From Microbotryum violaceum (lineage: Eukaryota), in NCBI GenBank assembly GCA_001244265.2, contig CDLV01000007.1:1674001-1738000 (forward strand): a stretch of 64,000 nucleotides of DNA, read 5' to 3'. The translations under genes were made by a program, and so were the position numbers. Positions 1 to 64,000 of the stretch are shown here, piece by piece (the stretch's first letter is position 1; each line of letters opens with the position of its first letter). The notes below the pieces were generated by a model that ran no database searches, had not been told where the DNA came from, and saw only the letters and a list, made by a program, of their open reading frames with translations.

Positions 1-130
1 CCGCCTTCTTCGCCCCGCAGTTTCACAAGCTTGTCCTTCCGCTCTTCCACCTCCCTCTCAATACCACGACAAAAGAAGGGCAGCTCCTATCCCTTACCCC
101 ATCGGATTATTCCCTCACCAAACACCGACG

Positions 131-1003
131 ATGAGCTCGGCAAGCTTGCACGCTCGCACCCCCTCGGAAGCGCGGCTGTTCAACCTGTGCTGGAAGGATC
201 TTCAGGAACGACGGTCGGGAACGTGCGGAACGAGCCGGTGTTCGAGCTCGGGATCCCCGTCGCAGTCACTTCACGAGTACGACAGCGACAGTGAGGAAGA
301 CCAAGACCCCGACTTCCCCATGTTGACCCCCTCGATCATTGAGGAAGAGGAGGACGCTTTTGTTCGAGCGGCGGCCAAGGCGCTGCAGCAGCTTCAGTCC
401 GGCGGAGTCGTCCCGGCAGGAGGCGCGCCACGAGCGATCTTGCGCCCGTCACTCAATTCGCAAAGCTTGTTCGGACCGGACTACAGTTTCGACTATGTGC
501 ACAAACACCACGACGTCGACTGGTGCTCGCAACAGGATTCGCCCCAAGCCTCGTCCTATACGAATGCATCGGCGTCGGACGGCGGATATTGGTCTCCGGC
601 TTCTCTGAGCTCTTCAGGATCGTCGTCGTCGGGCGGGTCGTACTCGTCCATCTCGTCGCGCGAAGGCGAAGACGGCGTCGATGACTACATTTTCTCCAAG
701 CCTTGCTCGGCCGAGTCTACAACTCCTTCGTCGGTCTCATCCTTGGCCGCTCGTCGAGGCCGACCAATGCGGATCAAGCTCCCACCTCGCCCGAACTCGT
801 TCGGTTCTATCTCGCCTCCGGATCCGGCCGCGGAGAGACCCGAAGCGACGCGCAACTTTAACTCTTTGCACCGCCCCGTCGGCGTCTCCAACAACTTTGC
901 TGGCATCTCGTTGCGTTGCGACAAGAACGAGTTCGAGTCCGACCTCGATCGACCGCTGCGATTCAAGAGTCGTTCGCCGAGCAAGCACGGTTTCGCCTTT
1001 TGA
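131..1003 (+). CDS. Ser-rich low-complexity hypothetical protein
   Basis: 290-aa open frame with host-like GC-rich codon usage; no recognisable domain; true start could lie upstream. Confidence 0.55.
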   Translation: MSSASLHARTPSEARLFNLCWKDLQERRSGTCGTSRCSSSGSPSQSLHEYDSDSEEDQDPDFPMLTPSIIEEEEDAFVRAAAKALQQLQSGGVVPAGGAPRAILRPSLNSQSLFGPDYSFDYVHKHHDVDWCSQQDSPQASSYTNASASDGGYWSPASLSSSGSSSSGGSYSSISSREGEDGVDDYIFSKPCSAESTTPSSVSSLAARRGRPMRIKLPPRPNSFGSISPPDPAAERPEATRNFNSLHRPVGVSNNFAGISLRCDKNEFESDLDRPLRFKSRSPSKHGFAF

Positions 1004-1490
1004 GCGGCGCCCGTCCAAGGCGAACCACCCTACGTTCTGCCGAATTCTGCCGCTGTACTAACCGTCTCCTCATATCTGTTGTTGTATTTCCTACCTTACT
1101 ATCACTAGCACCCTCGTTGCACTCGTTCAATCTTAGTGATATAATCCTAATGTCAAGCTACCGTCGGCGGTCGCTTGCTCATTTTTGAATCTGCTGCATG
1201 CTGCAGCCTGCCGCCGAGAAAGTCACGTGATTCGGGCGTGATCTCGCGAAAGGCTTTCTATACCTGAGATGAGTTCTTCTCTCAGAAAAGTATGCACAGT
1301 ATGCACAACACCCCGACCAAATCAGTATCCAGAAAGCGGTGCTCGCTCGGCCGAGCCGGATTGACGTGGCTGAGAACAACTCGCGATCACGCCTTCGACT
1401 TGTGACCCGCCCTCGGATCTCGGTGGGTGCGCCGCGCAGCTCTCCGTCATCCGTGCTCCACTCAGACTCGGCAAACTCCAAGCGGCCACC

Positions 1491-3285
1491 ATGTCGACCA
1501 AGATAAAGCTGAGGAACGTCGCTCGAGCTACGAGTGCTCGGCAAAGATCCATTCCAACGACCTCACGATTGTTCGGCAGTAGTAGCACCAGCCGAAGCAG
1601 CAGCGATGCGAGCGCATCAACTTCGACCTCGACTTCGACGTCTGGCTCGAACCCAGCCATGTCGTTCCCATGCGTCGACCAGAACGAGTCACGTACCCAG
1701 CTAATACTCGAACAACGTAAAAAAGCGCAAGCGCAAGCGCAAGCTTCGACATCCTCTGCCTCGTCCTCCGAGTCGAACGAGCTGTCGAACCTGCCTTCGC
1801 CGCCTCCATCATCATCGGTAAATGAGCCCGAGACTGGTCCCGAACCCGCCTATGCGAATGTCGTCACCGGTTACGAGCTGTACTACCATGACCAACCTTA
1901 CGCCCTCGACTATGGAGGTCATCTCCCCTCTTTTCACCTCGCATACGAAACTTGGGGCAAGCTCAACGCCGACAGATCCAATGCGGTCCTCGTCCACACG
2001 GGTTTGTCAGCATCCTCTCACGCTCACTCGACGGCGCAGAACCCGGCCGAAGGGTGGTGGGAGAAATTCATCGGACCGGGTAAAAGCATCGACACGGACA
2101 GATACTTTGTCATGTGCACCAACGTTCTCGGTGGTTGCTATGGCTCGACCGGACCGAGCTCGTTGGATCCGAGCGACGGCAAACCCTACGCGACCCGCTT
2201 CCCCATCTTGTCCGTCTTCGACATGGTCCGAGCGCAGTTCCATCTCTTGAGCTCGCTGGGGATTGAGAAACTGTATGCGAGCGTGGGAAGCTCGATGGGT
2301 GGTATGCAGAGTCTCGCGGCGGCGCATCTCGAACCGGAGCGGGTCGGAAAAGTCGTCAGTATCAGTGGCACAGCGCGGAGCAGTCCTTCGAGTATCGCCA
2401 TGAGGCATGCGCAGCGAAGTGGTACGTTCGGAGGATGTTACTGTGTGCGGTTTTTTTTTTACGCGACTGATGCGATCTTGTTTTGTGTTGACGCAGTTTT
2501 GATGGCCGACCCCAATTGGAAACGAGGCTTCTACTATGACGATCTACCCCCACACACGGGCATGAAACTCGCACGACGTCAGTTTAACCTCATCGAGTGT
2601 ACTCTCGCCTGGTCCCAGTACTGAAGCAACCACATGGATTATCCCCACAGAGATCGCCACCATCACCTACCGGTCCGGCCCCGAATGGGAACAACGCTTC
2701 GGACGCCGACGTCGCGACATCTCGTCCCCGTCGTCCAGCTCAGCCTCCCCACCCGTCCTTTGCCCCGATTTCCTGATCGAGACCTACCTCGATCACCAAG
2801 GCGAGCAATTCTGCCTCAAATATGACGCCAATTCGCTCATCTACATCTCCAAAGCCATGGACTTGTTCTCCATGTCCCGTGAATCGTTGGATGATTTGAC
2901 GGCGCGAAGGAGTAATCCCGAACAAGTGGGGGCGAGTTCATGCCCGCTCCCCACAAGTTCGACACCAGGGACGGGAAGAAAGTCGTCCAAATTCAAACCT
3001 TCCACAAAATGCTTCATTTCCTCCCTCCCCTTTTCGCACGCCTACCTCCCCTCCCTAACAGCCGGCCTTTCCCGCATAACCCATCCGACACTCATCATGG
3101 GCGTTCAATCCGATACGCTCTTTCCTATCGAACAACAGCGTGAATTGGCGGAATGCTTGAAGGCGAATGGGAACGAAAAAGTGGTGTATTACGAGTTGAA
3201 TCAGCCCTGGGGGCATGATACATTCTTGTTGGATGTGAGTAATGTTGGAGGAGCGATCAAGGGGTTCTTGGAGGGGAGCGAATGA
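1491..3285 (+). CDS. MetX-family acyltransferase, Cys2-type serine O-succinyl/acetyltransferase (homoserine O-acetyltransferase-like), 3 exons
   Basis: Motifs [30 protein letters not shown] (nucleophile), KYDANS and [12 protein letters not shown] introns 2422-2496 and 2578-2650 join the frames. The Arg/Ser-rich N-terminus resembles a mitochondrial presequence. Confidence 0.9.
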
Positions 3286-3491
3286 GTGGGGGTTCATTGG
3301 GGGCCGGAGGTTTAGGTTGTTTAGTAGGATGGTGGTTGTTGTTGAAAATGACAATGATGATATAAGAAATTTCGCCGAAACGCACGAGAGGCCAAACACG
3401 GGAGAAATAGCTACACGACAACGATAATCTGAAACCAAGATCCGGGAAAAAAATCCGGAAGCCAACACACTCAAGTACACCGAACCGTTCT

Positions 3492-5444
3492 TCAGACCTC
3501 CTGTCGAAACAAACCTTGCTGCGAGCTACTCGTCGAAGGAACATGCACGAAACTACCCATCCCTGCATCATCGTGCATCGAAGAAGAGAGCAAGTCCTCC
3601 GTCCCCGATTCCTCGGACGAAGCGGTTGATGCAGCTCGGGAGCTCGTGGCGGGGGTCGAGGTTGACTTTTCCCTTGATGCACCTCCGGGCCGAAGAGAAG
3701 GGGGGTTCTGATGACCCTGACCGGATGCGGATGTGTGTGTGGAAATCGTAGGCGTTGGTGGGAGAGGAGGTCGTTGGCGATGATGACTTGTCGCCGATGC
3801 ATACGAAGGAGGAACAGAACCTCCTGGCCCACCCCGCAACCTCGTCGACGTCGCAACCGATGAGCTCGACCCGCCGATCCTCCTCGAGAAGTACATCATA
3901 TAAAGCCAATTCTGCATCCTCAAGAACGAATCCATCACCCAATGGGGGTACCAATTCGTCGCCACTCGATGGGTCCACGCGCCTGCTCCTACGCACGAAG
4001 GGGTCCAAAGTGAAGATACCGCAGAACGGGTGAGGATGTGGAATACACGCGAATGGAGTCGTTTAGCGAAGGTTCCTTTGCGGTGATGAGTCGTGAGGAC
4101 GGTCGAGTGGGTCGAGAGTGAGGTCGAGTAGAGGGATGAGATGCGCGTCGAGAGGTTCTCGGCGGTCTTTTTCGTCGATGTTAGTAAGGCTTGGACGTCG
4201 AATAGGCCGAGGGAGAGGGACTTGACACGGATGTTGGAGGGGGAGGAGGTTGCGTGCAGTTCTCGGCGGAGCGAGGTAAGGAGTGAAGAGATGGCCGCGT
4301 CCGAGGCCGAGGCGAGTGAGTCGAAGGGGAGGGAAAGAGGGGACGTCGAGGGTGCTATGGATGGTCAGAGTTTAGAGTCAGTTTCACGAATGCCTGTATA
4401 GGTTCTGAGCTGGACCGACGAACCCAAATGAAGAAAAACCCCGCGGGGAGCCTCTGGGCGGTTCGCTGCCGAGCGCAGGATTGGCACGACGCCTCGGACG
4501 ATGCCGCTAAAAGTCGCAATCTTCTCGCCGACGTACCGCCGCACCGTATCGGTATCCATGGCCTCGACAGGGGTCAGGTCGTTCTTGTCGGCGTCGATGG
4601 AGAGGGCGTTGATGCACGCCGAAAGGACGAGCGCATACGCGGGTCGGGCGAATGGATCCCCAGCGGACCTGAGGGGAAAACGAAGTGACAAGGCGGTAGC
4701 GAGGGATCGCAAGAAAGGTGCGACCGAAGTGGCATCGTTGCCATCGAGGACGAGGACCTTGAGCCAGCCTCGTGAGCGCTTTTCGAGCGCATCGACGGCG
4801 TTGGGGTTGGAAACGGTCGCGATGACTACGAAACCCCGCGCTTCGAGGTCGAGGGCGAGGTCGGCAAAGAGAGGCGAGTCGCAGCCGAGGACGAGGACGG
4901 CTTCCTTGCGTATCTCGATGTGGCCATGCTGGAGCAACCTCGCCGGACGCACGGGGCCGCCTCCAGCACGCTTGACCAATGAGCGCGGCGATAAGCTCGC
5001 GAGATCGACGGGGAGACGCGAGGTCACCGGTCGCAATACGCGTGAGGTCGCGGCTGGGTAGAGGTAGTGGGCCGTACCAAGTCCACCGGATGTGACAACG
5101 AACGCGACGAGGTAAGGGTGACGGCCGAGGAACGCGATAGGCGACGACGACGCAGGTGGGGCCGCGGCCACGGTCGGCGCGGTCGAGGCCGCCGATGGCG
5201 GAGAGGAGTCGTAAGCCCACGCGACGGGGGTCTCGGTCCAGAACGAAGGCAGCACCGACAGTGTGCCGTTGTTGGTCAGTCGGTTGTAGATCTCGTTGAG
5301 CGAATCGTGGATCTCGCTCGGCAGGGCGTTCAGTTGCGGGGACATGGTCGAGAGCGCGTTCCATGCCGAAGCGAACGCTTGCTCAGCCTGGTCGAGGAAC
5401 TGCGCGAGCCCGTCCTCGTCGGGAGATGCCGAGGTGTTGGACAT
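3492..5444 (-). CDS. DUF1776-family fungal protein (SDR-like fold with N-terminal TM segment), 2 exons
   Basis: KEAVLVLGCDSPLFADLALDLEARGFVVIATV segment is typical of DUF1776. ATG at 5444; intron 4355-4423 (GTTCGT...CATAG) links to the downstream frame ending at 3492. Confidence 0.75.
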
Positions 5445-5701
5445 GGTTGGTCGCACTTGCGGTCTACGATGGGCGACGACTGCGGAGTGTTGCAGTGTTT
5501 GGCGTCCGGGCAAGCCAAGAGCTGCCAAGAGGAATGCAAGAGACGGAGCACTAGTCACACGCCCGCCGCCCCTTTCCTCGAGCTTCCTCGAATTCCTTAT
5601 TATGACTTGACTTCTCCTCTGTTCATGGAATAGTAAAGTACAAAATAGTACAAAGGAGGATCCTTTCATGCACTTAAGGATAGAATATATATTAGATATA
5701 A

Positions 5702-6319
5702 ATGAATAACTTTCTACTAGATTTGTTAGCTCTAGGAGCTATTTTGTCAGGTATTATGGTTATTACAGCTAAAAACCCTGTTATTTCTGTACTATTCTTA
5801 ATTGCTGTATTCATTAATGTCGCAGGCTACTTAGTTTTACTAGGTGTAGCCTATTTAGGACTTGTATATTTGATTGTTTACGTTGGTGCAATCGCTATCC
5901 TGTTCTTATTTGTAATTATGATGCTTAACTTACGACTAGTTGAACTAGTTGACACTGGTCAAGAGTATACTAAAGTTTACCTATGAGTGCTTTTTTAGCT
6001 TCGCTTATTTTCTTTGAATTATTATCAATTTTACCAGCAAGGTGGATCTGGTGGTAAATACTTATTTAATGTGTTAAATAAAAGCCTACTAGGTCTTTCT
6101 TCTAATACTGATTTGTTAAATTCAGAAGGAGTTAATAATGCATTCAATCCTAATATTGCTGACAGTACATTGACAACATTTACACAAATTGAAAGTATCG
6201 GTCAAGGTTTGTATACATGTGCATCCTTATGATTAGTTGTAGCTAGTGTCATTTTCTTACTAGCTATGGTTGGACCTATTGTGTTATGTATGACACCTTT
6301 CGGTAAAGACAAAGTATAA
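5702..6319 (+). pseudogene. nad6: Mitochondrial NADH dehydrogenase subunit 6 copy in NUMT, two compensating frameshifts
   Basis: NPVISVLFLI...YVGAIAILFLFVIMML...QIESIGQGLYT.ASLWLVVASVIFLLAMVGPI, with TGA=Trp at 6230. The LPMSAFLASLIFFELLS segment (~5975-6040) is in a shifted frame. TAA at 6317-6319. Confidence 0.9.
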
Positions 6320-6469
6320 TGCAGACCTCATTTTCCTCCCCCTTTTTAGGTCTAAATATTTTTACCATAGCAAAGTTATAGTCGATAAAGAAACTAAAAA
6401 GGAGCTGGTGAAAATAAGCGAGAGAAAAACTAAAAAGAAAAAAAATCGAAGATGAAAAAGTACAATGAA

Positions 6470-6731
6470 GGTTCAACGACTAAGAAGTGAGATATACTTT
6501 TAAGTCCTGATATATAAAAATAAAAAAGGACATAAAGGCTACAATAACCTTCACTTTCTCTTTCCCTTTCTCTTTCCAAGAGAAAGGGAACAAACATAGT
6601 TGAGAGAGAGTGCCCAACGTTCATACAAACCTATGAATGATGACATAGTCTGAACTTAATAGTAATATTAAGGTGTTAATTTTGCCCAGGTTTCTTTTTC
6701 GTTTTTGTCTAATAAAAAAAGACAAAAATAG

Positions 6732-6770
<39 letters not shown>

Positions 6771-6789
6771 GGGCATCTAACATCTATTG
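6470..6789 (+). other. 3' portion of a mitochondrial group I intron
   Basis: R-like GTTCAACGACTA (~6471) and S-like GATGACATAGTCTG (~6638) can form P7. Terminal G at 6789 immediately precedes the nad3 coding sequence. Confidence 0.7.
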
Positions 6790-7088
6790 TTAATCCTATT
6801 TACGGTCAAGTTAGAGCACCTTTCGCTATTCAATACTATTCAGTAGGTATTCTATCCTTAATTTTTGATCTAGAAATTGCTGTACTGTATCCTTTAGCTG
6901 TAACATTATATCAGGTTACTAGTTTTGGTTTCTGAGTAGCAATGAATTTTTTAGTCTTTTTAACAGTCGGTTTTGTTTATGAGTACCAGAAAGGTGCACT
7001 TAAATTTACGGACAATAGATCAGCTATTGTAAGATCAAGCCTAGGCCTCCCCTTTTTACCAGCAGGTAAAAACCTAGATGAAAAGTAG
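6790..7088 (+). pseudogene. nad3: Mitochondrial NADH dehydrogenase subunit 3, 3' exon only, in NUMT
   Basis: (F)NPIYGQVRAPFAIQYYSVGILSLIFDLEIAVLYPLAV...GFW(TGA)VA...LTVGFVYEYQKGALKF. Missed by the ORF track (no ATG, code 4). Confidence 0.88.
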
Positions 7089-7161
7089 GAACTTGGGCGC
7101 CTGCTTAATTTTTATTTTCAATCCCCCTTTACCTTTTACCTTTTTCGTCCCGGACAAAAAC

Positions 7162-7202
<41 letters not shown>

Positions 7203-7430
7203 GGAGCGCTTATTTTCCGAAAATAAAATAAAAACAGCCCAGCCACGCTCTTTTCTCGCCCGACTCTTTTTTTTTTCGCTGTTTTTGTCCTGCTTCTGCC
7301 AGGCCAAGCTGGACAAAAAAGACAAAAAAAAAAGGTAGAAGATGAAAAAGGGCGCTTGCAGAAAAAAAACTAAGGAAAAAAATAAAAAGCAGGAATAAAA
7401 AAGGGGCGAGGCGACAAAAATGGGCTGCGA

Positions 7431-7473
7431 GGATAAATGTCAGAGTGGTTTATTGTATTCACCTTGAAAGTGA
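7431..7473 (+). tRNA. trnS: Truncated mitochondrial tRNA-Ser(UGA), 5' half only
   Basis: GGATAAATGTCAGAGTGGTTTATTGTA-TTCAC-CTTGAAA-GTGA gives a D-arm and an anticodon arm with TGA; the sequence breaks off into GC-rich DNA after the anticodon stem. Confidence 0.7.
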
Positions 7474-7969
7474 CGGCACGTGACCCCGGTCGGTGGCCGT
7501 CTGCTGCTGTCTGAGGACCCCGAAAGCCCAGCCTGAGGCGCGTAGGTAAAAACCGCCAAAATCCCCGATTTTGGACTTCATTTGTCCACCAATTTTTGGA
7601 TTTTCCGGCCAAAAAGGTCCCCAAAAGATCCAGTTTATCTACGTGCGTCCAAAAATAGCTCTAGAATTGCTTCAAATGCTCTAAATCATCTTCAAAAATC
7701 GCGAAAACGCCGTCCGGACGTTTTTCGCCCGGACCGAATCGCCGGAGCCCGCGCGCGCGTCAGCCGCTTCAGTTCTGCTTCGCCGAGGGCTCCTCACCTG
7801 CACTTACTGCCTACCTCTTTGACTATGATTTAACGTGGCCATCGTATACATGTAACGTACAACGAGAGGTAAGATCGATTGCAGTCACTCTGCGAAGCAG
7901 TAAGCTAGCTACCGTGAGATGTACGAACCAAGTCCAATCGACAGTTGTTCTTCTCCTATGTTGCTGGCG

Positions 7970-9357
7970 TCACAACTGACAGGTATCATGCCTCATTTCA
8001 ATACAAAGCAGACAAGAGAGCCAATTTGCAAAGGTGTAGCTGACGTGACGTTTCCGTCGATCGACCCAAACGGTGGGATCTTGGCGAATGTCGTGTATTG
8101 CCTTGCTCGCAATGGCATCCGTATTTGGGCAAGAATGGACATTATTGATGAGCACTCTCTGGGCCATATGTGCAGAGCACAATTGCAGCTCACTTTCTTT
8201 ACGTCTGTCTTCGATGTACCCTATGTTTTCCGTCTCATTTGCGGTCGAAAAGCGAATGAAGGTCGCTTGTCCTGTCCAACGAATGGACCTCGCAACTCCT
8301 GACACGGCTTCGAGACGGGCTGCACCCATTGAATGCACTAAGCCTCGGAGGACACTGGAGTGCATTTCACCGTGCTTGGACAAATTTGCTTTTGATGTGG
8401 GATCGGAAACTTGGGAAGTCGAGGTAGTGGCGCCGTGCCTTCCCTTGAGTAGGACAGCTCTGAGATGGAAGCATTGATGTGCCCGGCGGTGCTGGATCAA
8501 GCTTTTCAGATCAAGCGCAAGCTGACGAGATTCGTGACGCAGCAGGGATGGGAGCCGAATAATCTGAGCCTGTGAAAGAATGCTGGTTCCATTTAGTGTT
8601 GCTACACGAAACCAATTGCTTAGATGAACCTACACGACCCGGCAAGCTTTCATTTGCTGTTACAATGACGTCGAGCAGGAAGCGTTCCTCTGCTTGAGCA
8701 TCGGCCTCGTCATAGGCCTGCTGAACGGCAAGCCTAGAATCGGAAGAGATGAGTAATCAGCTCAGAGGAGGCTGGTACAGGTCTCATGGCACTCAACTTA
8801 CGGTGCAGTATCATTGTTAAGGCCAAGAGCAGCTAAAGAGCGAACAGCGTTTTCAACCGACTTCCGCTCTTTCGGGTCCAGCACGACGAGACCTTTCTCC
8901 AAGCCACGTTGTCCCTAGGAAAAGCACGAAAAATAATCCCAATCAATCACGCTATCGAATAGACGAAGGCTTTGGCTGCTTCCCAACGAAATCGAGCCGC
9001 GTGTGCAAAGACGCGCTACACCTGAGGATCCTTGAGGGGGTATATTGCTTCTCTATGAGCAGTGGCGGCAGCACCTCCAGAGCCTTAACGATGAGAGGCT
9101 GACTTTCGATGTCGACACCTAGATAAATTTCCATCCACTTTTGGCTACTGATAACGATCGAACGCATGCGCTCGGCGTAATCTATATGCCGCCAGATCTT
9201 TCGACACCGAAAGGCAGCCGGTGCCCAGCGATAGCAATTGACCGGTAACCTTGCTTACGCGCCGCAGTAATTGCTCCACGATCCTTGAACTTGTCCCTCC
9301 AAGCATCGAGCGGCCTAGGAAGAGTATCAAAGTCGAGAGGCTCGTCTGTCGACCATG
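7970..9357 (-). pseudogene. Degenerate multi-exon cargo ORF of element A, unknown function
   Basis: Series of protein-like minus-strand segments (e.g. GLEKGLVVLDPKERKSVENAVRSLAALG; AVQQAYDEADAQAEERFLLDVIV) separated by intron-like gaps and frameshifts; no domain recognised. Confidence 0.4.
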
Positions 9358-10269
9358 AAAGCTGTATCTGGGTTATCCGGGCGTCTGCAGTGGGTTGTCG
9401 AAGCGGAAGGTGAGAAGCTCAAGACACCCTCACGTCCAAGAAGGGTGCCATTTGCTCGAAATCATCGTCAAGGAGCTCAATATCCGGATCGTCTAGATAC
9501 ATTTCGTCGAAGCTGGCGAAGCGAGAACGTAGGATAATGACGATGATGGCACAGACGACGCGACGCGGCGGGGGAGGCAAGAGACGGCGCACTCAAACGA
9601 GACGGCTCGTTCAACCAGCCAAGAGGCTTCTAATTGCAGAATCGAACCATTAGAGCCCTTGTTGTGAATTCGGTACAGGCCAGAGTGTTTCGCGCGCGCT
9701 CCGCACGTTCTTGAGGGTCGGTAAACTCTGGCGTACCAAGCCGAATGTGGCTGAAACGGGTCCAGAGTTGTCCACTGGCACCTACGGGCCTAGGACCCCA
9801 CCCGCACCGGCGCACCTGATTTGTCCACCCCCGACTACGCGCCTTCGCGATTTTGGCCCATCTGAGGCCACCTCTGGCTATATACATAAGCACGCTGAAA
9901 AGTGGCGCGCGCGGCGCGCCTTCGATCCTCGCTTCCGCGCGGCGTAGCCGACTAGGGCAACTTGCTAATGAGATTGACCTATTATTAGGGAGTACTTGTG
10001 CAATCGCCCACAGAGCTGTCTCTTCTAGCCTCCCCCGCTCAGCGCAAAATCAGACCCGCCTCAGTTCTAACACGAGCACCAACTATTGTAACACACAGTA
10101 ACACATTCTCGAATCAATCTACGACATTTGTATCAGACAATGGGCAGGCATAAATGGAATCGCTTCAAGTTCTGACCTGACAGGCTACTTCGAGGGACAT
10201 CCTGACTATAAGCCCCGAGGCCTTCGTTCGGACGCTCGAATCCGCACCAACATCCCCGGAACCCGGCAC

Positions 10270-11570
<1,301 letters not shown>

Positions 11571-11685
11571 GGCACCATGAGTGTCAATTCACCAGTTAGG
11601 CAATGACCGTCTCGAGTTTTCCGTGAGCGTGTGTAGCCATCTAGCTTGTATATTATGTCAATGGAGATCCTGCATTGCAAACATG

Positions 11686-12545
11686 GTTCACCCCGAGGGT
11701 ACAACGCACTCCGAAGGCGCAAATTCTTGTTCAATTTTTAACCTTAGGGCAGGGCGTAGATACACTACAACAGAGTCCCGCGCCTCCGGAAATGAGGAAG
11801 CGGTATGCGACGACATGCTTCATCAATTCTAGGACACTCTTAACAAGCACTGTACAACCGGCGTGGCGATGTGTACCCGCCGGAGGTACACACGACCGGT
11901 GCCCTCTCCAGCTGTGTACCCCTGGGGTTCCACGGCTCAGGCGCGGTCCGTTGCCGCCGACGGCCTTGCTGACTGCACTACAACAAACTTCCACGCCCCC
12001 GTTCAAAGCTCAGGATGTGTTTGGGGTTACGGAATGGAATAACCTCTTGCGACGAGACCGACGAAAAATTTGTTTGCTACATCCGACTTGCACTCTGAAG
12101 AGCCCGCAAGGCCAACGCACTTCCCTAGCTGAATTCTTCGTTCGAATCAGCCTCCGAGCAGAGCAGAGCGAAACTGCACTACAACGAACTTCCACGCACC
12201 CGCTCAAAGCCCAGGATGTGTCTGAAGTTACCGAAAGGATTCACCTCCCGCCGTTGGAGACTCGTATATGTTATTATACAGTGATCTGCCACCGGTGACC
12301 GAATTTGCACCCCGGGGGTACACAAGGCGCAAGCGGGAAAGCGCCTGTGTACTCCCGGGGGCACGCAGGACTGGTCCACTCTTCCGCTGTGTACTCCCGG
12401 TAATGATCACACCCCGCGCGCCGAATGACTGTGTACCCCGGGAGTATACAGCTTTGTCGGCGGCACAGGCCGGGTCCCTCGGGGTTACACTCTTGTACTC
12501 TTGTCGCGCGCCGACTCTGTGTATGTGTACCCCGGGAGTACGCAG
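11686..12545. repeat. Interspaced palindromic repeats, consensus TGTGTACYCCGGGRGTACACA, ~42-bp period
   Basis: Copies at ~11686, 11871, 11913, 12304, 12346, 12388, 12430, 12471 and 12524, with unrelated ~20-bp spacers. Confidence 0.85.
11972..12248 (+). repeat. ~75-bp degenerate direct repeat (two copies)
   Basis: ACTGCACTACAAC(A/G)AACTTCCACGC...CAGGATGTGT...ACCTC at ~11972-12046 and ~12173-12247. Confidence 0.85.
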
Positions 12546-13082
12546 CCCCTACAAGGTCCTTGGCCGATGGACCGATATCCCTGCTCACTCGACTACATAA
12601 ACTATCACGTCAACGGAGTAGGTATGCGGTGAAGTATTTCATTGATTTTTGCTGACATGTTATCACAAGCACTGTACAACGGAGCGCCGTTGGACGCGTC
12701 TGGACCCATGCTTTGGGGTGCTGTTGGAACAGAACAACTACAGCAACACCAATCCTCACCACCCCCCGCCCCCCTCTGGCAACGTTCCCAAACCTGAACC
12801 TGCAGATGTCAGCACCGATGCGCACCAAATTTTAGTCTTTAACTTAGCAGAACCTTCAAGCTTGTCACGTACTGCAGTTCGGTGAGTGTGGCGGTGGCGA
12901 CCGGCTCGTGGGATCGTGGTCGTCAACGCGTCAACGCCTGATTAAGGCTGACATTCATTTTACTTTTGTGCACTGGCGTACATTTCCACCATGTGCGATA
13001 TGGGCCGCATACAAAAAGCAAAGTCCTTCAATAACAAATAATCTACAGTCAACAAATGCGCCAAACCATCCCTAGCTAGCCC

Positions 13083-13819
13083 ATGGGCTCGTGGAGAATC
13101 TCGAGGTCGTCCGAGTCTTCAACGCTTGTCAGCCCGACTCTCCGTCGCCCTCCCCGAGCTCAGCATCATCTTCTTCCTCGACCTCGTGCTCCGATCGTAA
13201 ACCCAAAACTTCTTCCACTCGTCTTTCATACACATCATCGCGGTCTCGCTCGGCATGCTCCGCGGCTGGATCGGGGGTCAGGCCAAGTTCCCTTCGGAAT
13301 GCGTCGAGGTCGATGGTTGTGTGGCGCACGTCCACGGCAGAAGGACCTGATGAGCGGCGGCTCGACTCAGTGACGAGGCTCTGTATTTGAGTATTATTCA
13401 GCGTCGAAAGGCGGCGACCGAAATGACGTGGACTACCGCGCGACCGGCGCAACACCTGTTTCGCCCGTCCGGCGAAAACTCCTCCGATCAAACCGAATGC
13501 CGTGGGCCGCGATTCATGAACTGCGGGTAAACGGGTAAACGCATTCTGAACCAGACAACCGAGAGATCATCGCATTCGGCGAGCCGATCCAGACGCTCTT
13601 TGACCAAAATCTGCCGGCGTTGAAGCACATACCACACCGCAGTGCCAACCTCGCCCGCGGGTGGAAGCGGTAAACGCTGAAGCGTTGCTGGGAGCAGACA
13701 GGAGAGGCAACACATCGTATGGTCGGTGGGCTTCGATTCAAGATATACGACAGAAAGCGTGAGGGAACAGAAAGTAGTAAGACCAGGACCGTGATTGATA
13801 GCGGCGCGTCAAGCGGCAA
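13083..13819 (-). CDS. Element B cargo gene 2, hypothetical Cys-containing protein with acidic tail (probably disrupted)
   Basis: ORFs 13514-13819 (CVASPVC...CGMC) and 13129-13491 (acidic tail) lie on the same strand, convergent with cargo gene 1. Confidence 0.35.
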
Positions 13820-14302
13820 TGCTGTTGCTCGCTCGCGCTCAGGCTCGCTACGGCCGGTCTACCAGCGTGGTGAGACGGCACGTGACTTAACCACGTCCAT
13901 CAATGCTACCTTATCCCCACCGCTAATGAGGTAATGATGTAATGATGTTCTAATCGAGCTTCTTCTCGCTACTAATCTAAAGAAGAAATTGACGATGAGT
14001 TTTCCGAATATGCTTTATACACAATGGCAGCATTTATAAGATTGGATTACCCCGATACGAGCTCGCACGTACATGAGATGAACGTGTTGAAGGCCACACC
14101 AGCCTCCATGTTGCGCTAGTCCTCGCGCCATCCAGCAACCCGGGTTACGGGCGGGCAACATGTATGGCTACGCCGCGCGGAAGCGAGGGTCGGAGGCGCG
14201 CTGCGCGCGCCACTTTTTAGCGTGCTTATATATATAGCCAGAGGTGTCTGAGGCCCACAATTTGTCCACTCGGGCACTACGCGCCTCAGGCCGGCCTTTC
14301 GG

Positions 14303-17300
14303 CGGTCATGTCGAGAGTGGGCTCCGGTGCGGACAGGGTACTACAGGTGATGTAGGGCGTCTATGGGCGTCTCTGCTGGCTCTATTATGCTCTACTACGC
14401 TCAAAAAGTATGTATACGGCAAGGGAAGATGATACATGAAGATTAGCGGAAGCTGTAGCAATTTCGTTTTTTTTCGGGGCGTACCGCACATTTGTTGGCG
14501 CAGAGTACGCCCCAAATGGCTCACGCTCCGCCCTAAAAGGCGTACTGGGTCCGAGGTCGGTACGCCCGGGGCCTACGTGAATTGGCACACGTACGCTCCA
14601 AAACTTTAGATCGCATTTGTGGCTGCTACAGCGCATTGTATGCACTCTGACAGTCACCAGTTAGGTCTAAGGGCGTGGCTGTACAACCCTCTAGCAGATG
14701 AAGCAGATACAAGTTGATGGTCACAAAGTCGAAGCTGTTACTACTTGGAGCACCGCGCAACGACTGAGGCCGGCCTGCCCTAGGCTCTGTACGAACGCTG
14801 ATATGTGTGCTGTAGCAATCAAGGGGGTAAGACGGTACCTAGCTCCAGCATTAATTGCTGTCAACCCTGCAAAGTCGCACTTAGCCGTGACGGATAAGTC
14901 AACCTGGCGACTTGACTCAGAGGACTAATTTTTCCGACAAATTAGGTCTCACTTTGGCGTCAGTGCTACACGCGGCCATCTGCGGGCCCGCATCGGAAGG
15001 TGCTTCCTTTGAGTCGACCACCCAGGCCACCAACGATGGCCCGTGGAAGACGAAAGAAATGGACGCCAAAGGCTCATGCCCCACCTCCGATATCTGAGTG
15101 TGAAGCAAGACTTCAATCGCGGCGGACGCGTCTCCAAGTCCTCGACCTACCCGGTGCCGTTGCGTCGCCACCGGCGTTCTCAGCTCCTTTCCCCTCGGAG
15201 CCAACACACATACATAAATCGAGCTCGAAGCCTCATTGGAAATCGAGCCTCGAAGACGTGTTTGAAGATGTTGAGCCCGCCGGGTCCTCCCAGCGAGGCT
15301 TCTCCGACGACGTTGACGCGACCCATTCACATTCACCGGTCAGCTGCGAAGGGTGCGTACTGCGTCAGTCACCATCGTTACTTCCACCCCTAATTTTCTG
15401 TACTGCTTCTAGTCTATCAATGAAGTGGACCTGTCTCCTGGATCGGAGAAAAAGCTTTACGAGCCACAGATTCGCCAACGAGTAGACTACAGCTCGGTGA
15501 GCAAACGGACATTCCCATCGTCGCGGCTGCCCGTTCATTGTCCATCGTCAGGGGCCATTTCTGAACTGACGTGATGGCTCATTCCACCCATGGCCCGTTC
15601 CACCCAAATCGACCATTTGGGCGCTCTAGTTACAATCGAGGAGGTCAATGACTTCGCTCCAAGGGGACAACCCGAGGTCTTTGGACCCGCCTGTTCCCGA
15701 GTCGCGACCGCACGGCGAGACGAGCGATTACTGTACCGTTGCAGGTTCTGCTGGGGCCGATCCTGAGGAACTAGACGACACGTTGGATCATGCTCGAATG
15801 GACAGCAAAAGTATTCTGCGCGGATCTCGTACAAACCGCACCAGTTCGCGACTCGCCTTCGTCTCATCAATTCAGCGTCGCGACATCGATTTGTTCTTCG
15901 GAAGAATCGAACACCCATGAATCTGATGACCTCTTGGGTCACGACGACAGTGCTCTGAACATGGAAGGTGAGCGAGTCTTCAATGCGCAACTGCGGTACA
16001 GGCTCACTCAATTGTTGAATCTATCCTCAGAAATCCCCCTTGGCAAAATTGACCTCGACTTCGACGATGTGACATCATCCGTGACCGAGCGCCTTTCACC
16101 ACGCCCCTTCAAGTCTATTCTGCTGGGTACGTTACAAAAATTTCATCACAAAGGGAGGAGCACGTAGCCCATGCTTCCGTCTTGGGCCTAACGAACCTGC
16201 GTTTGTTACAGTGCATCGCTGTGAGGTTCCAACCATCTGGCCATCGCCAAGCAAATTTCGGTCCGCCACATGTGGTGTAACCGCATACGAATATAACGGC
16301 GATTTGTTTCTGTCGCTTCGAGACGTATTCAACGGTGCCCGCAATATGTTTCTTTGGAGGGGCCCACACCCACGTGCTTCACCATCAAGCCCAACGGAAG
16401 CAAAGCACCGTACCCTGGACGCGGGACGCTCGAAGCTCAAACCTGGTCTTTCGCGATGACACTGGCTTGGAGCACCGTTGGTCATTCCGAGCCGTCACTC
16501 AGCTACGCGATCAACACATTTCAACGAAAAGTGGGGTTGCAATGAGTCCGGATGGCGAAATTCAATGGCATCAATTTGATGGACTCAATCCAATAGGGTC
16601 AATTGCGCATCTCGCCACCGAGCTCGTCCCAGATTTGCGCGCCATGGCTTCTTATAGCTGGTGGGTGTACAAAGGAAACCGGAATGCGCTGCGATCACTC
16701 AATGCCATTCTAACAAGGCGATGGACGACCTGGCTGGAATTGATGATTACCGACCTCGAGCCATCTGCTGCGCAAACGTACGGCGCGCGCAGGCGAAACC
16801 CCGATGTGAAAAGCTGAGGGACCCTTACTACCGACCGTGGCTATGGTGCGTCAGCGCTACGAGGTCATGGGTCTGGAGTTGGGCGTCGTGGAGGAGGGAG
16901 CACAGGCGGGCCGCCAGACGCTCAAAAAATTCAGGGAAGCGGGCTCCGCCCGCAAGTATCAAATTGACAAGTTAAGGATTCTGGAAAAGGTACGTTCGGG
17001 GACGTGATGGCGCATTGGCTGCAACAATGGTGGTGTCACGGCCATCGGTTCTCTGAACATCCCCTCTTTGTTCACAGGCTATCGGCTTGCACCCAGGGCA
17101 TTCGCTGTTCGAGGACAAGTATTGGGCGCACAAGCCTGTCATGGTCAAGCTCAGATGCCCAACTTGTGCCGCGGGAGGCTGTGTGGAACGCCGGTCGCCT
17201 TCACTCAGGATCTCATCCGCTGTAACTTATGCGGATACTTACATAAGTTGCATGCCGAGATCTCCAAAGAGGAACAAAGGACGACAAGATGCATCATATG

Positions 17301-18713
17301 TGTGAACGTGGTGTCAACGAAGGATCTGCGCGCAGACGAGGTTTAGGAAGCTCTCTGGAACGTAAGTGGCCTAATGTATGCCGCTTTGTGGAACTCCCTG
17401 TGTTCCATACTTAATACGGATTTTTACTACAGTGTTTCGCTTGCTAGTTCATGCGCATGGGCTTACAATCAGTGAGGCTTGGAGGCTAGTTAGGGTCCAT
17501 GATTATGGCATCGGGATGGGCTCGGAGCGCAGGCACTGGCTGAAGTCTCATGTCCAGAAGAAAGCGTCAATCTCCAGCTGGTCCCGGGTAACAAGCTGGC
17601 ATGGACTTTCAGCAATGCGAAGCAATTGACAGGAAGCAAGAATCGGGAGTTTCACTTAGTGTGAGTCAGTATCCTGAATAGCATGGCAGAGTGGGCTGGC
17701 TTGGCTGACCGGCATTGCCTACTTGTCACTCTTCATCAGTTGCAGGTTCCCACTGAGGCAATACTCAAGAAGACTTGGGGCACAAATGCTAGTTTGGTGA
17801 AGACATTTATCAAAGACACCAAAAAGACTTTCAAGCATCTGAACGTAGGCAAGTGACCAAAAACCAGTTTGCGCAGAAAAAACTATCAGGCTGATCCTTA
17901 CCCCAAGCTCTTTCTTGCACATCGAACATAGCCGCCTCCTTCTCCAGTGCGAAGAAGCTGGCGGCGGAACGGTACACCGATAATGATAGCGATGAGGATG
18001 GCCCTGTGAGACATCACTACTTCCCCATGTTGCAGAAGTGGTACTTATTTGCAATGCCCTTGGTCCAGATCATCCCACTGGGTGGGCATACAGCGTCCTG
18101 TAGAACCATGGCAGTTGTGTGATTCGGCCCCTGTATCGCTTCATGTACCATATCTCTTTTTGCGCTGTAATCGATGCTCTACTAAGGGGGTTTGCGATTG
18201 CTACAGCACACATATCAATGTTCGTACAGAGCCTAGGGCAGGCCGGCCTCAGTCGTTGCGCGGTGCTCCAAGTAGTAACAGCTTCGACTTTGTGACCATC
18301 AACTTGTATCTGCTTCATCTGCTAGAGGGTTGTACAGCCACGCCCTTAGACCTAACTGGTGACTGTCAGAGTGCATACAATGCGCTGTAGCAGCCACAAA
18401 TGCGATCTAAAGTTTTGGAGCGTACGTGTGCCAATTCACGTAGGCCCCGGGCGTACCGACCTCGGACCCAGTACGCCTTTTAGGGCGGAGCGTGAGCCAT
18501 TTGGGGCGTACTCTGCGCCAACAAATGTGCGGTACGCCCCGAAAAAAAACGAAATTGCTACAGCTTCCGCTAATCTTCATGTATCATCTTCCCTTGCCGT
18601 ATACATACTTTTTGAGCGTAGTAGAGCATAATAGAGCCAGCAGAGACGCCCATAGACGCCCTACATCACCTGTAGTACCCTGTCCGCCCCGGAGCCCACT
18701 CTCGACCGTACCC
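14303..18713. mobile_element. Element C: 4.4-kb long-TIR element (MULE-like architecture) inserted in the right TIR of A
   Basis: ~515-bp near-identical TIRs (14303-14820 and 18196-18713; identical ORFs appear on opposite strands in the track). 9-bp TSD GCCTTTCGG at 14294-14302 and 18714-18722. Confidence 0.9.
15036..17346 (+). pseudogene. Element C cargo gene, multi-exon, frameshifted, with C-terminal CxxC pairs
   Basis: Begins MARGRRKKWTPK (NLS-like). Chain of + strand ORFs ends in CPTC...CNLC...CIIC; several frameshifts and stops; no DDE motif seen. Confidence 0.5.
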
Positions 18714-18865
18714 GCCTTTCGGGGGTCCTGCCGTCTGTGGCCGTTACCGTTTCTTTCCCGAGCGCGACTCGACGCACCTCCATCGTCGCTCTGGCTTGCC
18801 ACTGCTCCGCGCGCCCTCCCAGTCATCCCGGCAGTAGCATATCACGCCACCACTCTGCGCTCGTC

Positions 18866-20413
18866 ATGGTCTCCGTGAATACCAGTCACTCACTTGCAAA
18901 AGCTCACGGACCTCCCGTCACGTTGACGCGAGTCGCACGCGCAGCTTCGGCCCCAGCACCGGTCTCGTCATGGTCAACCAAAGGCCTGGCCTATGTCCGA
19001 CTGCTCTCCCCCGCCCCGTCCATCACCTCGAAGTACCTCGACTCGCCCTCGGAACGTATCAAGCAACTCCGCCAGTTGATCCTGCTCGAGTCCTTACCCG
19101 CCGGCGAAGAAGGCGCAAGACTGAGACCGTTGGTTTGGAAGCTGTTGCTCAGCTTGAACGAGCTACCGCCGCACGATGAACATCACTACGACAGGCTGTT
19201 CCGGGATGACGATATGCATCCCTTGCTTGACGCCAAGACTTACTACTCGCTCGTGTGAGTCTCAATCTTGCCTCGGCCCGCCGCTTTCGATGGGCAAGAT
19301 AGGAGATCACTCTCGCTCGGCCCAGCACTCATCACCCGATTTTCCGCCACCCATCGCAGCTCTAGAGATCCCAGTCCTATGTTTTCCAAGATCCGCAACG
19401 ACACCTTCCGGACCCTGGCTACCGACCTCGAGTTCAAGGATCGAGTCGGCGAAGATCGTCTCGTCAGGTTGTTGGAAGCCTTTGTCTGGAGGCAACTCGG
19501 TCAGCCTTACGCCTTGACGTGAGTCAAGTACTAGGGACATGGTTAGGCTGAAGTTCTTCCCCTTTGCGAATATAGATGCGACTGCAGAACAAGACGATCG
19601 TCTTGGTCCTCTTTCGGCATCATCCTCGATCGACCCAAGGACCCCCTATGTCCAGGTCGGTCCTCTCTCCGGACCCTAAACTTCTGCCTCTCGAGGCTGA
19701 TCACCGCTTACCCCAAACCAGGGCATGAACGTCCTCGCCGCTCCATTCCTCTACGTCCTCCCAACGCAAATCGAAGCATTCGCTTGCTTCTCGACCTTCA
19801 TCGAACATCATGCACCGCGCTACGTTCGGCCGACTTTGGACGGCGTGCACGCGGGTTTGCACGTATGTCTTACCGAAAATACTAACTGCTTGAGTTCCTG
19901 GTTCATACCGCTGATCCTCTCCCCTCCTTTCCTCTGCAGCTCGTCGACCTTTGCCTCGCCGTCCTCGACGAACCGCTCCACGCCCACCTCCTCTCACACC
20001 GTCTCACAGCCGAGCTCTACGCCTTCCCTTCCCTCCTCACCTTCTGCGCCTCGACACCGCCTTTGCATGAAGTGCTCGAGTTGTGGGACTTCCTGCTGAG
20101 TTGGGGCGTAGGTTTGAATGTGGTTTGTGTGGTCGCTCAGTTGTGGTTGATGAGGGATGGGTTGCTTGTTTCGAATTCGTGAGTCGTCCCACAACCTTGA
20201 GAAAAAAACTTCCCGACTTGCTCAGGAAAGTGAGTTTACCCATCCCCTTATTCTTCCCCTCCCCCCTTTAGTCCGATGAAACTCCTCCGCACCCTCCCAC
20301 CATTACGATCAAAGGACATCATCCCTTTGGTCGTCCAGTTCATCGGTGAATTGGATCAGGAGTTGTACACGTCGGTGATGCGACATCCTTGGGATGATGG
20401 GTTGAGGTTCTGA
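18866..20413 (+). CDS. BUB2: Bub2/Cdc16-like TBC-domain GTPase-activating protein, 6 exons
   Basis: LRPLVWKLLL, KIRNDTFRTLATD, YVQGMNVLAAPFLY, AELYAFPSLLTFCASTPPL and PMKLLRTLPPL motifs across GT-AG introns. Confidence 0.92.
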
Positions 20414-20741
20414 ACTACTTCTGCTAAGCGCAAGATGAAGTATAGGTGGGTGTTGGGCTCATTCTTTTGTATGTGTATCCTAAAGTTTTTCGAATTATTT
20501 CGAATGGGATGAGCAAAGTCCCTCTTGCGCTCTTCAATGCCCGCGGCTCTACCCTGGAGCGTGGTGGAGGAAGGTCGCCGGCACCGGTTATCGAAGAAAG
20601 CCCTTCGGTCGCGCCAACCATGATTACCTGGGAGTTAATAATACATTTCAAAACACGCACAAAGATGCCGCAGTCCCCGTTGAGTTACCCTCCCATCGTT
20701 CTTTTTCTACACTTTCTGCTCCTCCTTTGAACAAAGTGCAC

Positions 20742-21812
20742 TCATTGTGTCTGATGAATGCGGAAGGTGGTGTAAGTATTCAAACGCACTGAGGCAGTAA
20801 TTGGTGTGTTCTCTGGGGGACCTACCGGCTTGATCTTGTAGTGCAGGGTGATGAGGGAGAACACGAAGATCTGTCGAAGAACGTATAAGGCTCAGCACAT
20901 TTATCCTAACCAAGGCGTTCCGAACCCGATGTCTCCTTCAATCTCGAACCAGTCCGCCCTTATGAATTGAGTTGGACCTACTTTGAGGTCCTGAACGAGG
21001 TAATAAAACACCCTCAACCCTTCCGGGTCGTCGGATTGCTGCACGTCGACCAAGGACCCGATCTTGGCCGTTTCGAACGAGGCGTGCACGCGCCCGAACT
21101 TGAGCTCCAGCTCTTGTTTACCGACGACGTTCTTCTTGGGCCACGCGGTGTCGTTCTCCCTGAAGGAGGCGAAGCACAAAGATGGTTAGTTGAGGGCGTG
21201 AGGTGGGGCTTTGAAGGGGAGGTGCTAGGAGCAAGGTTGATGCCTATTCCGCAAGGGACTTTGAACGTACTTGATGATGCCGGATTGGGAGATGATGCGT
21301 TGCAGTTCGAGCATGGACGATCGCGAGAGCCATACTATACTCGTATCGTCGTATAGAGCGAATGGAAGAGGACAGGGGAGAGAGCGTCAGGTCAGCCTAA
21401 GCTCGGTGCTGTTCAACCGTGGGGCGGACGGCGGATCCGAGTTGCGATTGTACAAACATTCTTTTCGGATCAAACTCTCTCTTCGGTAGCTGTTGAGTAG
21501 GAAAAGAGGTGGTAATCGTAATCGGGGGGTCAGACACACGATGAGGGTTCGTGGAGGACACGGTCGTGCTAGGCCCCAGCGAACGTACTTTGAGTTGTTG
21601 GCATACCGTAACCTTCCATCGTGTGTGAATTCGAATTCGAGGAACTGTCAGGAATGCGCCGAACGAGGGTATGTTGTGAAGAAGTCAGCGGCGTTGCCAT
21701 TTGACCTGGAAGACGGGCCAGGGCCAGCACTAAGCCGTACCTCGTGACCGTGCTGCCCCGAGTGGCCGGTGTAGTATCGCAGGTAGAACTCTTGATCCAG
21801 TGTCGAGTCCAT
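20742..21812 (-). CDS. MAGO: Mago nashi (exon junction complex core protein), multi-exon
   Basis: [74 protein letters not shown] and [12 protein letters not shown]. Confidence 0.95.
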
Positions 21813-24599
21813 GGTGAGGTGAGTTAAGAGTCGTGGATGGGGTGCGCGGGTGGGTTGGTGGGTGAGGAGCAAGCGCACCATTCGACGACGGCGCACGACG
21901 ACGGCCCAAAGGCGGTCCAAGCGGCAGAGCAGCCTGTAATTGCCAGTGGCTTGCGCGCACTGGTCATTTTGTTTTGTGGGCGGAAACAGAAGAGCGAAAC
22001 CGGGCTCATATAGGCACAAGATGGTCAAACAAGAGAGCACGTTGCCCTCGAGAAAGTGGATCTTTTCTGTTTGTTGACGTGTAAAGCACTATAAGTATTC
22101 GACGCGAGCCAAGCGCGCTTGAAGTGACGGTCACGTTCGAATTTCAAATCCGTGGTGCATGCGCATCTCGATACGTGCACTCAAAAGCTACCAAACACGA
22201 AAGGGGTTCACGAGGGAGGCTCAATGTAGGAGTTGGATCTGGCTAGGCTAAACAAGGACAAGTCGCCTGCCACTTGCACCGCCAGCGTAAGAGTTCCGAG
22301 GTGAAACCAATTCGAAAGCAACAGAAAAAGAAAAGGGGACCTTGTCGACCGAGGTGGAGATGGCTTGAAGACCGTGTGCAGCTGGAGGTTGATGCGTACA
22401 TTAGAAGTAAGCTACCTGGTACCATAGGATTAGGCTACATGCTACTCACTGATGTTTGGGGTACCGTGAACCTCCTTCGATCCGAGCAGGTGAGATCGGT
22501 CGACTCGGTACGCAGTGGAGGCTGCTCTGTGGTGTGCGCGAGGATCGAATCGTCAGCCCCGCCTCGCCCGTCGTCGCTGCAAGGGCCGGCGAGCACGATC
22601 GATCCATCGATCGATCAAGGGTCAAAGCAAAGACTCACGGGGTGCGATCAAATGCAAGCGGTCTTGTGTACCAGCAACAACCTCAGTGACATGCCGTAGG
22701 CGCCATTCAACACTCGTCGACGAGTGGATAGGCTGATGGCAAGCCGTGATGCAGCGAGAGACGGTAAGGTCGGAGGCAGTGGCGAGGTGGGAAGCGAGAG
22801 ATCGCAGTGAGAGGGGAGAGGGGAGAGGGGAGAGGTGGTGTGGGGTAAGATGATGGAGGTGGGATGGTGAGAGATGGACGCGAGACGGGTAAACACGAAA
22901 CGAGTCTGTCCGACCCTACGCCACACGAACACGATCACAGCTAGGTGGTTACTCACACTTTTAACGGTGGGAGGGATCGAACGACAGACTCTACCACATC
23001 ACAAAGGCCACCGTTTCGTATCCTCCTGAAAAGGGGGGCGATGTCGGCAAGATTAAGTGGTGCGAGAAGTGCAGAGCGCGTCGACGAGGAGAAGGAAGGA
23101 GAAAGAGAGAGAGGCGACGAGCTCGAGGTGGTAGCTGACTTGGGCGCGGGGTGTGCGCTTGGCAGAATGAGTCATCTCATCGATATGACGCCACGCTGTG
23201 ACTTCAAGCTTTCGATCTTCTCCACCTCTGCCGAGCGCGGCCGAGCGCGGCCCGAGAGCGGCCGATCGCGCCGAAGACCTGAACGGACAGGGGACCCCAC
23301 ATCGGGCCAACGACCCACCCCTCGGAAAGACCGAATACCTTGTCGATCAAGCTCGGTCAAGTCTCAGCAAGTAGGTTGAGCTCCAGGGATCACCCCAGAG
23401 TTGAGATCGCCGCGATCGATACAGCGGTTGTCGCTCCGGCAGCTTGGTCCGAGTTGGGACGACCCCGAACTCCGAGTCCGCCGCGGAGCTGAGTTGCGGG
23501 GCCGGCTTCACGCGAGAGCTCCGACGCAGCGAGTCGAGGCTGTCATGCAAGTAGGGTGGCACCCAAATACAAAGTCATGAAAGAAGTTTTTTTTTATACA
23601 TGTACGTCGAACCATTGTTCGTCAGAAAATTGGCGGATTCTCGCTGCCTAGATCGTGGACGCTCAAGCTCCCCACTGCGATCTTCCGAAAGGAGGCCGCC
23701 GCCTTGACCAGACTAAGATTGAGAGCAAAAATAACGAATAGGGGGTACAGGCTATTTTACGGTACAATTTGAAATATTATGATGCATCTTCTCACACTAC
23801 TCTGAGCTTGGACGACGTTGGACCTGCCCCCGTTTGCTTTTCGGCTCGGACCGAGCTAGCGGGCAGCGCGACGTTCTCGAACACCTTTGATTCTTCCTGC
23901 ACCCTGCACCTTGTACCTTGCGCCTTGCACCTACACACCTCATACCTCCTCCGATGACGGTCAAACACGGCCACGACTGCCTCGATAACGCTTTAGAGGT
24001 CGTTCCAGACGCCCTTCTCTCTCGGGAGACGAACCTGAGCAGCGCGCTGGTTTCCCTCGTCGGCAAGATCGATGGCAAGTCACTTCCTCAGAGCCCCTTC
24101 GCAGCCCGTAACTGCTCCGGGACGCTTTGCCGAGCAAACCCTAGCTGACCCTCTACGCTGTCCATTATTGTTCTCCACTCAGTCGCCATCATCGACGGCT
24201 CTACCACATTCCAACATGCAAAGCCGCGACGGACCGCGCGAAACACAACGAGCCGAAGCGAGGCCGGCTGTTCCGCAATGCGATCATTCGACACCTCGAG
24301 GAGATCATTGCAGTCCAAGTGGTCGTGGTACTTGATCATCCCATCCTTCGTCCCGAGCTCAAGCGGAACACCGTGCTCGATCGCCAAGATCGCCAGCAGC
24401 CGCAACAGCCTTCCGATAAATCGACCCCTGTCACCCACCCCGTCCCCTTCATCACGAACGAGACCCTCGCCGCGTGCGTTTACGGACGATCGAGCAAAGA
24501 ATGGGAGGTCGCTTTTTGCCACGGTGACGAGCCAACCCGAGTCGCCACCTTTGTTCGCTGGTCGCAAGGCTTTCTCTGAATCGGACTCCGTTCTCGCAG

Positions 24600-26250
24600 T
24601 CGTCAGCTTTGTCTTCCCTCAACCTCCTTACCTCGGGCTTTCCAAGATGATACATTTCGATACTCTGGTCAGTTCGACGTGGATCGACCCAAATACTGGA
24701 ATACCGCTGATACATTTCCTTCTTTCCACAGTCCTTCGACGAAGATGTCATCGTCCCTCCCATGACAGAATTCTCTTCCGAAACCACAAACTCAACCACA
24801 TCCGAAGCCAAGACCACCGAGATCTCCTCGGATTCAACGGCGGACGACTACGGCAAGAGGAGTAATACGTCGGATGTTTGGTATGTGGTGTTGTTCCATG
24901 TAGAATGGAGTCGCAAGTCGAGGGAGTTGGAGATGACGTTGGCGAGAGTGTCGAATCGGTTGAGTCCTTCCGGCTGAAGTTTGTTTGGACCGCTTCCGGC
25001 TGCTGAAATTAAACCTAATTTACGTCCAAATAGTCCAGATGAAATTGAACCTAATAAAGGTAAAGCTAAAATACTTAAATACATTTAACGTAAACTAATT
25101 GAACCTCGAAGTCTGTAAAATGCAATAAAGCGTAAAAACCGTTGAGGTACGCAAAGATTGACTGGACACTATTAAAAAATGTATTCATCTCTATAAGTCA
25201 ACAGAATAATAAGTTTAATTTATACCGTATACTACTAAATTCGCCCGTTGAATAATATATATAAGAGGAATAATATATATAAGAGGAATAATATATATAA
25301 GAGGAATAATATATATAAGAATAAGGAATAATATATATAAGAGGAATAATATATATAAGAGGAATAATATATATATATAAGAGGAATAATATATATAAGA
25401 GGAATACAAAAATCATATTTTAGCAAGAGAGGTTGAACCAGTCTTTTCTAGTCTCACCAACCATGAAAATAGAGCTGCTTGTGATTGAATCCCACTGATT
25501 AGCAGTAAAATTGTCTTTTCTAGTGTCGCCTACAATGAAAAAAGGGCTGCTTGTGCTTGTGTTTGAATTTCACGGCATAGCAGTAAAATTGTCTTTTGAG
25601 AGAATAAGGGCGAGCTCTTTGGGTTGGCTAGTGAATAAGGTGGATCTCTTTGCGTTAGTGAGAAACAACAAGGACCCAGAAAGCGATACGTCGTACTTCT
25701 CTATCATAGACTCGCGCCATCCACTTTGAGTTTCGGCGCCGTCACCCCCGAATCGACCCCTCCAATTTTCTACGACCTCGACCTCTCGACCTCAGTCACC
25801 TCCTCCTTCCAAGACCTTCCCCTCATAGCCCTATACCACCGTGGCGAACTCGTCGATCGACTACCCAAGAATGCTCAAAAGATTGCGCTCGAGCGAAAAG
25901 AGAGGAGGGAAGAGATGAGGAGACAAGGTTGGTCTAGTAAGAGTTTGAGAGAGGGGCAGAGGAGGAGGGAGAGGAAGAAAATAACTGAGGGAGCGGATGC
26001 TGGGGATGGGGATGAGGGTAGTGAGAGTGGTTCGGGGACGGACGAAAGTGAGGATGAGAGGGAGGTACAGATTATCGCTGCTGTATGAATGGGATCGAAC
26101 GCAGGTGAGTGATGCTATCTCGCTTTTTGGCGGTCGTCGATGAAGAGCTGACGATTTTTGGGCGGGGGGTGGGGACTTGACAGGGGTCGATCGAGAGGGC
26201 GTTTGGGTTGAATGCCAAATCTAAAGCTGGGTCCAAGTGTGAGAAATAAA
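24600..26250 (+). CDS. TMX2-like thioredoxin-fold membrane protein; 5' exons unresolved
   Basis: FPQPPYLG, WYVVLFHVEWSRKS, LSFGAV and QDLPLIALYHRGELVDRLP match the TMX2 pattern. Intron 24959-25709 rejoins the frame exactly. Apparent 1-nt shift near 26080 before YEWDRTQ. Confidence 0.65.
25251..25406. repeat. 18-bp AT-rich minisatellite (AATAATATATATAAGAGG), ~8 copies
   Basis: Directly visible tandem units with two length variants. Confidence 0.95.
25441..25597 (+). repeat. Degenerate ~72-78-bp tandem duplication
   Basis: GTCTTTTCTAGT...ATGAAAA..GCTGCTTGTG...TAGCAGTAAAATT occurs at 25441 and 25513; a third GTCTTTT starts at 25591. Confidence 0.8.
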
Positions 26251-26318
26251 CTTCTTTTTAACCACATGTTTTAGCCAGTTTCATTGCCCGCGGATGGCGG
26301 CAACTTACATTGTACGAC

Positions 26319-27040
26319 TCAGACGCCTCCGAGCTTGAGCCTCAGGGCCTTAACGCTCAGCCGAGGAGGTCCCAGGTGCGACTTTGGCGGCGTGGGCGGC
26401 CCACCTGGACGTGTTCCAGAGTAGTCGAGCTGCTGGTCATGGCGTTGTCGAGGATGCGGCTGGTTAGCGTCGGTCGGGGTGGAAGGCTGTGAGACGCTGC
26501 GCTGGCGAGGAAATTCGAGTCGACCGGCATTGCGCACCGCACGCAAGGCGTTATCGAACTCCCGAGCGCTCGGTTGCCCCCGACTTTCGACCGCACTCAA
26601 GGCTTGACCTGCCGACGCCGACCTTCCACCGGTGTGGATACTGAGCCCCTCTCGTTTCCCGACACCAAACCGGTTACCGAGCGTTCGGTTCTTCATCTTG
26701 GTCTCGATCGGTGGCTTGTAGTTGCCCGCTGGCTCGGCAGCTTGTGGCAGCTCTAGGGCCTGAGGCGGGGGTCGACCGTACATTGTCTCGACCGTGGCGC
26801 CAGTCATACGTAATCGATCGATCGCACGCTTGTCCCCATGCCCCGCGGCCTTTCGGAACCAGTCGATCGCTTCTCGAGCGTCCCTGTACGTACCAATTCC
26901 CATCTATGAGGCAACCCAGTTCCATCATCTGGAGCCAGCTTCTTTCCGTCTCGGAGGTTTGTTTCCGCCGCTATTCGTTACTTATCTCAGTAAAATACCC
27001 TACTGCGTATTCAGCCTTCGCGAGTCCAAAGCTGTCGCAG
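26319..27040 (-). pseudogene. 5'-truncated Sel1-repeat gene fragment (Skt5/Chs4 chitin synthase activator-like)
   Basis: GLAKAEYAVGYFTE | MGIGTYRDAREAIDWFRKAAGHGDKRAIDRL is the last Sel1 repeat. The donor site reads ATAAGT instead of GTAAGT. No room for upstream repeats before the MAPEG gene. Confidence 0.7.
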
Positions 27041-27061
27041 AAATGTTCTCAATTGGAAACC

Positions 27062-27180
27062 GATGATGACCACGACTCATTCCAATGAACAGGGACGAGA
27101 ACAGAGTTGAGGTAAGATTCCAAAGAGCTGACCTGATGATGACCACGACTCAGTCCAATGAACAGGGACGAGAACAGAGT
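27062..27180 (+). repeat. 46-bp direct repeat (two copies)
   Basis: GATGATGACCACGACTCA(T/G)TCCAATGAACAGGGACGAGAACAGAGT at 27062 and 27135. Confidence 0.9.
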
Positions 27181-27493
27181 GGCCAGAGACTAAGAGACAG
27201 ACTCGCGGATGGTCTTTTCGGCTTTTGCTGCAAGGATTTGACACGCCGGTTCAGGCTCGCGCGCACGGACCCTCTCTCCGCCGTGGATGCTATAATAGCT
27301 GTGCTTCCCACACACGCGGGCTCACGGGCGGTACTCGCAACCTATCTCGGAGTTCCCTGCCCCAGCCTGCCCCGGGATCTCATATCAGGACTCTTGCTCC
27401 AACCAAAATAGGCGCACTTTCCTCGTACACGGCTCCCATACAATTTCAGTCTGAATTTCTTCCTTGCAATTCAAAGGGTATTACTGCAAAAGC

Positions 27494-28131
27494 TCAGGCC
27501 AAGATGGCCTTGAAAGCGAGGTAGACACTCATGCCGAGCAGGCCGAGGAAGCCGATGCTGTGGAAAGCACCGTAGTACCTCTTGGCTGAGGAGGCGTAGA
27601 GAATGAGATAGATCACACGTCAGCTTAGACTGTTCCTCAATGCGACCAACAAGACAGAGAAGTGGACGAACAGGGATCGCCCGACGAGTACCCGATCGTG
27701 AAGATGACTCGACCAACGAGCCAGATGCTGCCCAAGGTGGCGGCCGCACGGGGATGGCTGAGGCCGACCTGAATCAGCGAGAAAAGGAAGAAGGGGATCG
27801 CCTCAAGCGTGTTGCCGTGGGCACGTTGCGTGCAATCTAGACGGGCGAAGGGGTGAATCGAGCGGGCGCATCAGTCATACGGAACGTCTCCATGGGCGTA
27901 GAAAAGTCGCCAACGAGCAAACTGACTGAAGGCTTTTGCCGCGGCGTTGCGTTCGGCCTCTTCGTTGCTGGCATACAGAGCCGGGTACTTGATACCCGCT
28001 AGCTTGCGAGCCTTGGAGACGAGGACGGACTGGTACACGTTCAGCAAGCCAGTGCACGCGCCGACGGCAATGACGTATTTGAAGTCATTGGGGATCAGGA
28101 GTTGGGTCAAAGCGGCAGACACTGCGGACAT
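27494..28131 (-). CDS. MAPEG-family microsomal glutathione S-transferase 3-like protein, 3 exons
   Basis: VSKARKLAGIKYPALYA, FNCTQRAHGNTLE and GRVIFTIGYSSGDPSKR; spliced frame is intact. Confidence 0.92.
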
Positions 28132-30150
28132 GAGAAGTGTAGCAAGAGGTCGGTTGTCATCAGCGTCGTACCTCGCAGCAGCCGTGACTAGGATGTGTAG
28201 TCGACCACGTGGGCCATCGGAGTAGTTCCGAGCCCACATGTGCGATACATCCCACGGATTCGCCGTGCCGAGTGCGGATAACACTGTCTTTCGAAAACAG
28301 TCTCTTCCACACTAGTTCTACTCCGACGACATAAGGTAGGGAGTCCAGGGAGTTTGATGACGTGGCCCTCCGGCATCCGCCGATCCTCCTCGAAGTAGTT
28401 GAGACGACTGAGCCATGATAGACTTACTGTTTCTGCAGAGCGGGGAAGAACCATCATGTCAGAAAAAGTTTGATATAGCGCTAACCCTTTAGCGTACGCA
28501 CATGAGTATGAATCGGAGTTGGGGTCACTGATGGAAGGGAAAGGAAGAAGTGAGTCGACGAGGCCTGGATGACGCTTCCACCGGCCAAAACGAAGCCAAA
28601 GCCCGAAGCCCGAAGCCCATAAATCTTTCAGAAAGTAATGGGGGTGAATTTCTCGCGGGTGGTTGCAGTGCGGCAGTGGGCCTACTGTGTAGGTAGGTGG
28701 TACTTGAGCTATCGACCCGGGGGATCATTGAGCTTCAGCACCCACCCTATGACATCAACATTTCGCTGCACCCATTCGAAGTGGTACCTGGCACCCCGGA
28801 CTCCCCCTGCCTCAGGAACTAAAGCAAGCCAACTGAAACTTAAGTTGCCGCCCCCACCCCACTCGGGTGCGAAACCGGTGGAGCCGAGCTGCCGTCACTG
28901 GCAGACGAGTACAGCCTTTGTCGTCCCTGCATACGTGTGCATACAGGTGCATGCATCATTTATGTGCCTCGTTCACACATCTGTGCACGATATCACACAG
29001 ATACTCACCCTCGTGCACGCTCAAAACGAATCGACCTCCCGCGATCTGCTTCGTTGAGAAATTCGCCCACCGCTGCCGAATGCACGGCCGACCAAGATGG
29101 AGAAGGGAAGCAGCGCGAGGACCACAACCCACGAGGACAGAACAGTGAAGGAGTCGACGATGACGAGTCAATGAGGGAAAGAAACTACCTGTGGGAGACA
29201 TGGCAGGAATTCGCACGGGGGCACTGAATCTGAAGGGCACGTGAGCCTCAAGCTCCGGTCGGCCAATGATCCTTTGGAGGAGTATAAGATGAAGTCGGAT
29301 TCAGCCCCTACTCGTATAAAACGCTTAATTATCTAATAAATACTCTAGCATACCAATACGCACGTGTGTACATTGATGCACAACGAGGCTGCGGGCTGCT
29401 CGCATCTCACATCCAAATTGCCGAGGCGTTTTGCTAATATAATGTTGTGCCTTGAATCCGGGCCAGGGGCCAGTGCAGTGGGTGTCACCTTAAATCGACG
29501 GTGAGGCAGGTACTTGACCTGGATATGACTGAGTACTTTCAACTCAACGGACAGAATGAGCAGGTATAAACCCCGCTCGCTATCAACCCCGCTCGCTGTC
29601 TCCGGACTAGTACTTTCCGACCCGGAGACTCATAAGCATGGTTGCCTCATCGCATCTGTCATCTGCGGTCCGGCCGGCCCGAAAAGTCACGTGCCTTGCA
29701 CTGCGGAGCTGACGACACTTCGAGTCTCGACGATGGCTTTGATGCATTGGCGGAAGCCATTACGCACACGCACATTGAACTAGTTGTTCCTAAATAATCT
29801 AGCACCCTGTATGCTGGATGGCTTGGGTAAGACTTGACACACCCCTTCCTCGTGTAGGATTCCACGTGATCGCACCGACTCGGAGGAGAGGATCTGACTT
29901 GCTTCGAACACCTCCCCGAATATTCGATTATGGATTACGTTGATGCCATCTCTTTTGAAGAGAGTAGAAGTGTTTTTCAAATGCTTGGACCCCGATACAC
30001 TTGACAAGCCGTCTCCCCAATCACCGTGCCATTAGCGAAGTTTCAAGAAGGGCCCGGAGTGTCGAGTCGCGCTACCTGTCGCTTTTATCACGCTCGTCTG
30101 CACTTGGACCGACGTCAGCATACGACGTCTCCTCTTGCTCATCCGGCGCC

Positions 30151-31840
30151 ATGTCGATCCACCCGCTTGCACACGGGGTAAGCCCCCTGGCCCTGTCCAA
30201 ACATGCCAAACAACCGCTACGAGTGATGACACCGTTTTCATTGGCCACGCCGGCTTTCCCTGCACTGGATCGACGGATCGCGCCGTATTCGAAGTGGTTA
30301 CTCCCGTATCGAGCGCTGCGATTGCTCTGGGTTGTCTTGCTCATCCCGATTCATGTGCTGCTATGCATCCTCGTCGGTCTAGGATGTCCGCTAGAGTCGG
30401 TGGTACCTACAGGTTTGTACCCCGTCACGCACAAGCACAGCTGGACGCTCCTGCAGTCGATCTTCTACCCCATCCTCAAGCGTTTGATCTGGTCCATCAC
30501 CGATGTCGGCGGAGCGCCCCGCTTCTCGGATGACGAAGCTCGCACGATCCCGCGATGGACCGTCTGGTTACTTCGGGTCGTCTACCCCGGCTCCGAATAC
30601 GTCGTCGTCCACGTCGAAGATGCCGAGCCTTCTAATGAAGGTGCTCTCGGATTGAACGTCGAGCTTGTGGATGCATCAACCTCGATCTACTACCGAGGCG
30701 AAGCTTATGACCCCAGCGGCGTCATTTTGCCGAGCTCGGTCCCCCTGTTCTGGTTCGAACAGCCGCGGCAGGAGCAGAAGAGTCACATCGCAGGAAGACG
30801 CGCTGGTCCTCGGGAAAGAGTCGTGCTTTACTTTGTGGGAGGTGGATATTCGTATGGTATGTTGCGTCCGAGTACGTGGAGGGCGGTTGTGTTCACGACG
30901 CTAACTTGAGGCTGCTAAATTCTCAGGCTCGCCGATCGAAGGCAATCGGTGCTACACCATCGCCCAAAGAACTGGTCTCAGAGTGGTTGGTATGTCATAG
31001 TCCAGGTTGGCGGGATTTTTTAATTCCGTCTCGGGGCTCTAATCGACTCTCTGTGCTACAGGCGCCAACTATCGCAAAGCCGTCCGACCGGAAACGGCTT
31101 TCCCAGCCGCGCTCCAGGATGCGATCACGGCTTACAAGCATCTCCTCGATCTTGGTTTCAAAGACATCGTGCTTGCTGGTGATAGCGCTGGAGGTGGACT
31201 CGCGATAACGCTTCTCCTCTACTTTTGCAAGACGCTCGTCCGCTCGCCAAGCCACCCGGCCTCGTTCATCTTGCCGACGGGCATGTTCCTCTACTCCCCA
31301 TGGGTCGATCTCACGTTGCGCAATCACCGCAAATTGCACACCCGGTTGGCAGACGACATCCTCAGTCAAGGTCAGATCTCGAACGCGGCGACGTCTTATC
31401 TTGTCAATACGGTCGAAAAGGGCAAGTCCGAGGATCCGAATAGCGTATACAACTTGGGGGCTCGACACCCCTTCGTCTCGCCTGCGTTGCCTTCGTCGCT
31501 CCCGACCCTCGAGTACATCGGCAAAGCCTACGCTCATCGACCCGAACTGAGGATACTTATATTCTCTGGTCAGTCTAACGGATTGAGCAGTGCGCCGTAC
31601 TCCGTTTTCTCCAGTGACTGATTTAGGTGTATCGTATTTTTAGGCGGCGCCGAATGTTTGACTCCCGAGATCCACGCATTGGTGTGGCTGCTCCGCAAGG
31701 TCAAGCATGGGATAAAGCTCACCGTCGTGGAAGAGAAGAACGAGGTGCATTGCTACCCGTTGATGCCGTTATGGCTCTCGCCGGCCGCCGAGCGGGCACT
31801 GCAAATGGTCGAGGCGTTCTTGCTGGACAAGGCGTGGTGA
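30151..31840 (+). CDS. HSL-family alpha/beta hydrolase (Abhydrolase_3 lipase/esterase), multi-exon
   Basis: VVLYFVGGGY, ANYRK, FPAALQDA, LAGDSAGGGL, YSPWVDL, HPFVSP and EVHCYP; N-terminal hydrophobic segment. Confidence 0.88.
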
Positions 31841-32151
31841 TGAAAATTTGCATGCATGTATATACGTCTTGTTTGCCGATCTTACCTCCGTATTTAGCAT
31901 TTGGTTGCCTGATTATCTCATATACGAAGATTTTGCAAATAGTATGAACCTATGTTTTGACTTGACTAACTGAAGTGCCCTCAAATCTCGCCGAGGGAGT
32001 GATCGATGTTGCATGTGAGAATGTGGTGGCGCCGCCGTGGCGGGCTTGCCTGGGCTTGCCGTGCCCGCGATCGATCTGATTGACCAGCGGCAATGAAGGC
32101 ATCAATAGCCGATCGCCACGATCGCCATGACAAGCATGGCTAGCACGGCTA

Positions 32152-35100
32152 CACAAGCGCGCGCGAAACTTATGGCGGTCCGAAGAAATTAGTGCGGCCC
32201 CGGTATGGCGAGCGCCTGTATGGCAGGTGTAAAATACTTGGCAGGTTTTATTTACTAATGCCGTAAGGCGCGTCACCTACGGAAATCGTCAGGCCGCGTC
32301 CCCTACGGAAACCGCCAGGGTTACGGCCTCACGGTTTCCGTAGGGGACGCGCCTTACGGCACCCGTAGATCCCGGCCCTACGGAATCTCTATGGTTACCA
32401 TACAAAAGCCGCAAGTCCCAAGTACGCTAGCCATGTAAAAACCTTATGGCATCCCTGAACTGGGTCTATGAACGAGCCATAGAGATTCTTTAAAGCGTTA
32501 TAGGGTTGTTGACCTCGATCATATATACACTGGATACCTCTGTAACAAGCAACATTAACATATAGCCCAGAACAAATGCCCAACCTAGCAAGCGCAGATC
32601 CTCACGTCCTCGGGCCCCGCCCGCCCGCAAGCTCGTCGACGACCCACCGATTCCCGACCAACCTGCTACGGGCTCTAGTCCCCAATCTTCTTCTTCTTCT
32701 TTTTGGACTTTGGATTTTGAGCGGCCTCTTTGTCGGCTTGGAGACAACCCTATGTCAAACCGCAACCAATGTCCTATCAGTGTCGAATCAAATAGTGCGT
32801 CGAACGAGGACAACTCACCTCCACCAACGAGGCAAAGCTGATCTCGTGATCGGGGTTTTCAACAACTTCCAAACAGGAGATCTGCATTAAATTTGACGAC
32901 GTCCGGGTTGCGATGTCTTGATTCCATCATGACGAGGCATGACCGGAGCAAGTCGATCCGTCAGAAAACTATCGCTCGCGACGAGCGGGGGTGCGCAGCG
33001 TCAGTTCATTCGACCTGCGAATGCATGTCCCCAATTGACCTGCGACTCACCGTTGATGGTCAAATTCAAGGCCGTGCTTGTACTCGCCCTCAAGGTATGC
33101 GTCGACCGCCATTTCCGCGAGGGTAGAGGAAACGCGATTCACCTTTTCGGCAAAGGTGTTCGACCTGGACCCGGGCACGTTGGCCGTTTTGTGAGATTCA
33201 TTCCCCGTAAGATCGGCCTCGACCGCTGCTTTGCGGTCGGGCTGCTTGACGGCTTGCCACTGAGATATGAAGCAAAAGTGAGGGGTTAAGCTGAAATCTA
33301 GGGTTGAGGGCGTGTCACCCAAACACGTACCAACACGCGCCACCAGCACATATGCTCGTCAGTGATTGTGACTTCGAGGTTTTTGTACCACGACTTCATT
33401 GTTGTTCCCAACACTAAAGAGTCGCTCTGGGCGCGCTTAATCTGAGCGCGAGCCGACGGTCAGAAGGCGTGGCGCAGCGGCGTGCAAGGCTGATGTCAAT
33501 AGGCAGGCCCGGACGTGGACACCACGCCGCTTACATGATCTTCGAGTTCAGATCGGCCTTGCATTAGCGCACTCGGAAGGTGGCGCATTAGAGCCTTGTA
33601 GAAAGCTCGATGCTTGACGTCGCTTTCTGATACCAAACCGTCCTTGCGTAGAGCAGCCTACAATTGGTGCAGCCTGAGTCAGTGAACAGCCCAGCACAGC
33701 ACGCGAGAACATAGTTCACCTACCGCGAACATAGGAGCAGCACCGTGGTGCTTGCAGAGGAATGGCGTGGAGACGAAGATCTCGGCAGCTGACCCCACAT
33801 CGGACTGGCACAGTCATAAACACAGCTTGATGAGTAGGAGCTTATGGGCGAGACCGAAAGAACATCCACCAACCTTGATGTGGTCCAGAGAGGGAGCGGT
33901 GAGCACGTCGATCAGTCGGGGGAGCACGTTAATCAGTGGGGCAAGCTGAGCTTCCAAATGATCCAATCGAGCGCTGATTGTCGCGGCAAGGACAGACAGG
34001 CCATCTGGGCCACCTTGCGCGTCCGGAGGCTGTGGGTGTTTGTGGTGAGTGCAGTCAGCGGAGTGGGGCACGACGCGGGGGCGCATCTGCACCAGCTCAC
34101 GTTGCTCGGGCCGTCGAAATATGGCGTAGAGTACTGGGTTTAGAATGCATGACCTGGTTGGGTTATGCGCGGTGGTCAGCGTGTCACCAGGATGTTTCGG
34201 CTGACGTCATTGCAGGGGTGCAACGTACTTCGAAAGTCTTGTCCTCTGTTCCCCAGTGTCCGAAACAGCCAAGGACATATCGGTGCGCTGACGCTTGCGC
34301 GGCTTGTCGCCCATCGCCCACGTCACCGTCGTCGTCGTCGTCGTCATCGCCGTCAGTTAGCTGTCCAGATTGGCAACGATACCTTATCAGCACCCATAAC
34401 TCCTCGACCAGGGGACGCGGGACGCGGGCACGAACGAAGAAAGCGTCCTGGACTTCGGCCTTTGATTCGGACTTCAGGGTGGTGAAATTTTGGAGTTGGT
34501 TTAAGCTAGGGTGACGCGGAAGCCGGACAAGCAGGTTCAGTACTCACTCGGGCTGGTCGCTTGTCGTTGCGGCGAGGTGTGGTTGGGGCTTGATGCGATT
34601 TAGCTGACGTCGTCGAGCTCTGCGGATTGGACAGACGTGGGAGTGCCATGCATCAGCTCGAACCCGGCGAAAGATGAGTGTCTGCTTCTCCTCCCAAGCC
34701 TTACGTGAGAATCCAAGGTGGCAAGCGCCGCAGTTGTCGACGCCGGATGGTCGTGTCGTTCGTCACTAGTCAATGACTGCACATGCGGCATCTAGGGACC
34801 GCAGTAGCTGAGGCTGGGCCGACGTCGCGTCGGCAGCGGTGAGTTGCAGCACATACCTGTGACTCGTGAAGCGCCTTGGGCAAATGGAGGTGGGTGGGTC
34901 CCGAATGAGGGTCGTCGGCGGGGCCTGGCGACACGACGACCCTCGACGCAGCAGTCGTGGACGTCAAGGGTTTGGCGGTGTGGTCTGACGCCCGAGCGTG
35001 ACGCGCCCGATCAAGCTCGAACCTGAAGGAGCAGTGGAGTGAGCGGGTCATGGAGTCGACGCATGAAGCGGGTCAGGGCGAGCCATGTCGGCGATGATGG

Positions 35101-36119
35101 TAACACAGGGCTGCTCCTGCTTGGCGACATGTGGTGGCCGGGAGCCAAGGTCAGCGCCACGTCTCGCGCGGTCTGACCGAGGGCGGGACGCAAAAGGACG
35201 CACTTGGGACGCTGGACGATCTGAACACTGAAACTGCGCCTCAAACAATACCCACCACGGTCGAGAACATCTTCGGACGCCTTTGTTCGAGGAGACATGA
35301 CGTGGCTGTCCCGTTTGTGGGCAAAGTGGTTGTCCACTTATTCTGGGGCGGGGCGAGGGAGAGAGGGTGGGGCCCCCCATGCTTCTCAGTCGGGTCCTCG
35401 CGCGCTCAGCGCTCTGAGCGCTGGGGATCTCAGATCTCAGACCTCTGCTCCGAGACTCTCACCGGCGCACGCCAGCCTGCTGAGCAGACTTCAGCTGGCC
35501 GCGTGAGGGTGCAGTCTCGACTTATGGCACTGACTCGCTATTGATTACTCGCTGCCTCAGCTGGTACAAATGGACTTTGGACTCTATAAAGCGCGAGCCC
35601 TGAAATGTTTCAGCGACCGTGGGATACACTCTCTGCATCGATATGGCTCGGAACAGCGACCGCTCGCGACGTCACGTGCCACTTTTCGGATGCAGTGACA
35701 CGCAATTTCCCTATCGGGACAAAACTAATGCTACCATACACCAGGTGGAATAAACCCATACGGCCTACCTCCAGGTTCCGTACACGTAAAACATTACCGA
35801 TCCCGTCTCTTGTGCACTTTAGTGCTCACTTACGTCTCATTGCCGAATGCAATAAGGGTTGAATCTTTACCGCGGCCGCAAAGGCCGTTTTTACGCTAGC
35901 TGTACCGCACGCGTAGGGTCACCGCAAACCGGCGCCCCTACGGACCTGATAACCTAATGTCCATACGGATACTAGAACGACCCCCTAAGGCAGCCATAAA
36001 AAAGCTTTGCTCTTACAGGAGCTCTATAAAACCGCCTTACCTAAATTGCAACACCTCCGTAGAGAAGACATACGGCGGGTCCTGCCACAGGAAATCCATA
36101 ACGTTCGCGCGCGCATGTG
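32152..36119. mobile_element. Element E copy 1: 3.97-kb TIR element flanked by TA
   Basis: TA|CACAAGCGCGCGCGAAACTTATGG ... CCATAACGTTCGCGCGCGCATGTG|TA; many subterminal TACGG/CCGTA motifs; near-identical to 42322-46291. Confidence 0.93.
32560..35320 (-). CDS. Element E cargo gene, multi-exon hypothetical protein (also in copy 2 at +10170-10172)
   Basis: Minus-strand exon-like segments (LSVLAATISARLDHLEAQL; AALRKDGLVSESDVKHRAFYKALMRHL; FAEKVNRVSSTLAEMAVDAYLEGEY) bounded by GT/AG; ends approximate. Confidence 0.45.
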
Positions 36120-36293
36120 TAACTCGCCCGCGCGGGGAGCTCACTTGGCTGGGTTAACGGACCTGCCGATCTGGCCCCAAGTCAAAATTCGACGACGACC
36201 AGCTGGAGCGTCCCCTTACCCACTTTTGTCATCTCATTCCACGCTCCGAACAACACACCGCTTTCCGACTCAACCCTCGACCCCGCTCTGGCC

Positions 36294-38908
36294 ATGTTGA
36301 GACAGACCTTGACACGACGCGTCGCCTCGGCGTTGCCCTCGTCGACTAGTGCTGCGTCGGCGTCCATGTCGGTGCGAGCTACGGTAGCGCGGAGGAGCCA
36401 GACCGTTCGCGCGTTGGCCACTGCATCCGCTAAAACCGAAGCTCAGGTCGAGGCGTGAGTAGAATGTTTGACTCTACAATTCTACAATTCACTCAGTCCA
36501 GGTTGCCTACACGGACGGGACGTCGCGAGGGAAGGAGGGAGGGCCACATCTTGTGCCAGTGGCGTAGCGCGTTAGGCGGTCGGGGCTTTTCCTGGCCCAC
36601 TCCCCAGCACACCATTCGCACATTGGCGTACAGATGTCGACCTGTTGCATCCGCAAAACTAACGCGAATTGGAAATTTTGGAAAGGGAAGATGTACGATG
36701 ACTTTGGCGGGAACTCACACCAAACCGGCTCCGAGCGTTCCGCCAGCCTATAGGCCATTCGCACGCCAAGAACGAGCTTCGATAGCGGACTGCTTGCTGA
36801 TCACCTCCGCTTTTCCTGATCCTCAGACGAGCGCAACCGGCACCGACATTCCAACAACCGCCACCCCCGGTGTACCGACACCCGAACCCCAATCACCCCT
36901 CGACCGACCTTCCTCCCCAATGACCTCGATCGATCCTTCATCGGACTCTCCGGCGGTCAGATCTTCCACGAGATGATGCTCCGGCACGGCGTCGAAAAGG
37001 TGTTTGGCTACCCCGGTGGTGCCATCCTGCCCGTATTCGATGCCATCTACGACTCTCCTCACTTTGATTTTATTCTCCCTCGACACGAGCAAGGCGCCGG
37101 TCACATGGCCGAAGGTTACGCCCGTGTCAGTGGCAAGCCCGGTGTCGTGCTCGTCACATCCGGCCCCGGAGCGACGAACGTCATCACACCGATGCAGGAC
37201 GCTCTCTCCGACGGTACCCCTCTTGTTGTCTTTTGCGGTCAAGTTGCCACTTCGGCGATCGGCTCCGATGCTTTCCAAGAAGCCGATGTGGTCGGTATCT
37301 CGCGATCGTGCACAAAATGGAACGTCATGGTCAAGGATATTGCCGAACTTCCCCGAAGGATCAACGAGGCCTTCAAGATCGCTACCTCGGGTCGACCAGG
37401 CCCTGTACTCGTCGATTTGCCCAAGGACGTGACCGCGAGCATCCTCCGCAAGGCGATTCCGCACAAGTTCACTCACCCCGAGTTGGTCGAGTCCGGTTTG
37501 CCCTCGCGCCAGCGCGCGCACTCGGCGACGTCCCAAGTCGGTGGCGAGTCGACCCCCATCTCGGATGCGCTCATCCAACAGGCCGCTACGCTCATCTCCA
37601 ATGCCAAGAGACCCCTCATCTACGCCGGTCAGGGCATGCTCTCGACACCTGAGGGTCCCGAGTTGCTGCGCCGTCTGTCGGCCGAGGGCAACATCCCGTC
37701 ACGACGACCTTGATGGGTCTCGGTGCGTTCGATGAGAACAACGAGACGCACAGTCTGCACATGCTCGGTATGCACGGTTCGGCCTACGCCAACTTGGCGA
37801 TGCAAAGCGCCGACGTCGTCATTGCCCTCGGAGCTCGATTCGATGATCGTGTCACGGGCAAGATTGACACATTCGCCCCGACCGCCAAGGCAGCCGCTGC
37901 GCAGGGTCGAGGTGGTATCATCCACTTTGAGATCCAGCCCAAGAACGTCAACAAGGTCATCAACGCCAACGTCGCCATTACTGGTGATGTGCTCGATTCG
38001 CTGAACGCCCTGTTGCCCCTCCTCCCCGAGAAGCCGCTCGAGCGCAAGGAGTGGTTCGACCAAATCGCCGAGTGGAAGCGGGATTTTCCCTTCACGTACA
38101 TGCCGTCTAAGAAAGGCGAGTTGATGAAGCCGCAAGAGGTCGTCGAGGCGTTGAATGACTGGTGCGAGGCCCATGGCAAGGAGGACGTCATCGTCGCAAC
38201 TGGTGTTGGACAACATCAGATGTGGGCCTGCCAGCACTACCGATGGACTCAGCCGCGCAGCTGGGTCTCGTCCGGTGGTTTGGGAACGATGGGTTACGGC
38301 TTGCCCTCGGCGATCGGTGCCAAGGTCGCCGCACCGAAGAAGAAGGTCGTTGACGTCGATGGTGATGCTTCGTTCTCAATGACAGCGATGGAGTTGGCCA
38401 CGGCTTCGGCGTACAACATTGGTGTCAAGGTGTTGGTGCTCAACAACGAGTTCCAAGGAATGGTCTTGCAATGGCAGGGTGAGTTGTCGTGAGCCCTGGA
38501 GACGTTGGAGATGTCGTCTTCAGCAATACTGATCGTTGGAGTTCGTTGCCCACAGATCTGTTCTACGAAAAGCGATATGCGCACACGCAGATGATCAACC
38601 CAGACTTCTGCAAGCTCGCCGAGTCGATGCGCGTCAAGTCCATCTTCTGCGACAACATTGAGGACCTACCGGCCAAGATGAAGGAGTTTATGGAGTATGA
38701 CAACGACAAGCCCGTCCTCTTCGAGGCTCGCGTCGTCAAGAACGAGCATGTGTACCCGATGGTCGTTGCTGGACGGGCTTTGCACGAGATGGTCACTCAC
38801 CCTAGCTTGGTCAGTACTTGTTTGACCCAGGGTGTCCACTGTCTTATTTTGATGTTCACCTTCGAGTCAATGCTCCATCGACAGAAACCCCTCCCCAAGT
38901 TTCAATAA
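36294..38908 (+). CDS. ILV2: Acetolactate synthase catalytic subunit, mitochondrial (two apparent 1-nt indels)
   Basis: FGYPGGAILP, PRHEQGAGHMAEGYAR, TSGPGATN, GARFDDRVTG, TGVGQHQMW and GDASFSM...NN (TPP motif). Frame breaks in C-runs near 36918 and 37696. Confidence 0.96.
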
Positions 38909-39465
38909 GCGGATTCTCGGTGTTCTCAACCTCGAACCAATTTTGCTCTCTGGTTGGAACCATGTTTTTCTCGATGCTTATCTCTTCTGTAAGGGTTCTC
39001 CTCTCGGTGTCTGTGTGTTTCTTTCCCTTCTAAGGGATGTCTCGGATGTATTGTAAAGTGCGTATGCGTTCATTTTCACGATCGCAAAGCTGCCATGGAA
39101 GATATGACGTCACGTGACAACTTTTCCCGTCGCACGCTGAGTAGTCAATCCCATCGGAAAGACGCTTGTCTAGGTAGTGGAAGCAATGACCCTCCGAACG
39201 ACGTGGTTGGTCTCCCAGCCCTTTGCTCTGCAGAGACCATTCCACACCGGGCGATCCCCGAGACCTTGCAAGCCAAACCTGCGCCCGGGCCAGCGCGGCC
39301 CGGTTATTTGACGGAGCGTGACCTCGTGCAACCGAATGTCGATCGGCGTGCGGGCGGACTCTTCCTCGCGCACATCCGGAATATTTTTAATCCTCTCTTT
39401 CCTCTGGCTCGTTTCTTCTTATCCGTGGCTCTCGTATCTTTCGGACAAGCAAGAAGCAAACCATC

Positions 39466-41200
39466 ATGTCCACCTCTTCAGCTCAATACCCACCTTTCGC
39501 GGTGTCGTTGTTCCAAAGGCACGATGGGTATTCGTTTGGGTACAAGGTGCTCGGACGGGAACACTTGGGAGCCAAGACGCCGTTGGTGCTGGTGCAAGGG
39601 TCAGTAGTCACCATTGACCGGCTCCAGTTGAATTCCTAGACTGATGAGCGGCTCGCGGTTTCAGTCTGAGCGCAGTAGGCCTTGTCGATTGGTTACCACT
39701 CGCTCAACACCTGGGCAATGCCCGACCCGGTACGCTCTACTAGCGCTCTAGCTCTTGCCCGTCAAGCTCATTAGACACTCCTAAATATTCGGGGATCACT
39801 GCCCTCCTTCTTTCCTCACTCTCTCCTCTAGTACTTATCTTTGACAACCGTGGAATGGGATCGTCGAAGATTGGAAAGGGGCACGTAGCGGATGCGTTTA
39901 GTATTAGGGATATGAGCATGGACGTCATCTCCATCGTCAAGGTACAAACGGTTTGAAGTGGGGAACCAGCTCGGCCCCCACACGGCGAGCGCTTGGATTA
40001 GGTTTCACATGCGTACACTGGCAGTGAGCTCATCTGTGCCATCCTCCGAATGATACACCTCTGCAGAGATTGGGCTGGAATGAGATCGACCTCTTGGGCT
40101 TCAGCATGGGAGGCATGATCGCGCAAGCTGTCCTGGTCGAAGACAAGATTCATCGCTCCTTCAAGATTCGACACGCCCTGTTGTTCGCAACGTCTGCGTA
40201 TGTCCAGCTTGGGATTCTTGCCTTTAGATTAACGAGGTACTCATAGTGCGAGTTTGCGTTTGCCGTGTGCAGAAAAGCAGCCCATTCGGACTTGCTCGCG
40301 GCGATGCCGAAACCGACCGAGAAAAAGTTGACGCTTGATGAGAAGAAGGAATTGATCAGGCCCTTCATCAGGGTAAGCAACCAGCTCAAGTATACACACT
40401 TCTCGATTTAAATAACTGAGCCGCCGCTTTGTCCTGTATCTTTGTTTTGTTGTCAGGTCAACTACGATCCGAAATTTGTGGCCAGCCGAGGGTGAGTCGT
40501 ACACGGGGTAGGAGGGCGGCTATCTGTAGCAGCCATAGACACTGAGTCAGAATTCTTCCATGTGCAGAATCATGACCTTCTAGAACGACGCACAATGGAA
40601 TCAGTCATGACCCGACGGCCGGCAAGAACAATTGGTGCGTCAACCTTAAGGCAACGCCACCAGCGAGTCAAACTCCCGCTCCTAGATTTCGTCACTGATA
40701 TTTACGGCCGTTCGCTTGCGAGTCTCACAGCTCACCAAATGCAAGCAGTGAGTCTTGGTTTACTTAAGATATTGCAGGAAGCCGGAACAGCTTCCCTGAC
40801 CTTTTTCCCCGTCTCACCTCCCAGATCGCGAAATACGATGTGCGGAAACAAATCCCTTCGGTCCCGACCTCGACTCCTGTACTCGTTGTCCACGGGACGG
40901 AGGATCGATCTGTCTACTTCACTGAACTCGATTATATCCTGAGAGGTATCAAGCATGCCCAAGTCGCGAGGTTCGGTGGGATGGGGCATTCGTACGTTGT
41001 GAGAGCAAGAATTCTCTTCTTCCTCTCTGCGGCTGACCTGGCCCGTCGACTCCCTTTGGCTATCGACGCACCACAGATGGGCCGATTATTACACCCCTCA
41101 ATTCTGGACCGAGTTCATCTCGGCGTTCTGTGATGATCAGCCGATCGATGGGTTCGTCAAGGTTGGTGAACATGGGATGGCGAATGCGGCGAAGCTGTGA
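39466..41200 (+). CDS. Alpha/beta hydrolase (Abhydrolase_1), many short exons, C-terminal AKL (PTS1-like)
   Basis: VLIFDNRGMG, LLGFSMGGMIA, VLVVHGTED and GMGH; ends MANAAKL-TGA. Confidence 0.88.
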
Positions 41201-41527
41201 TGAAGGTGCAATGATAGGTGGGTTGGAGTTGTAGGGAATTCGAGGGCTTGAGCCAGTGGGGTTACGTGGCCGCGTAGCAATGATGATAATTGAAGGCTTT
41301 CGTATATTGGGGTGAGAGTGTCGTGTTTTTTGCTGGACGACATAGTTGAGTTTCCCCTCAGCCGTCCCAAGGGATCGAGCTCGCTCGAGGCTGAGATCGG
41401 GACATCCTCTCCGGAGTTTAGCTTGGTCTCAATCGTGATGATCATGGGTGATTGTCAGATATCCAAGCATCTCTGCGTTGTCGTCGCTACACTCCAGTAT
41501 CTCCGCCATAAAATTGCTCCTGTCCAT

Positions 41528-42189
41528 TCACGGTTTCCCAGCGACCTCGTTCGGACTTTTCGCCGTGATCGCCAACGCGTGCAACCCCTTGATTTGGAAC
41601 AACTCCTTGAGCGAATTGTTGACGAGGCGATGTCGTTGAATAGCTCGCTGTAATGGGAGATGCGAGAGTTCAAAGTCAGGTCACCCGGACTTGCAGCCCT
41701 CTGATCGAAGCTAAACATCGAGGTACAAGGAGCGAAAGAGTTGCCTCGCTGCTTTGGGCCTCCCTGAACTCAACAACACCCGCTTCTCCGTACTGACCAG
41801 CCCTTCAAACCTCTCACTAACGATCTCGACCGTGAAATGGGTCTCGCCTGAACCTCCTCCTATCGATCGCATCGCAGAATGGTGGGAATGCGAGGCCGAG
41901 TCGTTCGAGATGGAGAGGTGGGAGGGGGAGAGGGAGGTTGTTAACTAGGACAGTTGACGGCGGTGGGAGATGGGTGGGGAGTGTCAGTTGGATGATCCAG
42001 ACTCTATATGTGGTGAGTAAATCTTAGCGAGCGCACCTTTTCATGAATCGAAGCCTCGATCGGACCCGGTTCATGATGGGACGACGACATGAGGGAAGAA
42101 GAAGTACGTAAGGATCGGGAGAGAGGGGAGGATCGTGTGGCCTGGTAGAGTGTTCTGGTAAAGCTGATTTTGGGGATGCTGGAGAGCAT
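41528..42189 (-). CDS. BolA-family protein (Bol1/Uvi31-like), 3 exons
   Basis: GPIEASIHEK-LT, NDSASHSHHSAM, GETHFTVEIVSERFEG, QRHRLVN and GLHALAITAKSP; mitochondrial-type presequence. Confidence 0.92.
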
Positions 42190-42321
42190 CGAAAAGTGAA
42201 AGGTTGCGAGGCGGTATACATATCACACAAAGGCAACCAAGACACGGGTGTTCTCCGAGTCTGTAGTGGTGCGCAGGGCAGGGCGCTTTTATGAAACGCT
42301 CGGGCGCCGGCCACTAGGATA

Positions 42322-45300
42322 CACAAGCGCGCGCGAAACTTATGGCGGTCCGAAGAAATTAGTGCGGCCCCGGTATGGCGAGCGCCTGTATGGCAGGTGT
42401 AAAATACTTGGCAGGTTTTATTTACTAATGCCGTAAGGCGCGTCACCTACGGAAATCGTCAGGCCGCGTCCCCTACGGAAACCGCCAGGGTTACGGCCTC
42501 ACGGTTTCCGTAGGGGACGCGCCTTACGGCACCCGTAGATCCCGGCCCTACGGAATCTCTATGGTTACCATACAAAAGCCGCAAGTCCCAAGTACGCTAG
42601 CCATGTAAAAACCTTATGGCATCCCCTGAACTGGGTCTATGAACGAGCCATAGAGATTCTTTAAAGCGTTATAGGGTTGTTGACCTCGATCATATATACA
42701 CTGGATACCTCTGTAACAAGCAACATTAACATATAGCCCAGAACAAATGCCCAACCTAGCAAGCGCAGATCCTCACGTCCTCGGGCCCCGCCCGCCCGCA
42801 AGCTCGTCGACGACCCACCGATTCCCGACCAACCTGCTACGGGCTCTAGTCCCCAATCTTCTTCTTCTTCTTTTTGGACTTTGGATTTTGAGCGGCCTCT
42901 TTGTCGGCTTGGAGACAACCCTATGTCAAACCGCAACCAATGTCCTATCAGTGTCGAATCAAATAGTGCGTCGAACGAGGACAACTCACCTCCACCAACG
43001 AGGCAAAGCTGATCTCGTGATCGGGGTTTTCAACAACTTCCAAACAGGAGATCTGCATTAAATTTGACGACGTCCGGGTTGCGATGTCTTGATTCCATCA
43101 TGACGAGGCATGACCGGAGCAAGTCGATCCGTCAGAAAACTATCGCTCGCGACGAGCGGGGGTGCGCAGCGTCAGTTCATTCGACCTGCGAATGCATGTC
43201 CCCAATTGACCTGCGACTCACCGTTGATGGTCAAATTCAAGGCCGTGCTTGTACTCGCCCTCAAGGTATGCGTCGACCGCCATTTCCGCGAGGGTAGAGG
43301 AAACGCGATTCACCTTTTCGGCAAAGGTGTTCGACCTGGACCCGGGCACGTTGGCCGTTTTGTGAGATTCATTCCCCGTAAGATCGGCCTCGACCGCTGC
43401 TTTGCGGTCGGGCTGCTTGACGGCTTGCCACTGAGATATGAAGCAAAAGTGAGGGGTTAAGCTGAAATCTAGGGTTGAGGGCGTGTCACCCAAACACGTA
43501 CCAACACGCGCCACCAGCACATATGCTCGTCAGTGATTGTGACTTCGAGGTTTTTGTACCACGACTTCATTGTTGTTCCCAACACTAAAGAGTCGCTCTG
43601 GGCGCGCTTAATCTGAGCGCGAGCCGACGGTCAGAAGGCGTGGCGCAGCGGCGTGCAAGGCTGATGTCAATAGGCAGGCCCGGACGTGGACACCACGCCG
43701 CTTACATGATCTTCGAGTTCAGATCGGCCTTGCATTAGCGCACTCGGAAGGTGGCGCATTAGAGCCTTGTAGAAAGCTCGATGCTTGACGTCGCTTTCTG
43801 ATACCAAACCGTCCTTGCGTAGAGCAGCCTACAATTGGTGCAGCCTGAGTCAGTGAACAGCCCAGCACAGCACGCGAGAACATAGTTCACCTACCGCGAA
43901 CATAGGAGCAGCACCGTGGTGCTTGCAGAGGAATGGCGTGGAGACGAAGATCTCGGCAGCTGACCCCACATCGGACTGGCACAGTCATAAACACAGCTTG
44001 ATGAGTAGGAGCTTATGGGCGAGACCGAAAGAACATCCACCAACCTTGATGTGGTCCAGAGAGGGAGCGGTGAGCACGTCGATCAGTCGGGGGAGCACGT
44101 TAATCAGTGGGGCAAGCTGAGCTTCCAAATGATCCAATCGAGCGCTGATTGTCGCGGCAAGGACAGACAGGCCATCTGGGCCACCTTGCGCGTCCGGAGG
44201 CTGTGGGTGTTTGTGGTGAGTGCAGTCAGCGGAGTGGGGCACGACGCGGGGGCGCATCTGCACCAGCTCACGTTGCTCGGGCCGTCGAAATATGGCGTAG
44301 AGTACTGGGGTTTAGAATGCATGACCTGGTTGGGTTATGCGCGGTGGTCAGCGTGTCACCAGGATGTTTCGGCTGACGTCATTGCAGGGGTGCAACGTAC
44401 TTCGAAAGTCTTGTCCTCTGTTCCCCAGTGTCCGAAACAGCCAAGGACATATCGGTGCGCTGACGCTTGCGCGGCTTGTCGCCCATCGCCCACGTCACCG
44501 TCGTCGTCGTCGTCGTCATCGCCGTCAGTTAGCTGTCCAGATTGGCAACGATACCTTATCAGCACCCATAACTCCTCGACCAGGGGACGCGGGACGCGGG
44601 CACGAACGAAGAAAGCGTCCTGGACTTCGGCCTTTGATTCGGACTTCAGGGTGGTGAAATTTTGGAGTTGGTTTAAGCTAGGGTGACGCGGAAGCCGGAC
44701 AAGCAGGTTCAGTACTCACTCGGGCTGGTCGCTTGTCGTTGCGGCGAGGTGTGGTTGGGGCTTGATGCGATTTAGCTGACGTCGTCGAGCTCTGCGGATT
44801 GGACAGACGTGGGAGTGCCATGCATCAGCTCGAACCCGGCGAAAGATGAGTGTCTGCTTCTCCTCCCAAGCCTTACGTGAGAATCCAAGGTGGCAAGCGC
44901 CGCAGTTGTCGACGCCGGATGGTCGTGTCGTTCGTCACTAGTCAATGACTGCACATGCGGCATCTAGGGACCGCAGTAGCTGAGGCTGGGCCGACGTCGC
45001 GTCGGCAGCGGTGAGTTGCAGCACATACCTGTGACTCGTGAAGCGCCTTGGGCAAATGGAGGTGGGTGGGTCCCGAATGAGGGTCGTCGGCGGGGCCTGG
45101 CGACACGACGACCCTCGACGCAGCAGTCGTGGACGTCAAGGGTTTGGCGGTGTGGTCTGACGCCCGAGCGTGACGCGCCCGATCAAGCTCGAACCTGAAG
45201 GAGCAGTGGAGTGAGCGGGTCATGGAGTCGACGCATGAAGCGGGTCAGGGCGAGCCATGTCGGCGATGATGGTAACACAGGGCTGCTCCTGCTTGGCGAC

Positions 45301-46291
45301 ATGTGGTGGCCGGGAGCCAAGGTCAGCGCCACGTCTCGCGCGGTCTGACCGAGGGCGGGACGCAAAAGGACGCACTTGGGACGCTGGACGATCTGAACAC
45401 TGAAACTGCGCCTCAAACAATACCCACCACGGTCGAGAACATCTTCGGACGCCTTTGTTCGAGGAGACATGACGTGGCTGTCCCGTTTGTGGGCAAAGTG
45501 GTTGTCCACTTATTCTGGGGCGGGGCGAGGGAGAGAGGGTGGGGCCCCCCATGCTTCTCAGTCGGGTCCTCGCGCGCTCAGCGCTCTGAGCGCTGGGGAT
45601 CTCAGATCTCAGACCTCTGCTCCGAGACTCTCACCGGCGCACGCCAGCCTGCTGAGCAGACTTCAGCTGGCCGCGTGAGGGTGCAGTCTCGACTTATGGC
45701 ACTGACTCGCTATTGATTACTCGCTGCCTCAGCTGGTACAAATGGACTTTGGACTCTATAAAGCGCGAGCCCTGAAATGTTTCAGCGACCGTGGGATACA
45801 CTCTCTGCATCGATATGGCTCGGAACAGCGACCGCTCGCGACGTCACGTGCCACTTTTCGGATGCAGTGACACGCAATTTCCCTATCGGGACAAAACTAA
45901 TGCTACCATACACCAGGTGGAATAAACCCATACGGCCTACCTCCAGGTTCCGTACACGTAAAACATTACCGATCCCGTCTCTTGTGCACTTTAGTGCTCA
46001 CTTACGTCTCATTGCCGAATGCAATAAGGGTTGAATCTTTACCGCGGCCGCAAAGGCCGTTTTTACGCTAGCTGTACCGCACGCGTAGGGTCACCGCAAA
46101 CCGGCGCCCCTACGGACCTGATAACCTAATGTCCATACGGATACTAGAACGACCCCCTAAGGCAGCCATAAAAAAGCTTTGCTCTTACAGGAGCTCTATA
46201 AAACCGCCTTACCTAAATTGCAACACCTCCGTAGAGAAGACATACGGCGGGTCCTGCCACAGGAAATCCATAACGTTCGCGCGCGCATGTG
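42322..46291. mobile_element. Element E copy 2
   Basis: Same termini, TA flanks and orientation as copy 1; the ORF track is duplicated with offset 10170-10172. Confidence 0.93.
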
Positions 46292-46359
46292 TAGGCGTGG
46301 CTCAAGCTCTTCTCACCCGTCTCGCACCCCTCGTCCACAAAGCACTCTTTGTCGAAAAC

Positions 46360-48611
46360 ATGGGTGAGTTGTACTAGTGTCCCAGCTTGTAAGCACAAGC
46401 AAAGATGATGTGCTGATCCTCCATCTGCCTCCAACTGCTTCCACTTGCCTCCACTCCCTGCCCTGTCTTGCCCTGTCCTCTTTTGCTTCGCTTGGACGTC
46501 GCCGCGCGCTGCCCCTGCCTGCCTACCTGCCCCGTGCCTGTTGTCCCTGGTGCTCTACGGCGCGCCCTGCGGCTCCACAGCTCCTTCCAACAACAACTCT
46601 GGCGAGCGCGATGCTCTGCTCGGCAACAACAACAACCGACAACACACGTACCATGTGAGCGCTGTTAGTTTGCACTTGTATCGTCTTCGACCGCGCAGCG
46701 ACGTCGGGACTGAGCGACTCGCTCGGGAAGCCCCACCCTCGCCCTGCGTCATCGCAGGCGCATGATGCATGATGCCTGCCGCTCGTCAGGGTGATCACCG
46801 GTCACTAATCGCCTGTGCGCAGCAGCTCGGCCCGGTCACCACCATGTATTATCATCTTCCCCCGTGCAAAAATCACATGTACCGAGCAATTTCGAGAAAA
46901 TTGTGAACTGACATATCGATTAGGTGCCGAACGCGGTCTCACCCAATCCGGCCTATTTGCCCATACCACAGGACGACCTCGGCAATGGGGCACAAGGCGA
47001 TATCGGCGTCGTTGCTTCTTTGAAGGCGTTGTTGTTCTCGGGATGGCTCAACATCCTGCTCGTGGCGGTACCTCTGTCGTTCATCTCTCATTTTGCCAGG
47101 TGGGGTCAGTCTTTAAATTTTCGATCCGACCGAGATTCCATGCACCCCGTGTCCGGCCCGACGGAGCGGCTGAGCTTTGCTTTGCCTCGTGCTACAGGTG
47201 CGACCGCGGATTTCATCATCTCCTTCATTGCCATCATTCCCCTCGCTTCTTTGCTCGGCGATGCGACCGAGCAATGCGCTCTCAAACTTGGGCAAACACT
47301 TGGTGGCTTGATGAATGCTGTCAGTTGTAGTTGAATTCTTTCACCAAGCTCATTGCGCTGTCAAACTGAACTTTACTCCCCCCCCCCCTGGATCGATTCG
47401 CTAGACTTTCGGAAGTACGCGGTATAGGGATCGTATATCGAAGGGAGAGTGTCAGTGGCTGACCAACCGAGTATGCTCCTCCAACAGACGCTGTCGAGGC
47501 CATTGTCGGCATCTTGGCCCTCACCAAGGGTGAATTGCGCATCGTCCAAACTTCCATGCTTGGTTCAATCTTGTCCAACATTCTCCTCGTTCTCGGCTGC
47601 TCGTTCCTCGCGGCGGGGTACAAGTTCAAGGAGTCCAACTTCCAGGTCACGGCTGCGCAGGCTTCGTCGTCGCTCATGGTCCTCGGCACGACGACGCTCG
47701 TCATCCCCGCCGCCTACCATGTGAGCCGCAAGGAGGCCAACGGCGACTCGTTCACGACCTTGTTGACCGCCGTTGGGGACAAGACCAAGGATTTCGACGG
47801 CCTCTTGACCATCTCGCGCGGCACAGCAATTATCCTGTTGGTCTGCTACGCCTTCTATCTCCTTTTCCAACTAAAGACGCACGCGTACCTGTTCGAGGAC
47901 CCTCAGGACCACGAGGAAGAGGAGGCCAAGATGAACGTCACCACTGCTGTTGCCTCGCTGTGTATCGTCACTGTTATCACCTCGTTCTGCGCCGACTACC
48001 TCGTTGGTGCGATCGACGAGTTCGCCGATCAATACAAAATCCCCAAGTCCTTCATTGGTCTCATCTTGATCCCCATCGTCGGTAACGCGGCGGAGCACGT
48101 CACGTCGGTTTGGATGGCCATGAAGGGAAAGATGGAGATCACGATCGGTGTCGCGTGAGCTTACGATGGACGACTTAGGATGGACAAAAGTGAACTGAAG
48201 CTGATGTGTGCCCTCCGCTTCCTCCAGTATCGGCTCGTCGATACAGATCGCCGTTGGTGTCATCCCTTTGCTCGTCGTCGTCGGCTGGGCTATTGGCCAG
48301 AATCTCACGCTCTACTTTGAAACGTTCGAAACCATCATATTGTTCATCTCGATCTACCTTGTCAACTGCTTGGTCCAGGATGGAAAGTCCAACTGGCTTG
48401 GTGAGTCTTTTTCGCAGAAAGATTTGTGTCGTTTCGGTTGGGGGACAATGAGCTGACTGTTCGACGTTGACTTGCAGAGGGTATGATGCTCGTCGCACTT
48501 TATGCCATCATTGCCTTGTCCTTCTGGTGAGTGCTCCTTGCCACCAAAGTCGAAGTAATGCATGTTCAGCAGAACTGACATGACGAACTTTGATCGGGCA
48601 GGGTGTCGTAA
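46360..48611 (+). CDS. VCX1: Vacuolar Ca2+/H+ exchanger (CAX family), multi-exon
   Basis: WLNILLVAVP, AIIPLASLLGDATEQ, SMLGSILSNILLVLG, PIVGNAAEH, IGSSIQIA and DGKSNWL. The first exon is inferred as ATGG at 46360-46363. Confidence 0.93.
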
Positions 48612-48819
48612 ACTTCCGATTCGCCTTTCGATCTCCAACCCTTTTCCTTCTTAGGCTCCAACTCCAAATCATACCTCTCGTGTCCCTCAGCACCTTCTCC
48701 CTGTCAACAAGTAGTTCCGCGATTATATCGAACAACAAAACTCTTCCTTAACTGTCATCACTATTGAATTGTTTCTCTCGCTTGGCAGTCCTCGCCGTGG
48801 TAGAGCCTCGGACTGTGGT

Positions 48820-49890
48820 TTAGAGCTTCAGTGCCGTCGGATCATGACGATCATCTCTGGCTGTTCCTTTCCTCACCAACATCAGCTTCCGCATCGCCAC
48901 CTCACACGCGGAGTATTTCGGCCTCGCCCATCCAATACCTGAGGTAGTTCCAACGCAAGGACGGAAGCCGAGTGGAACGCCACGCTTCGCCGGATCCATC
49001 ACAAACTCGACGAGACGTTGGAGTGTAAAGAGTGGTGCAGTATGATTACAAAGATCCTTCAATCTCTCGATATCCCTTCCTCTTCCTACCAAGCCGCCCG
49101 ACTAACGCCTGGGATGTCCCCTTTCTCAGCCGCGAGCTTGAAGCGATGCTGTTAACGAAAAGAAACCCTTGACGAAAGTCAGTCCTGTCCGATTTGATCA
49201 AAGCCCGTTGGAATGGGAAGTAAAGAACGCACCCTGCATAAGCCGAATTCACTGAGCACACCACCTCCTCGCCCTGTCTCTGTACACCGGTTCTTAACGC
49301 TCGTCGGTCGGGTCTGGTTAATCGGTGGTAGCGGAAGAGGCCAGAAGGGGACATGAAGGTAGGGCGCACACGTCAGCTCAGATGAAAATGAGAGCTAAGA
49401 TATGTCCTAGGAGCCGGGGGCGTGGGACTTACATCCTTGGTGAATGCATTGAGCTTGAGCATCGCCTGCGTCCGGATCTTGGGGTCCACGGTCGTATTAC
49501 GATACAAGTATAGGTAAGCCTTCCTTAGCAATTCGTTGGCTGTTGCAAATAATAGAAACGTTTTGTCGAGAAGATGAGCTCAATGTTGTGGTATGAGGTC
49601 CCGGACCGCTGAAGGCCAATGGGAAGCGAGGGGAAGCATGAGCGTACCTGCGACTTGCTTGCGCGTGCGGAAATCCTTCAAGGCCATGTGGCCGGGTAAA
49701 GGTCGAGGCATGGTGGTGGGGATCGATGTGGTGCTGGCTGTCCGGGAGATGCGATTGTTGAGTGTGAGAGGCGGAGAAGAGGTCAAGAGTCCAGATCGTC
49801 GGGGCTGGCGCGGGGCAAAGTGGTTGCGAAATTGGTGTTACTGAGTGGTGTCGTGGCGGTCATTACTAACGATCGACATGGTAGCAATGG
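48820..49890 (-). CDS. Hypothetical multi-exon protein (possibly degenerate)
   Basis: Several protein-like minus-strand segments with intron-like gaps and at least one frame shift; no domain recognised. Confidence 0.3.
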
Positions 49891-50153
49891 TGCTACAAAG
49901 GGTCAAATCAAGAAGCGCAGACATGTCCTTCCAGCTTTGTGATTCATGCTTTCAGATCGCCGTTTGATTTTGCTAGAGACGTATGCCCGGGCCCAGTTTT
50001 TGTAGTAAAACCCCACCGATGCAAACCCCCTCCCAGTCAAGCCCTTTTTCCCGCTCCTATTCCGTCAAAATATTTGCGAACCGATGCCCCGTCATCCTTC
50101 TATTTCGATCGAATACCACACGAGCTGATCCCTCAAAGCTCCCACCAAAAAGA

Positions 50154-51995
50154 TCACTTGGAAACACTCTCTTGTCTCTTCCTCGACCATCCTTCCATAC
50201 CCGCATGACAACTCGGCTGGCCCGGCTGACGACCACTGGCAGTCGTAGGCGACGGAGCCGAAGTCGAAGGCGCCGCACCACTCGTCGCGGAAGGACTAGG
50301 GGATAAAGGGATGGGATCATGGCCACTGTTGCGACGGGAAGCACTCTTCCTTGGGTGCGCGATCGAGCCGAATTTGCAGCGGTTCCAGGCGCACTTGTCG
50401 TCGTAGGGACAGACGTGACCTGATGCGCGAGTCGATAGGGGACAGGAGTAGAACGTGGGGCATCATTTACCTCGATCTTCTACTTGTAGCTCGAAGTGTT
50501 TACTTACCATAAAGACATTCATTTCCAAACGAACAAGGCTTGGTGCTCCCTTCCTTGACACTGTCGCACGGCATCCTCTGCACGCTCGACCTCAGATCCG
50601 CGAAGTCTCGACCCGAGAGGATGTAGTCGTGGCCGAACTTGCAACTCGAACCATGAGGGCATCCTGAAGGACTAAGGTAAAAGTTGTGACACGGAGGGGG
50701 CTACAACGTATAACGGAGGAGGGGTCGGCCAGGGCTGATAAGCTAAGGGAATCTAGTTGAGCTCGCAAGAAACCGGGGGGGGCCTCACTGTTTGGCGCCA
50801 GATCGCGACCAGCGGTTCGAGGTGACGACCATCACCTGGAGTGAGTGGTAATGGCTCCGAGAACGATTTGGCGAGGTTGACACCGACGGTCGTCGAGCTT
50901 GAGCCCGACGAGAATCGTGATTGATCAAGCTGGGGGCGTCGTCGGGGAGAGCGGGCAGCAGAAGGGTCGGCGACTGCGGTGTCAGGGTGATTCGTGAATG
51001 GGCCCGTGGATGAGATCGCAGTCGAAAGATTCGCGAGACCCGACTCGGTGACATAGTACAGTTTTTTGGAGATGTGAGTATCGGTTGAGAAGGAGGATCC
51101 GATGGGTCGGAAGTGTTCTCCTAGGATGATGGACGAGCACAGGGGTGAGAGACCGTGGAACTTCATCAAGGCTGAAGCGAGCGAAAGGCGTATGGCGTCA
51201 GGAGCTCGGGGTCCGAGGCAGACATTTTGAAATCATCTGGCTCATGAACAACAATGCTGACCTTTGACTTTTTGTTCAACTGCAGCAGCGGAGCGGAGGA
51301 TGATCCCGAATCCGAGCAATGACTGCTCCTGAAAGCCTTGGATGCTGTCTTCGAGCTTGGTGCGGTCGTTCGGCCTGAGATCCTCCACGTGGCTGGAGAG
51401 GGAGAGAAAGTAATCAGCCGACACACAGATCTCATGTTGCTCTCGAGTAATGTCGGCGAGAGGAGACGCAACGAGATCAGTATCGCCAAACACTTGTCGT
51501 TGGCGCCGTTCGCGGAAGTGGCCATAGCCACGAGCGAGTCGAACGCGAGCCCGTCAAGCGCATCAGCGAGGCAAGCACCAACTTCGGCGCCGACACGATG
51601 TTGCGCCACCTTTTCGGGGAAAAGGCAGAACAGGTAGAGCTAGTCAGCAGGTTGATGGAATACCCCTGAGGGCGGTAGCAGTTAGAAGGGGCTCATTAGT
51701 CAAGAACAGGAAGCGGACGAACGTGAAGCGGATCGAGGATGATGAGAACGAACGAAGGCGCCGCCGCCGACGCCGTAGGCGAGGACTCGGTCTCTTCGAG
51801 TCGAGCGATATACGCATCGAGTGACACGAGTTGATTCCAGCGTGATGATCGACGCGGATAAGACTGTTCCTGTTCGACTTGAATGTCGGCTCGAGGTGTT
51901 CCAAGGTGACGTGCACCAGGACTGCAGTCGGAATCACCTCTGGCGACGGGGGAAGGGGCACCAGTTGATGCCGGATCAGTAATCGAGGCCATCAT
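50154..51995 (-). CDS. Fungal CCCH zinc-finger protein, multi-exon
   Basis: HVCPYDDKCAWNRCKFGSIAH finger. N-terminal SFVLIILD, IQGFQEQSLL and VEQKVK..MKFH.LSPLCSSIILG resemble the conserved N-terminal domain of fungal tandem CCCH proteins. Confidence 0.55.
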
Positions 51996-53742
51996 CAAAT
52001 TAACTTCAACAGTTGAGCAGGCTCCGACCACCGAATAGTGGGACGGAGAGGGTATGAAAATAGAAGAGACGGTTTTCGTTGGGGTGAAAGCGCGAAGAAA
52101 AGCACCGCCGGCCCCCTCCGCGTTTCTTGCTACACCCTTTTGCCTCCCCGAAGGCTGCGTGCACGCCGGTCTCGACTTTCCTTCGTCGACAGGAGACGCA
52201 TCGGCTCCTAAAGTCAAACCTCGGCGAGGGTGATGTTATTCTTCCGGTAGCGGGAGACAAGCTTCGTTGACCATTCAGGCACATGAAGGTGCAATCTGTA
52301 CTTTCCATCATCGGCCGATCCCTCTGGCCGGCTCTTGCCATCCAACACCGGTCGGCCCGTGCAGTTCCTTCGGCAGGTTCCGTCGCGAGGTGATAGGACC
52401 TTTGCACCTACCTGACCCTAAGTAGAGGCGCGATCTCCACTATAGCGTCGATTTCGGGAATAAACGCCGCATGTATACCTTGTGTTTGAACCCTCGGCAT
52501 CGGCCTGTCTCAGGCTGTGTTCTGTCGAGTTTGCCCGAGTGCTTGAAGAGGCTAGTGCCCACGACCGCATGGATCCAGCCTGGGTATCACAGCGGGATGG
52601 GTCCGTCTGCCTCGGATGTATGCAAGGGGGCTCTAGGTACCGCACTTAGATACAGCTCTTTCCAACGGTCGGGTCCGGTCTTCTTCGACCCCAGGTTTTA
52701 ACTTGAAGTCGCCGGTGGGCCGCCGTCTGGATTAGGGGTCAGTCCCGATCGCCGATTTCATTTCCGTTTCGGAGGAAGACAAACGAACTTAGAGAGTGTT
52801 GGAAGGTTGAGTGAGATCACCAGAGACCCATGTTGGATTCAGCATCCACGTATGAGGTCTGTACGGCGAGCCACCTACCGAATCCAGGGACACGTTGCCG
52901 TTCTGCGCGGGCTGTCCGGCTCTGGCTCAACTCGGGCCGTGCTCCAAGCGTCTGACCATGCGCACCCTAATACAGCCAAAACAGTCTTACGAGGCAATGA
53001 TCATGGTGTGGTGTCGAACGACCGTAGCGCGCGTGCGCCTCAGAGAAACATATTCGCCGCTGTATGCTATAAGGACCAAGCCTCGGGGAGTGCTAGAAAA
53101 GTTGTGCGCTTCGCTCTGGCCGGAGTAGACTTGCGAGTACGCTTGTGGAGACGAGACAGTCGAGGTACTGATGTTTGCGACATAGCTTTAGACGCCCAGA
53201 CTGAGCGTAATCCCCATCCTCCCGGACTCTAGCACGTGGATGATGTCGAAGCAAGGTACCTACCCCACATTCGAGCCGTCGCAGCCGGTTTCGCATCCGA
53301 GTAATCCGGACGGCGTCTGTGCGTCGGACTATGGGAGATTGATTACCCGAGGCTCAGCTTGGGCAAGGCATGACTTGGTGTTTGGTTCGCGTCCCCGAAG
53401 AGTAATACGATAAGTTTCCCCTCTGCAACATGTACGAGATTTGCGAGAGCTTCATGTCATTCAGATGCGCTTGGCCCGAGTCCCTCGGCGATTCGCAAAA
53501 CATAGCAGGCGCCGGTAGTAGCAACTTGCAGGTCCGACCGAGTCGGCCTCGGCGGGACTTCGGCAGGACTTTGGCGCTTCGGCAGCCTCCGTCTGGCTTC
53601 TCCTGGCTCCTTCTGGCTCCGTGACTCCGTCGCTCCGGCTTGAGCTCTCTCCGCCGTCCGCGCGCTCTGCTTCCTGCGCTTCCACCCCTTCTTCTCGACT
53701 CCAGCTACTTCGAGCAACTACCCCCGAACAAAGCTTTCAGAC

Positions 53743-55605
53743 ATGGTGACCGCAACTACGAACGGATCATCGGCGTCCTCGACACCGCGAGTGATTGATT
53801 CGGGCATCCCGTGCGTCAACTGCGGCAAGCCGGCCAGTCGATCCAACACGTGCAAGCTCTGTCAAGAGTGAGCCACCATCCGAAATGTTCCATGATGAAT
53901 GTCTCGGGCTGCACACGCCTTGGCCTTGGCTCCCACGGATTGTCGCCGCTGAAAGATGCTGCGACTACGGTGTGACTTGGGACGAAAGCTGACCTCTGCC
54001 TGACCTCGGCCACAGCCAAAACATCGTGTCTCTGTTCTGCACCCCGGATTGCTACAGGAGCAATTGTAGGTGTATACATCTCGCAGTGCCGCCCTAGTCA
54101 ACATCAGCTCATCGTTGTGCTCCCCCGCCCCGCCTCCGCTGATCGTGCTTCGCAGACAAGACCCACAAGAAGCTGCATACCCCGGCCGCTCAAGGCAACT
54201 ACACCTTCCCTCCGGACAGTGCGTCTGCGTCTCAGAACCACTCTCTACATCAGTCGACTTCGTTTTTCTGACCGCTGCTGGAACCTGCAGCTGCGGATCC
54301 CTTCGCTGGGCGCTATCGCTACACCGGTCCGTTGCGAGCCGTCTATCCGAAGGAGCCTGTCCCGACACGGGCTGTCCCCGAAAGCATCCCGCGTCCCGAT
54401 TATGTCAACAACGGTCAGTCGTCACCTTAACGGGACAGTCTCTATGCGAGTTTCCAGTGCAAGTGGACGCTGTCCGAGCCGAGCGCGTCACAGACCTTCG
54501 GACTGACGATTCTTCTTTCATCTCCTCTCTCGGTTGCAGCCAAGGGCAGATCATTCGCGGAGGAGATCGCGAACCGAACGGAGCGATATGGGCGTATCTT
54601 ATCAAAGAAAGAGATCGTGGGGATGCGAGAGGTGTGCAGGGTGAGTAGATGGGTGGGGACTACAGTGGCCTGGGCCCGACTTTGCTCATCACGATGTTTC
54701 TCCCTCTCCAAGCTCGGCCGAGAAGTGCTCGACATTGCAGCGAGCAAGATCGCGCCCGGCGTCACGACACTCGACATTGATGCCGTTGTCCATGAAGAGT
54801 GCGTGAAGCGCAATGCGTACCCGAGTCCGTTGGGCTACCACCGGTTCCCTCGATCGGTGTGCACGTCTGTCAACGAGGTCATCTGCCATGGTCAGTAGAG
54901 AATCTTGAGCGCTAGGGATTTTCGTTTCGCCACCGGCTTCGCTCACAACTCTCAATCTCGCAATATAGGTATCCCCGATGCTCGACCGCTCGAGGACGGC
55001 GACATCGTCAACCTCGACGTGACCCTCTACTACAACGGTTTCCACGGCGACCTCAATGCCACCTACCCGGTCGGGACCAAAGCCTCTGACGAGAACCTTC
55101 GGCTTATGAAGACCGCACGCCAGTGTCTCGACGAAGCGATCCGACTCGTCAAGCCTGGAACGCAATACAAGGATCTCGGCAGCACGATCGAAGCGATTGC
55201 GAAGAAGGATGGTTTCTCCGTTAATCATACTTATGGCGGTCACGGGATCAACAACTTGTTCCATTGCACGCCCAACATCTCCCATTACGCGGGGAATAAG
55301 AATATCGGGGTGATGAAGGTCGGGCAATGCTTCACTATCGAACCGATGATTTGTGTCGGGCAGTACAAGGAGGATCATTGGCCTGACGTGTGGACGGTGA
55401 GTTTGAAGGAGGGCTGCTCGTCATTCAGAGGGACGTAACTGATGGTAAGGTCGTTCTTGCCTATTCATAGGCCGTTACGGTAGACGGGAAAGCTTCTGCT
55501 CAATTTGAAGAGACGATGATTGTTACCGAGACAGGGGTAGAGGTGTTGACTGCCGCACCGGGGTGGACATTGCCGGAACGTGATACCGAGATCGTGCCAC
55601 TTTGA
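53743..55605 (+). CDS. MAP1: Methionine aminopeptidase 1 with N-terminal zinc finger
   Basis: [51 protein letters not shown] and FTIEPMI. Confidence 0.96.
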
Positions 55606-55775
55606 GGGGTAACTCTCGCGTGTTTCCGCGGGGGTTCGTGTGTAATTAATGCGCATGACTTGAATGTAGCCAAAGCGACACGTGAGAACCATTTGATCAC
55701 AGTCACGACCCTTCGTGGTCAAGTCTCAGTCAGTACCGAGTTACATTCTGTACAACTCTACATCAAAACTTCCCC

Positions 55776-58700
55776 TCACACCACCACTTTCTCCGCCCTC
55801 CAAGCCCCACCACACATACACCTCGTCTCCCACCTCAATTCATAAGCCGCCCATTTACCCGTCTCATTCCCAACTTTCCTCTCCGCCTTTTCACCACACC
55901 TCGTACAGACCTTGAACGAGCCGACTCGATCGAGTGTGCAGCGTCGTACGATGTCGTAGGTCGTGGAAGGGGAGCTTGGGTCCGCTGAGGAAGCTGGGGT
56001 TGGGAGACCTTTGGGTAGGAAGAGGGATGTATTCGAAAGTGCGGTGGTGATGGTTGAGAGAACGCTCGAATCCACCGATCCTGGAGGCAGAGAGAACTCC
56101 ACCAACGCATCCTTGATCGTCCCTTGCTCCACTTTGACCGCACCCTCGAACCCATCAAGCACTTTCCTCCACTCCATCAAGATCAGTCCATTGTACTCGA
56201 CCGCATCATCCAACACCATCTTGGCCATATCGACCGTGAGATTCTGATGGATAGGGAAACCCCTTAGGAAAGCCTGTAATCCCAAAATCGCTTCGACGAT
56301 GGACTTGATTAGACCTCGGGGGAAAGGATGCAGTAATAAAACCCAATGAGGACCAAGGGGTTTGGAAAGGTCGTCGGGTAGGAAAGAACAGGTTTGGGCA
56401 AGGTGGCGCGAAAAGTCGCAGAACCAGGTAGCGTGGGAGATGAGGGGCCAGACGGCATCGGATTCGCAGCGGTAGGATGGGATGGAGGGGTCTGCTGGGG
56501 CGGGTATGGGTTGGTTGCGGTCGCGTCGTTCGCATTGACGGTAGGCGCGGAGACAGACGCCTAGGCGGAGGAGATCGGAGGCGATCGATCCGCGGAGGGC
56601 AAGACCAAGGGAGGAGCTGCGATGAGTAGGGCCCTCTCGTCAGCACTGCTCTGTGTCGCAGGTTGAAAGAGTTCCTAGACCCACTTATATATCGTCGAAA
56701 TTGCTCCCATCAGCTCAAACATCAAAGGCGTGTTTTTAAACACAGTCGAGCCGGGCAGCATGCGTTGAAGCTTCTTTCGAGTCTCGACGATCACTGCAAG
56801 AGTTTGCACTGCACAGTTGTGTTGGACATAAGTCAACCTCGGTAGCAAGTTCGCCGGACCGGCGGATTATCTATGACTGACCATCATCTTTGGCCCCGAT
56901 GATTCGGCCAATGATGTCGGAGTTGTCAGACTGTTGAACGAACGAGAGTGCAAGTCGCGTTGATAGCGTTGAAACGTCTGAGGAAGGTGGCAACATCGTC
57001 AATGTGCTGTCCGAGTAGAACGGAGATTAGGTCATGACTGACCTTGCGCCACTTCGCCTAGATTGAGAGCGCAGATCGTAGGTCGGAACAAGCGAGCCGA
57101 GCCGACTGGTAGAGAGCAGACGAGCGCACTCGAAGTTGATAATGCAAGTTCGGAGTAGACTGTTCAAATAATACCATACACCAGTCAGCCGGGCAGCGCT
57201 TAATGTACAATCCTGCACTCTGTTGCTTACGATCATTCCTCTGCAACACCGTCGGAACCATCCCCGACACCTCTTGCAACGTCTCTGAATCTAGCACGAT
57301 CAATTGTGTCCCTAAATTATCTGCACCCCCCTGCACCCCGACCATCACACTCCCGAACCTGAGCGTTGCATGCCTCGCATCAAGGCAACTGACTACCCCC
57401 TCCCTCGTAACGCTCTGCATCCTTCGACTATTCCATTCCTTTTGCCCTGTCGTGGCTTCGCCTTTCTTGTGTTCCAAAGAGGCGAAGGCTTCGGCAAGGA
57501 CGTAAGTCTCTCCGGAGAAGGACCAAGTCGTCAATGTCGATGCTGGAGCGGATACGAGGTTGGCGTCGTGGTCGGACATGCCGTTTGATTCGTTAGAAGA
57601 GGACACCGTCGTCGTTACAGCGAGTAAATGCAGACCATTGACCACTCCAGCGATCTGTTCGATCCACTCGAGCTGCAACAACTCGCCTTGCAACGTTCCT
57701 CCATCACCCTCCTCGCCCGAATGCGGCTCGTTTATAAAGACCGATGCCAAAGGTCTCAACGTGACTTTAGGTCCCTCCGCCGCAATCCCCATCTCGATCC
57801 TTAGTTCACTCATCTCGATCGTCCCCTGCGCATCTTCCCCTTCATCCCACACCTCCTCCCCTTCCTCAACCGCTTTCAGACCTTGCTCGTCCTCATCATT
57901 CGTCGTTCCCGCACCGGCCTTGTTCAAGGACCCATTCCCAAACGCTTCGTCGAGAGCATTGAAATCGGTCAGTCCAAATTCGTCGTCGTCCGGATCGGGC
58001 GAGTCCCTCGCTGCCACCGTCGGAGGAACAGCCGTTGCCGTCGTCGCCGCGCGTTCTCCGGCTTTCTCATTCTTGGGTTTCCTAACCCTCCCACTCTTCC
58101 CTTGAATCACCGTGCAGCTCGTCGCGATCAAGAAGGTCGTTTCCCCCAATTCAATCGCCGTCTTGTCGCTGATCGACGAAGCCCCCACAGTTCCTAAAGC
58201 CGCTCTAACAACTCGACGTTGCCTCATCGCCGTCTTGGACGCGGCACCCGCTTGAGCGGCTTCGAGTTCTTGTTTCAGAGCTTGGGGTCCGGACGTAAGT
58301 GTTGGGTTGGGCACGGCGAGGTTCGAAGTGGCGTCGACGAGGTTCGCGACGATGGAATCGACGGCGTTGGTGGAGGGAGACGCACCGGGGACTCCGGGGA
58401 TGTAGGAAGGGGCGCTGGGTCGGGCGGTGAGGGAGAGATGGGTCAGCGGTGGCGAGGGTCGTAACGGAAGGAGAGCGGTGAGGGGGATCATGGGGGTCGT
58501 TCGGGGGAGGTGCACAAAGAGGGCCTGGGTGAAGTAGAGAAGAGTTCAGTGATACAGAGCCGCAAAGCAAGTCGTAGAACGTGAACCGACCTCTGAGCTG
58601 GAGAGAACAGCGACGAACGCGCATCCCGGTATGGGTGCCGATCGAGGTGGGGTAGAGAAGAAGGGTTTTGACGAGGTCGATTGCTCGGGACTTGTTGGCC

Positions 58701-59482
58701 ACCACTTGTGGGAACGGGAGAGCAGGAGCGTCAGCAGAAGGCTCTACTTGCAGCGCACCTCTTTGTCGGTCTCACCTTTTTGGGTTCGCCTAACCACCTC
58801 GTATTGACGAGCGTCTTGGCCGTGTTCGGATCAGAAGAGTTCGCGCCGAAGCGGTCCAAGCTCTCGTGCCAGAGGATCGCCCACTCGTCGATGCATCCTT
58901 CGAGCTGCTCAAAGACGGTCAAACGATCGGCCTTGTCGCCGGTGTGGGAGGTTGAGGATACGAGGAGGTAGGCTCCACACGGGGAGAAGGAGAGGTGCGT
59001 GATGTGCGAGGGTGTTGAGGAGGGGGGAAGGTACAGGGAGAGGTCGAGGCGAGGGCGGCGTGCCGATGCACTGACTGCGAGGTGGGTGAGGTGTACAGCC
59101 AGTCGGTTCGAGGTTGAGGACGAGGGCGATGAGGAGCGACCGATAAAGTTGGGTGGTAGAGGTACGGCCAGGAGATTGGTGCATGACCATGCCGGAGAGC
59201 TGTGCCACAGAGAGAGGAGCGGACGTTGGTCAGTCCGATAAGCCAGCGGGCGGCACTTTCCCCAGACAGAGGGCATACTCACCACCTCGTTTCATGCGCC
59301 AGGGAGTGAAGTAATGCGACCGTCCTCAAGGCACTCTGCCGAGCAGGGTCATGCTGAGGGTCGAGTTGGAACTGCTCGAACTGGCAGGTGCTTGCGTGCG
59401 CGGGTTTGAGCCGGAGCCGCTTCGAGCTGGGGATGACCGACAACAGGTCCTCGTCCTGGTCCGACCTCTTGGGATGCGACAT
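55776..59482 (-). CDS. MED16: Mediator complex subunit 16 (Sin4)-like, multi-exon
   Basis: WD-like N-terminus (AWSCTNLLA, ITHLSFSPCGAYLL) and C-terminal KVCTRCG...W...W...CMCGGAW zinc ribbon typical of Med16. Confidence 0.75.
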
Positions 59483-59720
59483 CGTGAACGTTGTTGGGCG
59501 TTGGGCGTTGGGCGTTGGGCGTTGTCGGCGCGCGAGAGGGGGTGTGAGAGCGCAGATCCTTAACAAAAACGAGCCCGGTCGTGTGGGGGAGGTTTGCAAA
59601 TCCTGATTAGTAGAAAACTATCAAACACAATCGCGTGATTACCAACCCGCGCTCTGTCGCCTCGGACGCGCCCAGCCCAGCGCGACCGTAGCGCGACCCC
59701 CAAAACAAGAGGCCGGGCTG

Positions 59721-62042
59721 GGTCGAGTTCATTTCTGAAAATCACGCGTTTTCTGTTCTTGCGGTTTAGTGTCGGTTTAGGCATTTTGAAATGAACGCCC
59801 TGCGCGCGCGTCCAATTTAGCTTGCCTCTGATCAAAGTTGATCGATGCATCTCAAGAGGCACTTCTCAGCGCGTCAATCCGCGCTCACTCGAACTATCGT
59901 TCTCAACTCCTCACGATGGTCCGCAAAAGCGCTATTCAATGGCAACGTGATGATGGTCGCGTCGAGATCGAAGAAACGGAGAGGGATCTTCAAGAACTTT
60001 TATCCCTCAACCAATCCATTCTGCTGGAGATTGATACGGGGATGGAGTCCGCCTTGTTGTCGGACGCGATGGACACGGACTCCGACGCGTCGTTGCCTCC
60101 AGCCTCTTTCTCACCGTCGGAAGACCTGCGATCCGCCAATGTTACCAACGGCACAGCAAATCGCTCCTCTATCCCGGAAACTCCACTGGTTGATTCTTGG
60201 CTTTGCCAATTCTGCCCCGAATCGTCCGAAGTGTCCGACGACCGGTCTGACGTTCTTGACAGGTGAGGACGTTCCGCACCAATCACTTTCGCATGAACTA
60301 CCGCTAATACAGGCTCTTTGGGACCACCTAGAGATGTTGCTCCGCAAATAAGAAGAACTCGCGGGACAACGCTACGCGAATCGGGCAAAGAACTATGCCG
60401 GCAGAGGACCCGGCCACGGGCTGATGAGGTGTTTGGATGTGGAGCGGGGTCATTGATCGTCTCGAGGTTGGCGGGAGACGTGAGACCTTGACCGGTTTCA
60501 CCCAGCTGTTCACGAGCCATCCTGTACTTTGCTTTCTCTCTGCAGCGGGTGTTCGACTATATCAGCTCTTGCCGGGCCAGACGTCTGATTCAAGCTGGGG
60601 AATTACCGTTTCCACCATCCTATTGCGCGTTCGATAATAATTCTCTTCACAGGCCGGCCCGAGGTGTGGGCCTTCGCGTCGGGGCTAAAGAAATGCGCCA
60701 CGTCCGGGCGCTCACTGTACACCCCTTCCATCATCTACAATAGGTCAAACGAGAAGTAAGACGCGTACCGAGAGATCGACGTCGGATGCATGCGAGTTGG
60801 CAACTCAAGACTTTACCTCAAACAACGCGTTGTCGCGCTTCTTGGTGTAGGTGGGGTTGCGCTTTCCTTTTTCGGTCGCCGGAGCGTGTTTAGTTAGGGT
60901 GGCCGCGATAATGTTGTGTTGCTTGAGAAACTCGAAGTAGAGCGGCGCGTCGGAATCTAACCTTGCGGGAAAGTTTTCCGATTTCGACGACTTCGTCAAT
61001 GGGGTCGGGGAAGACGTTTTGGCCGGCGGAGTTGTTTTGGTCCGCTTCGAGGTTTGCGACGAGCTCAGACCCTGTCGCTTCTCAGACCCCTTGCAAACCT
61101 TGGTCTTGGCTTCTGAGGTTCGCCTGGGCATTTAAATATTGCAAGCTTCCGTCAGCTCTTTGCTTGATACACGCCAGTACGATAACCGATACATACTTTT
61201 GACGGGGAAGGGGCGCCCTCCGAGGATAAGGACGACGAGAGGGGCCTGTTGCTTTGACGCGCCGGGACGGGCCGTTGCCTCGCTTGCAGCATATTCGAGG
61301 GTACCCGTTCTGGGAGCAGTTGTAGAGCGGCGAGACGTGAGTTTAAGTGCGCACCCTCCCAGGTGCAGAATCACAGCAAAGCGAGCTCACACTTGGTCGG
61401 CTGCGAACGACGTGTGGACGACGTCGCGTTGGGTCGCGTCCGCTTTGCTTTCAGATGGGTATCGCGTCGCGATCTTGGAGGCGAAGGTGATGAAGAATCA
61501 GCAACGCTAGACGATCGAGTGCGCATTCTAGGTTAAGAATGGGCCTTCCGTGAACGAAGAAAATGTTCCAATAGTGCAAAAGTGAAGTGTGGTGAATTGC
61601 TGAGGGGTGGTTGTTCGAGCTCAAGAACAGTCGGGCGCGTCGACGCGCGAGACGGTCTTCCCACTGCTGGTGGGAATCAGCACCTATCAGCACCGAAAAC
61701 AACGCGCCATCATATACACAAGTCCACTTTTTTCTAAATAATAAACAAAATACAAGATGGGAATAACATTCTCAGTTGGTCTAGGACGCATGAGAGTGTA
61801 TTGAGGAATATTATAAGTCTGTTGTCACTGCATTGACTCTGAGGCTGTGATTCATCATATGGCTGGCTCGAGTTTGGACGCCGCGGGACCTTAAACCGTT
61901 GCTTAAACCGCGTTACGCGAGCAGGTTTAACGCAACCGGTTTAAGAGCGGTTTAAGGCGGTTTAGCAACGGTTTAGTGGAAGCGCGCGCGTCGCTAAACC
62001 GGACTAACTAAACCGGTCGCGCGCGAAGAAATGAACTCGACC
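59721..62042. mobile_element. Element D: 2.3-kb TIR element with 8-bp TSD and TAAACCG subterminal repeats
   Basis: TIR GGTCGAGTTCATTTCT / AGAAATGAACTCGACC. Flanks CCGGGCTG / CTGGGCTG. About 9 TAAACC(G)/(C)GGTTTA motifs at 61890-62016 and two at ~59762-59780. Confidence 0.85.
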
Positions 62043-62164
62043 CTGGGCTGTGACATGTGACGCATGTGACGGCTGCTGCTGCTGCTGCTCGTTGTTTTGC
62101 CCAGCTCGACCCGACTCGCCCTTTCGTTCGGACGATAGCTTAGCTCACAGACTCTGGACGTGAT

Positions 62165-64000
62165 ATGGGCACCAGCTCGCTGTCGACGACGGTGCAGCTC
62201 TCGACGCCCGTCCCGGCAGCGGTCTCGGCGACGGTGCAGTCTCAGCATCGCCATGCGCCGACGCGTGCCTCGTCCTTGCGCCAGTCGACCCTCGCCCGTG
62301 CCCGTGCCGCAGCGCCCACCACGCCCACCACGCCAGCCCCAGCGAGCTGCACCACACCACCGCCACAGTCAACCGCCGCCGCACTCGTCACACCCAAGCC
62401 GACCGAAGCTTCCACGTCCAGTACACCCCGAACATCGAAACCGTCGATCAAGTTCAAACAGGGCAGCATGGCCACCCCCGCAGCCGACACGACCTCATCA
62501 TCCAAGTCACCACCGCAAGCTCGCTCGTCGACGACCAAATCAAAGTCCAAGGCCAAAGCCCATTCCCAATCTCACCTGCTCGAGCTCGAATCGAGTCCCA
62601 ACACGATCGCACTACCCCCACCATCACGACGGGTCGGTCCGCATGGCGCGCCCTTCCTGCCGCCGTACACTCCGATCGACACCCTCTGCGCGTTCTGCGG
62701 CGGCACCAAGGCCAGGAACCGCGCCAACCGCGCCGAGGAGCTCGTCAGCTGCTACGAGTGCGGATCGAGCGGACACCCGACCTGTCTCGACTGGGACGAC
62801 ACCCGCATCTTCAAGCGCGTGAAGCAATACGCCTGGCTCTGCCAAGAGTGCAAGCGCTGCGAGGTCTGCGACGAAAAGGGCGACGATGTCAGTGGGACGG
62901 GACACTCGTAGCTCCTGATTGTTCCCCACGTTCTGCAGCTTACTGACGCGTTCCGTATGCTGTCCCACAGGCCGACATGTTGTTCTGCGATTCGTGCGAT
63001 CGAGGTTGGCATAGGGCATGTCAAACACCGCCGATGACGAGCTTCCCACGCGGCAAGTGGGTCTGTCCGACGTGCAAGTCCCAAGCCGATTTCGCCGACG
63101 ATGCCCCGACCGTCGTCGCCGACGGAGCCCGGCGCAAGATCCATGTTGTACCCCCGAAACCGCCTCTACCCTCCTCGATCATTCTCAACCAAATGCAAAT
63201 GCCCAAGAGTGAACGGTCCCAACGTGTGCGCAGAAGCAGCAGTGTCGCGAGGGGTGACTCGGTTTGGGATGACGGCTCATGGAACCGCTCCGCCAGTGGC
63301 GGCGGTGCCGGTGGGGGTGGTTCGAGGCGACACTCGACTACAGGCGCGAGTGCGAGAAAGGATCGCAAGAGCAAAGGAAAGGGGAAAGGTGATGACGCGA
63401 CACCGTCGAGGGAGTTCTACGACCCTTTCGCCGATAACGATCTCGTCGGGCCGAGGGTCATCCTCCCGGGCAACAACAAGTCAGTCCGCACATGGCCGCG
63501 CGTCGCCGTCGGCCACTTACCGGCGTGGCTCTGACATGGAAAGATGCTGACCACAAATCGTTTCTGCCATCATTTCAACCAGGAAACGGAGACGCGATGA
63601 AGCCGATTGGATGCAACAGGTCGCTTACCTGCAGCGGATGGACGAGCTCGAGGCCGAGCAGGAAGCCGCCAACGCGGACCCGATCGAGCACGTCGACCCA
63701 TGGGCAGGCTACCTCCGGCCGGACCAGTCCGACACCAAAGGTCGAACACCGAATGATGATGATCGAAGACGGTTCAAGCGAGCCAGGGATCAAGTCGAGG
63801 TCGGTCCACTACCGCGTGGGGTTGCGAAGCAATGAGGCTGGCCCATGCGCTGACTCACGTGACTTACCCTCCGCAGGCGCGTCAACTCCGAATCTTGCTT
63901 GCACCTCGACCTGCACCCGTGCCCACACTCCCTCCCGCCGCCTTGCCGCCATTGCAGTTCGGCACCCCCTCCCATCATTCTCCAAGTCACTTCTCGCAAT
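62165..64000 (+). CDS. Double-PHD-finger protein, probably a MOZ/Sas3-type MYST histone acetyltransferase (3' truncated by window)
   Basis: CAFC...CYECGSSGHPTC, CQECKRCEVC and FCDSCDRGWHRAC...WVCPTC. PWAGYLRPDQSDT...P...D...F resembles the pre-MYST segment of fungal Sas3-like HATs; the MYST domain is not in the window. Confidence 0.8.

What the first reader, a model, noticed from the sequence alone, without database searches (positions are those of the whole stretch)
11686..12545. Regularly interspaced palindrome array (42-bp period, unique spacers) between two convergent unknown genes inside a fungal TIR element
Seen: nine copies of a ~20-bp palindrome (TGTGTACYCCGGGRGTACACA). Five follow a ~42-bp period (12304, 12346, 12388, 12430, ~12471), a sixth lies ~52 bp later, and another pair is 42 bp apart (11871, 11913). 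Spacers are unrelated, so this is not a minisatellite. The array lies in the middle of element B, between convergent cargo genes, not at the termini where transposase-binding repeats usually lie. Inference: 42 bp is four helical turns, fitting phased binding sites for a dimeric protein. Alternatively a transcript would fold into evenly spaced hairpins that could be processed into ~20-nt spacer RNAs (repeat-spacer guide-like architecture). I know no described fungal element with this layout.
Basis: partly seen in the sequence, partly recalled or inferred. Interest (0 to 1): 0.8.

Follow-up and report, generated by a model that had tools for sequence, protein, structure and literature searches.

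The report
Captured operator array in fungal transposon
The palindrome row is real but is not a CRISPR-like guide array: it is most likely a cluster of protein-binding sites that a fungal jumping gene picked up, together with a zinc-finger gene, from a second, primase-and-helicase-encoding mobile element that appears not to have been described.

Summary
The array is real (9 sites against 0.3 expected), but the true unit is a 22-bp palindrome, spacers are fixed across 30 copies, partly derived from one another, and the 42-bp period is not constant. Element B is a rearranged non-autonomous derivative of a 10-11 kb KDZ transposon of an anther-smut fungus (Microbotryum); its two 'cargo genes' are fragments. 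In full-length copies the same palindrome also sits once in the divergent promoter between a zinc-finger-like gene and a truncated primase gene (15 of 16 copies). That gene pair has a diverged relative at two loci of the genome: an element with a primase and a herpes-UL9-like origin-binding helicase, whose inverted ends and promoter carry C5G5 palindromes with different arms. Sister KDZ families lack the module. Best reading: a captured operator/origin-type array bound by the zinc-finger protein, working like EBV oriP/EBNA1, baculovirus hrs or plant VANC targets. Binding is inferred, not shown. A guide-RNA role is unlikely (about 4%). Earlier notes of this scan describe four-gene KDZ copies of this genome but, in four look-ups, neither the array nor the primase-helicase element.

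The parts
9861..9868 (+). left 8-bp target site duplication (tctgaggc)
   Evidence: identical 8-mer on both sides of the element
9869..9949 (+). left terminal inverted repeat of element B (begins CACCTCTGGCT)
   Evidence: 81 nt, 94% complementary to 14166-14246; similarity extends to about 140 nt in other copies
9869..10702 (+). left end of the parent KDZ transposon, including the first exon of the transposase gene
   Evidence: B 1-834 matches positions 1-856 of the full-length copy on C14; ORF 953-1804 of L051
10703..11570 (+). 3' half of the zinc-finger-like gene (residues about 214-451 of P0002; the finger itself is missing), fused to the transposase exon by the rearrangement that made B
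   Evidence: predicted chimeric proteins of the same build exist in M. silenes-dioicae (P0008-P0019)
11685..11705 (.). degenerate palindrome copy
   Evidence: score 5.3; at the edge of detection, found in 2 of 30 copies by the same scan
11843..11858 (+). motif ACAAGCACTGTACAAC in front of the palindrome pair; second copy at 12665-12680
   Evidence: a similar motif (AAGACATTGTACAAC) precedes the palindrome clusters of the primase-helicase element; post hoc, not tested for significance
11870..11934 (.). palindrome pair (11870, 11913) with spacer Sa
   Evidence: present in 30 of 30 arrays extracted
11972..12300 (+). about 190-200-bp tandem units between the two palindrome clusters (2 in B, 3 in most full-length copies, more on C11); partial unit at 11763-11788
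12304..12544 (.). main array: six palindromes (12304, 12346, 12388, 12430, 12471, 12524) with spacers S1-S5
12706..12790 (+). possible remnant of the terminus of the donor primase-helicase element (suggestive only)
   Evidence: pairwise score above all 200 simulations, z=6.3, but not recovered by nhmmer against the whole window
12882..13018 (+). inferred intron (GTGAGT..AG) of an RNA running from the array antisense into the transposase 3' end
   Evidence: joint in one contig of run X5 at depth 842, read as GT..AG on this strand; donor kept in 21 of 26 copies; one run only, RNA status is the tool's guess
13080..13659 (-). last exon of the KDZ transposase gene (acidic tail)
   Evidence: B 2104-3791 matches full-length 5244-3595; ORF 4062-4976 of L051
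13663..14246 (+). right end of the parent KDZ transposon with right TIR (14166-14246)
14247..14254 (+). right 8-bp target site duplication

Best explanation
The array is a cluster of double-stranded DNA binding sites for a dimeric protein encoded by the parent element, most likely the 451-aa zinc-finger-like protein. SHOWN: B derives from a 10-11 kb KDZ transposon by one inversion and two deletions; the parent carries, between its transposase and its partner gene, a module of array + zinc-finger-like gene + divergent primase stump; one perfect copy of the palindrome sits in the divergent promoter of these two genes; a diverged element without a transposase has the same gene pair, with the primase running on into a UL9-like helicase, two C-run/G-run palindromes at the same promoter position and clusters of them in both inverted ends; sister KDZ families have none of this. 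INFERRED: an ancestor of the KDZ family captured the left part of such a primase-helicase element; there the palindromes were end/origin-type iterons and an autoregulatory operator; in the KDZ the arms changed to TGTGTA in array and promoter together, as expected if one protein still reads both; the protein represses or tunes its own promoter and, through the array, acts as enhancer or anti-silencing platform, possibly driving the spliced antisense RNA that enters the transposase 3' end. Unit number changes by template switching and slippage between palindromes. B keeps the array but not the finger, so it would be served (or would titrate the protein) in trans.
For: Structure of parent and B. 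Promoter palindrome in 15 of 16 full-length-type copies, 62-77 bp before the ATG; both halves rank at the top of all hexamers under the family-1 array matrix and at background under the family-2 matrix. C5G5 core: 25 of 27 genomic sites in the two families, control 3. CxxC..HxxxH pattern kept in both families, 44% (exon 2) and 63% (exon 1) identity; gene spliced in run X5; 12 near-identical members named from M. saponariae. Primase: ESM Atlas 0.96 to AEP_C962R/PrimPol clusters; 61% identity between families; all family-1 hits stop at residue 187-193 of 370. Helicase: PHROG 'replication origin binding' E 1e-5 and 'replication' E 1e-6; UniRef names the 100% identical P0037 a replication origin-binding domain protein. 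Sister KDZs (67% identical core) have the partner gene 5.0-5.7 kb from the KDZ motif but no hit for the zinc-finger gene, primase or palindrome. No new spacers in 30 arrays.
Against: No binding data. The finger is called by motif only: no Pfam hit for P0002, ESM Atlas zf-BED lead 0.77, under its bar, AlphaFold model pLDDT 41 with no fold match. The primase has no Pfam, PHROG or PDB hit and a recognition score under the Atlas bar; the helicase has no Pfam origin-binding hit. Family-2 promoter halves fit their own terminal arms only weakly (top 3%, 8%, 21%, 67%). Among 14 B copies palindrome columns vary more than spacers (20/1706 against 8/1424), several units are decayed, and 1 of 16 promoter sites is deleted: no sign of purifying selection at this scale. 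Non-coding homology between the families is weak: 190-bp units z=2.1-3.4 pairwise but E about 2 by nhmmer. Promoter-array identity could also come from gene conversion. The interior of sister KDZs was not read; 94 of 106 candidates were scored.
Confidence: 0.55

Rival explanations
1. Relic: the palindromes were origin/end sites of the donor element (read by the origin-binding helicase, which family 1 has lost) and now have no function; they persist and reshuffle only because palindromes provoke template switching, and the promoter copy was homogenised by conversion.
For: Family 1 keeps only a primase stump and no helicase; palindromes are no better conserved than spacers among B copies; unit number runs from 4 to 9; inverted and deleted spacers.
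Against: A perfect copy is kept 2 kb away in the promoter in 15 of 16 copies with unrelated flanks; arms changed in step in both places since the split from family 2; the zinc-finger-like gene is transcribed and spliced.
Confidence: 0.22
2. RNA-level control: the array acts as a promoter or folds as long hairpins in a transcript (antisense to the transposase or in its 3' UTR) and feeds small-RNA self-limitation, like Mu killer (recalled), without guide spacers.
For: Contigs of run X5 cover the distal palindromes at depth about 850 and show a joint that reads GT..AG on the antisense strand; the array folds at z=-3.6.
Against: Folding follows from the palindromes alone, and pairs units with each other rather than freeing spacers; one run, contigs only, no strand; does not explain the lone promoter copy.
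Confidence: 0.12
3. Internal transposition enhancer bound by the KDZ transposase (like the phage Mu enhancer, recalled), which would explain why non-autonomous B kept it.
For: All 8 full-length B copies keep the array.
Against: Sister KDZ families transpose without it; the same core exists in an element with no KDZ transposase; B moves with the array inverted relative to the ends.
Confidence: 0.06
4. CRISPR-like repeat-spacer array processed into about 20-nt guides.
For: Repeat plus spacer near 42 bp; partly transcribed; spacer S1 matches 18/21 a sub-terminal motif of another repeat family of about 40 copies, and one KDZ copy sits 35 nt from such a site (P about 0.004); best spacer match in 46 insertion flanks is slightly better than shuffles (0.374 against 0.388-0.392 mismatch fraction, P 0.007-0.04, post hoc). 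A PIWI fragment lies inside the C3 donor-type element.
Against: 0 of 30 arrays gained a spacer; spacers derive from each other; S4 has 3 outside matches against 4 for the control; flank matches are about 63% identical and scatter over spacers, strands and distances; no Rfam family at gathering level; no nuclease seen; the homologous arrays of family 2 have 25- and 50-bp steps.
Confidence: 0.04

Closest known systems
KDZ (Kyakuja-Dileera-Zisupton) DNA transposons, e.g. Cryptococcus neoformans KDZ1 (10.1101/2025.05.19.654958, passages read) and Zisupton-1_PGr/Dileera (PMC12730594, introduction and passages read)
   Same: KDZ transposase core (PF18758, E 3e-22), about 11 kb, TIRs, 8-bp TSD, extra genes
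   Different: No TET/JBP found among the ORFs scanned; carries a zinc-finger/primase-stump module with an internal palindrome array, which the passages read do not mention; B itself is non-autonomous
EBV oriP family of repeats, dyad symmetry and Qp sites bound by EBNA1 (PMC2964674, passages read)
   Same: One palindromic site used as an array, as a pair and as an operator at the promoter of the putative binder
   Different: No sequence or fold relation shown; fungal chromosomal transposon, not an episomal virus; binding and origin activity untested
Baculovirus homologous regions (hrs) (PMC4535591, abstract and opening read)
   Same: Three to eight repeats each with a 24-bp imperfect palindrome, variable number; origin plus enhancer
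   Different: hr units are conserved over the whole repeat and AT-rich; here spacers are diverged and GC-rich; no IE1-like protein shown
VANC anti-silencing proteins and their motifs in Arabidopsis VANDAL transposons (PMC5735166, passages read)
   Same: Transposon accessory gene plus a short motif multiplied by tandem duplication in non-coding parts, diverging between families
   Different: VANC motifs are 9-bp and not palindromic; no homology found; no methylation data here; the module appears to come from a primase-helicase element
Herpes UL9-type origin-binding SF2 helicases (PMC13483431, abstract read) and AEP primase-helicase mobile elements; Polintons, Polinton-like viruses and transpovirons (recalled; search listings only)
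   Same: Donor element: AEP/PrimPol-like primase followed by an origin-binding-type helicase, inverted ends
   Different: No protein-primed polymerase, integrase or capsid ORF seen at the C3 locus apart from nested LTR retrotransposons; no TSD recognised; relatives found only in Microbotryum

Membership tests
KDZ superfamily (parent of element B) | KDZ transposase domain | tested here: met
   PF18758 E 3.2e-22 in the C14 copy; absent from B, which lost the core
KDZ superfamily (parent of element B) | TIRs and 8-bp TSD (Zisupton/Dileera type) | tested here: met
   8 of 14 elements with both ends have an exact 8-bp duplication, 3 more with a 1-2 nt offset by my reading, 3 none
KDZ superfamily (parent of element B) | placement in Dileera, Zisupton or Kyakuja by phylogeny | not tested
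   no reference transposases were fetched
CRISPR-like repeat-spacer guide array | mutually unrelated spacers | tested here: not met
   2 of 15 pairs related; inverted spacer copies
CRISPR-like repeat-spacer guide array | spacer turnover by acquisition between copies | tested here: not met
   0 of 30 arrays with a new spacer
CRISPR-like repeat-spacer guide array | spacers match targets outside the array | tested here: inconclusive
   2 of 6 spacers searched genome-wide; one 18/21 match to a repeat family, otherwise control level; all 6 tested on 46 flanks with a slight excess; mycoviruses not searched
CRISPR-like repeat-spacer guide array | processing into unit-length small RNAs | not testable with these tools
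   only assembled contigs were available
Minisatellite / decayed tandem repeat | head-to-tail units alike over their whole length | tested here: not met
   Tandem Repeats Finder reports no 42-bp array at score 30; 13 of 15 spacer pairs unrelated; origin by local duplication and inversion is still evident
oriP / hr-type palindrome arrays | array of imperfect palindromes with a cognate site at the binder's promoter | tested here: met
   (sequence layout only)
oriP / hr-type palindrome arrays | linked replication-initiation genes | tested here: inconclusive
   met in the donor-type element by sub-threshold or single-library hits; family 1 keeps only a primase stump
oriP / hr-type palindrome arrays | protein binding, origin or enhancer activity | not testable with these tools
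   needs experiments
VANC/VANDAL anti-silencing system | accessory gene plus family-specific motif multiplied in non-coding regions | tested here: met
VANC/VANDAL anti-silencing system | homology to VANC proteins | tested here: not met
   P0002 has no Pfam hit and relatives only in Microbotryum
VANC/VANDAL anti-silencing system | sequence-specific loss of DNA methylation | not testable with these tools
   no methylation data
Polinton / Polinton-like virus (donor element) | protein-primed polymerase, integrase or capsid genes (features recalled) | tested here: not met
   ORF lists of the C3 locus show only the gene pair, a PIWI fragment and nested LTR retrotransposon ORFs; read by eye for the nested parts

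The most novel reading that the evidence does not exclude
Anther-smut fungi host an undescribed class of self-copying DNA elements (AEP primase plus UL9-like origin-binding helicase plus a zinc-finger initiator or regulator, palindrome iterons at both inverted ends and at the divergent promoter, no transposase or capsid), and a KDZ transposon captured its iteron array and zinc-finger gene and turned them into a private, sequence-specific control circuit (autoregulation plus enhancer, anti-silencing or antisense control) that non-autonomous copies such as B tap in trans.
Probability: 0.3. Interest if true: 0.8.

Novelty: new variant of a known kind. Interest (0 to 1): 0.6.

Why it matters
What the extra genes of large fungal DNA transposons do is open; TET/JBP is the only cargo with a proposed role in the paper read (PMC12730594). 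Here a cargo gene comes with a candidate target site that can be tested directly, in two diverged versions (TGTGTA arms against GAG/AT-type arms around a shared C5G5 core), which gives a built-in specificity swap. It would be a fungal counterpart of the plant VANC system with a traceable origin. Tracing the array also uncovered a primase/origin-binding-helicase element for which two paper searches (a third, listed nothing on Microbotryum) and two look-ups in this scan gave no fungal description; most subscription papers and Repbase were not searchable, so this is not proof of novelty.

Tried and rejected
Rejected: hAT or MULE identity of B (first guess from the 8-bp TSD; parent has a KDZ domain); B's two genes as intact unknown cargo (fragments); strict 42-bp phasing; simple minisatellite; known RNA family (only a sub-threshold hairpin hit to mir-187, 23.7 against 58 bits); Helitron 3' ends (no CTRR after the palindromes, by eye). 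Led nowhere: AlphaFold of the primase alone (pLDDT 36.5) and of P0002 with 13 rows (41.3); Foldseek PDB (no E<=0.001); PDB sequence searches; longer homologs of the primase (0 of 7999 candidates scored, weak evidence); helicase homologs (1 of 7999, the same gene in M. lychnidis-dioicae); IMG/VR scan (1 hit, an unrelated phage); 22-bp palindrome in JGI metagenomes (0). No run was on record as RNA; of 4 of 14 runs laid, X5 and X7 showed GT..AG joints and X1 and X14 none. Low cover of the 190-bp units in X5 is not used as evidence. Rows dropped: one internal TIR-like match (C2_2208000, position 6215) removed before the flank statistics, 47 to 46 ends; C3 and C2_371500/381000 copies gave no array by the two-anchor extraction and are not among the 30. 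The palindrome scan misses the decayed fifth unit in some copies, so unit counts are lower bounds. No supplements were read.

Full report
OBSERVATION. The region holds nine palindrome-like sites: a weak one at 11685, a pair at 11870 and 11913, and six at 12304-12544. The same scan finds a mean of 0.29 and at most 3 in 300 Markov simulations of the region. Aligning 30 arrays from the same genome shows that the unit is a 22-bp even palindrome, TGTGTACYCCCGGGRGTACACA; the window copies are often one C short, and single-base slips in runs are frequent throughout this assembly. Centre spacing in the window is 42.5, 43, 40.5, 41 and 53 bp; full-length copies have 42, 31, 41, 41 and 45. Spacers are not all unrelated: two of 15 pairs are similar (p=0.007 and 0.0003), spacer 1 is itself a short inverted repeat, and three copies carry it inverted. 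No array has gained a new spacer; differences are point changes and deletions, duplications or inversions between palindromes, with 4 to 9 detectable units.

WHAT ELEMENT B IS. B spans 9869-14246 with 81-bp TIRs and an 8-bp TSD. The genome (33 Mb, 20 contigs) has 8 full-length B copies and many longer relatives. Five relatives with both ends are 10.2-11.3 kb and encode a KDZ transposase (PF18758, E 3e-22). B equals the first 834 bp of such an element, then an inverted internal 2.96-kb piece, then the last 0.58 kb. Its left 'gene' is therefore the transposase first exon fused to the 3' half of a second gene, and its right 'gene' is the transposase last exon. Homologs of the second gene are named only from Microbotryum species. 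Size, TIRs and 8-bp TSD agree with Cryptococcus KDZ1 (10.1101/2025.05.19.654958, passages) and Zisupton/Dileera (PMC12730594, introduction and passages).

THE PARENT. Order in the full element: transposase (+), array, zinc-finger-like gene (-), primase stump (+), multi-exon partner gene (-). Contigs of run X5 show GT..AG joints in the transposase, the partner gene and, less cleanly, the zinc-finger-like gene; run X7 shares two of them; runs X1 and X14 show none and behave as DNA. The 451-aa product (P0002) has CxxC..HxxxH near the N-terminus and a stretch that looks HMG-like to me (recalled, no hit); Pfam, fold prediction and fold search gave nothing firm. One perfect palindrome lies 62-77 bp before its ATG and about 100 bp before the primase start, in 15 of 16 copies.

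THE DONOR. A search with a distant homolog found a second family of the gene at two loci, C3 and C1, 44-63% identical with the finger pattern kept. There the divergent gene is long: an AEP/PrimPol-like primase (ESM Atlas 0.96 to AEP_C962R clusters, recognition under the bar; no Pfam, PHROG or PDB hit) followed by a helicase with Walker A and DEAD motifs that hits PHROG 'replication origin binding' (E 1e-5) and whose database twin is named a replication origin-binding domain protein. At C3 the gene is interrupted by LTR retrotransposons; at C1 the whole unit is a giant inverted duplication with frame breaks. The C3 element has inverted ends (92-95% over 80-190 bp) built of about 190-bp tandem units and clusters of C5-6G5-7 palindromes with other arms, spaced 50 and 25 bp, and C-run/G-run palindromes at the same promoter position (two at C1, one at C3). 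No KDZ transposase, polymerase, integrase or capsid ORF was seen in it. Of 27 genomic WC5G5W sites, 17 are in family 1 and 8 in family 2 (control 3, places compared). All family-1 primase hits end at residue 187-193. Sister KDZ families (67% identical core) have the partner gene 5.0-5.7 kb from the KDZ motif against about 7.3 kb in family 1 and no hit for the zinc-finger gene, primase or palindrome; I did not read their interiors. The simplest history is one capture of the left part of a primase-helicase element by a KDZ ancestor. So the array does stem from a terminus, that of the captured element. Direct DNA homology of the non-coding parts is weak: the flank behind the zinc-finger gene aligns (E 0.005), the 190-bp units give z=2-3 pairwise but E about 2 by nhmmer, and the putative terminus remnant gives z=6.3 pairwise but no nhmmer hit.

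MECHANISM. A palindrome that occurs as an array, as a pair and singly at the promoter of a neighbouring DNA-binding gene is the layout of EBNA1 sites at FR, DS and Qp (PMC2964674, passages) and resembles baculovirus hrs (PMC4535591, abstract). A transposon accessory protein with a family-specific motif multiplied in non-coding parts is the layout of VANC (PMC5735166, passages). The family-1 promoter halves are the best possible match to the family-1 array and unrelated to family-2 arms, so promoter and array changed together after the split, as selection by a shared binder predicts; conversion could do the same. In family 2 the fit of promoter to ends is weak. Since family 1 lacks the helicase, the zinc-finger protein is the only candidate binder that travels with the sites. 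What binding does is inference: autoregulation at the promoter, and enhancer or anti-silencing action at the array. One hint: a contig of X5 at depth 842 skips 138 nt that read GTGAGT..AG on the strand opposite to the transposase (window 12882-13018), and contigs of that depth reach the distal palindromes, which suggests an antisense RNA coming from the array; one run, no strand data. Against present function: among 14 B copies palindromes vary more than spacers, and several units are decayed.

GUIDE MODEL. Two spacers were searched genome-wide. S4 has 3 outside matches at up to 3 mismatches against 4 for the control. S1 matches 18 of 21 bases in one repeat family of about 40 copies, and one KDZ copy is inserted 35 nt from such a site (P about 0.004 under three shuffles). 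Over 46 insertion flanks the best spacer match is slightly better than chance (P 0.007-0.04, post hoc, flanks not independent), at about 63% identity and with no common spacer, strand or distance. I record this as unexplained; it does not outweigh the lack of spacer turnover.

NOVELTY AND VERDICT. KDZ elements with extra genes are known, and this scan has noted four-gene copies in this genome. Palindrome arrays bound by an element's own protein are a known kind. New, as far as reach, are the array-plus-operator layout in a fungal transposon and the primase/origin-binding-helicase element it came from. Binding is untested and both protein assignments rest on motif-level or sub-threshold evidence. 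Interest 0.6; best explanation 0.55; most novel reading 0.3.

Noticed in passing
G000:C3:1925140-1942290 (L144, L157, L158) and G000:C1:2426054-2438625 (L146-L149, L160, L161): Primase plus UL9-like helicase element with a zinc-finger-like gene and palindrome-rich inverted ends; only two loci found; C3 interrupted by LTR retrotransposons, C1 a giant inverted duplication centred in the zinc-finger gene (could be an assembly fold-back). Deserves its own study.
   Followed up: partly
L144:5882-6480 (L090:85-876): C-terminal Argonaute PIWI fragment (PF02171 E 3e-23) inside the C3 primase-helicase element, between its 190-bp units.
   Followed up: no
window 12325-12345 and G000:C6:588339-588375: Spacer 1 matches 18/21 a sub-terminal motif of another repeat family (about 40 copies); a family-1 KDZ copy is inserted 35 nt from one such site. 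B in this window also sits about 50 bp from the end of an element with similar termini.
   Followed up: partly
window 7520-14302: B is nested in another element (26-bp inverted ends 7520-7545 and 14277-14302) with broken ORFs at 7970-9254 on the minus strand; no Pfam hit.
   Followed up: no
window 14310-18706: Element with 511-bp, 99% identical TIRs directly beside the previous one; Cys-rich broken ORFs, no Pfam family over cut-off.
   Followed up: no
window 5702-7000: AT-rich mitochondrial insertion with nad6 (PF00499 E 3e-21).
   Followed up: no
window 32147-36121 and 42317-46293: 3977-bp direct repeat, 99.9% identical, each with a 103-bp imperfect palindrome near its start.
   Followed up: no
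window 12882-13018: Possible intron of an RNA antisense to the transposase 3' end, seen as a joint in one contig of run X5.
   Followed up: partly
L011 (G000:C5:2040472-2044484): B copy with a further internal inversion (B positions 380-3245); inversions recur in this family.
   Followed up: no
L067:3720-3980: The 8-bp unit seen three times at window 13924-13948 is expanded to about 30 copies near the right end of the C14 full-length element.
   Followed up: no
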